DNA from: Macrostomum lignano
Taxonomy: Eukaryota
Direction: 5' to 3'
DNA: 64,000 nucleotides
NCBI GenBank assembly: GCA_002269645.1
Contig: NIVC01000104.1
Coordinates: 496,001-560,000, forward strand
The position numbers and the translations under genes were made by a program. Of the stretch, positions 1 to 64,000 are shown in pieces. The notes beneath the pieces were generated by a model. The model had not been told where the DNA came from, searched no databases, and saw only the letters and a program-made list of their open reading frames with translations. Positions within the stretch are counted from its first letter, which is position 1. Each line of letters starts with the position of its first letter.

Positions 1-870
1 GAGACTGGCAGTGGGGTGGATAGGAGACACTGGCAGTGGGGTAGATAGGAGACTGGCAGTGGGGTGGATAGGAGACTGGCAGTGGGGTAGATAGGAGACT
101 GGCAGTGGGGTAGATAGGAGACTGTCAGTGGGGTAGATAGAAGACTGGCAGTGGGGTAGATAGGAGACTGGCAGTGGGGTAGATAGGAGACTGGCAGTGG
201 GGTGGATAGGAGACACTGGCAGTGGGGTGGATAGGAGACACTGGCAGTGGGGTGGATAGGAGACACTGGCAGTGGGGTGGATAGGAGACACTGGCAGTGG
301 GGTAGATAGGAGACTGGCAGTGGGGCAGATAGGAGACTGGCAGTGGGGTGGATAGGAGACTGGCAGTGGGGTAGATAGGAGACTGGCAGTGGGGTAGATA
401 GGAGACTGTCAGTGGGGCAGATAGGAGACACTGGCAGTGGGGTAGATAGGAGACTGGCAGTGGGGCAGATAGGAGACTGGCAGTGAGGCAGATAGGAGAC
501 TGGCAGTGGGGCAGATAGGAGACTGTCAGTGGGGTAGATAGGAGACTGTCAGTGGGGCAGATAGGAGACACTGGCAGTGGGGTAGATAGGAGACACTGGC
601 AGTGGGGCAGATAGGAGACACTGGCAGTGGGGTAGATAGGAGACTGGCAGTGGGGCAGATAGGAGACTGGCAGTGAGGCAGATAGGAGACTGGCAGTGGG
701 GCAGATAGGAGACTGTCAGTGGGGCAGATAGGAGACTGTCAGTGGGGTAGATAGGAGACTGGCAGTGGGGTAGATAGGAGACTGGCAGTGGGGTGGATAG
801 GAGACTGTCAGTGGGGTAGATAGGAGACTGGCAGTGAGGCAGATAGGAGACTGTCAGTGGGGTAGATAGG
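1..870. repeat. Minisatellite, 23/25-bp unit GAGACTGGCAGTGGGGTAGATAG
   Basis: Directly visible tandem array; runs off the left edge. Confidence 0.95.
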
Positions 871-1214
871 TGACAAAACAACATTCAGTCAAGTAAGATT
901 AAGGGAAGGAAAAGATCGGGATCTAAGACCCGTAATGACTGAGCATACCAACCACACTGCTCAAAAGTAACGCCCACACGAGCTCAACAGAGAGCTATGC
1001 AAGGCTCAATATAGTTAACAATAACTGTTTTTTCCTACTTAGAAAGGGTTCAGTTGGCTAGCAATAAACCATTTTAATAGCAGTGAATTATTGCCCTAAC
1101 TGCCGGCATATAATGCTCTTTCTTATATTTTTAGTCAGATCGAATGAAAAACAGATGCACTCGACTACAAGAGTAAATTATTAGAATCGCTGTAAGAATG
1201 GGATTCAATAATGT

Positions 1215-2960
1215 TAAAGATATAGAATGGGGATTACAGCTACTGAATGGGGATCAGAGCCAAAGAACTTAACTTCTGTAATCAGAGCTACTGAATGGGG
1301 ATCTGAGCTACTGAATGGGGATCAGAGCTACTGAATGAAGATCAGAGCTACTGAATGGGGATCAGAGCTACTGAATGGGGATCAGAGCTACTGAATGAAG
1401 ATCAGAGCTACTGAATGAAGATCAGAGCTACTGAATGGGGATCAGAGCTATCATATGGGGATCAGAGCTACTGAATGGGGATCAGAGCTATCATATGGGG
1501 ATCAGAGCTACTGAATGGGGATCAGAGCTACTGAATGGGGATCAGAGCTACTGAATGGGGATCAGAGCTACTGAATGAAGATCAGAGCTACTGAATGGGG
1601 ATCAGAGCTATCATATGGGGATCAGAGCTACTGAATGGGGATCAGAGCTATCATATGGGGATCAGAGCTACTGAATGGGGATCAGAGCTACTGAATGGGG
1701 ATCAGAGCTACTGAATGGGGATCAGAGCTACTGAATGGGGATCAGAGCTACTGAATGAAGATCAGAGCTACTGAATGGGGATCAGAGCTATCATATGGGG
1801 ATCAGAGCTACTGAATGGGGATCAGAGCTACTGAATGGGGATCAGAGCTACTGAATGGGGATCAGAGCTACTGAATGGGGATCAGAGCTACTGAATGAAG
1901 ATCAGAGCTACTGAATGGGGATCAGAGCTATCATATGGGGATCAGAGCTACTGAATGGGGATCAGAGCTATCATACGGGGATCAGAGCTACTGAATAGGG
2001 ATCAGAGCTACTGAATAGGGATCAGAGCTACTGAATGGGGATCAGAGCTACTGAATGGGGATCAGAGCTATCATATGGGGATCAGAGCTACTGAATGGGG
2101 ATCAGAGCTATCATATGGGGATTAGAGCTACTGAATGGGGATCAGAGCTACTATATGGGGATCAGAGCTACCGAATGGGGATTAGAGCTACTGAATAGGG
2201 ATTAGAGCTACTGAATAGGGATCAGAGCTACTGAATAGGGATTAGAGCTACTGAATCGGGATCAGAGCTACTGAATGGGGATCAGAGCTACTGAATGGGG
2301 ATCAGAGCTACTGAATGGGGATCAGAGCTATCATATGGGGATCAGAGCTACTGAATGGGGATCAGAGCTATCATATGGGGATTAGAGCTACTGAATGGGG
2401 ATCAGAGCTACTATATGGGGATCAGAGCTACCGAATGGGGATTAGAGCTACTGAATAGGGATTAGAGCTACTGAATAGGGATCAGAGCTACTGAATAGGG
2501 ATTAGAGCTACTGAATCGGGATCAGAGCTACTGAATGGGGATCAGAGCTACTGAATGGGGATCAGAGCTACTGAATGGGGATCAGAGCTATCATATGGGG
2601 ATCAGAGCTACTGAATGGGGATCAGAGCTATCATATGGGGATTAGAGCTACTGAATGGGGATCAGAGCTACTATATGGGGATCAGAGCTACCGAATGGGG
2701 ATTAGAGCTACTGAATAGGGATTAGAGCTACTGAATAGGGATCAGAGCTACTGAATGGGGATCAGAGCTACTGAATGGGGAACAGAGCCAAAGAACTTAC
2801 AGTTCTGTGATCAGAGCTACTAAAATGGGGATCTGAGCTACTAAAATTGGGATCTAAGCTACTAAAATGGGGATCTGAGCTACTAAAATTGGAATCTAAG
2901 CTACTAAAATGGGAATCTGAGCTACTAAAATTGGGATCTGAGGTACTGATGAAAATCACA
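1215..2960. repeat. Minisatellite, 20-bp unit ATCAGAGCTACTGAATGGGG (21-bp variant at the right end)
   Basis: Directly visible; contains a 260-bp higher-order repeat. Confidence 0.95.
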
Positions 2961-3002
2961 CAAAGGGCTCTCAGAGTTACACAAACAAGTGTAAACAAAT
3001 AC

Positions 3003-3385
3003 CTGTGCAGAGTCCAGGCTTCGCAGCAGGGAATTCGTTGAGCGCACAGCAACGGAAAATTGCCCATAACGCCGGTTTCCACGTTGAATCCGAGGCCCCA
3101 GCTGTGCTTGGGCGGAGTCACCCTGCCAACCAGAGCGATCCGATCTGTCGAGCTGTAGTGCAAATCGCCGTCGCAGTCTTCGGCCAATGGTCGCTCGCAG
3201 GACATCCGATAGAGCGGGTACAGCTGCTCAGTCAGTCCGTTTTTTAAACGAACGTCGCGCGATAACAGGCGAAGCTGCCACGAGCCCGAGGCTGAGGCAG
3301 CGGGCGCAGCTGCGTCGGACGGGTCGGGCAGGACCGCTCGGGTGTCCGGGTCGAGACGAAAGTGCTCGCTGATCTCCTTTTGCAC
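3003..3385 (-). CDS. UBASH3B: UBASH3/STS-like protein, exon with the end of the 2H domain and a divergent SH3 domain
   Basis: Acceptor CGCAG|GTG at 3386/3385 (phase 0, matches previous exon); donor CAG|GTATTT at 3003/3002 (phase 2). WQLRLLSRD...SWGLGFNVETGVMGNFP...EAWTLHR matches the UBASH3 WxxxxxSRD and SH3 (W.xG....TG..G..P....W..H) pattern. The His-phosphatase exons were not found and presumably lie left of the window. Confidence 0.85.
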
Positions 3386-3431
3386 CTGCGATGCGGAGGG
3401 TGGGGGTGTTCAACTTGGTAAATCTCTGTAG

Positions 3432-3870
3432 ACTAGCTGCAATCCAACCTAAATAACCCATATTGGAGCTGCAATCCAAACTAAATAACCCATATTGGAG
3501 CTGCAATCCAACCTAAATAACCCATATTGGAGCTGCAATCCAACCTAAATAACCCATATTGGAGCTGCAATCCAACCTAAATAACCCATATTGGAGCTGC
3601 AATCCAACCTAAATAACCCATATTGGAGCTGCAATCCAACCTAAATAACCCATATTGGAGCTGCAACCCAACCTAAATAACCCATATTGGAGCTGCAATC
3701 CAAACTAAATAACCCATATTGGAGCTGCAACCCAACCTAAATAACCCATATTGGAGCTGCAATCCAAACTAAATAACCCATATTGGAGCTGCAATCCAAC
3801 CTAAATAACCCATATTGGAGCTGCAATCCAAACTAAATAACCCATATTGGAGCTGCAACCCAACCTATAT
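3432..3870. repeat. Minisatellite, 32-bp unit GGAGCTGCAATCCAACCTAAATAACCCATATT
   Basis: Directly visible tandem array in the UBASH3 intron. Confidence 0.95.
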
Positions 3871-4511
3871 AACACACAATAGACCTCAATGTTCAATAAG
3901 TCTCTCCGACTAAAGAACAGACTTCTCACTACTTGCAGTCTAGTTCTATTGCATTACAAAGTTCAGCACTATGTAAATGATTCAATAAAGCAAATATAAG
4001 CAGAAATATGAAACTACACAATTGACTTAGCTAAAGAACTAGCCCAGATTAGACTTGTCAAATATTAACATTTAGTCAGGTGTTTCAATACGTTCTTCTA
4101 TACAATATAACTATACTGCAAACCAGATAAAAAGTTCAAGCATAGTTGTTGGAAACTTTTATAATTTTATCACACAAACCATGGGATATTTTTCATTTAA
4201 AGCAGAATTCATTTCTTTCCAATTTAGCCTACCTGGCATCCCAGGGTTTGGAATCCAATTGACAACAGTCACCTGCTTGTCTGAGAGAGTTGTTGCCAAG
4301 CAACCTTATCTGGGTTGTTTTTTTATCAATTTATATGTAACAAACCACACAATTGAAGTAGTTATTATGACAGCACAGTGCAGAACAAAGAGAAACTGTC
4401 TGTGTATTGTGCGTCATTACTTTGAAGCTAGATGAAATTCACTTCAATTTTTACACATCTGGTAGTTATTGACAATCAATAATAATTGTATAATTAATGG
4501 TACTAGACCAG

Positions 4512-4841
4512 AGGTTTAGCTCGGCGATCTGATGTGCCAGCGGCCCAGGCTCGATTCCACGTGCAGTCACTTTAACTTGGGGCTGAATTGGAATCTCGGA
4601 TAGGCTCTGCTCGTGCAATTAACACCCTTGAGGGCCAACCCCCGGGCACAGTGAAGTGTACATGCCTAACGATAAATACAGTTAGGGCCGCTGTGCACTC
4701 CTGTGTGAGTGTGTGCCTGTGCGTATGACTGCGTACGTATCCGCCCGCTTGTGTGCCTGCTCAGGGGAGTCGGCGGAATGGGCAGGCAATGCCTCTCGTC
4801 GTTTGTGCGACAATGTCGCTTCAAGTGCGCCAGGGTGCACC
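4512..4841 (+). mobile_element. tRNA-like SINE, copy 1 (in the UBASH3 intron)
   Basis: A-box-like TAGCTCGGCG and B-box-like GGCTCGATTCC; about 300 bp is highly similar to the reverse complement of 42156-42482. Confidence 0.75.
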
Positions 4842-4924
4842 AGTGTTAAGATCTATTAGTCAGTCAGTCATCTCTAGAAGATTCTATAGACTGCGTGGAA
4901 TCAGCAGCCTTTCGGAATCACAGA

Positions 4925-5415
4925 TTCCTAGGTGATCTACACTCGGAGATCTATAGACAGAAGCATAATGATCTACAGACAGAAACCTGGTCATCTCTAG
5001 ACTCAGGCGATCTATAGATAGAAACCTGATGATCATCTCTAGACTCAGGTGATCTACAGACAGAAACCTGATGATCATCTCTAGACTCAGGTGATCTACA
5101 GACAGAAACCTGATGATCATCTCTAGACTCAGGTGATCTACTGACAGAAACCTGATGATCATCTCTAGACTCAGATGATCTACAGACAGAAACCTGATTA
5201 TCTCTAGACTCAGGTGATCTACAGACAGGAACCTGATGCTCTCAAGACTCAGGTGATCTACAGATAGAAACCTGATGCTCTCAAGACTCAGGTGATCTAC
5301 AGACAGGAACCTGATGCTCTCAAGACTCAGGTGATCTACAGATAGAAACCTGATGCTCTCAAGACTCAGGTGATCTACAGACAGGAACCTGATGCTCTCA
5401 AGACTCAGGTGATCA
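4925..5415. repeat. Minisatellite, 39/42-bp unit GATCTACAGACAGAAACCTGATGCTCTCAAGACTCAGGT
   Basis: Directly visible; explains the SVDHLSLESIRFL repeats in ORF 4884..5933. Confidence 0.93.
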
Positions 5416-5429
5416 GGAGACAGTCTCAC

Positions 5430-5936
5430 CTGCAGATATTGGGCCTGTTGAAAGTCGCAGCAGAGGCTGAGCAGATGCGGCGGCTGTCGGGCGGTCACAC
5501 GAATGCCAACCCGTTCGCAGGCGCTGAGAAAAACTCCAGCCAAATCCAGCAGCGCCTGATCAGCCTCGATGACGAAGCGCAAATGATTGTCGTTGAAGTT
5601 GCTGGGCACCAAGCGGAGCCGTTTAACTAAGCGACGATTAGAAAATAGTCGAGCTGCCGTGTTGTAGGCTCTCAGCAGGTCCAGGTAGCTGCTTGGAGAC
5701 ACTTCAAATGGCTCGACTATCGTAGCGTGCGGCATGAAGTCCATGGAGGCGCACCAGCCTCTGGCCGCGCGGTAGCGAGACCAGAATTCCTGGAAGCTGG
5801 ATTCGACAGAGCCGACTGGGCACAGGTGCAGGTAGAACTCTCTGGGACTGGCGCCGCCAAGGCTGGGATCGTTGGAGTGATTGCATAGCCAGGCTGCCGC
5901 GACCCGATCACCAGCCAGGGCTGTCGCCGCCACCGC
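5430..5936 (-). CDS. UBASH3B: UBASH3/STS-like protein, exon with the C-terminal part of the UBA domain plus the 2H phosphoesterase domain
   Basis: Translation AVAATALAGDRVAAAWLCNHSNDPSLGGASPREFYLHLCPVG...EFW...FMPHATI recognisably parallels UBASH3A/B (ALAxTG...WLxxHxxDPxLDDPxPxEYxLxLxPxG...FW...FPHxTL). Donor CAG|GTGAGA at 5430/5429, phase 0. The 5' boundary is uncertain (acceptor candidates end at 5937 or 5944). The supplied ORF 4884..5933 reads through into an intronic 39-bp repeat. Confidence 0.88.
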
Positions 5937-8107
5937 CTGGTTGCTAAGGGGATTTTGATGGGAATTTATTAGAAACTTTTCTTCACACAGGAAGTCTAGT
6001 TATCAACAGATTGATTGACTTTTGTTGACCTAAAACTTGTAATGATAAGTATAACAAACAACAATTGATACTTAAAGAAGCAAATCAGTAGAACTATACA
6101 TACATGAAATACACCTTGTACTATACATGAAACAGGTTATGAATATAAAACCTGGCTATAATTAGACAAGTCAAATTAAAGTCAATTGCTAAAACTATGT
6201 TTTTTGAGTGATTTGATTTATTATTTTTGTACATATTTGCATATTGTATACATGTTTTACCTAGGTTTTTAGTTTTTCCTTTCAATGCAATTTTTAATAC
6301 ATTTTTATTGAAAAAAAAGTTTTAATATTGTCAATTTTGTTTTTACTCTGTTTTTATGTCTATATTAATATTTATCCTTTTTATTTTACATCTATTAAAA
6401 AATTTCTGCATCATATGAGCATATATATATAATTGTCTAGTTATAAATAAATAGTAATAAAGTTAAATATAAATAAAAAATACAATTCAAATAAAATAAA
6501 TAATGTATGCATATGAAAAACTTTCTAACTTTTATTTATTTTTGATGATATATAGTTTTTTAATCATATATATCTACTGAATTCTATTCAAGAAAGATTT
6601 AATGGAATCTAAGGTGATTGATTTAGCAACTAACATATAAGAATAGCATGGCATCATCCACAATGCATTAGCTAGAGACCAATAATCTCAGTTAATGCTC
6701 CTTGATTGCTACTCATCACTAGTGCAAAGTGACTCAAATAAATAGAGCAGTTGTCCAAGTTAAGATTTTGTCTGCATTGCCCCCCTTCTCCCAATGTTTA
6801 GTACCACATAGTCTTAATAAAGAGATTTAGGAGACAAAGTGACACTGCATATTTATGAATTAATAGCTCATTGATAATAGCCTTGCACATATATAAAACT
6901 AAATATCTATAAGAAAAATAAGCATTGGATATGCTGTTGCTATCCACATGTTTTGATTAGGCAAGTCCTTTATAAAGTCTTACTAAGTATTGGGCCAAGA
7001 TGAAATTCATTCCAAAAACAAATAATATGTTCTATATAGAAGGTAAAAAAATTAAATGCATTTGCACACAAATTTTTTTACCTTAAAGGAGCTTTAGAGA
7101 ATTTATATTGGTACTAATATTACCATTGTTATATTAAAATCCAAAAGTTTGTAAAAGTTTGCAAAAAATCCATTGTTCTACATGTCTTTCTTGGTTAGAT
7201 TTCTTAGTCTATGCTCTTGATGAATAAAGTACAACCTAGGCATTGGGGAGGCAATGCAGACAAAATTGTTAACAGTCCATTTTGATAATAGCCACTTTGG
7301 TAACAAGTGAGAATAATAGTATATATTATATTTGATATGCTCTAAAAGAATGTGCAAACAAACTTTAAAGAAAGAATGAAAAAAACGTGTGTAACTGTGT
7401 GTTTAACTTGTTTAAAAATCTATGTTAACTTCCAAATAAGTCAGATATATGCACCAAGACATCCTGTAATTGACCAAATATTATACACCATGTGGCGAAA
7501 TCCATAAATGTGGGATAATATGGTAAAACAAATCTGCGGACATTCAATGGAAAGTAATGTATCTAAAAAAGGTTTTTGAAAGATAGATAGGTCTTTAAAA
7601 TAGTTCTGGATAAAAACTATTGTTTTCATGCTTTATATCGTTGAATAAATAAGAAAAAAACCACAAAAAAAGCATTTTAAAAGTCCAAGTTGACCAATTT
7701 GCAATTTTTTGTTTCACTTTTTTCATTATTAAACAATTAATTTTAAGACTTATAGGCCTTAGAGAAGGCTAATTTTTTACTACTTACAAACAGAAAGTAA
7801 TATGTGTTTTACTTTTTATTCTATTCAAAAAGATGAAGTATTTCTAAGGATTTTTAAGTTTTTCTAAAACCATATAAACTCGCGAAAATTCATACTAATT
7901 TAAAGTGCAAAGTTTGCCAGCAAACATCTTTCTCTAAAAGTAAATATATCGCTAATTCCTTGTTGCAAAATAATCTTTAAGTTGTTTTCTTTCATTTAAA
8001 TATGAACTTGCATAGTATTAGTGTTTGAAGAAACTTTGAAGAAACTGAAGAAAAAATATGCCTATATTTAGACTTAAAATTTTTGGGTAAAAATGGTACC
8101 AAAAAAT

Positions 8108-8640
8108 GTGAACCCGGCATCCAAATCAAATGCTTCATTGCTTCCTATATGCTTATTAAGCGACCAAGAACAATGAAATTACACTAAAACATGTATCATT
8201 GTGGCGTATATGCAGGAAAAATTTTTCCAAATTGCTTTGGTAGAAGCTGAGTAAAATGCAATTTTCCAATCCTTTTGGAATTCCAATGTGTTACCCGGCT
8301 TCCTAATCAGATGCTTACTGTATGCTTATTAAGCAACAAAGAACAATGAAATTACACTAAAACATGTATCATTGCGGCGTGTATGCAGGAAAAAAAGAAT
8401 TTTCCAAATTGCTTTAGTAGACGCTGAGTAAAATGCAATTTTCCAATCCTTATGGGAATCCCAATGTGTTACCCGGCTTTTAAATCAGATGCTTACTGTA
8501 TACTCATTAAGCGACAAAGAACAATGAAATTACAATAAAACATGTATCACCGCGGCATGTATCAAGGAAAAAAAGAATTTTCCAAATCGCTTTGGTAGAA
8601 GCTGAATAAAATGCAATTTTCCAATCCTTATGGGAATTTG
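8108..8640. repeat. Three tandem copies of an approximately 180-bp AT-rich unit
   Basis: ACCCGGC...ATGCTTA...AACAATGAAATTACA.TAAAACATGTATCA...GCAATTTTCCAATCCTT recurs at about 8112, 8292 and 8470. Confidence 0.85.
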
Positions 8641-11600
8641 TATGCTTAAATAATAAACTTACGTTGAATACAATTTATTGCAAACAAACTCTACAAAATA
8701 CACATTGTCAAGAGTAACGAAAGTGATTAACAAATAAACCCTTAAAAATAATGTCAAATATGTTGTAGAATTATAGAGTGTAACATTATAAGATAGTTAA
8801 GTTAATAAAATACATTATTATAGCTTTTCTATCATTTTCATTAGAGTCATTTTAGGTCGTAATTAAACTTACCATTTTAACAAACCATTTTATTAAAAAT
8901 AAAGCTATATGTAAATAATTTGTGCTTTTATAGACTGTTTTACCTTTTAAAAACCTAAATAAATTTATTTTATAGCTTTATTGCTTTCAAATTGCCTAAA
9001 ATGAATTTTCATAAAACTTGTCCCCGATTTTTAGATTTTGCCATGTAATATTAGAATCTCTGATCTAAATAGCAACACCAACTAACTGTCCAACTTACAA
9101 TTATAGAATATACCTTTGTCTTCATTAATTTTTTTAAAATTAAAATTTTTTTATGCAAGCTTTGCTTAATTTTCTTTGCTTTAAAATTTTTCACAAAATT
9201 TAAACAAATTATAATATTTTTAAATGTGAAAATTTAACCATTATATGGCAATAGGATACTTAAGATAATAATTATATAACTATTTATTGCTAAACTTAAT
9301 TATGATTAAATTACTTATAAAGTTAATTTACTAAATTTATTTACTAAATTATTTACTAAGATTAATTTACTAAAACTTTATGTAGAGCTAGGTCCACTAA
9401 AAAATAATTTAAAGAGAATGACTTACATTTCTTCCTGCTTATAGCCTCTCCTGGCAAGAATTTTACAAATGGCGGTGAATCTCCTTTTATCTTCATTTGA
9501 ATTAGTATTGACAATATAAAATGGATAGTTCATTTATTAGGCCTATAGATAAGGGCACAGGAAATGAGATGAAATATTTTTGTAAGCCTAATTAGGAAGA
9601 CTAGGCCTAAGAGGACTTTCGTCACTTTCCTTGAAAGTTAGAGCCAAGATGAGCAGGCTTGAATTGATTATAGGCTTTGCTTATATAGCCTAATAGGCCT
9701 ATTTAGTCTAATTTTATGTAAAATAGTAGTCAGTCCTCGATGAACCTAGCATTTAAAATTTATAAGCAAACTTATAACGATGAGAAGTCAGTTTGTAGAC
9801 CAAAGAGACGAAATTCACAACGTTTTAACCCTAAATGTTGTGAATTTAAAATCTATCCTCTAGCTAGGCTCTAGCTAGGTGCAGTCAACATGATCAGCTT
9901 AGCAATTAGATATAGTTAGTTATTTTTGTAAGCAAAGTTTTGCTATTTTGAATGCCCTGGCTTGGAGTTACAGAGTAAAAAGGGTAAAAGTAAAATATAC
10001 AGTTACTGAGTTAACTGACCGGCTCAATATTAAATCAGCTGATAATAAACCTCACAGTCAAATTTGTCTTAAATGCAATAATAACAAACTATTTAACAGA
10101 ATACAAAAAGAATTAGTTGTTAAAACAAAATTCTGTGGAATTTTATCTAAAAAAGTTTTTGTTGTCGGCTTCTAAACTTTATTTTAGTGTTTGGTTACTG
10201 CAAAGTTTAACGCAGCATTTTGAATGGATTGAATTCTATGAATATGCTTTCGAAATTCATTGTTTAGCAATTTGACGATCGTTGTTCGCACATTTTTTTG
10301 CAGAACAATACATTATAATATCGTCAAACAGAAAAACAATGAAAAGAATCTGCGGTCGCAGCACGTGACAACGAATGGTCTATGGCGAATGCAGGTAATC
10401 GTCGTCACATGATGGGGACACATCGAACTTGACCGCTGATTATTTATCTATTGTTAAGAGTTTTTAACAAAGCATATACCGAGAGTTTAGTAGCTACTGA
10501 TAGATACAATAAAGACAGTATAAAATCGCATAGTGTTCATGTAGTCCAGTAAAATTTTGGTAAGAAATCTAGGCCCTAACTAAAACTAAACTTGAAGTAA
10601 CTAAAACTTATGCTGACTTTGAATCCATGAGACTTTTTATGGTCTTAGCTGGGTGGCCCTCTTGAAATCCTCAAGACCTTTGCCTGTGGCATAAATAAAA
10701 ATTAATAAGTTAAATTTTCTTTTTATGATTTGCTTGTAGTTATTTTTTTCTTTGATTTTGGAGAACTATATTGTGATTCTGTAATTATAAGGTCTGAAGG
10801 TCAAGGTCAGTTCAAGCCACTCTGGGGCTCTGGTCAGGTTGGATTAAATTTGAGTTTTAAGGAATTATAATGTTAATTATTCCTATTATCATTGTATGTA
10901 TCAATCATGACTTATTGATCAATGTTAAAAATCTGTTTAAATATGCTAGTACTTACTGCATAACTTCAGTTTCTTACTCTAAATTATTTTCTAAATTTTC
11001 AACATTTAACATTTAGTCTATAAAATATAAAGGTAAAAAGTCAAAGTCACAGTAAAAAGTAAATGAGTCACATAGACATAATGTAGTATTCTAAAGCAGG
11101 AAAGTAAAGCAGGTTACTAAATTAATGTTCTAGAAATACTAGAAAATAATCTATAATGCTAAAATAATAACAATGCCAAAATATCTAGAAAATAATTTAG
11201 TGGGAAATCAAAGTTATACCAATCTCTTCAGACTTCCCTGCAGCTAAGTTATATCAATCAATAGTATATAAGTATATAATTGGGATTGAAACCTATTAGT
11301 TTATTTAGCCATTCTTGGATGTAACCTAGGGATTCACCTGGCCATTTCTATTGGCAACATACACATATAAATTGCTATTGGACAGAATAGTAATCATGTG
11401 ACTCAAACTGCAGCTAAGTTGTTAGTTGTACATCTACATCTACGAAAGTATAACGGGGAGGCCCAATAGGAGCCATTAGCCAAAGGAGATTCACGCATCA
11501 CTTGAGGGTTACATGGCTGGGCTTCTCACTTGCCAATCATCAGGGCTATTTTTGGGCATGTAGATCTTGTGCATCTGAGAGTCTTTGCCAAGGCTAGACG

Positions 11601-12278
11601 CTTGTTCATATATCATGTGTGTTTTGGTTGATTTCTCCCATCCTCTTGCTAATGGTGCTTTTGTTTCACTTCACGGTGGCAGATTTAGGGGGAGGCATAC
11701 AGGGTGTGCATTCCCTGTCAAGTTAGAATTTTTTTTCGAATTTATTTTATTTTTTATTTATTTTTCCATTTAAAATTTTCAAGACTGTATGTACCTGCCA
11801 AAAGTATAGATTTTTCTCTTATATTCCATCTTCTTTCCACTCTTATTTGGCCTGCAGCAATGATCTAGATTTCTTATCTGGCCCCTTTAACTAAAAAGTT
11901 TACTGACATAGTCTAATTGTATAGATAGGTTTTTTAATATACCATACAAAGCTAGTCATGTTATCCTTTGCTATGAATGCTTGAGCCTTGGCATACTAAT
12001 GTGATAGCCATTTGCAAAGATACCTAAGTTAAAAAAATAATTTTTAACAAAATTTTGTTGAATTCACAATATTGCCAAATCACTAGACATTGGGTTTATG
12101 TTTTAGAAGATAGAATTAAGGATCAATAGATGCAATGATAATTTGATTGATCAAGGAGGTGACAGGCACAATTGTAGTACAAAATTAGCACAATAATGCT
12201 GTTTTGCATCTTTTACATGTATATGAAAAAATATCTCTACAATTTCAGACGAAACTGATTTTATGCTCAAAGCAAAAG

Positions 12279-13616
12279 ATGACCAAGTCACCAACACCAC
12301 CGCCATTGCCCCGAATTCAAATACTAATGGTTGCCGCCCTGTTCCTTGGCTATTTCCTACTATTCTGGGCTAGAAAAGCGCTGACATTTGTCATACCATT
12401 TGTATTGTCAGCTGGCGATATGAGCCAATCGGAGCTGGGCCTGCTATTGAGCTGGCAGCAGGCTGGATACACTGTGAGCAAGTTTATCGCTGGATTAGTA
12501 GTAGACCGGGTCAGTCCCAAGGCCCTATTGTCTGGCGCATTCGGTCTCAGTGGTATTGTAGGCCTAACTTTGGCAGCAACAGAATCGCTAGCGCTGCGCT
12601 GCGTTTTAATGATCGCTAGCGGCATTGTTATTGGTGTGGCCTGGCCTAGCACGGTAAAAATTGCCAAGGCTTGGGTTGCCCCATTTGCATTTGGCACAGC
12701 TTGGGCCGTGCTATCCACAGCTATGAACGCCTGCGGCATTGTAGGCGCACCTCTGAGCGTTCAACTAAGCATCGATTATTCTTGGCGAGCCAGCGTCCAG
12801 TTGCCGTCGGTCTGTTGCTTAGCCTTCTGTCTGCCGTTTGTACTGTTGATTGCGTCGGAGCCGTCGGTTGTTCAGCTGTCCAGCCAGACTAAACCAGAGC
12901 AGCCAGACGATGGCAAATCCAAGCCAAAATCCAGCTGGTTAACCGATTGGCTGCAGCTGTTAACAGATCCAGTGTGCCTGTCCTGCAGTCTTGGCTACAT
13001 GTCGGTGAACGCCTGTCGCTACTCAGTCGATTGGTTGCCAGTGTTTTTATCGGAATCGCGTAATCTAACGCCGACCGATGGAGCAGCATTTACCAGCTGC
13101 CTGCAGGCTGGAGGCATTGTTGGTTCTCTGACAGCCGGGTTGCTTGCAGATGCCGCGTTTGCCGCCGCATCTTCCTCCTCAGCGTCCTCCTCTCCGAGAC
13201 GTTGGCAATTCAACCAGCCTCGTCTGTTAGTCATATGCTGTTTCAATCTGCTGTGCGTAGCATTCCTTCATACGATTGTCTCTCTGTCAAATCCTGATTG
13301 GCCAGTTGTCGCCTACCAAGCGCTTGGCTTCTGTCTCGGCGTTTGCCTATTCGGTCCCGTGGCCGTCTACGGCGTGATTGCGACAGAGAGTGCGCCAACC
13401 AGGCTAGCATTTACTAGTCACGCATTCTGCGCGCTCTTTGCCAATGTTGGCGCCATGGTTAGCGGCTATCCGTTGGGCTTGGCGGCCTCTAAATTTGGCT
13501 GGCCGGCTTCTGTGGTTGCTCTTGAGTTTTGGGTTCTGGTAACAACAGTTGGACACGCGATAGTGCTTCAAAGAATCAGTTTGTCGGCTAAGGAGAAGCA
13601 ATTAAAGGCTGATTGA
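12279..13616 (+). CDS. SLC37A4: Glucose-6-phosphate exchanger SLC37A4/G6PT-like MFS transporter, single coding exon
   Basis: Collinear similarity to SLC37A4 along its length: ARK-LTFVIP, GYTVSKFIAG, GVAWP, FGTAWAVLSTAMN, YSWR, GGIVGSLTAG-LAD, FGPVAVYGVIATESAP, TSHA...ANVG, C-terminal KAD. First in-frame ATG at 12279; the frame is open from 12204. Confidence 0.93.
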   Translation: MTKSPTPPPLPRIQILMVAALFLGYFLLFWARKALTFVIPFVLSAGDMSQSELGLLLSWQQAGYTVSKFIAGLVVDRVSPKALLSGAFGLSGIVGLTLAATESLALRCVLMIASGIVIGVAWPSTVKIAKAWVAPFAFGTAWAVLSTAMNACGIVGAPLSVQLSIDYSWRASVQLPSVCCLAFCLPFVLLIASEPSVVQLSSQTKPEQPDDGKSKPKSSWLTDWLQLLTDPVCLSCSLGYMSVNACRYSVDWLPVFLSESRNLTPTDGAAFTSCLQAGGIVGSLTAGLLADAAFAAASSSSASSSPRRWQFNQPRLLVICCFNLLCVAFLHTIVSLSNPDWPVVAYQALGFCLGVCLFGPVAVYGVIATESAPTRLAFTSHAFCALFANVGAMVSGYPLGLAASKFGWPASVVALEFWVLVTTVGHAIVLQRISLSAKEKQLKAD

Positions 13617-13721
13617 TGCTTTGATTGCGTTTTGATTTCATTGTTTCGTTGCAAGCCCTACCTTGATGGGCTTAGAGTGAGGCTACTTTTGTCCAGAGAA
13701 TTTTGCACTCTATCTGATCTC

Positions 13722-14470
13722 TTCGGGTACTGACGCCCTGTCTGATCCCACTGTGTGTACTGTCTGATCCCACTGTGTGTACTGTCTGATCCCACTGTGT
13801 GTACTGTCTGATCCCACTGTGTGTACTGTCTGATCCCACTGTGGGTACTGTCTGATCCCACTGTGGGTACTGTCTGATCCCACTGTGTGTACTGTCTGAT
13901 CCCACTGTGTGTACTGTCTGATCCCACTGTGTGTACTGTCTGATCCCACTGTGTGTACTGTCTGATCCCACTGTGGGTACTGTCTGATCCCACTGTGGGT
14001 ACTGTCTGATCCCACTGTGTGTACTGTCCGATCCCACTGTGTACTGTCTGATCCCACTGTGGGTACTGTCTGATCCCACTGTGTGTACTGTCTGATCCCA
14101 CTGTGGGTACTGTCTGATCCCACGGTGGGTACTGTCTGATCCCACTGTGGGTACTGTCTGATCCCACTGTGGGTACTGTCTGATCCCACTGTGTGTACTG
14201 TCTGATCCCACTGTGTACTGTCTGATCCCACTGTGGGTACTGTCTGATCCCACTGTGTGTACTGTCTGATCCCACTGTGTACTGTCTGATCCCACTGTGG
14301 GTACTGTCTGATCCCACTGTGTGTACTGTCTGATCCCACTGTGGGTACTGTCTGATCCCACTGTGTGTACTGTCTGATCCCACTGTGTGTACTGTCTGAT
14401 CCCACTGTGTGTACTGACGCCCTGTCTGATCCCACTGTGTGTACTGACGCCCTGTCTGATCCCACTATGT
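13722..14470. repeat. Minisatellite, 22-bp unit TACTGTCTGATCCCACTGTGTG, downstream of the SLC37A4 stop
   Basis: Directly visible tandem array. Confidence 0.95.
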
Positions 14471-15246
14471 GTACCAAAGCTCGCCATTGTTCATGCTATG
14501 CGTATTTCTATTTTGATCAAAAAAAAATTTTTTTTCTGCACTTTCTGTTCATTTTAGGTGCATTTTGTTTTAGTTGTCAATAGCTCTATTTTTAGCATGC
14601 TTCGATTGATCTCGTAGTAAATAGGTTTATTTAAATTTCATCTTAACTGAAAAGTTTTATATACTTGCTAATTATCTTGATGTTTCATTCGTTAATCAAG
14701 TCTTCCATGTTTGTTGCGATTTTTTACTTTTTGAGTTTAGTAATACTAATTATGTGTTAAGTAATGTTTTAGCTCTGTACTTTATTAGATTCTTTAAGAC
14801 TATCGCGGTAACTTAAAGATTTCAATGAGAGTGTCTGTCTATTTCTATTTTAGCTAGCCCTGCATATCTGTTGCATTTTTCACTTCCGGCAAATCGATCG
14901 TACTTGAAGTAGTTTTGAAAAGTACAAATAAATGAATAAACAAGTAACAACAGTTAAATATTTTAAATTACATTAAAAAACTTGTTGTTACGAGCGTTTT
15001 TTAATTAGTGAAACTAAAATTGTCTGCCTCACTGATGCATCTGGCTTTCAGATCGCACTGCTAATTGCAGCAGATTAATATGAATTATTATTAATATGAT
15101 AATTATTATTATGATTATTATTAATTATATGATGAATATAATAATTAGTATGATTAACATGGTTTTTCCAGCACATCTCTATTCTTCTACTTACTAAGAC
15201 AGCCAACAGTAGTGTAATAAGAACTTAACAACCAAATTAACAAAAG

Positions 15247-15687
15247 ATGCGTCTAACAGAATTGAAAGGCGACTTATTCGCTGGCTCGGAGTCGTCCGAC
15301 CCGCCGGCCGGTATGGCGCACTGCGTCAGCGCCGACCTGCGAATGGGCCGCGGCATCGCCGCCGAATTTCGATCGCGATTCGGTCGGATCGACGAATTCC
15401 GTCGGCAGACCTGCGGCATTGGCGAGGTGGCGCACCTGCGTCTGAGTGACGGCCGCTTGCTGGCCTGCCTAGTAACAAAACAGCGCTATTGGGAGAAGCC
15501 GACGTACGACAGTTTGACACAGTGCCTGCAGCGGCTGCGTCAGATCTGCTTAGACCAAGGCGTCAAACGTCTGGCGGTGCCGCGCCTCGGCTGCGGCTTG
15601 GACAGGCTCAACTGGCGTCGAGTCCGCGAACTCATTGAGGCCGTATTTGACGGTGCCGACGTTTGTGTTGATGTCTACTCACTGTGA
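15247..15687 (+). CDS. OARD1: ADP-ribose glycohydrolase OARD1/TARG1 (macrodomain), single coding exon, 146 aa
   Basis: KGDLF, AHCVSAD-RMG-GIA, GEVA, LVTK...KPTY, PRLGCGLDRL-W and terminal VYSL match TARG1; the catalytic Lys (TK) and Asp (GCGLD) equivalents are present. Confidence 0.95.
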   Translation: MRLTELKGDLFAGSESSDPPAGMAHCVSADLRMGRGIAAEFRSRFGRIDEFRRQTCGIGEVAHLRLSDGRLLACLVTKQRYWEKPTYDSLTQCLQRLRQICLDQGVKRLAVPRLGCGLDRLNWRRVRELIEAVFDGADVCVDVYSL

Positions 15688-15704
15688 CATTCCTGAATCC
15701 GCTG

Positions 15705-16330
15705 CATTTGTCACTCGTAGAATCGCCCCATTTACCACCCATAGAATCTCCCCATTTACCACCCATACAATCTCCCCATTTACCACCCATACAATCTCCC
15801 CATTTACCCCCCATACAATCTCCCCATTTACCACCTATAGAATCTCCCCATTTACCACCTATAGAATCGCCCCATTTACCACCTATAGAATCGCCCCATT
15901 TACCACCTATAGAATCGCCCCATTTACCACCTATAGAATCTCCCCATTTACCACCTATAGAATCGCCCCATTTACCACCTATAGAATCGCCCCATTTACC
16001 ACCTATAGAATCGCCCCATTTACCACCTATAGAATCGCCCCATTTACCACCTATAGAATCGCCCCATTTAGAACCAAAAGGATCGCCCCATTTACCACCT
16101 ATAGAATCGCCCTATTTGTCACTACACTAGTAGAATCGCCCCATTTACCACCTACAGAATCGCCCTATTTGTCACTACACTAGTAGAATCGCCCCATTTA
16201 CCACCTACAGAATCGCCCCATTTACCACCTACAGAATCGCCCTATTTGTCACTACACTAGTAGAATCGCCCCATTTACCACCTATAGAATCGCCCCATTT
16301 ACAACCAAAAGGATCGCCCCATTTACCATC
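15705..16330. repeat. Minisatellite, 24-bp unit TAGAATCGCCCCATTTACCACCTA, downstream of the OARD1 stop
   Basis: Directly visible tandem array. Confidence 0.95.
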
Positions 16331-17028
16331 CATAATTTCACTTCTGTTATAAAAGGAATCAAATTATTCTCATATTCCCCTGTATTTGGAGTTTTGCAAC
16401 TGCAGAAGTAGACTACGTCATTACAATTATGTCATTTTTCCCTTTTTGAATTTAACTGTCTAGATTTAAAATGTTTCATTACGAGTAGTCAGTAATACTT
16501 TGTTCGCATGTTTTGCTCCTACATGTAAGTCAGTAAGTGTAACTTGCCAAATAAAGATTGCATTTGATTACAATCGTTGTTACTCATCAGTTTAATTACT
16601 ATCTTAAACGGGCTGATAATTTCCTTGGTAGCTTCGCCTGTCAACTGTTAATATTTTCGCATATTGAAATATTGGTGTTCAGAATCAACAATTAGCTAGC
16701 TTGGAATCCTTGGATTATAAATTTAGGAGCAGGACAAAGGATGACACTACGCGTATATTTTGCACCTTTGGTTTCTGGTAGACTGGGTTGTACAGGTTAT
16801 GCATACTGTTAGCCTGAAGTTATCTGTTTTTTGGCCTTTTTACTCGTTTGTAAAAAAGTTGCGAGTCAATGCTGCAGAAATGAGAAGATGGAGTATTGCT
16901 CTCATTTACAAATCAAATTATTTAGAAATATTGATAAAAAATAAAAGTACAAAAACCGTTTGTCGCGCTTAAAAATCATGCGAGTTCCAAAATGCATGCC
17001 GGTCTAGGGTTTACGCGAGGGTGCACCG

Positions 17029-17403
17029 CTACTGAGCAATCTGCTCAATCAACCAGTCTGGATTCGCGCAGAATGTGAACCGATTGTCAACTTTGGCGCC
17101 TTCGACTAAACGCGAATAGGCCAAACGAACGTTGCCAACTTCGTTGGAATTCTCGTAGAATTCGAAGTAGCTCGGCTCGATTTTAAACAGCACCATGGAA
17201 TCCGGCGGCGGAATCATCGAGTCTTTGTAGTGGCAAATCTTCTGGCGAAGGTCCTGGAATTTCTCTTTGAACTCGCTGTCGATTACTTTGCTTTGATTGT
17301 TGTCTATGGCGCTGAAGTAGCACTTTAGCTCGGATGGAAATATCTTCTGAAAGTAGCTGTTCACCACGTGGCGATCGCGAACCAGAGTGGCTTCGCCTTC
17401 CAC
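17029..17403 (-). CDS. PNPO: PNPO-like flavoprotein, terminal exon
   Basis: Acceptor CTCTCAG|GTG at 17404/17403 (phase 0, giving RYVM|VEG). VEG...YF...QSKVI...P-P...EFY...R...DWLIEQIAQ* matches the PNPO C-terminal half (VEG...YF...QSSVI...PKP...EFW...DR...DWLYERLAP*). Confidence 0.85.
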   Translation of the reverse strand: MEGEATLVRDRHVVNSYFQKIFPSELKCYFSAIDNNQSKVIDSEFKEKFQDLRQKICHYKDSMIPPPDSMVLFKIEPSYFEFYENSNEVGNVRLAYSRLVEGAKVDNRFTFCANPDWLIEQIAQ

Positions 17404-17714
17404 CTGAGAGGTTTTTTAGGAACGGATTTATATGTAGGTTAGCTGTCAGCCGAACTACGAGCGTATATACAATTCTTTAAAAAAACTGCAAACTGCAGCT
17501 CAAATGCTTGTTTGATGCTTTATAAAACCGTTTAATTAAAACGCTGTTCAACTTTACAATCGGAGCACGAAACTGGACGAAAGCCAGGCGCGAACACCGA
17601 CATGGGTTGGGGAGGGACGCGCGCAAGCGAACAAATTAACTCGGCCTAATCAGAACAAGGTGAGCTACATGTAAATCAACGCAAGAAGGCCTTAAAACCA
17701 GATTGGTGGAGGTT

Positions 17715-18082
17715 TGGTGCGCACGGGGCCAAAAAGACGCGGAGAGCTGGAGGGAGGTGGGTGCGCACCGGGCAGAAAGTTGCGGAGAGCTGGAGGGAGG
17801 TGGGTGCGCAGCGGGCAGAAAGACTAAGGCGCGGAGAGAGAGGGAGGTGGGTGCGCACCGGGCAGAAAGTTGCGGAGAGCTGGAGGGAGGTGGGTGCGCA
17901 CCGGGCAGAAAGACGCGGAGAGAGGGGGAGGTGGATGCTCAAGGGGCAGAAAGACGCGGAGAGGGAGGGAGGTGGGTGCTCACGGGGCAGATCAAGACTC
18001 GGAGAGGGAGGGAGGTGCATGCTCACGTGGCAAAAGGACGCGGAGAGGGATGGAGGTGGGTGCGCACAGAAAGACGCAGAGA
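17715..18082. repeat. GC-rich approximately 40-43-bp tandem repeat (resumes at 21290-21380)
   Basis: GGGTGCGCAC.GGGCAGAAAG..GCGGAGAG units on both sides of the foldback/LINE insertion. Confidence 0.85.
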
Positions 18083-18339
18083 GGGGGTCGCCATCATAAA
18101 TCCGAAACATTACAAACCCGAAATATCATAACTCCGAAAAACAAAATAGCAACGCCTATCAAAAACCCGAAATAATCATAAACCCGAAATATCATAACTC
18201 CGAAATTAATAGCAGGGCCCATCATAAACACGAAATGTCACAAACCCGAAAAATCACAACTCCGGAAACCAAAATAGCATTGCCCATCATAAACCAGAAG
18301 TATCACAAATCCGAAATCATAACTCCCGAAAACCAGTGA

Positions 18340-21009
18340 CTCCCGAAAATCGGAGCGCTGATCGGACCGAGGCTGCAGCAGAGCTGTCGCTGCATCTCCC
18401 TGTCTTCTCGGCTGCTTCGGGTCGACGTCCGGCTTCGCGGCCGGAACACCCGCCTGTTCTGCGCGTACGCGCCGCCTGCTACCCGCTCCGATGAGGCTCA
18501 GGCCTTCTTCGAGCAACTCTCGGTGCGGGTGGAGGAGATGGCGCAACGTGACACAGTGGTCATTCTCGGAGACCTGAACGCAGTTCTGCGTAGGTCCGAG
18601 CGATCGCTGTTTGTGACAGCGCGCGAGAACGGCAACACCGGAGCGCTAGAGGACTTCCTGGAGAGACAGGACATGGTGTCGGCCAACACCAGATTCCACA
18701 AGTCGCCGGGCAGGCTCGCGACCTTCGTGGGCTGCAAGCGGAGGCGGCGGAACGCGCGTGGCCGGAACGCTACGCGGAGGCTGGCACAGCTCGACCACGT
18801 GCTTGTGCGCTTTCGCGAGCGCCGCCGCGTCACCAACTGCTACACCATTACGCCGCTGGCTCTGCGGTCCGACCATCGGCTGCTCATCTGCGACCTTCGG
18901 CTTCGGGACCCGCTCTACCGTCCGCCAAAGCGGCCACCGCGGCGCTACTACCGCGCGCTCAGAGACGCCGAGACGCGACGTCGCTTTGCCGGTGCCTTTG
19001 TCACTGCGCTGGGCGACAAGCGTGGAGGAGCCGAGTACGCGGAGGTGAGCGCTGCAGTTCGAGCCGCTGCGGAGCAAGCAGTCCCGCTGATGCGACCGGC
19101 CCAGCGCGGGCAGCCGGTCTGGCAGGACGACCCCGCGATCGACGAAGCGAGGGAAGATCTGGAGAGGCTTCGTCTGAGTGGGCGGCCAACTCGCGAGGCG
19201 GAGGAGGCTCTGGCGGCTGTCTACCTGCAGCGGCAGCAGTCCGCTGTCGATGACGCCATCCAAGCCGTCTCTGCCGCAGGGCCCGATGCCAGAGGGCGCG
19301 TGGCCTGGTCCGCCATCAACACTCTGACGGGGCGAAAGCGGCGCATTGCGCTTAACCTGGCAGGCGACACTCCGGATGAGCGCAGGAACGAGCTGCGCGA
19401 GTTCTTCGCCGCCATTGTCAACGCGCCGCCCCCTCCGCTTCCAGAAAATCTGAGGCTGCCGCCGGAGACGCCGTTGCCGGCGGAGGAGAGCTTCAATGTT
19501 GCCCCAGTCAGCACAGCCGACGTTGTGAAGTTCGCTCGGCAGACGCCGGGCGGCAAAGCGCTTGGTCCGGACGAGGTGCCCACCGAGGCGCTGCGGATCC
19601 ACTGCGTGGCCACTGAGGTCGCCAGAGTGATGAACCGCGTGATTTTCGGTGAGGTGGCGCCAAACGAATGGACCACGGCGCACATCGTCGCCATTCCAAA
19701 GAAGCCGGGCACCACCAAGCTCGAGGAGCATCGAGGCATCTGCCTACAGTCCTGCGCCGCGAAGCTGTTCAACCGCATGCTGCTATCGCGGTTACAGCCT
19801 GTGCTGGACCCGTACCTGCGACCTGAGCAGAACGGATTCCGGCCCCATCGCGGCACAGTGACGCAGATCCTGGCTCTTCGACGAGTCATCGAGGAGGCGC
19901 GCATCCGCCAGTTGACCCTGATCCTGATCTTCGTCGATTTCAGGAAGGCTTTCGACTCGGTCGTGAGGGACGCGCTCCCAGAGGTGCTCCGTGCGTACAA
20001 CGTGCCAGAGCTGCTGATTTCTGCTGTCATGGCGCTGTACCACGGCACGACGGCTGCTGTCTCAACACCGGACGGCCTATCGGATTTCTTCGAGACATCC
20101 TCCGGGGTGCTCCAGGGAGATACGCTAGCGCCGTTCCTATTTATTCTGGTGCTTGACTGGGTGCTACGGACTGCTCTGCCTTCCAACGACGACGGCTTCC
20201 TGCTGCGGCGACGCGTGGGTCGACGCCAACCGGAGAGACGGCTCAGCGTGCTTGGCTACGCCGATGACCTCGCCCTGCTGTCCTCGACCGTCGAGGGCGC
20301 CCAACGACAGCTGGATAGGCTGGTTGCCGTTGCGGCGAGCGTCGGCCTGGTGGTCAACACGCAGAAGACCGTCGTGCTATGCGTGCCGGACGACACCGAG
20401 GCTGCAATCTTCTGCCGAGGCGCTGACGGACAGGCGAGTGAGCTTCCAAGATGTCAGCAGTTCGTCTACCTCGGCGGTCTGGTTCCCGACGTCCGCGAGG
20501 ATCTGCGGCGTCGCCGAGGACTTGCTTGGGCTGCCTTTCGTTCTATAAGGTCAGTCCTGCAGTCCGAGGCCCTACCGGACCGCCAGAGGGCGGCGCTGTT
20601 CCAGGCGGTGATCGAGACCGTCCTGTTATACAACGCCGAGACCTGGACGCTGACAGACTCGCTCGAGGCTCAAGTCGACGCGGCGCACGCTGGCCTGCTG
20701 CGCGCCGCCTTCAAGATCGGCAACGAGCGAGTCACCAACACGGCGCTCTATCATCGCGCCGGCCTGGCCCGTCCTAGCGATCTGCTGCGCCGTCGGCGAC
20801 TCCAGCTGGCAGGCCACGTCATCCACGCCGAGGCCTACTGTCCGGAGCCGGTGCAGGAGGTGCTGCTACTTACGTTGCAGGCACCCTACCGGCGGGGACA
20901 GGCGAGGACTCGGCGCTACGTCGACTGTCTGCTGGCTGACGCCGGCGCCCCGGACTCTGCCGGCGGTGCGGCTTTTGTTCGCGCCCAAGCTTTGAAGCGC
21001 GCCATCTGA
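18340..21009 (+). CDS. APE-RT polyprotein ORF of the RTE-type LINE (N-terminally truncated)
   Basis: Continuous open frame containing endonuclease and RT motifs (YADD at 20257-20268); supplied ORF 18523..21009 starts at an internal GTG. Confidence 0.9.
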   Translation, partial: LPKIGALIGPRLQQSCRCISLSSRLLRVDVRLRGRNTRLFCAYAPPATRSDEAQAFFEQLSVRVEEMAQRDTVVILGDLNAVLRRSERSLFVTARENGNTGALEDFLERQDMVSANTRFHKSPGRLATFVGCKRRRRNARGRNATRRLAQLDHVLVRFRERRRVTNCYTITPLALRSDHRLLICDLRLRDPLYRPPKRPPRRYYRALRDAETRRRFAGAFVTALGDKRGGAEYAEVSAAVRAAAEQAVPLMRPAQRGQPVWQDDPAIDEAREDLERLRLSGRPTREAEEALAAVYLQRQQSAVDDAIQAVSAAGPDARGRVAWSAINTLTGRKRRIALNLAGDTPDERRNELREFFAAIVNAPPPPLPENLRLPPETPLPAEESFNVAPVSTADVVKFARQTPGGKALGPDEVPTEALRIHCVATEVARVMNRVIFGEVAPNEWTTAHIVAIPKKPGTTKLEEHRGICLQSCAAKLFNRMLLSRLQPVLDPYLRPEQNGFRPHRGTVTQILALRRVIEEARIRQLTLILIFVDFRKAFDSVVRDALPEVLRAYNVPELLISAVMALYHGTTAAVSTPDGLSDFFETSSGVLQGDTLAPFLFILVLDWVLRTALPSNDDGFLLRRRVGRRQPERRLSVLGYADDLALLSSTVEGAQRQLDRLVAVAASVGLVVNTQKTVVLCVPDDTEAAIFCRGADGQASELPRCQQFVYLGGLVPDVREDLRRRRGLAWAAFRSIRSVLQSEALPDRQRAALFQAVIETVLLYNAETWTLTDSLEAQVDAAHAGLLRAAFKIGNERVTNTALYHRAGLARPSDLLRRRRLQLAGHVIHAEAYCPEPVQEVLLLTLQAPYRRGQARTRRYVDCLLADAGAPDSAGGAAFVRAQALKRAI

Positions 21010-21054
21010 CGCTGCTTTTGTGAACTGGCAGCGTACTCTGTTGTTGTTGTTGTT
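18352..21054 (+). mobile_element. 5'-truncated non-LTR retrotransposon of the RTE group (RTE/RTE-X-like), with (GTT)n tail
   Basis: Stop-free frame from 18340 to TGA at 21009: partial AP endonuclease (GALIGPRL...CAYAPP...ILGDLNA...LDHVL...SDH), then RT (IPKKPG...HRGICL...EQNGFR...FVDFRKAFDSV...GVLQGDTLAPFLF...YADD...YLG), then YNAETWTLT and RRRRLQLAGHV. The 3' end is a (GTT)5 tail. Candidate TSD GAAAACCA at 18328-18335 and 21055-21062. Confidence 0.93.
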
Positions 21055-21522
21055 GAAAACCAAAATAGTGTTGAACATTGCTAGAACTTTCGAAGTTATG
21101 ATATTTCGATTTGTGACATTTCGGGTTTATGATGGGCAATGCTATTTTTGTTTTCGGAGTTATATGATATTTCGGGTTTGTGATTTTTCGGGATTATGAT
21201 GTGCGTTGCTAGCAATTTCGGGTTTATGATGGGCGTTGCTATTTTGGTTTCTGGAGTTGTGATTTTTCTGGTTTGTGATGCCCCCCCCCGGAGAGGAAGT
21301 GTGCACGGGGCAGAAAGACGTGGAGAGGAGGGAGTGTGGGTCTGCACAGGGTAGAAAGACGAGGAGAGGGAGTGGCGTGACAGAAAAAGTACAAAAAGTG
21401 TACAAAGTTGACCAAGCAAGGGGGCTAGACGGTAACGGGGCGGTGCACCGAACCGGGCATTAAACCTCTGTAAACGTCACCCCAAAAGGGGCACGCTTCC
21501 GGATAATAGCCGACTTTCTCAC

Positions 21523-21834
21523 CATCACATAGCGATCCAGCTTCAGCCAATCAAAGTACAAGCTGACATTTTTGTTTTGAGAAATTTGATCACCCTTCCG
21601 GCTGGTCAGGGTGGATAAGAACAAAAATGCGTTGTCGCATACGTCGGCTAGCTGCATTGGTCGCTGCGATGGTCGAAGCGTCTTAGCGCACACGGTGGCC
21701 AATAGGAAAATGTCGGCGCTAGCGAATCGGCCGCTGCGAACTGCGTCCTTCTGCCAGCGGCGGAACAGGCTGAATGGCTGTGCAAAGCCGCGGGCAATCG
21801 CCTCCTTGGGATCTTTGATTGGCTTGGTCTGCGG
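21523..21834 (-). CDS. PNPO: Pyridoxamine 5'-phosphate oxidase-like flavoprotein, N-terminal coding exon (no in-frame ATG before the conserved region)
   Basis: Reads PQTKPIKDPKEAIARGFAQPFSLFRRWQKDAVRSGRFASADIFLLATVCAKTLRPSQRPMQLADVCDNAFLFLSTLTSRKGDQISQNKNVSLYFDWLKLDRYVM, aligning to PNPO (F..W..EAV...LAT...PSAR...SRKG.....N...SL.F.W). Donor ATG|GTGAGA at 21523/21522; acceptor TAG at 21837-21835 with TACTAAC about 24 nt upstream. Confidence 0.85.
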
Positions 21835-24800
21835 CTAATGCATTTAGAAATATTGAAGTTAGTAACCAGTAAGGACAATATTGGTTTGGATTAGTCTGAT
21901 AGTGAAGCACCTAACTCAAAAATTACCATACAATGGCGTATAAATTGAAGGATAAAAGGGTGTAAATAAATTTGTGTATTTTATAAAAAAATTTCTGACT
22001 ATGCTAGCAAATTTAATTAAAAATACTCATTTTAACTGCTTCAGTAGAAATTTATCCAAGTGCATATCTAATTTTCAAATGTTCTGATAAATATTTACAA
22101 AACAGTTTTTCAATCAACTTATCAACTTAATCAACTTCAGTTTGATTCATAGTATATACAGTGCACATATTTGTAAGACAGTAGACATGCAAATTATCAG
22201 TAAAAATCTAAAAATATGGTATGGAATGATACTTTAAATATTTACAAAAACTTTGTTACAAAGTCAAACGATATTTTTGCAAAACAAAAAAATAAAAAAC
22301 GTATCACTATCTTAAAACTACATTAAAATTACAATATAGTATATTTGAAACACTCATGTCAAAAAATGTTGTAAAAGCAAAAAAAATTTAATTTCATTGA
22401 TACTATTCAATCAAATAAGGTACTTTTCTTCTTAATTTAATGAAAAAAGCTATGTTCATATACTGCATTGTACATGCTAAAAATTCAAAAGTCTAAGTTT
22501 TAAACTAATCTGTGTAAAAAATTCCTTTAGAAATAAATATATAACTCCACAATTTTAAAACAGCAAAAAATTGACACCTTTGTATGCTCTAAAACTGCCA
22601 CTTAAAAATAAGTACGCCTTCTATAGCCGCGCTTGATCCAAAAATATACAGTATATGGGTACAATTCTGTAGATGAAAAAACTGCAGTTGATTGTGTTTT
22701 ATTGCTTAAGAGAATTTTATTGTAATTTTTAGTTTAAAGTTTTAAACGAAATTACCTAGTTTAAAAAATTCGAACATATTTAGCGCTGCATAAATGAGTT
22801 CACTTACCATTTTATTTTATTAGTAGGGAAAATGTTGTTTGATAAATTTTAACTCTATATTTGCAAATTATCGAATAATATGTGCTCATTTTATCTGCGC
22901 GATAAAAGACAGTAAATTTTAAACATGATATAAAGTACAGGTTTTATGATTTTACATTTCAAAATAGTAATTTATCATTAAAAATGAAATAAAATTTTAA
23001 AATACCAACACAAATGCAAGTTTTTTTTGCTGTTGTAAATATTTCTATTCAATTTGTTTATTTTTGTCACTATGATAGTTCCGGAAGCTATTTTATAAAT
23101 ACTACAGTACACCCGGTGCCCCAAAAACTATTGTTGCCATATCGAGAGAAAACGAGAGCAATTGCTAAGAGTTTGAGATAAAATCTCTAATATTAAAGCA
23201 TTTCAAGTCAAAAGAAAGGTCAATAGCACAAAGTAATGCCAGAGAATATAAAAAAAGTTTCTATTAAATATCCATGCCTGAAGAATGACAGTCTTCTGGA
23301 AGTACTTTCAAAGAATTATTTTATGGTTTTTAATATGCTTTCGGACTTAGAAGCTAAAAAGTTAAACGGAATCGTGCAAAGTATCTTGTTTTACAGGTAT
23401 TTATAGTCGTAACTTAATAACATGATGATTTAGGTCGGAAAGTTAGTACTTTAACAAATTGTTTTTTGTTCTTTTTCTATACATTGACTACAATTTATAT
23501 AATTTTTAACAAACACTCATGTTTTTTCTTTAAAGAGATTTAAAAACCATAAAAATTATATCGTTTATTTAACAGTTATCGCCTTTAAATTTTCTTAATT
23601 TCACGCGGGCCTTGACGTGACCCGCCAGTACAATATTTAAAGACCATTGATGTACAGTGCCTTGTTTTTTATTTGTACTTTGTTTAATGTTTGTTTACTT
23701 TTAGCTGCTGTTATTTTGAACTTTTCATTGACAATTGGAAGCACTTTTTGCTCGCTTTAGCAATTTTTTCATTATTTGGAAGTTGACACAGTGATGCTCA
23801 CTGCCATTTTTAGGCTTAGCAGTTCTATTGAATGTGCATTTGATTCCCTTTCTTATTTTCGATCGCTCTTTTGTCATAGAACATATATTATTTTATAATC
23901 TATGCGCTTCTTACAGCAGCAAATTTTATACTGAATCATACTATATTTGTCTTATATTAATATTTAGCCATATATACTAATTTTATATAAAATATACATT
24001 CTATATGTCATAACTCATACTAAGCTTACATCAAATGCGAATCATAGCCCTTCTTATATTTATGCCACTTATATCAAGGAAATATATCAAACCATTATTT
24101 ATGCAAACTGCAGTACTATACTAGAGATCATTGATTATATAGGATAGGCCCTATGGCTATGCTATGCTAGAGATTTCTAACAAAAATTTATGTTTTTTGG
24201 TTGTTGGAAATATGAAATAGAAGTTGGCTTGATATCTCTACTGGCATATAATATTGGCCACAAGAAGTCATAAAAATCTTAGAATATATTTTAATAAAAT
24301 TTTGATGTATTGTTTTTCATTCTGGTATATATTTTATATGATCTCTTTACTAAGTATGGTTGCAAATGTAAAGGATTGAAAGACATTTTAAAATAATAAA
24401 TGCAATTTATACTTGTTTTAAAAACAAGTCATAATATATTCAACTACCAGGTAGATAAGAAGCTTCTTTTTAATTTTGATCTATACCTGTTAGTGTTAGG
24501 AAATATTTGTCTCCTAACTATGTCAACTGGCATATGAAAAAACAAAAAAGATATGAAAATAATTACTGATTATTAACAAAAAGTACAATTGATAGTTTTT
24601 AAATATTTATAGCAAGAACTATGTCATTTGTGCCAACTATGCAAAATTAACAGTTAAGGACAAATGAATTAATATGCTAACTGGCATAGTTGTGGCGCAG
24701 TTAGTAGAATTGCAAATATTGCTAAGGCAATTATTTCCTACCAAGTAGTTAGATTGGTATCCACACTTTTTGGTGCCTATTCTTTTTAGTACATGGTATC

Positions 24801-25377
24801 TCAGTATCCCAGTTTGCTTTATCGGCCCTAATTATAAATAAAAAATAGATGTCAAAATAAGAAAGTAGCCCAAGCCTAATCTAAAAAATAAAAGTTTGTC
24901 AGTACTTTTACTTCAAATAGCCAAAATATTATTCATTTTGTTAAGCTGATGTGCTTTTTATTTTGAAAAGTCTGTCATTTCAATGAAATGAAATTAAGTC
25001 TAAAAAAGTTTTTTATTTTATATAAGTGTGTTTATATATTTTTTTCCTTTTTACTTCTTTTTGTGGCAACATAGGGCCAGAGTTAAAATTTAATGAATTT
25101 AAATTTAGGTCATCAAATACCACATGAGTTAATTCAGTGGTTAAAGCATGTTTTTTATTATACAACTGATAGTGTATAGTTAAGCTAATTGAATTAAATC
25201 AAAAGAGAGATTTTCCAAGAGTAAGAAGTTCAGCAGTGTGACAAAATGAATGAACAATGCTTTCATTAGGTAAAGAGAAGTGTTGTAGCAAATTTATTAC
25301 ATTATTATACAATTACTTTTTGTATTTATAAGTCATATATGAACATTTACATGAACTATGGCACTGAAAAGCAAACT

Positions 25378-26456
25378 AGGATATTCTTCAAGGTGGAATT
25401 TTCTGTTAGCCCTTTATAGACAAAAGTTTCTGAACACAACAATCAATATTCATATTTTTGATTTTTACAAGTATTATAGATGTTTTATATGTTATGTTGT
25501 TTATGTTGTTTATGTTGTTTTATATGTTTTATGTTTTCTAAATTAAATTATAAATATAAATTATATAAAACATATATATAAACAATATACAAAACATATT
25601 GCCTAGTTATTTGACTAGCCTAAACTCAAAGAAACTTGGCATTTTGCACTATTTTTAAAGCAAATCCTATAAAAATGCCAGGTACCAAAAAGCAGAAACC
25701 CTGTGATTAGTATGTTGTTCTTTTGCTTTTTCCTGTTGCTAAGAATTTGAAGTCTTCATTTTGATATAATAGAATAAAATCACATTAAATTTTAATTATC
25801 TTATTAAGAGTTAGTAAACATATAATGTGTTGTTTATTTAATGAATTTTGGTATTCAAGTGTCCAATATGTATAAAGTATTTGATTAATTGTGTATTGTA
25901 GCATTTTTTATTATGCCAGTACATTAGCCATCCTGAAAGAAGTCCATAGGCCTATACTTTTTGTTTAAGAATCTACTAATATTATTTTTTAACAAATAAA
26001 CTTTGCTACTATGGTAACTTGTGAACCTGTATACACACTTGCTTGTAATAAAAGAGTAGCTAATTAAAATAACAACTTCTAAATATATTACTAGTATAAT
26101 ACAGTGATACCTAGTTTTTTAGCTATAGTTACAAATTGATTATAGGCAATATACTTGCTATGGAAAAATTGTGCAACTTGACTTTAATTATAGAGCATCA
26201 ATTAAAGACTGAATGTTTTTACTACTATGGTTAACTCAATTTTTGTAGGATTTGCTTTATAAATTGTGCTAAATGACAAGTTTCTTTAGGTTTAGGCTAG
26301 TCAAATGACTAGGCAATGTTTTTTATTGATCAATATATAAATACATTTAGTACTTGTATAAACCACAAAAATGAATATTGATTGTTGTGTTTAGCAGCTT
26401 TTTTTTCTACAGGAGGGCTGACAAAAAAGTCCACTTTTGGGAATACAAATTTTAAA
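25378..26456. repeat. Long degenerate inverted repeat (arms about 25378-25677 and 26240-26456), probable old MITE/foldback
   Basis: For example TTGCCTAGTTATTTGACTAGCCTAAAC and AACACAACAATCAATATTCAT in the left arm recur as reverse complements at about 26288-26318 and 26360-26392. Confidence 0.75.
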
Positions 26457-27959
26457 TTTGTTGATTGCAATTGTACTTGCCTTTTGACCTTTGTCACCTA
26501 AGCATTTTCCACTTAAACTTTTGGCCACCCTGGCCCCTTTTTGCTTTTGCATTATAGCAACCTAATAGCTTTGCCAATCGTTTTTAGAAAGATAAAAGCT
26601 TTTTTTCATAGCCCAGTCTTGCACCTAGGCAGGAGCCTCTTTGGATTTTTAAAATCGTTCGTTTGGAAGCCAATCATAGCTCTTTTTTTTCAGCTTTGCA
26701 TGAATTTAAGTAATTCCCATTTAGCTTACTACTCTTAGTAGCCCATATCATTTGTAAATGTGTCTTTTTATATCTAGATATTGTTGCTACATTCTTTTAG
26801 ATGAGATGTCTATATGGTTCGTGTGTTTAGCTATCAACAATAGCCTTTGGTTGTGGATTTATTGACTTAATATTTTATGACACATGCATTTATTTGCAGC
26901 CAATGGTAGTTATTACAAACAATTTTTCTGCAAAAGTTATTCATAGATAGTTTTAGTTTTCTTTATTTATTGTTCAACATTTTGTTCGTGTTTCTATCTA
27001 TCTGATTAAATGATTTGACTAGCTGAGTGAGAGCAGTTGGTTTAGAGTCTGGATTCTACCTTTTAAATCGGGTTGGCCAACTTATAATTATGGCCGATAA
27101 AAGCTTTCAAAAGTTGGTCTATATTTCCTTTTTGTTGCGTTTTTATTGGCTGAGGCCCAGTTCTTCTTCCCTCCTTGCCAACCAGCCAGCATCTCCCAAC
27201 TTCCCCGCAAACCCCAAGCCCTGATTTCCAATAAAAGCACGTCCTTCCTACTGCCTTTTTCTTTGGTGCAGTCTGCCGCCATTTTTCTTTCTCTAGTCCG
27301 CGTCCTATACATAAATGTGATTAGAGCATACACAGTACAAGCAGGCAGTGACAAGATCTGGCAGCTGGCAAGCGGTGTCCACTGATTAATAGTGTTAAAG
27401 CAAAGAAAGAATAGAAACGCGTTCGGCTTTACAGGTCATCTTCTACATCTAGCCAACTGGGTAAAAAGAATGCGATTTTTATCTATCTTTATCTGTTACT
27501 AATACTTTTGTCTTGTACAAATTTTCAACTGTCAAACAGTCTTAAAAGTATAGAATAGTTGCGGGCTTTAGTGTCGATTTAATCTAGAATAGTGTGTAGA
27601 GTATCAAAATTTGTTCCTGTGCGCAGCTAACGGGGTAAAAACTTAATGGTAGTCTAATTAACTAATTAACAGCAATTATTTTGTTGTCATGTTATTTATA
27701 TGGCTCGTCTATTTGTCTAAATATCAATTTGTTTGTTAAAAGCTCTGAAAGCTTTCAGAGAAATCATTTAGCCTACCGCACATTCCATGACTTGATTTTC
27801 CAGCAGCACCTTCAGCCAAGTAGGCTTACCAAAAAACTGCTGTGCAACCAGTCGAATGACTCAACCCATCTCGATCCTACAGTTTTGTATAACGACAATC
27901 TTACACTGGAAAACAGATTGTCCAAACTTTTCCAGCCTGTGCGGACTGTTAAGCAAGCC

Positions 27960-30900
27960 ATGCCTATGGTGCAGCAGGAAGTTCAGCCGGCCGATGGGGT
28001 TGACGATGATTGCTTGAAGAAAATGGAGGATAACCTGACAGAGCTGGAACAGGAGTCGCAGAGCCTGTTTCAGAAGAAAATGCGATTGATGAAGGCGGAG
28101 CAACAGAGAAAGACAGAGAAGATAGAGGAAAAGCCTCGTCCGAAGAGAAGTGACAAGGAGATGAGGATTCTTGAAGTTGAAAAGGAGACAAAAAGACTAA
28201 TCAAGCACAATGAAGAGCAAAAACAGTTGATACGTGAAATGGAACAGCGGCAAGAGGCTTCGAAAGAGCAAGCAAAAGAAAATGACTCTGTCTCCTCCGA
28301 GGAAAGCCAGGAATCCGAACAGCATGATCCAACTATAGATGCTGATGAAGAGGTAGCGCAGATGATGGCGTTGGCCCTAGGTTTTAACCAGGTTGACCGC
28401 ACAGCTGAACCCGTCTGGGCCGAGTGGAACGACAAGTCAGATGACGACCCCATGATTACCGATAACCCTAACGAGGTCAGTGAGTTTTGCTCTGATTTGA
28501 TGAACAGTTTTGGAAGTGCATTCGAATCGCTTAAGCGCCGTGGTTATTACGATTCAAAAGATGATATTGACAGCGAGCTGATTAGAGACTACAAAGCGAT
28601 GATTGCCAACAAGGACGATTTAAAATGTCTATTTGGGATCGGCAAGTGCGGTCCCAACAAGAAGCTTGACTGTCCCGTTCATACTCGTTCGGGTGCAGGT
28701 TTCAAATCAGGTGCCTTTTGCTGTCCTGGTTCAAGCAAAGATAAGCAATCAGCACCGTCAGCTCAGTCTGATGATCATAAATCAACGTTTCGAGATGCTC
28801 AGTCATCTTCATCTCTCCAGCAACCATCAACAGCTCGAGGTGCCCGATATTCTTCATCTCAGCAGCATCAATCAACAGCTCGAGGTGCCCGATATTCTTC
28901 ATCTGAGCAGCATCAATCAACAGCTCCAGATGCTCAGTCGTCTTCATCTCGCCAGCATCAGTCAACAGCCCGAGATGCTCAATCATCTTCATCTCGCCAG
29001 CATCAGTCAACAGCCCGAGATGCTCAGCCATCTTTATCTCACCAGCATCAGTCAACAGCTCGAGATGCTCAGTCGTCTTCAACTCGTAAACATCGAACTG
29101 AAAAATTACAGCCATCAATTTGCGATCTGCCGGCGTCGACGCCACCTGGTCAAATGATTCTTTCAACGCCACCACAGGATCACCCGATTCCATCGACGCC
29201 ACCTGATCAAATCATTCTTTCGACGCCACCGGGTCAAATAATTCTTTCGACGCCACCTCAGGATCGGCCGATTCCATCGACCCCTCCTAATCAGCTGATT
29301 CCGCCTTCGTCAAAAATGAATCCACAGCCGCCACCATCGTCTATTGGGTCGCCACCTAAAAAGCGTGATCGACCGGCGCAGCTTAAAGACTTGCTTTACG
29401 GATACAGTTCATCAATCTGCGAATTCTTCGAGCACGATGCTGAGTGCAAAAATCTTGTATCTGATTGTCAAAAGCGAGATTCGTCTGCACGTGATTCTAC
29501 GGCCGAAACTGGTATTCAGCATGCCCATAAAGGGGATATCCTCAAACCTGTCCCAGTTAGGCAAAAGCAACTTGGAATGCCAAGAAAGGTTATGAATCTG
29601 AACTCAAACGAAGCTAATGCCCTGGAATATCAACGGCGTGGCCCAAACGAAAGGTATTATGAAAGTATGAATCTAAGTGCGGACTATCATTACCAGGAAC
29701 GTAGTCCAAGTCGTCATAAACATTCAAGTCCACATCGACGACAGGATCCAAGACAACATCATGGATATCCAAGTCCGAAGCGTCATCGAGACTATCCAAG
29801 CCAGAGTCATCATCACCAGCATCGGAGCCCGAATTGTTCAAATCGTCAGCGGGATTCGAACCAAAGCGCTAGTCATGAATATCCAGTTTCGAGTCGTCAC
29901 CACAGATTTCCGAATTCCAGACGTCATCACGAATCTCCAAGCCCGACTCGTCTTCATGGATCTCCAAGCCTCAGACGTCCTAACGGATATCTTAGCCCGA
30001 TCCGTCCTCATGGATATCCTAGCCCGATTCGTCCTCACGGATATCATAGCCCGATCCGTCCTCGTGGGTATCCTGGTCCAATCCGTCCTCACGGATCTCC
30101 AAGCTCCAGGCGTCCTCACGTATCTCCAAGCTCCAGGCGTCCTCACGTATCTCCAAGCTCCAGGCGTCCTCATGGATCTCCAAGCTCCAGGCGTCCTCAC
30201 GGATCTCTAAGCTCCAGGCGTCCTCATGAATCTCCAAGCTCCAGACGTCCTCAAAGATCTCCAAGCCCGAGACGTCATTACGGATCCCCCAGCTCCAGGC
30301 GTCCTCACAGATATCCAAGCCCGCTACGTCATCACGGATCACCAAGCCCGAGTCGCCATCACGGATATCGTAGCCCGCTACGTCATCACGGATCTCCAAG
30401 CCCGAGTCGTCATCACGGATCTCCAAGTCCGAGTCGTCATCACGGATCTCCAAGTCCGAGTCGTCATCACGGATCTCCAAGCCCGAGTCGTCAGCACGGA
30501 TCTCCAAGCCTGAGCTGTCATCGCGGATATCCTAGCCCGAGCCGTCATCGCGGATATCCTAGCCCGAGCCGTCATCGCGGATATCCTAGCCCGAGCCGTC
30601 GTCGTGATCCGAGCCCAAATCTTCACCAACAGCGGTCAAGCAAGGTAAACATTATAAATCCGCACTCATCCGGTGCCGTCTCATCTAACCATCGCTCTCG
30701 CTCTGACAATCGCGCTAGGCATCGCAGCAGTCATGACAGTCATTGTAGCATTGACTCGCACGCTACTAGCATCGCTGAGAGCTACTCAAACAGCCAGCAA
30801 AGTCGGAATCATCGGCGCCTCGACGAAAAGAGAACAGAGCAGGGCCTTGAACGTCGCAATTCGATCGATTATCAAATTGGTGCAGATTGGATAACTCGCT

Positions 30901-31394
30901 TAATGACGGGCTGCAGTGGCCAGACTAACGGTTCTGACATTGAAGCTTCGCGCTATTTGGACACTAGAAGTAACAGAGAGATCGGAAACGACGCCAGAAG
31001 TAGAAGCGATCGCTTTAACAAAAGAGATCACAATACTATGAGAAACGATGGAACTGGTCGCTGTCGAACTCGCGAGAGTAGTGCTAGATACGTTGACAAA
31101 AAATCTAATAATTCACCAGTTGGCCGCTACGTCGCTGCCAACGATGCCAGCTTGCTAGGAGACATCGACAACGAAGTTGGCGCGACTTCGTCCAAATCCA
31201 GCGATTCTAGCCGCCGTCCGGAGATTTACTGGAAAGTTACCAAAGTGCCCAACGAGCCGGGCGCGGCCGCTAAATTCGTTGCTGAATTGAACGCCGCCAA
31301 TGAGAATGGCGGAGCCGATCCAAATAATATTGACGAGCCTCTCGTACTGCACACTATTCAGGTGTCTACGCCGAAATGTCTGCGGTCCGGCTAG
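27960..31394 (+). CDS. Large low-complexity protein of unknown function (coiled-coil N-terminus, Cys/His cluster, S/P/R/H tandem repeats)
   Basis: Frame is open from 27681 to 31394, including long non-repetitive GC-richer stretches, inside AT-rich flanks. First ATG at 27960. In-frame 15-aa (QHQSTARDAQSSSSR) and 9-aa (TPPGQIILS; HGSPSPSRH) repeats. No family recognised. Confidence 0.7.
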   Translation: MPMVQQEVQPADGVDDDCLKKMEDNLTELEQESQSLFQKKMRLMKAEQQRKTEKIEEKPRPKRSDKEMRILEVEKETKRLIKHNEEQKQLIREMEQRQEASKEQAKENDSVSSEESQESEQHDPTIDADEEVAQMMALALGFNQVDRTAEPVWAEWNDKSDDDPMITDNPNEVSEFCSDLMNSFGSAFESLKRRGYYDSKDDIDSELIRDYKAMIANKDDLKCLFGIGKCGPNKKLDCPVHTRSGAGFKSGAFCCPGSSKDKQSAPSAQSDDHKSTFRDAQSSSSLQQPSTARGARYSSSQQHQSTARGARYSSSEQHQSTAPDAQSSSSRQHQSTARDAQSSSSRQHQSTARDAQPSLSHQHQSTARDAQSSSTRKHRTEKLQPSICDLPASTPPGQMILSTPPQDHPIPSTPPDQIILSTPPGQIILSTPPQDRPIPSTPPNQLIPPSSKMNPQPPPSSIGSPPKKRDRPAQLKDLLYGYSSSICEFFEHDAECKNLVSDCQKRDSSARDSTAETGIQHAHKGDILKPVPVRQKQLGMPRKVMNLNSNEANALEYQRRGPNERYYESMNLSADYHYQERSPSRHKHSSPHRRQDPRQHHGYPSPKRHRDYPSQSHHHQHRSPNCSNRQRDSNQSASHEYPVSSRHHRFPNSRRHHESPSPTRLHGSPSLRRPNGYLSPIRPHGYPSPIRPHGYHSPIRPRGYPGPIRPHGSPSSRRPHVSPSSRRPHVSPSSRRPHGSPSSRRPHGSLSSRRPHESPSSRRPQRSPSPRRHYGSPSSRRPHRYPSPLRHHGSPSPSRHHGYRSPLRHHGSPSPSRHHGSPSPSRHHGSPSPSRHHGSPSPSRQHGSPSLSCHRGYPSPSRHRGYPSPSRHRGYPSPSRRRDPSPNLHQQRSSKVNIINPHSSGAVSSNHRSRSDNRARHRSSHDSHCSIDSHATSIAESYSNSQQSRNHRRLDEKRTEQGLERRNSIDYQIGADWITRLMTGCSGQTNGSDIEASRYLDTRSNREIGNDARSRSDRFNKRDHNTMRNDGTGRCRTRESSARYVDKKSNNSPVGRYVAANDASLLGDIDNEVGATSSKSSDSSRRPEIYWKVTKVPNEPGAAAKFVAELNAANENGGADPNNIDEPLVLHTIQVSTPKCLRSG

Positions 31395-31728
31395 TAGAGA
31401 AGAGAAAGACAGCAAAGCGGAGAGCAATGCAGTCGACGTCAGAGAGTGTTTTGGTAGTTTAATGAACTCTAGTATCGAAAATTTATGGAATATTCAGTTA
31501 GTTTTTTCTGACAGTTTCTTAGTTCATTTATTTTAGAATGTTTTTGGCGTGCAAAGCCATAAAAAAGAACACTTTTTTGTTTTTTTCAAGTTTTTAAAAG
31601 GCTTTGTTCCTTTTGCATTTGAATATTTTTCCTTTTTTGTTTGAATAACCCTTGGCCAGTCCAGATTAGGGATGATTTTTGTTCTTTTTTTTAATAAAAT
31701 ACGCTAATGTCAATATGACAAGAACAAT

Positions 31729-32000
31729 CACGCTCGTACATGCGCAATACTCAACCGAGCCGGCTGGCTGGCGAGAGGCCCAGCCAACGTAAGTCGCAAA
31801 AGTGCCCACCAAAGCAATATACAGACGAAGTACTAATTAGACGACAAGGCATTTAGCCTTAATTATACAGCTATAGTTACTCCTGCCGTTTACTCAAAAT
31901 TCCTTTAGTTTTGCTTAGGTTTCTTTCATAACTAAGTCGCTATTTTGGTCAAAAGTCGCACGGCCGCTGTAAATCGGGGGGGGGGGGTTGCGCATGTATG
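31729..32000. mobile_element. Small hAT-type MITE
   Basis: 8-bp direct repeat AGAACAAT at 31721-31728 and 32001-32008; imperfect TIR CA(cgctcg)TACATGCGCAA versus TTGCGCATGTATG. Confidence 0.55.
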
Positions 32001-32714
32001 AGAACAATACTCGAAAGCATTAAAAATGGCAAGAATCTAATTAGTAGTTTATTAGTTACTCATTGTTATAAATAGAATTTCTGATTTCCTAATTTATTAT
32101 AAAGTGTTGCCAACGCGTTTTCAATTAGCTGTTGTTTTTTACAGTCTTCCCTGAAATGCTTGACTTGCTTAATAAATTTAATATGTCAACAGTCATTGTT
32201 CACATAAAGTATCTCTGTGTGTTGCTTGCCATTGTTTATTTCTGAAATCATCTAAAATTAAAAAAATAATATTTTGCTACTTAATACTTTGTTGTTAATA
32301 ATTCGTTGCTACGAAATTCCAGCCCCGATGGGTTTTGTTATGCTTTTTCCTAATTTCCTAACTTTTTTCGTTATTTTCCGTTTATTTCTCTAGTTTATTG
32401 TTTCTTCCAGTTTACTGTTTACAAGTAATCTTGCGCTATTACTTTTTCATAGCGGTTTTTTCCTGCTCAGCAATACATTGGTTGGTGCAAGCTTTTCACA
32501 GCGTATTTAGACAATTTAGCCATTGAGTCGGAGAGATTTATGAGGAGTCTGTCTGAGCAGAATTTTCTAGGATTTTGGATGAAAATTTGATTGATCCAGT
32601 CTCCGTGTTTCACAGTTGTTATTTCTTTGCTGAAGATAATCTGAATTGGGCACTGTACAATTTCTATTCAAAATCATCAGGCTCATCTGTGTTGCTTAAC
32701 CTGGTGCAGGGATC

Positions 32715-33665
32715 ATCGCAGCAGTTCACCAATTATCAGTTCACCAATTTCCCAAGTCACCACAACAGTTCACCAATATCCCAGAGAGCCACAACGTTTC
32801 ACCAAGTTTTGAAGTTACCACACCACTTCACTAATCCCAGAAAGCCACAACATTTCACCAAATTATCAAGTCGCCACAACAGTTCACCAATATCCCAGAG
32901 AGCCACAACGGTTCACCAAATTCTCAAGTCGCCAAAACAGTTCACTAATCCCAGAAAGCCACAATAGTTCCCAGAAAGGCACAACAGTTCACCAATTTTA
33001 GAGAGCCACAACGGTTCACCAATATCTCGAAAAGCTACAACAGTTAACCAAATTCTCAAGTCGCCACAACAGTTCACCAAATTCTCAAGTCGCCACAACA
33101 GTTCACCAATATCCCCAGAAGCCACAACAGTTCACCAATATCCCCAAAACCACAACAGTTCACCAATTACCCCAGATCGCCACAACAGTTTACCAATATC
33201 CCCAGAAGCCACAACAGTTCACCAATATCCCCAGATCGCCACAACAGTTCACCCCAGAAGCCACAACAGTTCAACAATTACCCCAGATCGCCACAACAGT
33301 TTACCAATATCCCAAAAAGCCACAACAGTTCACCAATATCCCGAGAAGCCACAACAGTTCACCAATATCCCAAAAAGCCACAACAGTTCACCAATATCCC
33401 GAGAAGCCACAACAGTTCACCAATATCCCGAGAAGCCACAACAGTTCACCAATATCCCTAGAAGCCACAACAGTTCAACAATTACCCCAGATCGCCACAA
33501 CAGTTCACCAAATTCCCAAGTCACTACAACAGTTCACCAATATCTCAAAAAGCTACAACAGCTCACCAAATTCCCAGAAAGTAAAACAGCTCACCAATAT
33601 CCCAGAAAGCCACTGCAGTTCACCAATATCCCAGAAAGTCACAACACAACAGTTCACCAATTTTC
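32715..33665. repeat. Minisatellite, approximately 30-bp unit CACAACAGTTCACCAATATCCCAGAAGC
   Basis: Directly visible degenerate array. Confidence 0.9.
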
Positions 33666-34918
33666 CAGGTTCTCGATTTGATTCACCTAACGCTTTTATA
33701 GCTTAATAGCTTTAGATACGAAAATTGTAGTGTTAGCCTAGCTTTTATTTTGCTTTGGGAAAAGAAGATCGCAGAAGGTTGAAATGTGCCAACCTAGAAA
33801 CTATATATTATTGACCTTGACTGGCCTGTAACAGATAGGATCAAGAAATAGTTACCATAAAGCTGGGGTTAGCAGCACTGAAATCCCGCTGAATTGGCGC
33901 TCCCTTTGCTGATTATCAAGCATCTGTAGGTCCATTCTGCATGCAGTTTCACTCCTATATCTTTCTCCCCATGCCCCTCCTCTCTGCAGCCTCTCAGCAT
34001 ATCGAAATTCACTCGCGCCAAAACCTGCGTTCTGGGTGTGTTTAGTGCGGCGCATCAACCTACTGGAGGCCACGTACATTTTATACAAAATCATTCCGCC
34101 ATATGCATATAAGAAGATCTAATTTGCATATAATACTATATATTGCATGATTCTGATCGATTAGTTAACAGTTGCCGTAAACTGTTAACTAAGCATGTAC
34201 TCGTACGGGTCGTACCGGTGTATTATACGTCTAATATCTATATACGAGTAATATTCTAATCTGACTGCTGGTAACTGGTAGATTCAGTAAGTCCATGCAT
34301 CGCACTGCACTTCATCCCTAGTTTTATGCACACAGAATATGCAGCGGCATCCGCTAGCAGCCTAACAACCTGCTACATCACTACATGCGGTGTAATAACT
34401 GACAGGCCCTTATATACCCATGTATAAGCAGCAGCGAATATACTAGTATAGTTTATGACTCTGATACAACCTTCGAAATTTGAATATGTATACGCGAGTA
34501 TGCGCGTTATGCACTATCGGACTGAAGGAACAGTATTTTTATGATTACACTGAAATAATTAGGTTGGCTGCTGTTTGCCTTAGTTACGGTTGCTGTAGCT
34601 ATAGCAAATTTGAACGCTTCTTCCACTGGGTGCAACCGTGCAATTTCATCATAAATAATAGTACACATAATTTCTCTACTATTATTGTACACAACTGTCA
34701 TTGCCTATACATGTATTTATTAAGGGTTTTCTTTTGTTAGTCTGAAGTCTAAATTAATTTGTTAGTCGAAGGCTCGAGGGCGCAAAGTAAATAGTGCCCG
34801 GAAAATAGCGTGCTTTATCAGAATCTCATATAGAGCATGTACCATGTATACATAATTCCCATAGACAAATGGTTGAAAAATAAAGCCCGCTAACTTGATT
34901 TACTGCTTGGAATAGCGG

Positions 34919-36218
34919 CATAGGCGAAGGAACAGGGGGGCCAGTGGGGCCATGGCCCCCCACTTTTTAAAATGGGGGGGGCAGTAATGGTATCTGGCCC
35001 CTTCACATTTTAAATGTAAAATGTAGACTTCTTGCTTATTTTTGGTTTTTGCTACTTTGCATGAATGCATTTTGCTGCAGGGTGACAAAACATGGTGCCT
35101 GCGGTGCTAAAATGAGTGCCTGCGGCGCTAAAATGAGTGCCTGCGGCTCTAAAATGAGTGCCTGCAGCGCTAAAATGAGTGCCTGCGGCGCTAAGATGAG
35201 CGCTTGCGGCGCCAAAATGAGTGTCTTCAGCGCTAAATAAAATGAGTGCCTGCGGTGCTAAAATGAGTGCCTGCGGCTCTAAAATGAGTGCCTGCGGCTC
35301 TAAAATGAGTGCCTGCAGCGCTAAAATGAGTGCCTGCGGCGCTAAGATGAGTGCCTGCAGCGCTAAATAAAATGAGTGCCTGCGGTGCTAAAATGAGTGC
35401 CTGCGGCGCTAAAATGAGTGCCTGCGGTGCTAAAATGAGTGCCTGCGGCGCTAAAATGAGTGCCTGCGGTGCTAAAATGAGTGCCTGCGGCGCTAAAATG
35501 AGTGCCTGCGGCTCTAAAATGAGTGCCTGCGGCTCTAAAATGAGTGCCTGCGGCTCTAAAATGAGCGCCTGCAGCGCTAAAATGAGTGCCTGCAGCGCTA
35601 AAATGAGTGCCTGCAGCGCTAAAATGAGTGCCTGCGGTGCTAAAATGAGTGCCTGCGGCGCTAAAATGAGTGCCTGCGGCTCTAAAATGAGTGCCTGCGG
35701 CTCTAAAATGAGTGTCTGCAGCGCTAAAATGAGTGCCTGCGGCGCCAAAATGAGTGTCTGCAGCGCTAAAATGAGTGCCTGCGGCGCTAAGATGAGCGCT
35801 TGCGGCGCCAAAATGAGTGTCTGCAGCGCTAAATAAAATGAGTGCCTGCGGCGCTAAAATGAGTGCCTGCGGCTCTAAAATGAGTGCCTGCAGCGCTAAA
35901 ATGAGTGCCTGCGGCGCTAAGATGAGTGCCTGCGGCGCTAAGATGAGTGCCTGCGGCGCTATATAAAATGAGTGCCTGCGGCGCTAAAATGAGTGCCTGC
36001 AGCGCTAAATAAAATGAGTGCCTGCGGCGCTAAAATGAGTGCCTGCAGCGCTTTATAAAATGAGTGTTGACAAGATGGATTCTGAAAATAATCGGTACAT
36101 GATAATGTGCATTTTCCATATAAAAAAATATAACTCGACGGGGGTTAGCGCCCCCCCCCCCCTCCTAAATCCGTCACTGAACCTGGCCCCCACTTTTTGA
36201 AACGTTCCTACGCCTATG
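34919..36218. mobile_element. Non-autonomous hAT-type element (MITE) swollen by an internal minisatellite
   Basis: 15-bp TIRs CATAGGCG(A/T)AGGAAC at 34919-34933 and 36204-36218; perfect 8-bp TSD AATAGCGG at 34911-34918 and 36219-36226; subterminal TGGCCCCCACTTTTT at both ends. Confidence 0.85.
35088..36052. repeat. Minisatellite, 21-bp unit AAAATGAGTGCCTGCGGCGCT, inside the hAT MITE
   Basis: Directly visible tandem array. Confidence 0.95.
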
Positions 36219-36930
36219 AATAGCGGGCAATATAAGGCTCGCACCATGCTCTATTACAAAGGAATTCATAAGTAGCTATATATTAAGCAAATAAATTTTT
36301 GATAGCTAGCCAGCTTAGTCCGTTAGTTAGTGAGTTACAGTACAGTGTAGTTAGCTGTATTACTCGTATGATAGACTTGCTATTAACAGTCTGTTAAGCT
36401 AGTTATTTTTACGCATATAGCAGCTTCTGCCTTCTCGTACTTTAAAGATTTGTCTATTTTGTTTCTTTAACCCGAGTTTTCCTAAAAGTGTTTCATTATA
36501 GAGGCGTTCTATTATAGTAATTACTCTACATATTATGAGAGTAATAATAGTCTGATTCTTTCCCTCTCAGCCCCTTACCCCTTGACCCACAATGTACATC
36601 AATTCCGCCTTTATCTATCCACCTCTCTCTCACACCCTTAACCCAACCCCAGGCGTCCTTATAAATGTACATTATAGGGACCGTTAACTTCTACCAGACT
36701 GTTCAGTTTGAATTGATTTTAACTTAAACCAGACAGCCCGATCCTCTCTCCCGAAAATTTTAATCTAAATTGGCTAGCCTTCTCTTCCTTTCGGGTCCGT
36801 CGTAATTTTAACGCCTCTCTAGTCCATCCGATTGTTTATCACCGGACTACGAGCCGCCGCTTATTTAATCGACCCCTCGCTATCCAAAACAAAACAGGCA
36901 GTTCTCGCTCGCTCCTGTCCTGTGGAATAA

Positions 36931-37413
<483 letters not shown>

Positions 37414-38477
37414 TGAAAGTTGCAAAAGAAAAAAGGCGCGGCACTTGTAGCAGAAGCAGATCATTTCGCAAGCAGAAAATTTCACGCTTCGCCAAGTTTC
37501 TTCAACTCGAATTTCTCGAACCAACTCGCCGTTCATATGTGCTCTGATTGATCACGCCGCCCCGACGGAATTCTGGGGGTTTGGGGATTTTTTCTGAGTT
37601 TGTTTCCCACCCGAGATCCAAGTTTGCCCAAGGGGTCAGTTGGTTGGGGCACGCAAGCACAAGCTGCCAAGTGGAACAGACTTAAGGATTTTTCGAGTTT
37701 TTTTCCAAACTAAAACTTCGAAGGCGCGGGTAGTTGGCGAGAGAAAGTCGTGAGTTAGTGGGGGAAGCCTTGGGTCGAATATAAAACCAGTTGTGTAGAA
37801 GGAAGCTGAGATCGGAATTGAACATCGAAACTCACTTGAGACTTATAAAAGTCAAGTATATCATCGCAAAGCCGATTTTTAGCCTAATCTATATACTGAT
37901 GAGTGAGTTCTCTACTGCTCAAGGCATAGATTGAGACTGCTCTAGACCGCCGGGTTTTAAAGTTTACAGCCACGCATAATATTGACTGATTCCACCTGGT
38001 TAAAGTGGCTGAGCATTCCCCGCGGGTTTGGGATCTCTACGAACTTATATTCAATATCTATAGGATAGGAAGGGGAAGGGCTTTGATGAAGGACATCGTT
38101 CGAAGGAATCCCGAACCAAGTGTGCCGCTTCACTGTAAAAAATCAATGAGACCTTGGCGATGCTGTGTCTGCGTGTTTTTTCTTCTCTCTTCTCTCCTCT
38201 CTTGGTCTTCACTCTTCACATGGGAAAGTTCGTTTCTCCCAATGCTTAGTTGATCGAACTGGAGTTGGCGTTGTTGTTGCTGTGCTCTGTGCAATCTCGG
38301 CTCAGTTTATTATATGGTGAGTCCATTTTTTCTTCGATTCAGACTTGCTCGAGTGCCACTTCACTTGTCTAGAGCATTGTACAGCTTGTGTGTGTCACTG
38401 CCCGCTTGTTGTGACAGCCATCTGCTGTTGTGCTTATCGGAAATTCTGTGTCTCTAAGATGCTTAAAACTCCATATT

Positions 38478-41060
38478 CCATCTCACCTTCCATCTCATCT
38501 TCCATCACCTATCTCATCTCCTCTCTCCTATCTTATTTTCCATCTTATCTCCCATCTTATCTCCTATCTCCCATCTCCCATCTCATTTCCCATTTCCCAT
38601 CTCATTTTCTATCTCACATATCGTCTCCCGTCACCCGTCTTATCTTCATCCAATCTTCTATCTCATCTTCCACCCCATCTTCCATCTCATCTCATCCTCC
38701 ATCTCTTAACTCAGCAATTCAATTTAATCTAATCTTCAATCTCCCATCTCATCTTCCATCTCTCATCTTATCTCCCATCTCCGATCCTATTTTCCATCTC
38801 CCAGCTCCCTTCTCAGGCTCTCACCCTGTCCCCATTTAAAGAACGATTCGTTCTTTTTTATTTAATAGGCTAACGAGCCTACATGCGTGTATCAGAAAGT
38901 CCAAAAATATTGGCAACCGATTCCAGTATTAGCAAAAATTGTTTCAATTGGAATTAGGATTTGGAAAACCTGACTGACTGGGGCCTGACCGGCTGACCCC
39001 CCCCCCATCATCGCACGCCAAAGCATAATGCGGAATTCTCATAGGCAAACCCAACGTTACCGATGTTTGACGTAGTGGAGGAGAATAAGGATAGAGAGAG
39101 AGAGAGAGAAACTGAAGAAGAAGACGGAGCGAGGCGTGGAAGCTGTAGAGAACCTCGGAATTGGCTTGGGCATTCGCCTCATCCCAGGCCATGCATATTT
39201 GATGGCCCAGCTCTCTCTCTCTCTGCTCTTGCCCGGCGACCCCTTCACCCCAGCTCCTCTTTTTTAGGCTGGTCTTTTCTCCAAATTACCGAGCACCCGT
39301 CGCCATCTCTTTTGCCTCCTCTCCTTTCTATTCATATGCCTGCAGCCGCTGGGCGGTGCTTTCGGGTTTCGATTATGGGGGAGCTACACAGATGGAGGCG
39401 GAGTGATGTATTTCGATGCATAGAGCCAATTACCACACAGAATTGAAATTCAACAACTTTCATGGTTTGCCTGACGCTGAAGGAGATACACAGAGATAAT
39501 CAAACGCATTGCTCCAGGCCTTGTTCACCTCGTGATGGGCGTGATGCTCTATTAGCATTTTTATTTATAGCTCGTAATTAACTTCAAGTCTCTGTAGCTG
39601 TTGCACTCTCTCGTTTAATTCTTAATCTTGTCCTTCACTGTTCCCTTCTCACTTTTCCGTCATCCCACTCTCCCGTCTCTCCTCTTACCTTCTTCCCTCT
39701 CCCATCATATCTTGTTTCCCTTCTTCCCTCTCCCATCTCCCCTCCTCTCCCATCTCTCTCGCATCCCCCTCCCATCTCTCTCCCATCTCATATCTTGTTT
39801 CCCTTCTTCCCTCTCCCATCTCATATCTTGTTTCCCTTCTTCCCTCTCCCATCTCCTATCTTGTTTCCCTTCCTCCCTCTCCCATCTCCCCTCTCCCATC
39901 TCTCTCGCATCCCCCTCCCATCTCTCTCCCATCTCATATCTTGTTTCCCTTCTTCCCTCTCCCATCTCATATCTTGTTTCCCTTCTTCCCTCTGCCATCT
40001 CCCCTCTCCCATCTCTCTCGCATCCCCCTCCCATCTCTCTCCCATCTCATATCTTGTTTCCCTTCTTCCCTCTCCCATCTCATATCTTGTTTCCCTTCTT
40101 CCCTCTGCCATCTCCCCTCTCCCATCTCTCTCGCATCCCCCTCCCATCTCTCTCCCATCTCCTATCTTGTTTCCCTTCTTCCCTCTCCCATCTCCTCTCT
40201 CCGATCCCTTCTCTCCCATCTCTCTCGCATCCCCCCTCCCATCTCTCTCCCATCTCATATCTTGTTTCCCTTCTTCCCTCTCCCATCTCATATCTTGTTT
40301 CCCTTCTTCCCTCTCCCATCTCATCTTGTTTCCCTTCTTCCCTCTGCCATCTCCCCTCTCCCATCTCTCTCGCATCCCCCTCCCATCTCTCTCCCATCTC
40401 ATATCTTGTTTCCCTTCTTCCCTCTCCCATCTCATATCTTGTTTCCCTTCTTCCCTCTCCCATCTCGCTCCCTTCTCCCATCTCCCATCTCCTATTTCTC
40501 TCCCTTCTCCCATCTCCCCTCTCCCATTTCTCTCCCTTCTCCCATCTCCCTTCTCCCATCTCATATCTTGTTTCCCTTCTCCCATCTCCCCTCTCCCATC
40601 TCATATCTTGTTTCCCTCCTCCCCTCTCCCATCTCATATCTTGTTTCCCTTCTCCCCTATCCCATCTCGCTCCCTTCTCCCATCTCCCCTCTCCTATTTC
40701 TCTCCCTTCTCCCATCTCCCTTCTCCCATCTCATATTTTGTTTCCCTTCTCCCCTCTCCCCTCTCCCATCTCGCTCCCATCTCCCATCTCTCCTCTCTCA
40801 TCTCCCATCTCTCTTCTCTCATCTCCTATCTCCCCTCTCCCATCTCGCTCCCATCTCCCATCTCCCCTCTCCCATCTCTCTCCCTTCTCCCATCTCTCTC
40901 CCATCTCTCGTGTCTCCCATTTCCCCTCCCATCTCCTCTCCCTTTTCTCCCATCTCCCCCCTCTTTTATCTCCCCACTCTCCTATCTACCGTCTCCTATC
41001 TCCCACTCCCATCTCCTCACTCTCACATCTCCCCCCCGTCTCCCCTCTCCCATTTCTGGC
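38478..41060. repeat. Two pyrimidine-rich (CATCT/CTCCC) low-complexity arrays, 38478-38835 and 39640-41060
   Basis: Directly visible; source of the S/P/L/H-rich pseudo-ORFs. Confidence 0.9.
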
Positions 41061-42099
41061 TCTTGTCTCAGATGTGAGATACCTCAGCTCTATTATCCAG
41101 TTCACTAGTCTTCCAAATACTAATCTCCCCTCCAGTCAATATTCTCTCTATGTTTTACATTTAGTAGTCTACATTTTTTCTCCTACATCTTACTTTATTT
41201 CTGGCCTAAATGCACTAAACCGAATCAAAATGCACGCGACATTGTAATCAGAAACTGGAAGGTCACTTTTGTTTAGTTTATCTCAAGTTATGATTATTAA
41301 TAAATCACCTTAGATTTGATTAGTATAGTAAAATTGAAGGAACTGTAGTGTTCTGTTCTGTTTGAGCATCTTAGAGATTCCAGTGTGGTTCCTGCCGGAA
41401 TCCGAGGAAAATTGAGGCCAAGGGTTATAATAAAGAAAAGTGAGTAGTAGGCTGTGTGGTAGCAGCGGGTCTGAGGTTTTGCGAATAGAAAGGGAAATTG
41501 AGCACAGCGTCTCCCGTATGCTTAACCTGCATCAAGAGAGAGAGAAACAGTCTGAGCCCTATGGTGTACAGCAATTCTTGGCTAACATGTCTGGCATTGT
41601 AGAAAATGGACAAGAAAATGAAGAGCTGCGGAAATGACATAGAGAGGGAGGGAGACTTTGCTTGAAGTAGAGCATATAGCATTAGGCTTTTTTCTTGCTT
41701 AACTGCTGCTTCTTGGCTTAAGCTTCCGCAGCCTTGGTTTCCTCTCCTCTCAACGTCTTCTCGGCTCAGATTCCCTCAGATTTTTCTATTCCCTATACAG
41801 CTCTTCAGCTGGTGAAAGTGAAGTGTAAAAAAGTTCTAATTTACTGATTTCAACTAAATTTACTTAATTCACAGTCAGTAATTTGGCATGCTAGGGGAGA
41901 TAGATACGATTAATAAAGAGAAGATGAAGATGAATAAAAATCGTAAGCTGCGCCGTCCCCCTCCGGAGAGTCCACAAGGTGGATGGTCGCTCGCCCGGTA
42001 GGCAGAGATTCTTGGGCATTCTTAACACCGAAGAGGCAGAATGGGCATTCCTCAATGCGGATTTTCCCTGGAGGAAAATAGGGAATTTTATTTAGAAAT

Positions 42100-42482
42100 A
42101 TAGTTTGTTTGTAGTTTAATTTAGTTAGTTTTTTATTAGAGGCAGGATGCTGCGCGCACCCTGGCGCACTTTAAGCGACATTGTCACACAACCGGCGAGA
42201 GGCATTACTGCCCATTCCGCCGACTCCCCTGAGCAGGCACAGAAGCGCGCGGATACGTACTACGCAGTCATACTCGTACGCACAGGCACACACTCACACA
42301 GGAGTGCACAGCGGCCCTAACTTTATTTATCGTTAGGCATGTACACTTACTACACTGTGCCTTGGGGGTTGGTCTTCAAGGCTGTTAATTGCACGAGCAG
42401 AGCCAAGCCGATATTCCAATTCAGCCCGAAATTAATGTGACTCATGCACTTGGAATCGAGCCTGGGCCGCTCTGAGCTACAC
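42100..42482 (-). mobile_element. tRNA-like SINE, copy 2, with A-rich/(CTAA)n tail (in ELAV intron 1)
   Basis: Minus strand reads GTAGCTCAG...GGCTCGATTCC...shared body...GCATCCTGCCTCTAATAAAAAACTAACTAAAC. Confidence 0.75.
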
Positions 42483-43104
42483 TTGCCCGATGGTAAGATT
42501 GAGAAAGCCACGGAGTTCAAAGGGAAATCTTGACGCCCGGCCAAAAAGATGTGTTAAACAATTTCAGTTTAGCTTTGACTTGTCTACTGTGTTCGTCAGC
42601 TATAAGAATAGTATAAAGGAAGACCAAAGCGCTAAGGAGATGCCGTTTGTTAAATTTTTGTCAGAGAGGGACAGATAGACAGACAGAGCGATTAGCAGTC
42701 CTATTGACGTCGCAGCTGTTTAGGATGGTCCAGGCTTGAAAGCTGTTTGCGGGGGCCTCTACTGGCTGACTGGAAATGACTGTGTGCAGCAATGCAGCTT
42801 AGAATCGGCTTTTTAGTGTGGTTCTTCATCTTTGCACGGCTTTGGCTTTTCAGTCAATTTTTTTAGTAATCATTTACGAGACTTACGAGAAGTTTCTCAC
42901 TGCTAGGAGGTGACGGCTCTTTCTTCTGTCCAGCACCGGGGCAAGTGCACAAGTTTTAGTTAAAGTCGAAGTTTTCATAAAAAAGTAATGATTAGGGATT
43001 TTTCATTTTTTTGTGGTTACCCTTTGCTGCAAGTAACTGCTTTCACTCTAAATCTCCTCTTGTGTTTCTTCGTTTGCTTCTCTTTCTCTTATTTTAGCTT
43101 TCAC

Positions 43105-43985
43105 TAACCTCTGTTTTTGCCTTCCTCTATCTACATCTTCATCTCCCTCTCTATCTCCATCTCCGTCTCCATCTCCCTCTCTATCTCCATCTCCATCTTC
43201 ATCTCCCTCTCTATCTCCATCTCCATCTTCATCTCCCTCTCTATCTCCATCTCCGTCTCCATCTCCCTCTCTATCTCCATCTCCATCTTCATCTCCCTCT
43301 CTATCTCCATCTACATCTTCATCTCCCTCTCTATCTCCATCTCCATCTTCATCTCCCTCTCTATCACCATCTCCATCTTCATCTCCCTCTCTATCTCCAT
43401 CTACATCTTCATCTCCCTCTCTATCTCCATCTCCATCTTCATCTCCCTCTATTTTCGTCTCTCTAGCTTCATCACCCTCTATCTCCATCTTCGTCTTCAT
43501 CTCCCTCTATTTTCATCTCTCTAGCTTCATCTCCCTCTATCTCCATCTCCATCTTCATCTCCCTCTATTTTCATCTCTCTAGTTTCATCACCCTCTATCT
43601 CCATCTCTGTCTTCATCTCCGTCTATTTTCATCTCTCTAGTTTCATCACCCTCTATCTCCATCTCCATCTTCATCTCCCTCTATTTTCATCTCTCTAGTT
43701 TCATCACCCTCTATCTCCATCTTCGTCTTCATCTCCCTCTATTTTCATCTCTCTAGTTTCATCACCCTCTATCTCCATCTCCATCTTCATCTCCCTCTCT
43801 ATCTCCATCTCCCTACTTCATCTCCCTCTCTGGCTCTCTATCTCCATCTCCCTCTCTATCTCCATCTCCATCTCCATCTCCCTAGATTCATCTCCCTCTA
43901 TCTTCATCTCTAGCTTCATCACCCTCTATCTCCATCTCCCTACTTCATCTCCCTCTCTATCTCCATCTCCCTCTTTACTTCCATT
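43105..43985. repeat. CT-rich minisatellite, approximately 30-bp unit ATCTCCCTCTCTATCTCCATCTCCATCTTC
   Basis: Directly visible. Confidence 0.9.
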
Positions 43986-44739
43986 TCCCTTATTCTTCCC
44001 TTTAAAAACAATATCGAAGTGGCCGGTGTTTAAATTTTTTTTAAAGTATTAGTCAGTATTCTCATCTCTTTATATAGTTCGTAAATAGTGCAGCTTGTAA
44101 ATAAATGAGAGAAAGAGACTTCGAACTCAGAATAAGAGCAAGGGGGTGAGACTGGACTCTGAGAGAGAAAAATTCGATTGTGCCACTTGTCGATCCAGAA
44201 TCCAGTCGCGAAGCTCATCTGGCTTTGAAGCACCCGTCTCACGTTGGGGCAGTTTGTTGGCCTCACTTCACTCCGGCATGTGTTTATTACGACAGCAGCA
44301 ATGATGGAGCCATGCAGCTGTTGAGTATTCATGAAGTTGGTCCTTTCTCAAGCCGGGGGCGCCCGTATTAGATATTCAATTATTGGCTTTTCCATCAGGA
44401 GGGTCCGTGCGCTCTCAACTTCAAATAAGTACGTCAATAAAGTTGCGCGGTTATCCAAGGTGACTCGGACTTACTATATTCAATCCTGTGCAGCTTCTTT
44501 TCATTTGAAAACTTTGCCAAAGTTAATAGACAGTGCGAAACTTTACTTTTTAATTGCCAGTCACAATCGATAGTTAATCATTACTTTCTACTAGCAGGCT
44601 TTGACTCTTTCAAATGGTTTTTGTTTCCTTTGAAGTGTTTCCTTTTTGGTAGCAATAGAGACTGACAGTGAGGCGCTGTGAACATTGGAAAACCGAGGGA
44701 AGCTAGGTGCAGATAGACAGCCGAAACGGGAAACAGGGA

Positions 44740-45972
44740 GACTGAGCAGGAGACACGGAGAGACTGAGCGAGAGACACGGAGAGACTGAGCGGGAGACAC
44801 GGAGAGACTGAGCGAGAGACACGGAGAGACTGAGTGGGAGACACGGAGAGACTGAGCGGGAGACACGGAGAGACTGAGCGAGAGACACGGAGAGACTGAG
44901 CGAGAGACACGGAGAGACTGAGCGATAGACACGGAGAGACTGAGTGGGAGACACGGAGAGACTGGGTGGGAGACACGGAGAGACTGAGTGGGAGACACGG
45001 AGAGACTGAGCGAGAGACACGGAGAGACTGAGCGAGAGACACGGAGAGACTGAGCGATAGACACGGAGAGACTGAGTGGGAGACACGGAGAGACTGGGTG
45101 GGAGACACGGAGAGTCTGAGCGAGAGACACTGAGCGATAGACACGGAGAGACTGAGCGGGAGACACGGAGAGACTGAGCGATAGACACGGAGAGACTGAG
45201 CGAGAGACACGGAGAGACTGAGCGATAGACACGGAGAGACTGAGTGGGAGACACGGAGAGACTGGGTGGGAGACACGGAGAGTCTGAGCGAGAGACACTG
45301 AGCGATAGACACGGAGAGACTGAGCGGGAGACACGGAGAGACTGAGCGATAGACACGGAGAGACTGAGCGAGAGACACGGAGAGACTGAGCGGGAGACAT
45401 GGAGAGACTGAGCGGGAGACACGAAGAGACTGAGCGGGAGACACGGAGAGACTGAGCGGGAGACATGGAGAGACTGAGCGGGAGACACGGAGAGACTGAG
45501 CGGGAGACACGGAGAGACTGAGCGAGAGACACGGAGAGACTGAGCGAGAGACACGGAGAGACTGAGCGAGAGACATGGAGAGACTGAGTGGGAGACACGG
45601 AGAGACTGAGCGAGAGACACGAAGAGACTGGGTGGGAGACACGGAGAGACTGAGTGATAGACACGGAGAGACTGAGCGAGAGACACGGAGAGACTGAGTG
45701 GGAGACACGGAGAGACTAAGCGGGAGACACGGAGAGACTGAGCGAGAGACACGGAGAGACTGAGCGAGAGACACGGAGAGACTGAGCGAGAGACATGGAG
45801 AGACTGAGTGGGAGACACGGAGAGACTGAGCGAGAGACACGAAGAGACTGGGTGGGAGACACGTAGAGACTGAGTGATAGACACGGAGAGACTGAGCGAG
45901 AGACACGGAGAGACTGAGTGGGAGACACGGAGAGACTGAGCGAGAGACACGGAGAGACTGGGCGGGAGACAT
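44740..45972. repeat. Minisatellite, 22-bp unit GAGAGACACGGAGAGACTGAGC
   Basis: Directly visible. Confidence 0.95.
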
Positions 45973-46481
45973 GATGAAAATGGAAATATTAATTCAAACA
46001 GGCAGCAGCCAATGCCACAACGATACGTCTGGATGATGATCTGTTCACACCCCTCTGAATATGCTCCCCGTGTCGACAGGCGAAATCCTCATTACTTTAT
46101 AATAGCTTTCATCGCTTGTCTTCACTATACTGGTAGGGGCATACCTATTCTTCTTCGTGTCGAAATCTTTGACTTGACTAATAGTGCTTACAATTAACAA
46201 GCATCTTTGTAGGCCTGCTCTGTATGTAGTGCTCAATCATACGGCAGCTATGAGCCCAACAACTCCGGATGAGCTTGGAGTATGCTTTGCCTTGCTTAGT
46301 TTTTGCTCTCACTCACTGGCACTGCATGTTTGAGGGGCTACTTAGGCATTCCGGAAATTTGAACGGCTTTTGGTTTCTACTTTTTCGTACGGCATCTACT
46401 GCATCTGTCGCTTTATCTCCCTTCTTGCGTCCAATCATTCTCTGTTATTGTGGTTTCCTATTCCCGATTCTGTTATTGCCT

Positions 46482-46550
46482 CTGTCTGCCTGCCTGACTG
46501 CCTGCCTGTCTGCCTGCCTGTCTGTCTGTCTGTCTGCCTGTCTGTCTGCC

Positions 46551-46595
<45 letters not shown>

Positions 46596-46616
46596 GTCTG
46601 TCTGTCTGTCTGTCTG

Positions 46617-46649
<33 letters not shown>

Positions 46650-46661
46650 GCTGCCTGTCTG

Positions 46662-46709
<48 letters not shown>

Positions 46710-46745
46710 GATTGACTGACTGACTGTCCGTCTGTCTCTCTGTCT
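46482..46745. repeat. (TCTG)n microsatellite
   Basis: Directly visible. Confidence 0.95.
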
Positions 46746-47219
46746 GCCAATTTTTCAGGCTGTCTTTGTACCCAGGTGACCCAAGTGCCGCTGACGTGTC
46801 TGACTGCTACGAGAAGCCATTTGTTAATTTTTATACTATCGGACCGAAAGAATCAGCTTCAAAATCTTGGCCACACAGGCAAAATCAAAAGGAGATTATT
46901 GAATAAAGCTGTCGTTTCCCCTTTTGAATATGATTTAAGCAGTTCCGCTAATCTCTGTTCTTTTTTTCCTAAATCCGTTTTACCTATAGACTGCTTCTTA
47001 GCCGTGCTTTTTCACTTATTTCAAAATCTGTTAAGTATTATACAATACAGAGGAAGTTACTTTTGCAACGATTGGATATAATTGACCAAAATACTCGTAA
47101 CACTTTAATGCGTTGATATTAAATTCTATAAATAAATATATGTAATGGAGATTCTGAATTGTTAGAAATGATCGTAAACCATGACACCTTGACAAACCGG
47201 AATGACCTTAAAGATTAAG

Positions 47220-48000
47220 TACAGATGAACCGGGATGATCTTAAAGATGACAACAGGAGAAACCGAAATGACCTTGAAGATCACACATGGATGATCCATG
47301 TATCTGGGATGATCTTGAAGATCACACATGGATGATCCATGTATCTGGGATGATCTTGAAGATCACACCTGGATGATCAGGGAATCTGGGATGATCTTGA
47401 AGATCACACCTGGATGATCCGGGAATCTGGGATGATCTTGAAGATCACACCTGGATGATCCGGGATGATATTGAAAATGACACCCAGATGAATCATAGTG
47501 ATCATAAAAATGACACCTGGATTAACCATAGTGATCATAAAAAATGACACCTGCATAAACCATAGTGATCATAAAAAATGATACCTCGATGAGCCAGAGT
47601 GATCATAAAAAATGACACCTGGATTAACCATAGTGATCATAAAAATGACACCTGCATGAACCATAGTGATCATAAAAAATGACAGCTCGATGAGCCAGAG
47701 TGATCATAAAAAATGACACCTAGATGAACCATAGTCATCATAAAAAATGACACCTCGATGAGCCAGAGTGATCATAAAAAATGACACCTAGATGAACCAT
47801 AGTGATAATAAAAATGACACCTCGATGAGCCAGAGTGATCATAAAAAAATGACAGCTCGATGAGCCAGAGTGATCATAAAAAATGACACCTAGATGAACC
47901 ATAGTCATCATAAAAAATGACACCTCGATGAGCCAGAGTGATCATAAAACATGACACCTAGATGAACCATAGTGATCATAAAAAATGACACCTAGATGAA
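47220..48000. repeat. Compound minisatellite (about 41-bp GATCTTGAAGATCACAC unit grading into about 35-bp GATCATAAAAAATGACACC unit)
   Basis: Directly visible. Confidence 0.9.
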
Positions 48001-48037
48001 CTGAGAAAGTGACCTTAAAATGGACTCATCTAGATGA

Positions 48038-48217
<180 letters not shown>

Positions 48218-48404
48218 TAACTATAGAAATTTTGTTTTGTTTCTAACTACCAAAAATACAGTTGCAGTTGGTTCTCTTAAGCTTCGATTCTAAAGCCTCT
48301 AGTTCCCCAATTTTTCAAATCCCAAATCCTCTATAATCGTAATCCAGGACTAAAAAATAGCTGAGCTGTTCTGCCTAAGCTCACAGATTCCTAATAAATT
48401 ATAG

Positions 48405-48584
<180 letters not shown>

Positions 48585-48643
48585 TAAAAGCTTGAAAAGA
48601 ATATAAAAATTCACTACTTGCGCTACTTACAGTAGCTTAATAA

Positions 48644-48964
<321 letters not shown>

Positions 48965-48984
48965 TAAGATTAGATAAGGGCTAA

Positions 48985-49265
48985 GCGGAGTGGGGTGGGT
49001 GCTAGGCGGAGTGGGGTGGGTGCTAGGCGGAGTGGGTGGGTGCTAGGTGGAGTGTGGTGGGTGCTAGGCTAGGCGGAGTGGGGTGGGTGCTAGGTGGAGT
49101 GGGGTGGGTGCTAGGCGGAGTGATGTGGGTGCTAGGTGGAGTGGGTGGGTGTTAAAAGATAGCTGGCTAGGCGGGTGGGGTGGGTGTTAAAAGTCAGTGG
49201 CCTTGGCAGAGTGGGGCGGGTGTTAAACAGACAGCTGTGAGAAAGTGTGCTAGGCGGAGTGGGAT
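48985..49265. repeat. G-rich approximately 20-bp repeat (GGGTGGGTGCTAGGCGGAGTG), reverse-complementary to the 49648-50738 array
   Basis: Directly visible in ELAV intron 4. Confidence 0.9.
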
Positions 49266-49352
49266 ACAACAGGTCAGCTGTTAGTATGTGCTATTCAATA
49301 TATTAAATGCTAGGCTCTATCTATTAAATCCCTTGAACTCGTCATGACATAG

Positions 49353-49643
49353 GTACACCCCGCTAGAAGGTTGCGCAGTTCCCGTGCGAGCTCTCGCCTC
49401 AACTCTGGCCGCTGCTGCCGCGGCCGCCCCGACAGGCCCCACAGGTCGTCCGTTGACCGTCGGCACCCCGGCGTCAGCTGCGGCCGCCGCAGCCGCAGCA
49501 GCAGCAGCCGCCGCCTTCACAGGGCAGTCATTGTGCCCGGTTGTGTCCTTGGCCACCGCGCCCGCGCCCACTGTATTAACTGGCGCCCCGGCTGGCGCTT
49601 TACACTCGGCACCAGCCTCAGCTTTTGCCGCTGGATATGGCGG
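49353..49643 (+). CDS. ELAVL: ELAV/Hu-family protein, exon 5 (Ala-rich hinge), 291 nt, phase 2-2
   Basis: CATAG|G acceptor gives R|YTPL, matching the ELAV hinge R-F/Y-S-P; poly-Ala coding sequence; donor CGG|GTAAGA. Confidence 0.82.
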
Positions 49644-49647
49644 GTAA

Positions 49648-50738
49648 GACTGGCCTTTAACGCCCACCCCACTCCGACTAGACTACTGACTTTTAACACC
49701 CACCCCACTGCGCCTAGACCATTGACTTTTAACACCCACCCCACTCCGCCTAAACCACTGACTTTTAACACCCACCCCACTCCGCCTAGACCACTGACTT
49801 TTAACACCCACCCCACTCCGCCTAGACCACTGACTTTTAACACCCACCCCACTCCGCCTAGACCACTGACTTTTAACACCCACCCCACTCCGCCTAGACC
49901 ACTTACTTTTAACACCCACCCCACTCCGCCTAGACCACAGATTTTTAACACACCCTACTCGGCTTAGACCACTGACTTTTAACACACACCCCACTCCGCC
50001 TAGACCACTGATTTTTAACACACACCCTACTCGGCTTAGACCACTGACTTTTAACACACACCCCACTCCGCCTAGACCACTGACTTTTAACACACACCCC
50101 ACTCCGCCTAGACCACTGATTTTTAACACACACCCTACTCGGCTTAGACCACTGACTTTTAACACACACCCTACTCCGCCTAGACCACTGACTTTTAACA
50201 CCCACCCCACTCCGCCTAGACCACTGACTTTTAACACACACCCTACTCCGCCTAGACCACTGACTTTTAACACCCACCCCACTCCGCCTAGACCACTGAC
50301 TTTTAACACCCACCCCACTCCGCCTAGACCACTGATTTTTAACACCCACCCTACTCCGCCTAGACCACTGATTTTTAACACCCACCCCACTCCGCCTAGA
50401 CCACTGATTTTTAACACCCACCCCACTCCGCCTAGACCACTGATTTTTAATACCCACCCCACTCCGCCTAGACCACTGATTTTTAACACCCACCCCACTC
50501 CGCCTAGACCACTGATTTTTAACACCCACCCTACTCCGCCTAGACCACTGATTTTTAACACCCACCCCACTCCGCCTAGACCACTGATTTTTAACACCCA
50601 CCCTACTCCGCCTAGACCACTGATTTTTAACACCCACCCCACTCCGCCTAGACCACTGATTTTTAACACCCACCCCACTCCGCCTAGACCACTGATTTTT
50701 AATACCCACCACGCCCCGCCTAGCCAGATATCTTTAAA
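49648..50738. repeat. Minisatellite, 39-bp unit CCACTGACTTTTAACACCCACCCCACTCCGCCTAGA-type
   Basis: Directly visible in ELAV intron 5. Confidence 0.95.
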
Positions 50739-50810
50739 GACCAACCGAACTCTGCGTTACAAATTTATGTCAATTACACCCTATATTTCTCCCCATTCTT
50801 TTAATTTCAG

Positions 50811-50826
50811 TGCTCTGGATCTACAA
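50811..50826 (+). CDS. ELAVL: ELAV/Hu-family protein, candidate 16-nt microexon (G-ALDLQ)
   Basis: Strong acceptor CCCCATTCTTTTAATTTCAG and donor CAA|GTGAGT; converts phase 2 to phase 0, which is needed to reach the polyQ frame of the last exon. Confidence 0.65.
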
Positions 50827-50906
50827 GTGAGTTCGTTGAGCCGTGTCTGACAGATTCCTCTATAACAATGCTCCCCTGTCTGATAGCTGATCCCTCTATC
50901 TAACAG

Positions 50907-51161
50907 GTTTCAATCCCCATCATTCCTTCGCTCCAACCTCTCCAGTTACCCGCAGCCTACGCTGCAGGCTCGTGGCCATCTGCCGCTCCAATGCTCGCTC
51001 CCTACATTGTCTGCAAGACAGGTCAGCCAGCAGCTGTCAGCGGCATTGCTGAGCACAGCGGCGCTGGCAACAGTTCCGGCGTGAGCGCCGGCGGACTCTA
51101 CAGCAACTCAGCTGCCGAATTTTTAGCTCATCTCTATCCCGCCTGCTCACCGCATTCAATC

Positions 51162-51193
<32 letters not shown>

Positions 51194-51230
51194 ATTCTTA
51201 GATCCATGGGCCACCGCTCAGTTTATGTAG
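50907..51230 (+). CDS. ELAVL: ELAV/Hu-family protein, terminal exon (low-complexity, polyQ; no RRM3)
   Basis: Acceptor CCCTCTATCTAACAG|G; phase-0 frame VSIPIIPS...QQQQQQQQQQQFLDPWATAQFM* ends at 51230; an alternative frame ends at TGA 51082-51084. With all 7 exons the CDS is 1491 nt (496 aa). Confidence 0.75.
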
Positions 51231-52689
51231 CTTGAAATGCATATCACAATAATTCATTTAGCTTAGCTCACTAGGTGTCACTTACCACTCCCTCCGAGTT
51301 CGAATCGAATTAATGCACAGTTGTTATTTAATGCATGCTTTATTTAATTCCTCACTGTGTAGTGTAGCACAGTGCCGCCACTGTCCTTCTGGAGGTGGGG
51401 GTCAATTCAGGTCACGCAATGCCTTTTTGAAGGTCAATTCAGGTCATGCAGGGTCATTTTAGGTCACATTATAAAATATCACTGTCCTTCTGAAGGTTAT
51501 TTGAGGTCACGCATTCTGGAGGGTCAATTGAGGTCACGCAATGCCCCTGTCTATATGATGGGTTATTTCAGGTCAAATGCCCATGTGTCAATGAGAGGAC
51601 ATTTAAGGTCAATTCTATAATTTTCTTGCATTCATAGTGTGCACTTTTAATTAATCAAATCGAGTACTTATTCTTGTCTTGCCTTTCCAGCTTGCACAAT
51701 TTACTCTATGCATAATTTGCTGTACAGGGGCAGCAGGTTGTTAGTGCAAGCTTATTATTTCATTGCCATAGCATTGAGTGCACTTGCACTTGTACATGCG
51801 TCAAGTTCATTTGTCCATAGGAAAGCGAACAAATACACAAAAGATAAGCTAATTCAGTCAGTATCTAAGCTTTCTATAAAGACGGTCTTGTTGCCTATTC
51901 TGCAAGTGTTATTCTTCAACTACTTTGAGTAGTGCTAACACGAAAAAAATCGTGTCGCGAGCGAACCAAGCCCCTTTAATTTGATTTTCTCAGAAGAAGA
52001 AAAATTGAATGCACAGTTTGTGCGTTTTTTTTAATTGCGACTCTGTTCCTATCGGTTTGTTGCTGTTTAAGTTTTCTTTTAGTTTCAATATCGTTCTGTT
52101 CGTGTATGAATTCTTATCCTGTTTTTCATCCGCTTTTTTGGTTTTTGGTGTCCGGAATGAGCTTGCTTATTGCACTACTTACCCCGGCTTTGGCAAGTGA
52201 GTAGTGCGAAACGCGAATTATCCAATTATAATCATAGTTTAAGTATATAATCTCAGTTATTTTCTGTTCAGTTAATTTTTGTTTAATATCCATTTGGCAG
52301 GCCAATACGCCTGGATTATAAGACTGTTACTAATTTTATAAAATAGTTTGTCGCCGGAACTAAGCAAGCACAACTTCATTTTTACAAGTACAAATTAATA
52401 GTTAGCTACTATATGCTTTTTGTTGAGCTAAATTGGGCTTGGCGTTAATCGAATTTAATTGTAATGTTTTATGGCTGTTTATTGTTTAATGTTGTCTCAT
52501 CACCAGCTTCAATGTTTAGTTTGGTTTTATTTTGTAATGCACTGTGAAATCCCACTGATTCCACAGTTGCTCACACGTATGTAATAATAAATCCTCTGTG
52601 TGTTGAAATCTTAGACACCAGCTCACCGTTATTGCCAGATCCTCATAACTGTCGCTGGTGACTTCCGATGGTGTCTTAGTGATGAGGTC

Positions 52690-53530
52690 AAGTGTCAGTG
52701 ATGGGGTCAAGTGTCTTAGTGAGGGGGTCAAGTATCTTAGCGAGGGGGTCAAGTGTCTTAGTGAGGGGGTCAAGTGTCTTAGTGAGGGGGTCAAAAGTGT
52801 CTTAGTAAGGGGGTCAAGTGTCTTAGTGAGGGGTCAAGTGTCTTAGTGAGGGGTCAAGTGTCTTAGTGAGGGGGTCAAGTGTCTTAGTGAGGGGTCAATT
52901 GTCTTAGCGAGGGGGTCAAAAGTGTCTTAGTGATGGGGTCAAGTGTCTTAGTGAGGGGGTCAAGTATCTTAGCGAGGGGGTCAAAAGTGTCTTAGTGATG
53001 GGGTCAAGTGTCTTAGTGAGGGGGTCAAGTATCTTAGCGAGGGGGTCAAAAGTGTCTTAGTGAGGAGGTCAAGTGTCTTAGTGATGGGGTCAAGTGTCTT
53101 AGTGATGGGGTCAAGTGTCTTAGTGAGGGGGTCAAGTGTCTTAGCGAGGGGGTCAAAAGTGTCTTAGTGAGGGGGTCAAGTGTCTTAGTGAGGGGGTCAA
53201 GTGTCTTAGCGAGGGGGTCAAAAGTGTCTTAGTGAGGGGGTCAAGTGTCTTAGTGAGGGGGTCAAGTGTCTAGTGAGGGGGTCAAGACCGCCAATAGGTG
53301 TTTAGTGAAGGGGTCAAGTGTCTTGTGACAGGGTCAAGGTGTCTTGCGAGGGGTCAAGGTATCTAATGAGAGGGTCAAGGTGTCTTGCGAGGGGTCAAGG
53401 TATCTAGTGAGAGGGTCAAGGTGTCTTTTATAGTTGTCAAGTGTCTGATGTGAAGGGTCGTGGTGCTACTTTGGGGTCAGGTATCTAGTGAGATTGGTCA
53501 TAGTAACTTGTCAAGGGGTCAAGGTATCTA
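52690..53530. repeat. Minisatellite, approximately 21-bp unit GGGGGTCAAGTGTCTTAGTGA
   Basis: Directly visible. Confidence 0.93.
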
Positions 53531-53805
53531 TAGAGTGGCGTTGGGTGGTGCAATATGTACACAGGTGCATGAGTAGCTATAGAAGAAAAAGCTCCAGCCA
53601 TATGCTCACTATGGAAGCACCGCGCGCTATGCAGGCAAAGGTTTGAGATCCAGCGAATGAGGATTCTTAAGTGTCAGATGCACTTTGCTCCAAGTTCATC
53701 ATTTTTTCTTTATGGTATTGAATTAGTTCAAACCCACGATGATTAGAGCTTCAATACAAATTAATTAAGCAAACGGCAATTGTATTTATGCTAATTAGAT
53801 TCTGC

Positions 53806-53819
53806 GTTTCCATGGCAAC
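53806..53819. promoter_or_regulatory. RFX X-box GTTTCCATGGCAAC
   Basis: Exact match to the canonical GTNNCCATGGNAAC X-box, about 470 bp upstream of the Ig-gene ATG. Confidence 0.6.
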
Positions 53820-54284
53820 GCGCGGTGTGTAGCTCAGCAAATATTGTGGAGAAAAAAGCCGCTATGGGTACCTGGAGTGGTGTGGCACTACTCCTAAATG
53901 GGGGATTAAGTTAAGTGCGCCTTCCATTCTGATGCAGTAATAACCAAGCCTAAAACAATATAAGGCATTAATAATTCACAGTCCTAGATTATGAAGTACC
54001 TGAGTCTCTACAATATAATTGCGTGCGTGTGGTTTTTTTCGGCATTCTATTTGTCTGTATGTAGCACCCCGCTGTGACTGCAATTGGCTAGCCCTGTTTG
54101 AGCTAGTAGGGCTTGGATTGGCTGTGCTCAGAAATATTAAGATCAACTCAACTTGGCCTCAGTTAGAGTATTGCTAGACTTTTGGCCTCATTTAATTCAA
54201 CGATTATTTTAAATGCTACAGGTGGACTCAAATTTAACTAGGAAAAGTTAGCTGGAAATGCTGGACTGAATATTTCTGATAGTT

Positions 54285-54348
54285 ATGGAGTATTGCTACA
54301 TGTTCTGTCTTCTGCTTCTGCTGCAGCCTCTTCTGGTGTCCTCCGTTG
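54285..54348 (+). CDS. Signal-peptide exon of a DPR/ZIG-8-like Ig-superfamily protein
   Basis: MEYCYMFCLLLLLQPLLVSSV followed by TTG|GTGAGT (phase 1), which joins in frame to the exon at 63162. Missed by the ORF track because it is short. Confidence 0.75.
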
Positions 54349-54379
54349 GTGAGTGCAGAACACTTGGCCAATATATTTG

Positions 54380-55500
54380 ACACCTGACTGACCCCTTGAA
54401 TAACTATTTATAGGCATTGATATTGACTCCTGACTGACCCCTTGAATAACTATTTATAGGCATTGATATTTGACCTCCCCTGACTGACCCCCTTAAATCA
54501 ATATATATAGGCCTCTATATTTGACTTTCACTGACTGACCCCCTTAAATCAATATATATAGGCCTATATATTTGACTTTCACTGACTGACCCCCTTAAAT
54601 CAATATATATAGGCCTCTATATTTGACCTTCACTGACTGACCCCCCCTTAAATCAATATATATAGGCCTCGATATTTGACCTCCCCTGACTGACCCCCTT
54701 AAATCAATATATATAGGCCTCGATATTTGACCTTCACTGACTGACCCCCTTAAATCAATATATATAGGCCTCGATATTTGACCTCCCTGACTGACCCCCT
54801 TAAATCAATATATATAGGCCTCTATATTTTACCTCCACTGACTGACCCCCTTAAATCAAAATATATAGGCCTCGATATTTGACCTCCCCTGACTAACTGA
54901 CCCGTTGAGTCACTATAGGCCGATATTTGACCTCCCCCTTAATTAATAATAAGTTTCACGTTGGCTTCCGCTGTCTGACTCGTTTAGATATTCATAATTA
55001 TGCTTCGAACTGACCTCCTCATTTCACCCCACCTTAGATAACTTGACCCGGAGTTGACCTCACTAACCTGACCCCCTCTAGATCATTATGTCTCAACTTG
55101 ACCCCTCCCCCTAGGTACTTATTCCTCAAGCTGACCACCTCTATCTGACCCCCCCCCCCCTAGATACTTATTCCTCAAGTTGACCTCCCCTATCTGACCC
55201 CCCTAGATACTTATTCCTCAAGCTGACCTCCTCTATCTGACCCCCCTAGATACTTATTCCTCAAGTTGACCTCCCCTATCTGACCCCCCTAGATACTTAT
55301 TCCTCAAGCTGACCTCCTCTATCTGACCCCCCTAGATACTTATTCCTCAAGTTGACCTCCCCTATCTGACCCCCCTAGATACTTATTCCTCAAGTTGACC
55401 TCCCCTATCTGACCCCCCTAGATACTTATTCCTCAAGCTATAACCTCCCTTGTGTGACCCCCCTAGACTTATTCCTTGAGTTGACCCCCATCTGACCCGT
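54380..55500. repeat. Two adjacent TTGACC/TGACCCC minisatellites (about 51-bp unit at 54380-54945; 43-bp unit at 55040-55500)
   Basis: Directly visible in intron 1 of the Ig gene. Confidence 0.9.
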
Positions 55501-56404
55501 CCCCAGAATACCAGACCTAGGTTACCTTCCTCATCGAAGACCCCTAAGATGCCTTAGATTCTTTTAGCTTCGAATTGACCTCTCTTTATCTGAACCCTCC
55601 CCCCACCTGTTGACCCCACCCCAAAGACAGCTGCTTGAGCATGCACGTACACCAGACCGTCTCACACTCCACGAATTCCTCACTCGATCGCTGCAATGTC
55701 TCTGTAGGCAGCCCGACCCCTGCAGCTCCTTACACGTGCATATATATGCTCACACACACATATTGCTCAATCACTGCAACTGCATGGCAACACCAGCAGC
55801 CCGCAGCAATAGAGTGACGCCTGCGATCGAGGCTCAAGAGGCTCATTCAAATTCCTGTCTCGCGCCTCAGTGAGTCCCAGGGGGGGGGGGGGGGCAGCGA
55901 TCCAGTAAGCCTAAAGGCACACATCGCTTTTTAGCATATCTATAGCGAGCCCGAGCCGCGTTCGTGGGATCTCAACTGCGCTAGGGGATATAAATTTCCC
56001 CGAAATTCTTGCCCCTAACCTCCTCCCGTCTCTAATTTGGTCCATGTGGCGCGTTGAGGCCATTCCCGGGCCATGCAACACCTCCTGTATGCCTGGTGCA
56101 ATCTCTCTCTCTCTCTCTCTCTCTCGCAAATTTTTTCACTACTTTTATGTGGACGTTACGAGTATTTTATATGCATATAAATCGTATTTCTTGGCAGCAT
56201 TTTGTTACAATTTATTATTATTATGCCTGCCTGAATGCCTGCCTGCCCAAATGCTGGTATTGTTTACTACACTCCTCCACGGATTGCCGGCATCTGATCT
56301 GGTTTTGGTGACCATCCTATCGCTGTGTGTCTTCTACATGTACATGTATTCATGTATTGTGTATTGCCTATCCTCTATTTACTATGTCGGCTTTTCTTTC
56401 ACTT

Positions 56405-57030
56405 ACCCTTCTCTCATATCTCCCCTAGCTCTCTCCCATCTCCCCTCTCTCCCATCTCTCTTCCCTTTCATCTCCCTCTCTCGTCTCCCCTTCTCTCCCA
56501 TCTCCCCCTCTCCCATCTTTCTTCCCTTCCATCTCCCTCTCTCATCTCCCCTCTCTCCCATCTCTCTTCCCTTTCATCTCCCTCTCTCATCTCCCCTCTC
56601 TCCCATCTGTCTTCCCTTCCATCTCCCTCTCTAATCTCCCCTTCTCTCCCATCTCCCCTCTCTCCCATCTCTCTTCCCTTTCATCTCCCTCTCACATCTC
56701 CCCTTCTCTCCCATCTCCCCTCTCTCCCATCTCTCTTCCCTTCCATCTCCCTCTCACATCTCCCCTTCTCTCCCATCTCCCCTCTCTCCCATCTCTCTTC
56801 CTTTTCATCTCCCTCTCTCATCTCCCCTTCTCTCCCATCTCCCCTCTCTCCCATCTCTCTTCCCGTTCATCTCCCTCTCTCATCTCCCCTTCTTTACCAT
56901 CTCCCCTCTCTCCCATCTCTCTTCCCTTCCATCTTCCTCTCGCATCTCCCCTTCTCTCCCATCTCTCTTCCCCTTCATCTCCCTCTCGCATCTCCCCTTC
57001 TCTCCCATCTCCCCTCTCTCCCATCTCCTG
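56405..57030. repeat. CT-rich low-complexity array
   Basis: Directly visible. Confidence 0.9.
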
Positions 57031-57564
57031 TTATTATCTCAGTCTTCTATAAGCTCTCTTTAATTGATTCAAACCTCAGCAAAACACTTTTAGCCTCTTC
57101 ACTTTTTAGGTAATTAAATTTTACTTAAATAATTGATGAGTTGGTCATTAAATCTGTCAAGTCAACAATGCTTTCCTTCATTAATTCGAGTGGCTATTGC
57201 CCGTAGGTAGGTTAATGCTAATGCAATAACTATGAAAATGAATTTGATTATGAAAGACGAATGCCAACACTCTGTAGGAAAATTTCCAACATTCACTAGT
57301 AAGAAAAGTCAATGCAGTGGGCTTGAGCAAACACAACAGTTAGCAAAGCTTTTCACTTTGGGAAAAAATCCCAAAATATTTCTGAATGATCCACTCAAAA
57401 GTTTCTTAAGACGCAGCTGTGTCTGTCTGCCTTTCACTCCTCTGTTGCCCTTGGCTTGGTTTCGCCTCTTGCCGTGGCGTTTTTTATCTCGATCTCTCAC
57501 TTTGACAGCTGCTCTGGGTTTGCTTAACTGATTAATGCTCAGTGTTGGGGTTTTAATTAGGTTG

Positions 57565-59280
<1,716 letters not shown>

Positions 59281-59737
59281 CTTCCCATGCTCTCTCCTCC
59301 CCACCCTCTCTTTCATTCACTCTTCTCTCTCATTTTTCCTTCTTGGCCTCTGCTTGCTGTAAGCTTAAACTATCTCCACCCAACTCAGCTTTTACGCTCA
59401 CCCACATCATATCTCCTGCACTCCAAATTCGAAATTCCCTAACCGACCTCATCGTTCTCAAAAGATCTCGCCCTCTTGAGAGCGAAATCATCACTCCCTG
59501 CCCGTCTCCATTAGTTCAACGGCGCAGTTCCTTTAAAATCTTTGATCCCATGGGCAGTCCTGTGGGAAATCGCTCTAAATGGAGTGTCAAGCACGTGTCA
59601 TACGGGTCTGCGAACTACATGTACCAGTTCATGAATTTTGCAAAAATTTTCCGGGATAAAATTCTGATTAAAGAAAATATATTTGTTCAATTTCAATTAG
59701 CGTCAGTTGTATAATGTACGATGATTGAGGTTAGAAC

Positions 59738-60474
59738 AGTCAGTCAGTCAGTCAGTCAGTCAGTCAGTCAGTCAGTCAGTCAGTCAGTCAGTCAGTCAGT
59801 CAGTCAGTCAGTCAGTCAGTCAGTCAGTCAGTCAGTCAGTCAGTCAGTCAGTCAGTCAGTCAGTCAGTCAGTCAGTCAGTCAGTCAGTCAGTCAGTCAGT
59901 CAGTCAGTCAGTCAGTCAGTCAGTCAGTCAGTCAGTCAGTCAGTCAGTCAGTCAGTCAGTCAGTCAGTCAGTCAGTCAGTCAGTCAGTCAGTCAGTCAGT
60001 CAGTCAGTCAGTCAGTCAGTCAGTCAGTCAGTCAGTCAGTCAGTCAGTCAGTCAGTCAGTCAGTCAGTCAGTCAGTCAGTCAGTCAGTCAGTCAGTCAGT
60101 CAGTCAGTCAGTCAGTCAGTCAGTCAGTCAGTCAGTCAGTCAGTCAGTCAGTCAGTCAGTCAGTCAGTCAGTCAGTCAGTCAGTCAGTCAGTCAGTCAGT
60201 CAGTCAGTCAGTCAGTCAGTCAGTCAGTCAGTCAGTCAGTCAGTCAGTCAGTCAGTCAGTCAGTCAGTCAGTCAGTCAGTCAGTCAGTCAGTCAGTCAGT
60301 CAGTCAGTCAGTCAGTCAGTCAGTCAGTCAGTCAGTCAGTCAGTCAGTCAGTCAGTCAGTCAGTCAGTCAGTCAGTCAGTCAGTCAGTCAGTCAGTCAGT
60401 CAGTCAGTCAGTCAGTCAGTCAGTCAGTCAGTCAGTCAGTCAGTCAGTCAGTCAGTCAGTCAGTTAGTCAGTCA
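59738..60474. repeat. Near-perfect (CAGT)n microsatellite, about 180 units
   Basis: Directly visible. Confidence 0.98.
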
Positions 60475-60825
60475 GCGCATTGCATGCTCAGCCGCTTGAG
60501 TAAGCAAAGTATGATTGAATGTAAACAGTACCTGCCCCCCTATACCCGCCGCTGAGGTTGACTCAATGTGATGAAGTGGAAGAGAGTTTGAGCAATGGAC
60601 TCAATTGAATGAGTGGAGACCGGCTCTCTTTAAAAATATCTTTGCCCACCGCATCGACACTTGCGCAGTGCTGTGTCTGGCTGTCTAGCCATAGCAGTGG
60701 CGAATCTGCTGTTGCTTTTACATCTCAGACTAGCAAACCAAAAAGCACAGGAAATGTATAAAAAAACTTGGCAAAGTGCAGGTGCAAAGGTGGAAATGAG
60801 ACGGTGAAAATGGAAAGATTGAAGT

Positions 60826-61475
60826 TGAAGGACAGGTGAAGGGAGAGGACAGGTGTGAAAGGGAGAGGACATGTGAAGGGGGAGAACAGGTGCAGGGAGA
60901 GGACATGTGAAGGGAGAGGACAGGTGCAGGGAGAGAACATGTGAAGGGAGAGAACAGGTGCAGGGAGAGGACAGGTGAAGGGAGAGGACAGGTGAAGGGA
61001 TAGGACAGGGGAAGGGAGAGGACAGGTGAAGGAAGAGCACAGATGCAGGGAGAGGACAGGTGAAGGGAGAGAACAGGTGCAGGGAGAGGACAGGTGAAGG
61101 GAGAGGACAGGTGAAGGGATAGGACAGGGGAAGGGAGAGAACAGGTGCAGGGAGAGAACATGTGAAGGGAGAGAACAGGTGCAGGGAGAGGACAGGTGAA
61201 GGGAGAGGACAGGTGAAGGGATAGGACAGGGGAAGGGAGAGGACAGGTGAAGGAAGAGCACAGATGCAGGGAGAGGACAGGTGAAGGGAGAGGACAGGTG
61301 AAGGGATAGGACAGGGGAAGGGAGAGGACAGGTGAAGGGAGAGGACAGATGCAGGGAGAGGACAGGTGAAGGGAGAGGACAGATGCAGGGAGAGCACAGA
61401 TGCAGGGAGAGGACAGATGCAGGGAGAGGACAGATGAAGGGAGAGGACAGATGCAGGGAGAGCACAGATGAAGGG
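60826..61475. repeat. Purine-rich minisatellite, 17-bp unit GGGAGAGGACAGGTGAA
   Basis: Directly visible. Confidence 0.93.
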
Positions 61476-61911
61476 ATGAAGGGAACGGACACATCGAATT
61501 GGACCAGAGTGCCGCGGTACCGCAGTGTGAAGAGTGCATGAATAGAACAGAAGAACGTGAATATTCAAGCGGGCAGAGTTGGCGCAGCAGAGATAAATCA
61601 GTGTCTGGGCTGGACCAGTCGAGCATAAAATGACTGAGAATTTGATTGCAGCAGTGCTAAGAATCGAGTCAATCTTTGGCTGCATGCACTTCAAGTGGCT
61701 GAGAGGGAAAAGCAATCCCATCTTAGAAAGGAGTGTGAGAAGCTGGATAAGGTACTCGAAAGTATTGTCGAGAAAGATCTTGACCTCGCCTCCGCTTTCA
61801 ATTTTTTGTAGCGAGACTCAAGTCTTTTTAAGTTTTGTTCTTTCAATCAAATTTCACTTTAGCACTGTTAGACTTTTCTAAGAATAAGAAAATATTTTTC
61901 TTTTTTAGCAA

Positions 61912-63130
61912 TGGTTGTCCAGAGTGGTGCCAGTTTAAGTGTCCGGAGTGGCGCCAGTTGGGGTGTCCGGAGTGGCGCCAGTTGGGGTGTCCGGAGTGGC
62001 GCCAGTTGGGGTGTCCAGAGTGGTGCCAGTTTAAGTGTCCGGAGTGGCGCCAGTTGGGGTGTCCGGAGTGGCGCCAGTTGGGGTGTCCGGAGTGGCGCCA
62101 GTTGGGGTGTCCGGAGTGGCGCCAGTTGGGGTGTCCGGAGTGGCGCCAGTTTGGGTGTCCGGAGTGGCGCCAGTTTGGGTGTCCAAAGTGGCGCCTGTTT
62201 GGGTGTCCGGAGTGGCGCCAGTTTGGGTGTCCGGAGTGGCGCTAGTTTGGGTGTCCGGAGTGGCGCCAGTTTGGGTGTCCGGAGTGGCGCCAGTTGGGGT
62301 GTCTGGAGTGGCGCCAGTTGGGGTGTCCGGAGTGGCGCCAGTTTGGGTGTCCGGAGTGGCGCCAGTTTGGGTGTCCGGAGTGGCGCTAGTTGGGGTGTCC
62401 GGAGTGGTGCCAGTTTGGGTGTCCGGAGTGGCGCCAGTTTGGGTGTCTGTATGGCGCTAGTTTGGATGTCCGGAGTGGCGCCAGTTGGGGTGTCCGGAGT
62501 GGCGCCAGTTGGGGTGTCTGGAGTGGCGCCAGTTGGGGTGTCCGGAGTGGGTGTCCGGAGTGGCGCCAGTTTGGGTGTCCGGAGTGGCGCTAGTTGGGGT
62601 GTCCGGAGTGGCGCCAGTTTGGGTGTCCGGAGTGGCGCCAGTTTGGGTGTCCGGAGTGGCGCCAGTTTGGGTGTCCGGAGTGGCGCCTGTTTGGGTGTCC
62701 GGAGTGGCGCCAGTTGGGGTGTCCGGAGTGGCACCAGTTTGGGTGTCCGGAGTAGCGCCTGTTTGGGTGTCCGGAGTGGCGCCTGTTTGGGTGTCCGGAG
62801 TGGCGCTAGTTGGGGTGTCCGGAGTGACGCCAGTTTGGGTGTCCGGAGTGGCGCCAGTTTGGGTGTCCGGAGTGGCGCCAGTTGGGGTGTCCGGAGTGGC
62901 GCCAGTTGGGGTGTCCGGAGTGGCGCCAGTTTGGGTGTCCGGAGTGGCGCCAGTTGGGGTGTCCGGAGTGGCGCCAGTTTGGGTGTCCGGAGTGGCGCCA
63001 GTTTGGGTGTCCGGAGTGGCGCCAGTTTGGGTGTCCAAAGTGGCGCCTGTTTGGGTGTCCGGAGTGGCGCCAGTTGGGGTGTCCGGATTGGCGCCAGTTG
63101 GGGTGTCCGTATGGCGCCAGTTGGGGTGTC
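61912..63130. repeat. Minisatellite, 24-bp unit GTGTCCGGAGTGGCGCCAGTTTGG
   Basis: Directly visible; ends about 30 bp before the Ig exon acceptor. Confidence 0.95.
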
Positions 63131-63161
63131 ACAAGATTGCTTTTCAATTGCATCTCCGCAG

Positions 63162-63313
63162 CAGCACCAGCCAGAATTCCCGGCGCCCACCAGTGCGGCC
63201 ACCCGGGCTACCGGCAGATCTGCTTTGAGGAAGGCGTCAAGTCCAAGCTGGTGTTCGCGGAGCTCGGGACCGCGGTGATTCGATGCGTTGTTAGAAATCT
63301 TGGCCGACACGTG
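63162..63313 (+). CDS. DPR/ZIG-8-like Ig protein, exon with the start of the first Ig domain
   Basis: Acceptor CTCCGCAG|CAG (phase 1, NAGNAG); APARIPGAHQCGHPGYRQICFEEGVKSKLVFAELGTAVIRCVVRNLGRHV resembles the DPR motif xLGxTAxLxCxVxNLGxxx|VSW; donor GTG|GTGAGT. The gene continues beyond the window. Confidence 0.72.
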
Positions 63314-63364
63314 GTGAGTAGGTCTGAGATAGATTTCGGATAGAGTAGAGATAGATTCTGGGTC

Positions 63365-63725
63365 TATGTGGGATACACATGGGATAGAGAATAGGATAGA
63401 CATGGGATAGAGAATGGAATAGACATGGGATAGAGAATGGGATAGACATGGGATAGAGAGTGGGATAGACATGGGATAGAGAATAGGATAAACATGGGAT
63501 AGAGAATAGGATAGACATGGGATAGAGAATGGGATAAACATAGGATAGACATGGGATAGAGAATGGGATGGACATAGGATAGACATGTGATAGACATGGG
63601 ATAAGACATGGGATAAAGAGTGGGATAAGAAATGGGATAGAGAGTGCGATTGACATGGGATAGAGAATATGGGATAGAGAATGGGATAGACATTGGATAG
63701 ACATAGGATAGAGAATGGGATAGAC
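63365..63725. repeat. Minisatellite, approximately 24-bp unit GATAGACATGGGATAGAGAATGG
   Basis: Directly visible. Confidence 0.9.
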
Positions 63726-64000
63726 GTCTAGCAGTCGAAATCAGCTTGGGAGAAGTGCAAGGAGAAAGGATGGGTCAAAGGTGGATAAGGCCAATCAGAC
63801 AGTGAAAGATTGAAATAAAAACTACAAGCCACCCCAGGCAAGAGCAGGGGTCCTCTCTCCAGACACCTTGTCAATCAATCAGATTGGTGCCCTCCCCTCC
63901 CCGAGACTTTGCAAATTTGATGCCTGATAGTCCAGCCGATTCGCGAAATAATTCGGGAAATTCCTGTTATCTCAAAGCCGCGATTGGACAAATTAGTAAC

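Follow-up and report, generated by a model that had tools for sequence, protein, structure and literature searches.

The spliced leader probably supplies the start codon of a PNPO-like gene in Macrostomum lignano

In the free-living flatworm Macrostomum lignano, a PNPO-like gene that has no genomic start codon probably begins translation at the AUG that ends the spliced leader (SL), an interpretation which the initial annotation of this DNA had put forward and which our analysis supports. For the gene copy studied here, the sequence points to SL addition at 21835/21834 (a slash between bases or positions marks a splice junction), with the SL AUG as initiator. The mechanism was established in Schistosoma in 2006; the PNPO-like gene is a further example and not a new kind, and knowledge of the mechanism itself is unchanged. 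The stretch of DNA analyzed, 64,000 nucleotides in length (the window), is M. lignano sequence of the Mlig_3_7 assembly (NIVC01000104.1 coordinates minus 496000; 100% identity over 20.8 kb), which bears out the flatworm assignment on which the interpretation depended. This organism also has the trans-splicing that the interpretation called for: a single 35-nt SL, CGGTCTCTTACTGCGAAGACTCAATTTATTGCATG, ends in ATG (PMC8629364), and 30-39% of the genes are trans-spliced.

The gene is named BOX15_Mlig009110g2 in GenBank, where it is annotated as "partial". It is located on the minus strand and consists of two exons (Table 1). The non-LTR retrotransposon in its intron carries an 828-aa RT ORF (18523-21009) and a (TTG)n tail, and was found only in the window copy; two sister copies, L006 and L007, lack the insertion. 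The CDS of L006 is intact and differs from that of the window copy by only two changes, both synonymous. No gene-specific literature or supplements were found for Mlig009110 and related IDs.

Table 1. Features of the PNPO-like gene and its upstream region, in window positions
Feature	Position	Strand	Remarks
Coding exon 2, VEGEATLV...IEQIAQ	17029..17403	-	stop TAG at 17031-17029
Intron, GTGAGA...CTCTCAG	17404..21522	-	4119 nt; satellite repeats and LINE insertion
Non-LTR retrotransposon, antisense within the intron	18336..21054	+	RVT_1 E=6e-29
Coding exon 1, PQTKPIK...RYVM	21523..21834	-	312 nt, 104 codons; donor ATG/GTGAGA
First usable in-frame genomic ATG	21655..21657	-	codon 60, in conserved R-x-x-L-L-K-type strand
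Second in-frame AG (CAG/ACC), alternative acceptor	21829..21831	-	phase 0; would give M-TKPIK...
A/T-rich tract ending in TAG acceptor	21835..21857	-	AG at 21836-21835; first AG downstream of TACTAAC
Dead in-frame genomic ATG	21841..21843	-	ATG CAT TAG
TACTAAC, candidate branch point	21858..21864	-	branch A at 21859; 24 nt upstream of acceptor G
TCAATTTATACGCCATTGTATG/GTAATT, ATG followed by GT donor	21921..21950	-	ATG 21929-21927; 92 nt upstream of acceptor
TATAAAA, possible core promoter	21979..21985	-	about 145 nt upstream of acceptor; weak, AT-rich region
ATG/GTAAGT, strong donor right after ATG	22802..22810	-	973 nt upstream of acceptor

The predicted protein matches Pfam PNPOx_N (PF01243) with 47.9 bits (gathering cut-off, 28.1) and human PNPO (1nrg) with E=3e-16, residues 19-228 being alignable. 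It shares the PNPOx_N split-barrel and an S-R-K-G motif with canonical PNPO (human 1nrg; E. coli PdxH 1g76). However, RYVLLK of canonical PNPO corresponds to RPMQLAD in 4/4 M. lignano lineages of this family, replacing the Lys of R-x-x-L-L-K, and RLHDR corresponds to VGNVR, also in 4/4 lineages, with loss of Arg and His. SRPK.SQ and W.G are likewise changed, to QKIFPSELK and SMVLF, respectively. Structures from E. coli and human place the Lys of RxxLLK, together with Arg and His of RLHDR, among the substrate and FMN residues; by alignment, these conserved residues of PNPO/PdxH are absent from the M. lignano protein. Compared to canonical PNPO, its N-terminus is very short. In the alignment it coincides with the point where the conserved core of canonical PNPOs begins, and therefore no further coding exon is needed.

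Exon 1 contains no ATG in any frame in its first 177 nt. The first in-frame ATG, codon 60, was correctly placed by the initial annotation inside a conserved strand, where RPMQLAD is aligned with RMLLLKG of human PNPO, and the in-frame ATG just upstream of the exon is indeed followed by CAT TAG. The TAG at 21837-21835 is both the acceptor and the in-frame stop codon that closes the PNPO-like ORF on its 5′ side, and the acceptor is unchanged (100%) in both sister copies. On the minus strand, the first codons are CCG (21834-21832), CAG (21831-21829) and ACC (21828-21826); the TAG and CAG acceptors are both in phase 0 with the PNPO-like frame, as had been noted. The heptamer TACTAAC does lie about 24 nt before TAG/CCG, with no other AG between them. 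The earlier description of a "strong acceptor" was an overstatement, because TACTAAC by itself is no commoner than chance predicts (window count 5, expectation 6.3) and the TAG does not match the [T/C]TNCAG motif that is enriched at M. lignano trans-splice sites and present at 44% of SL sites. What does exceed chance is that closure of the ORF, a drop in GC content (59% in exon 1, about 25-33% upstream) and the start of paralogue homology all coincide at 21835/21834.

We compared four lineages of PNPO-like paralogues, represented by 13 loci in the same genome; proteins of the other three lineages are 75, 58 and 41% identical to the window protein. A genomic start codon is absent in 4/4 lineages, and an AG directly precedes codon 1 in 12/13 loci. 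Acceptor and first codon read TAG/CCG in the window copy, L006 and L007, TTCCAG/CCG in L002-4, CCGCAG/CCG in L009-13, and CTTCAG/GCC in L008. CCG is thus the first codon in three lineages, which have the acceptor before it in common, and nucleotide similarity between lineages starts exactly at codon 1. Where the window lineage has its second AG, the paralogues have CAC or TGC, so this AG is specific to the window lineage, and the CCG before it is conserved as coding sequence. Locus L001 (CTG/CCG, no AG) was considered as a counter-example or SL-bearing retrocopy and rejected: because five sister copies carry CAG/CCG, it is a mutated copy with annotation transferred by mapping. Many recent duplicates are present in this genome, some with broken signals, such as the CTG acceptors of L001 and of the L006 MFS gene.

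Between lineages, dN/dS for the 60 ATG-less codons is 0.19-0.44. This indicates purifying selection and, therefore, that the codons before the first genomic ATG are translated. Synonymous sites are saturated among the four lineages, and a dependence on trans-splicing common to all of them would therefore be old.

Annotation of the paralogues provides a second line of evidence. In the three other lineages, GenBank CDSs are "partial" and their first base lies directly after an AG; in L002-4, the frame stays open for 11 codons upstream of the annotated CDS start. Because the Mlig_3_7 pipeline sets gene 5′ ends from SL-trimmed reads and transcripts, a CDS start right after an AG is likely the footprint of an SL site. 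The same footprint was detected in neighboring genes of the window, i.e., an MFS gene at 12249 (after TTTCAG/) and a gene for a 487-aa protein at 27807 (after CAGCAG/). Trimming of the SL together with its ATG would thus account for the label "partial" of the PNPO-like gene and its relatives. In the window copy and L006 (g2), the GenBank CDS starts 24 nt inside exon 1 and not at the acceptor, and in L007 (g1) it starts 15 nt inside; the window lineage therefore lacks an annotated SL peak at 21834. A different AG (AAAG/AT) ends 2 nt before the g2 start; an SL joined there would be out of frame. The exact protein M plus PQTKPIK...IAQ is present in UniProt (A0A1I8HWK6; UniRef100_A0A1I8HWK6). Among older UniProt models, the N-terminal M occurs only in the window lineage and not in models of the P0003 or P0008 lineage. 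We did not accept this M as proof of SL addition, since the same annotation series is not uniformly M-prefixed.

From the gene structure, the absent genomic start, the organism and its SL sequence, the family-wide arrangement and the purifying selection, the following route may be proposed. The pre-mRNA would start in the AT-rich upstream region (the divergent neighbor gene begins at 27807), and its 5′ part would be an outron. The spliceosome would join the 35-nt SL to the TAG acceptor, which lies directly 5′ of the ORF (TAG/CCG, 21835/21834), and the mature mRNA would begin ...CAAUUUAUUGCAUG/CCGCAGACC... The sole AUG of the SL is its last three bases; it would be in frame 0 with the ORF and the first AUG met by a scanning ribosome. 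Its Kozak context, read from the SL sequence, is poor, with T at -3. The product would be a 229-aa protein, M-PQTKPIKDPKEAIARGF...IEQIAQ. If trans-splicing did not occur, the first in-frame AUG would be codon 60 and the N-terminal quarter of the PNPOx fold would be lost.

The full 35-nt SL had no match in the window with up to 3 mismatches allowed, as expected because SL RNA genes lie elsewhere, and nothing in this region or elsewhere in the window matched Rfam. A sigma-70 promoter scan was disregarded as irrelevant to a eukaryote. An operon-internal gene is defined by a same-strand upstream gene at a repeat-adjusted distance of <1 kb (PMC8629364). By this definition the PNPO-like gene is not operon-internal: its upstream neighbor (CDS from 27807) is on the opposite strand, and 5.8 kb of sequence with 20-36% GC and no long ORF separates the two genes.

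No genomic in-frame AUG that could serve the essential coding sequence was found upstream of it, and the view of the initial annotation that this region holds no convincing phase-0 coding exon stands for long exons: the longest ATG-to-GT phase-0 candidate has 30 codons and a poor donor, and no GC-rich island was detected. Two sites at which ATG is immediately followed by GT (21929-21927 and 22810-22808) had, however, been missed. They allow an unlikely alternative in which a short non-coding first exon ending in ATG is cis-spliced to TAG/CCG, via either ATG/GTAATT (92-nt intron) or ATG/GTAAGT (973-nt intron), yielding the same M-PQTKPIK with no SL involved. Transcription would then start upstream of 21929 or 22810, and such splicing could coexist with trans-splicing. 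Within the 5.8 kb upstream, no other phase-0 candidate has a good donor, and the near ATG is preceded by TATAAAA at a distance of about 55 nt. A genome-encoded ATG in the window lineage only would fit the restriction of the M-prefixed older UniProt model to this lineage; this M is also explicable by an SL-bearing transcript aligned to SL-like genomic strings, namely TGCAT[TA]G right at the acceptor and ATTGTATG at -92. In C. elegans outron experiments, a donor within the outron favored cis-splicing, and the same would be expected here.

Comparison with other copies argues against such a micro-exon. In L006, the near site reads TATATTAAT, in which both ATG and GT are gone while the CDS is intact, and in L001-L004, where a start codon is absent too, there is no ATGGT within 2 kb upstream. 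The far element is conserved in L006 and L007, which is uninformative because these copies are 96-98% identical there. At the near site, the donor (GTAATT) has no G at +5 and departs in this from GT[G/A]AG, the M. lignano donor consensus, and by our estimate ATGGTA would occur by chance within 300 nt in about 10% of cases in 26%-GC sequence. Moreover, for all three copies GenBank has RNA-seq-based models that are 5′-partial and include no upstream exon, although STAR and StringTie should have detected a cis junction. The near element (21950-21921) resembles the 3′ half of the SL (TCAATTTATTGCATG/GTAAG) and was considered as a degenerate SL RNA gene or SL-derived exon. We rejected this candidate: two other window sites align locally with the same score, only the 3′ half matches and does so with a 7-nt insertion, the folding z-score is 0.04, and L006 lacks the ATG and GT. 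A full SL exon, donor, three-hairpin fold and Sm site were not found in this element, and the SL-like string is probably due to chance.

It is quite improbable that the SL is joined at another AG, either CAG/ACC (21829/21828, in frame) or AAAG/AT (21813/21812, out of frame), the latter use being unproductive or regulatory. The tandem AGs are 6 nt apart and both in phase 0, CAG is generally a better acceptor than TAG, and the g2 CDS start 2 nt after AAAG is as expected from a transcript starting at 21812. However, TAG contains the first AG reached from the candidate branch point, and the shared first codon CCG of three lineages has the preceding acceptor in common. The annotated g1 start follows no AG, which suggests that read coverage, and not an SL site, sets these 5′ ends. 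An out-of-frame SL AUG would also make the conserved N-terminus untranslatable, contrary to the dN/dS values. The idea that no Met is supplied, the copy being a non-functional or untranslated duplicate or starting at codon 60 or a non-AUG codon, has very little likelihood: the 2.7-kb antisense LINE absent from the sister copies, the many recent duplicates with some broken signals and the loss of canonical PNPO catalytic residues would suit it, but the ORF and both cis splice sites of the window copy are intact, the sister copies encode exactly the same protein, purifying selection acts on the first 60 codons in comparisons between lineages, and a protein begun at codon 60 would lack the portion that matches human PNPO residues 56-~97 in the alignment.

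Initiation at the SL AUG, the preferred reading for the PNPO-like gene, might extend to other genes. We tentatively suggest, as a possibility that is still doubtful, that the terminal AUG of the SL serves as the default initiator for M. lignano trans-spliced genes and not as an occasional one. In the 14 loci examined, all non-ATG CDSs abutting an acceptor were in frame 0 with it; this set includes the four PNPO-like lineages as well as the MFS, 487-aa, Y-phosphatase, tectonic-like and 715-aa genes. This pattern, found in about half of the unrelated neighboring genes, is far more frequent than the one-third that chance would give and the 28% reported for S. mansoni. An N-terminal Met probably has to be restored in many M. 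lignano gene models. If the arrangement is general, thousands of GenBank CDSs now called "partial" would encode complete proteins, with the SL as a common start-codon cassette that selection keeps in frame. The PNPO-like gene would offer a concrete case, in a flatworm model capable of transgenesis, of a conserved protein that could not be made without trans-splicing.

Several known systems are similar to the case described here. The slORFs identified by slORFfinder (PMC9851317) also receive their start codon from an SL and are missed or called "partial" by standard annotation; however, they come from nematodes, Oikopleura and trypanosomes and mostly use near-cognate NUG codons. Closer are the annotated trans-spliced genes of M. 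lignano itself (Wudarski et al. 2017, PMC5730564; Ustyantsev & Berezikov 2021, PMC8629364), with the same genome and the same SL, although these two studies did not analyze the SL AUG as a start codon. As in those genes, the CDS begins right after an AG in the PNPO-like paralogues and neighbors, whereas the window copy and its sisters have no GenBank 5′ end at the acceptor and use TAG, not [T/C]TNCAG. The ability of a flatworm SL AUG to initiate translation, which the initial annotation took as established, was demonstrated in Schistosoma mansoni (Cheng, Cohen, Ndegwa & Davis 2006, J Biol Chem 281:733). According to PMC9851317 and PMC12582326, which cite that work, 28% of trans-spliced transcripts have the SL AUG in frame and >40 cDNAs need it. 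The S. mansoni mRNAs and the PNPO-like gene share an SL ending in AUG, an in-frame acceptor at the start of the ORF, no genomic start and, as predicted here, a protein dependent on trans-splicing. M. lignano differs in being a free-living macrostomorph with a different, 35-nt SL sequence, and its case is built from genome comparison and footprints in the annotation rather than from cDNA or translation assays; in addition, the dependence would be shared in M. lignano by a whole paralogous family.

The PNPO-like gene has two exons, and its 228 codons matched Pfam PNPOx_N (47.9 bits) and PNPOs of solved structure (human 1nrg, E=3e-16, with human residues 56-260 aligned to query residues 19-228). 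GenBank labels it BOX15_Mlig009110g2, 'partial'. All matches in a protein search were Macrostomum lignano proteins, and the window was 100% identical to NIVC01000104.1 across 20,782 bp (contig coordinate = window coordinate + 496000), confirming the flatworm assignment of the initial annotation and placing the gene in a species whose spliced leader (SL) ends in ATG. Four paralogous lineages of this protein were found in the M. lignano genome. The protein has the PNPO fold, but in all four lineages the RxxLLK Lys is gone, as are the RLHDR Arg and His; because these canonical residues are lost, we use the name PNPO-like rather than PNPO. In alignment A3, proteins of the four lineages (P0004, P0002, P0003 and P0008) shared the replacements RxxLLK to RPMQLAD, SRPK.SQ to QKIFPSELK, W.G to SMVLF and RLHDR to VGNVR. 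Judging by these motifs, the automatic UniProt name 'pyridoxal 5'-phosphate synthase' may be wrong for the family.

On the minus strand, exon 1 is preceded and opened by ggtTACTAACttcaatatttctaaATGcatTAG/CCG CAG/ACC AAG CCA ATC (a slash marks an actual or candidate splice junction). The first codon met on walking 5' in frame from CCG is the stop TAG, and the first 177 nt of exon 1 contain no ATG in any frame. The initial annotation had located TACTAAC, TAG/CCG and CAG/ACC correctly and was right that no usable ATG occurs early in the frame. Its description of the acceptor as strong goes too far: the window holds no excess of TACTAAC (5 found versus 6.3 expected), and TAG departs from the [T/C]TNCAG motif published for M. 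lignano SL acceptors. Since TAG is the first AG past the candidate branch point, three lineages share CCG as their conserved opening codon, and the second AG derives from a lineage-specific Gln codon (His or Cys in paralogues), 21835/21834 is favoured as the main SL acceptor; CAG/ACC is a possible minor site.

Features of the PNPO-like gene, its paralogues and neighbouring genes (window coordinates unless a locus is named)
Feature	Location	Strand	Remark
Exon 1	21834-21523	-	frame runs to RYVM/GTGAGA
Exon 2	from 17403; stop 17031-17029	-	after CTCTCAG/
TACTAAC	21864-21858	-	candidate branch point
Dead ATG (ATG CAT TAG)	21843-21841	-	in-frame upstream walk
TAG, first AG 3' of TACTAAC	21837-21835	-	favoured acceptor
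CCG, first codon	starts 21834	-	
CAG, second AG	21831-21829	-	
Earliest in-frame ATG	21657-21655	-	codon 60
Lineage 1	window gene, sister copies L006, L007		copies 95-99% identical in DNA; cattAG/CCG
Lineage 2 (P0002/P0157)	L001, L009-L013		75% identical to window protein; intronless; ctccgcAG/CCG
Lineage 3 (P0003)	L002-L004		58% identical to window protein; cttccAG/CCG
Lineage 4 (P0008)	L008		41% identical to window protein; tacttcAG/GCC
Footprint, MFS transporter	12249	+	after caatttcag/
Footprint, divergent 487-aa gene	27807	+	after ttccagcag/
Footprint, tyrosine phosphatase (Y_phosphatase)	L008 8534		after CTTCAG/; open 76 codons before first Met
CDS start, tectonic-like gene	L013 19894	-	after TTTAG/; non-ATG start
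CDS start, 715-aa gene	L011 6000	-	after GAAG/; non-ATG start
Non-LTR retrotransposon	18336-21054	+	2.7 kb; antisense in PNPO-like intron
Macro-domain ORF	15247-15687	+	146 aa, intact from ATG; Pfam Macro, E=2.5e-6
RRM_1 ORF	36994-37416	+	140 aa; partial match
ALTTAQ-repeat ORF	61868-63586	-	572 aa; PF20080, E=1.7e-14
Repeat blocks (short tandem or satellite)	13658-14487, 15635-16183, 17676-18131, 21096-21419		
Strong GC/AT-skew blocks	38-44 kb, 56-60 kb		

M. lignano carries one 35-nt SL, CGGTCTCTTACTGCGAAGACTCAATTTATTGCATG, on 30-39% of genes (PMC8629364, PMC5730564). The only ATG within it is formed by its last three bases, called the likely translation start codon in a paper on Macrostomum genomes (PMC10468722). 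In agreement with the reading of the initial annotation, the genomic evidence makes it likely that the SL supplies the start AUG of the PNPO-like gene.

A start codon was absent from all four lineages, and an AG stood immediately 5' of the first codon at 12 of the 13 loci, the sole exception (L001) having CTG in place of the CAG seen in its five sister copies. Nucleotide similarity between lineages begins exactly at the first codon, with unalignable sequences upstream. Over the 60 codons ahead of the first in-frame genomic ATG, three pairwise comparisons gave dN/dS of 0.19, 0.25 and 0.44 (dS 0.66-1.4); values this low mean that the stretch is translated and has been since long ago. In addition, the family N-terminus aligns with the start of the conserved core in canonical PNPOs, making an additional coding exon unnecessary. 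The window gene does not sit inside an operon: the next gene upstream is divergent and 5.8 kb distant.

In the Mlig_3_7 pipeline, the SL was cut from reads and de novo transcripts, peaks in their mapping defined 5' ends, and ORFs were then called by TransDecoder (PMC5730564). With the SL trimmed, an in-frame SL site appears as a 5'-partial CDS whose opening base directly follows an AG, the frame being open upstream. This footprint was present in lineages 2, 3 and 4. Five unrelated CDSs listed in the table are likewise in frame 0 with the SL ATG from their first base (frame was checked for the MFS transporter, the 487-aa gene and Y_phosphatase; the other two are as read from the first base). 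About half of ~10 neighbouring genes sampled had a non-ATG CDS start after an AG, a hint, given the small sample, that M. lignano has a strong bias, well beyond chance, towards SL AUGs in phase with the ORF. The footprint was absent in the window gene's own lineage, where the CDS starts lie within exon 1, 24 nt in for g2 and 15 nt in for g1. Plausibly, end-to-end RNA-seq mapping loses SL-bearing reads, leaving the assembled transcript short of the acceptor, and the boundary tool cuts transcripts without extending them, so that the short 5' end stays. At L006 ~14702-14704 (MFS copy) and L001 7998-8000, CTG stands where sisters have a CAG acceptor and the annotated CDS start is unchanged, indicating that 5' ends were transferred by mapping, also onto copies with a broken acceptor; the two loci may represent duplicates in decay or mistakes in the assembly.

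The same protein would result from a micro-exon ending in ATG and cis-spliced to TAG/CCG. A scan for phase-0 ATG.../GT exons over 21835-27680 of the minus strand yielded two candidates with decent donors and no others, ATG/GTAATT at 21929-21927 (92-nt intron) and ATG/GTAAGT at 22810-22808 (973-nt intron); the initial annotation had missed both. The near site lies in a string, TCAATTT-ATACGCC-ATTGTATG/GTAA, resembling the SL 3' half TCAATTTATTGCATG/GTAAG; two further stretches of the window give matches of equal score, and no SL-RNA-like fold was detected in the near-site region. However, its donor GTAATT lacks the consensus +5 G, and in L006, whose CDS differs by two synonymous changes, the site reads TATATTAAT, with both ATG and GT gone. 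ATGGT is absent within 2 kb upstream in L001-L004, and all three RNA-seq-based GenBank models are without an upstream exon. A cis-spliced start is thus improbable, and addition of the SL AUG is the preferred explanation. Elsewhere, at 38298-38321 (+) and upstream of a low-complexity repeat region, CTCAGTTTATTATATG/GTGAGT agrees at 17/21 positions with the 3' terminus of the SL and its donor (CTCAATTTATTGCATG/GTAAG); the likeness may be chance, or the string may be an ATG-terminated first exon spliced in cis.

UniRef100_A0A1I8HWK6 is identical to the protein predicted here, M+PQTKPIK...IEQIAQ (229 aa). Its M was rejected as proof of SL addition because the accession series is not uniformly M-prefixed: the M is missing from the lineage-3 protein, and that of lineage 4 begins two codons inside the acceptor. 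This implies that the M was placed on genomic bases. It could come from an SL-bearing transcript aligned either to genomic TGCAT[TA]G just 5' of the exon or to ATTGTATG/GT at -92, or from a genuine cis exon.

Several other features were observed. In the window gene a phase-0 intron follows RYVM (21523/17403), in lineage 3 a phase-2 intron lies nine codons further on, after VAIVR (L002 8339/9341), and lineage 2 (L001) has none, suggesting that introns were gained or lost independently; the family may descend from an intronless gene. The intronic retrotransposon (828-aa ORF with RVT_1, (TTG)n 3' tail) is confined to the window copy. Neither L006 nor L007 carries this recent insertion, and an 8-bp junction overlap points to a target-site duplication. 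In lineage 2, ~400 nt 5' of the CDS, an 18-nt pyrimidine-rich satellite, (CCGCACCCGCTTCACCCT)n, precedes the acceptor; the repeat unit looks like the start of the coding sequence (CCGCACAC...), and in L001 the satellite keeps the frame open for 180 codons. The macro-domain ORF is annotated in L006 but has no gene call at the window locus. UniProt A0A1I8H8B0 and A0A1I8H9F5 (253 aa) have an alternative C-terminus that maps antisense to it (15644-15566) and is therefore probably a merged gene-model artefact. Spurious long ORFs arise from the repeat blocks in several reading frames, also within the PNPO-like intron.

According to later accounts of Cheng et al. 2006 (PMC9851317, PMC12582326), AUG forms the 3' end of flatworm SLs, and in Schistosoma mansoni 28% of trans-spliced transcripts have this AUG in frame, while >40 cDNAs require it. 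The PNPO-like gene would add a case to an established mechanism, in a species whose trans-splicing of an ATG-terminated SL had been described before; at the genomic level it has the properties of the S. mansoni SL-AUG class.

Follow-up and report, generated by a model that had tools for sequence, protein, structure and literature searches.

The Srrm3/Srrm4 (eMIC) neural microexons are mostly frame-preserving, have a UGC located shortly before their 3' splice site, and are included in a switch-like manner that is specific to neurons. The coding microexon of MPC1 is constitutive and only 4 bp long, so its length is non-3n (PMC9929638). The conserved microexons of plants are often missed by annotation (PMC8831610). 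Alternative hinge microexons have been reported in the ELAV/Hu family for HuB-D of vertebrates, fne of Drosophila, and elavl2 of bee (exons 4c and 4d), and the skipping of the exon 4 variants of bee elavl2 leads to a frameshift (PMC8553928). The ancient hinge microexon of the family is located between ...RFR and FSP..., encodes the motif [LM]Lx[IVM]x2-5G[VLI]xR, and preserves the frame (PMC8553928). The third RRM of ELAV/Hu proteins has been implicated in multimerisation (PMC2275111). Two ELAV-like genes of Macrostomum lignano have been described as testis-specific, which are melav2 (PMC2795745) and the ELAV4 homolog that has been used as a reporter (PMC5730564).

The ELAV-like gene reported here was delineated using tblastn with human HuR together with the splice sites. 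The gene lies within the window, which is the whole stretch of 64,000 nucleotides of M. lignano DNA that was analysed, and it consists of seven coding exons on the plus strand (36994-51230). The coordinates of the exons and of other features are shown in Table 1. All introns of the gene are GT-AG introns, and intron 1 (37301-48095) spans 10.8 kb. The identity to HuR is 65-70% over the RRM exons. Exons 1-4 are 99% identical to the M. lignano 'ELAV-like protein' A0A1I8H7Q7. The top database matches of the protein are ELAV-like, ELAV, and Hu proteins, with identities of ~47-71% among the listed hits. In the ELAV/Hu family, the hinge after RRM2 opens with the conserved segment ...HH.Q..R, followed by [FY][ST]P.... 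The 496-aa protein contains the Pfam RRM_1 domain twice (E = 7.5e-42) and the start of the ELAV hinge (.../YTPLEG across the junction of exons 4 and 5, where slashes mark exon boundaries), which aligns to RMRYSPLAGC of a paralog. Exon 5 continues the hinge (YTPLEGCAVPVRAL...), is alanine-rich, and leaves GG of a split codon at its 3' end. Both the start and the end of exon 5 align to the paralog model P0122.

Table 1. Positions of the ELAV-like gene features and of the repeats in the window (position 1 is the first nucleotide of the window)
Feature	Position	Strand	Characteristics
Exon 1, coding part	36994-37300	+	ATG at 36994; N-terminal region and first half of RRM1; donor CTACTG/gtgagt; ends in phase 1
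Tandem array	44727-45971		22-bp x 56
Exon 2	48096-48199	+	Second half of RRM1; HuR tblastn
Exon 3	48405-48558	+	First half of RRM2; HuR tblastn
Exon 4	48669-48963	+	Second half of RRM2 and start of hinge, then split codon R; donor AGTTCG/gtaaga
Satellite, intron 4	48979-49237	+	21- and 35-bp units; reverse complement of intron 5 satellite
Exon 5	49353-49643	+	291 nt, 97 codons, phase 2 at both ends; donor TGGCGG/gtaaga
36-bp tandem repeat	49649-50723	+	29.9 copies; most of intron 5 (49644-50810)
Microexon TGCTCTGGATCTACAA	50811-50826	+	16 nt; third base of split Gly codon and A-L-D-L-Q codons
Intron between microexon and last exon	50827-50906	+	80 nt
Last exon, coding part, inclusion frame	50907-51230	+	107 codons and TAG; acceptor ctaacag/GTTTCA
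Skip-frame TGA stop	51082-51084	+	442-aa product; from translation
(CAG)10.7 microsatellite	51162-51193	+	Encodes Q11 run
Tandem array	57570-59298		17-bp x 103
Tandem array	59737-60475		(CAGT)185
Tandem array	61916-63130		24/48-bp x 26

The microexon is found in the context TTTAATTTCAG/TGCTCTGGATCTACAA/GTGAGT, with tttctccccattcttttaatttcag immediately 5' of TGCTCTGGATCTACAA. Inclusion of the 16 nt gives a protein of 496 aa, the tail of which starts with GGALDLQVSIPIIPS... and ends with ...QQQQQQQQQQQFLDPWATAQFM before the TAG at 51228-51230. Skipping of the 16 nt gives a protein of 442 aa, the tail of which starts with GGFQSPSFLR... and ends with ...ALATVPA. If the intron downstream of the microexon is retained, the protein continues as ...GALDLQVSSLSRV and then reaches an early stop. 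The preliminary description of this DNA had given the same exon boundaries, the two frames, both product lengths, and both stop positions, and all of them are correct according to our reading of the sequence and the recomputed translation. The recomputed translation also bears out that skipping shifts the frame and that both stops are located in the last exon.

The second ELAV-like gene of M. lignano is ~66% identical to this gene over the RRMs. It is represented by three models in one 90% cluster (P0122, A0A1I8IJ55; P0123, A0A1I8GN17; and P0010), all of which are database predictions. Both P0122 and P0123 continue through the hinge as ...PASDFTAALT-G-ALELQ-VPCAANFAWPPCTAVFGRLPDPSPCYSWTAGQYM, where the last part starts with VPC..., and both end with ...YSWTAGQYM. 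The corresponding region of the inclusion isoform is ...PASAFAAGYG-G-ALDLQ-VSIPII...FLDPWATAQFM. The microexon peptide ALDLQ matches ALELQ of the paralog at four of five residues, or at six of seven with the flanking residues, in the same place. ALELQ is read from predicted protein models, in which it appears to be the same peptide at the matching site. The BLASTP alignment of the inclusion isoform with the paralog runs across both junctions (MAFFT agrees), and the C-termini correspond as W-[AT]-[TA]-[AG]-Q-[FY]-M followed by the stop. The frame conserved between the paralogs, from the junction to the stop, is therefore the one that depends on the 16 nt. The skip isoform can be aligned with the paralog over no more than the 21 residues at the start of the hinge. 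The remaining paralog model, P0010, terminates with ...FTAALT, i.e., at the residue before the split Gly codon, which matches the end of exon 5 and thus fits an intron of the paralog at the same position and in the same phase.

With its length (16 = 3x5+1), the microexon falls into the 3n+1 class, and of the three length classes only this one gives access to the 107 open codons of the last exon. In the inclusion frame, a TAA at 50901-50903 lies 3 nt upstream of the last-exon acceptor, and the open stretch that follows comprises exactly the 107 codons of the exon (P = 0.04 by composition). Codon usage in the last exon was scored with codon frequencies that had been trained on exons 1-5 versus their own off-frames. 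The log-likelihood favours the inclusion frame (+23.9 bits) over both the skip frame (-13.4 bits) and the third frame (-19.1 bits). The skip-frame ORF has 58 codons, and a length of at least 58 codons is reached in 30% of the codon-order shuffles of the 107 codons (P = 0.30), so this second ORF carries no information.

These values bear on the on/off switch that had been claimed for the microexon. In such a reading, the microexon would be a regulated cassette, inclusion of which gives the tail with the Q run and skipping of which gives a functional tail of 58 aa. Both frames are open and both stops are in the last exon, the skip product would be no obvious NMD target, and microexons are often regulated or alternatively spliced. 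The ELAV/Hu family is moreover known for alternative hinge microexons, one of which causes a frameshift when skipped, namely in bee elavl2 (PMC8553928). However, the length of the skip ORF is as expected by chance, its codon usage is unfavourable, its tail has no similarity to the paralog, and the microexon peptide is present in all full-length paralog models. The splice sites of the microexon are also strong, and the nearest upstream UGC is distant from the acceptor. We consider the regulated cassette unlikely. The comparative evidence leans against a switch, given that P0122 and P0123 include the peptide and conserve the inclusion frame to the C-terminus.

The splice sites of the microexon are at least as strong as the other sites of the gene, and the donor is a perfect GTGAGT. 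The acceptor tract is richer in pyrimidines than that of the last exon and is the first acceptor downstream of the exon 5 donor. Only one TGC was identified in the 100 nt upstream of the microexon acceptor, at -58. Other routes into the long frame were also considered. The acceptors with AG ending at 50945, 50955, and 50967 were rejected, as none of them gives the long frame from the strong exon 5 donor. The donor GTATTA at 49573 was rejected, being weak and far inferior to GG/GTAAGA.

Segments that exhibit the strict microexon-like pattern (pyrimidine-rich YAG acceptor, 3-30 nt, and GTRAGT donor) number only five in 128 kb (both strands). Four such consensus-flanked short segments thus exist besides 50811-50826, which could suggest that the 16-nt segment is likewise a chance match to the splice consensus and that the mRNA joins 49643 to 50907 and encodes 442 aa. 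This is extremely unlikely, because the paralog has the same peptide at the same junction together with the C-terminus of the inclusion frame, and the codon usage points to the inclusion frame as well. The 16-nt segment is more than a chance pattern, as indicated by its rarity, its frame-opening length, and the match of its peptide to the paralog.

The best explanation, to which we assign a probability of about 0.75, is that 50811-50826 is a genuine coding microexon, constitutive or mostly included, of a two-RRM ELAV-like gene, and that the skip ORF is incidental. We infer both the constitutive inclusion and the order of intron removal. The 80-nt downstream intron would be removed by intron definition, and the exon 5 donor would next pair with the strong and nearer acceptor of the microexon. 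The microexon would thereby be present in all or nearly all mRNAs. It supplies the last base of the split glycine codon and A-L-D-L-Q, and its 3n+1 length sets the conserved frame of the terminal exon. The 442-aa skip protein would be a by-product of GC-rich, stop-poor sequence and not a second evolved C-terminus, and any skipping would probably give a minor product without the normal tail.

Skipping could also be an unproductive or down-regulating event that provides no second function, in which the conserved tail and the C-terminal motif are lost and the protein is truncated or unstable. Frameshifting non-3n microexons commonly have such an effect when skipped, and the conserved C-terminal motif is missing from the skip frame. 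The strong and nearer acceptor argues for efficient inclusion instead, and we judge such an event to be improbable.

Exon 5, which remains in frame if it is skipped, is flanked by mutually reverse-complementary satellites, with arms of 53 nt that show 92% complementarity. At the RNA level, the duplex predicted between the satellites of introns 4 and 5 has an energy of -166.9 kcal/mol, compared with -76 +/- 6 kcal/mol for shuffled partners. Pairing of this type, with the two strands on either side of an exon, is the textbook situation for skipping of the exon or for its back-splicing to circular RNA. Each unit of the intron 5 array (~30 copies of 36 bp) consists of a pyrimidine-rich stretch followed by TAG (CACCCACCCCACTCCGCCTAG), which is acceptor-like, and has no GT. 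Judging from these motifs, the array may present an extended series of candidate decoy acceptors directly 5' of the microexon. It is conceivable, if rather unlikely, that some tissues or stages omit the microexon and so toggle between the conserved tail and the 58-aa tail without NMD, and that the inverted satellites of introns 4 and 5 influence the choice.

Both stops are in the last exon, but the junction-dependent rule that had been called established, under which a stop in the last exon does not trigger NMD, is a vertebrate rule. We know of no test of this rule in flatworms.

No third RRM was detected by Pfam in the 496-aa protein or in the paralog model P0122. No RRM3-like sequence was detected anywhere in the 64-kb window using HuR or the C-terminal 110 residues of ELAV-family proteins, which were taken from those of the 120 retrieved proteins with a length of 330 aa or more. 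The assignment to ELAV is sustained by the tandem RRM1-RRM2 and the hinge start, but the defining third RRM is found neither in the protein nor in the 12.8 kb of the window 3' of the stop. The signals AATAAA and ATTAAA are absent for 1.36 kb 3' of the stop (51231-52591), the first being at 52586, so that the gene has a long 3' UTR or else uses a variant poly(A) signal.

ELAV/Hu proteins normally have three RRMs, and the tail exon could therefore be one of several 3' ends, with a canonical RRM3 located past 64000 and reached by alternative splicing from exon 5 or the microexon. The size of intron 1 and the short distance from the stop to the end of the window are consistent with this arrangement, as is the position of the first canonical AATAAA. 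In contrast, no RRM3-like sequence occurs downstream within the window, and both full-length paralog models include the microexon peptide and terminate with the tail, at the corresponding position and without RRM3. A remote third RRM is very unlikely.

The tail of the inclusion isoform has 113 aa, with A, Q, S, and P as its predominant residues. It had been described as polyQ/prion-like. Its content of Q and N is 16%, with a single Q11 run that is encoded by a microsatellite and is absent from the paralog tail. A prion-like or polyQ tail would be expected to have a long Q/N-rich stretch shared by relatives, which is not seen here, and the description is not supported. When the last exon was searched exhaustively with HMMER, only one spurious repeat protein was retrieved, and a profile of both tails (this gene and the paralog) retrieved only the paralog cluster. 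No homolog of the tail outside the two M. lignano genes was identified in 1.8 billion representative proteins. The metagenome scans revealed neither the spliced junction (gap of 0-16 nt) nor relatives of the tail. Neither exon 5 nor the tail had a counterpart in the protein collection, as the query of both with low-complexity runs removed had no match at E <= 10. As far as the sequences of the two genes indicate, the low-complexity tail with the W-x-x-x-Q-[FY]-M end is lineage-specific and stands in place of the third RRM in both paralogs.

The label 'neural' that had been attached to the protein is unsupported, and at least one ELAV-like gene of M. lignano is testis-specific. The possibility that the gene in the window is melav2 or the ELAV4 reporter gene, which is testis-specific, was considered and rejected, because the published primers of both are absent from the window. 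The gene is thus probably neither of the two and represents a further member of the family.

The public models of this gene end at exon 4. These are P0001 (286 aa, ...SSRV) and P0121 (287 aa, ...SSRVR), and the ...SSRVR end of the latter corresponds to read-through of the exon 4 donor into TAA (CG/GTAA), which follows immediately in intron 4. The donors of exons 4 and 5 (48963-48968 and 49643-49648) are both of the form xG/GTAA, so an unspliced transcript stops at once. The 286-aa model of this gene and a 341-aa model of the paralog both terminate precisely at an exon boundary, and the probable reason is that the older assembly was interrupted by the satellite-filled introns.

For annotation, the full product appears to have 496 aa, and its frame hangs on a 16-nt exon of a kind that gene finders tend to miss. 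More notable than the supposed switch are the two ELAV-like paralogs of M. lignano that have no RRM3 and share a lineage-specific tail and a C-terminal motif. Since the third RRM of ELAV/Hu has been implicated in multimerisation, the two-RRM paralogs may act differently from canonical ELAV/Hu proteins. Regulated skipping, if true, would add one more frameshifting microexon to a kind of event that is already known.

Other features were also identified in the window. The segment 18340-21006 (plus strand) is an open frame of 889 codons with the reverse-transcriptase domain RVT_1 (E = 7e-29), and it is probably a copy of a non-LTR retrotransposon with an intact ORF. The segment 15241-15684 (plus strand) is an open frame of 148 codons in which a Macro domain was identified (E = 2.6e-6), and a tandem repeat in the coding frame (15554-16408) comes next. 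Intron 1 and the region 52671-63725 consist largely of tandem arrays, and the strong GC and AT skews follow the arrays. No notable ORF was identified on the opposite strand, and the region 48000-53000 had no match in Rfam.

Compared with the known systems, the gene differs from the schistosome MEGs, in which many symmetrical microexons make up most of the coding sequence and the product is secreted, as it encodes an RRM protein with one microexon and its other exons range from 104 to 324 nt. The microexon shares with the Srrm3/Srrm4 microexons a size of at most 27 nt and a strong 5' splice site. It differs from them in shifting the frame and in having its nearest TGC as far upstream as -58. 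The microexon belongs to the same gene family as the ELAV/Hu hinge microexons and to the same general region downstream of RRM2. However, the ancient hinge microexon corresponds to the position of intron 4 here, whereas the microexon of M. lignano lies one exon further downstream, encodes ALDLQ, and has a 3n+1 length. The motif of the ancient hinge microexon is absent from all frames of introns 4-6, so the microexon at 50811-50826 is a different one, and homology between the two was rejected on position, peptide, length, and motif.

The protein resembles Sex-lethal, the insect relative of ELAV, in having two tandem ELAV-type RRMs and no third. Unlike Sex-lethal, its best matches are ELAV/Hu proteins and it has kept the R-Y-T-P-L start of the ELAV hinge. 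RRM3 was apparently lost independently in the Macrostomum lineage.

The microexons of MPC1 and of plants share several features with the one described here. All are very short, have strong flanking signals, are needed for the downstream frame, are conserved at the protein level, and are easily missed. The M. lignano microexon differs in that its inclusion is predicted and in that the frame-dependent part is the last exon alone, so that skipping would change the C-terminus and would create no early stop upstream of a junction.
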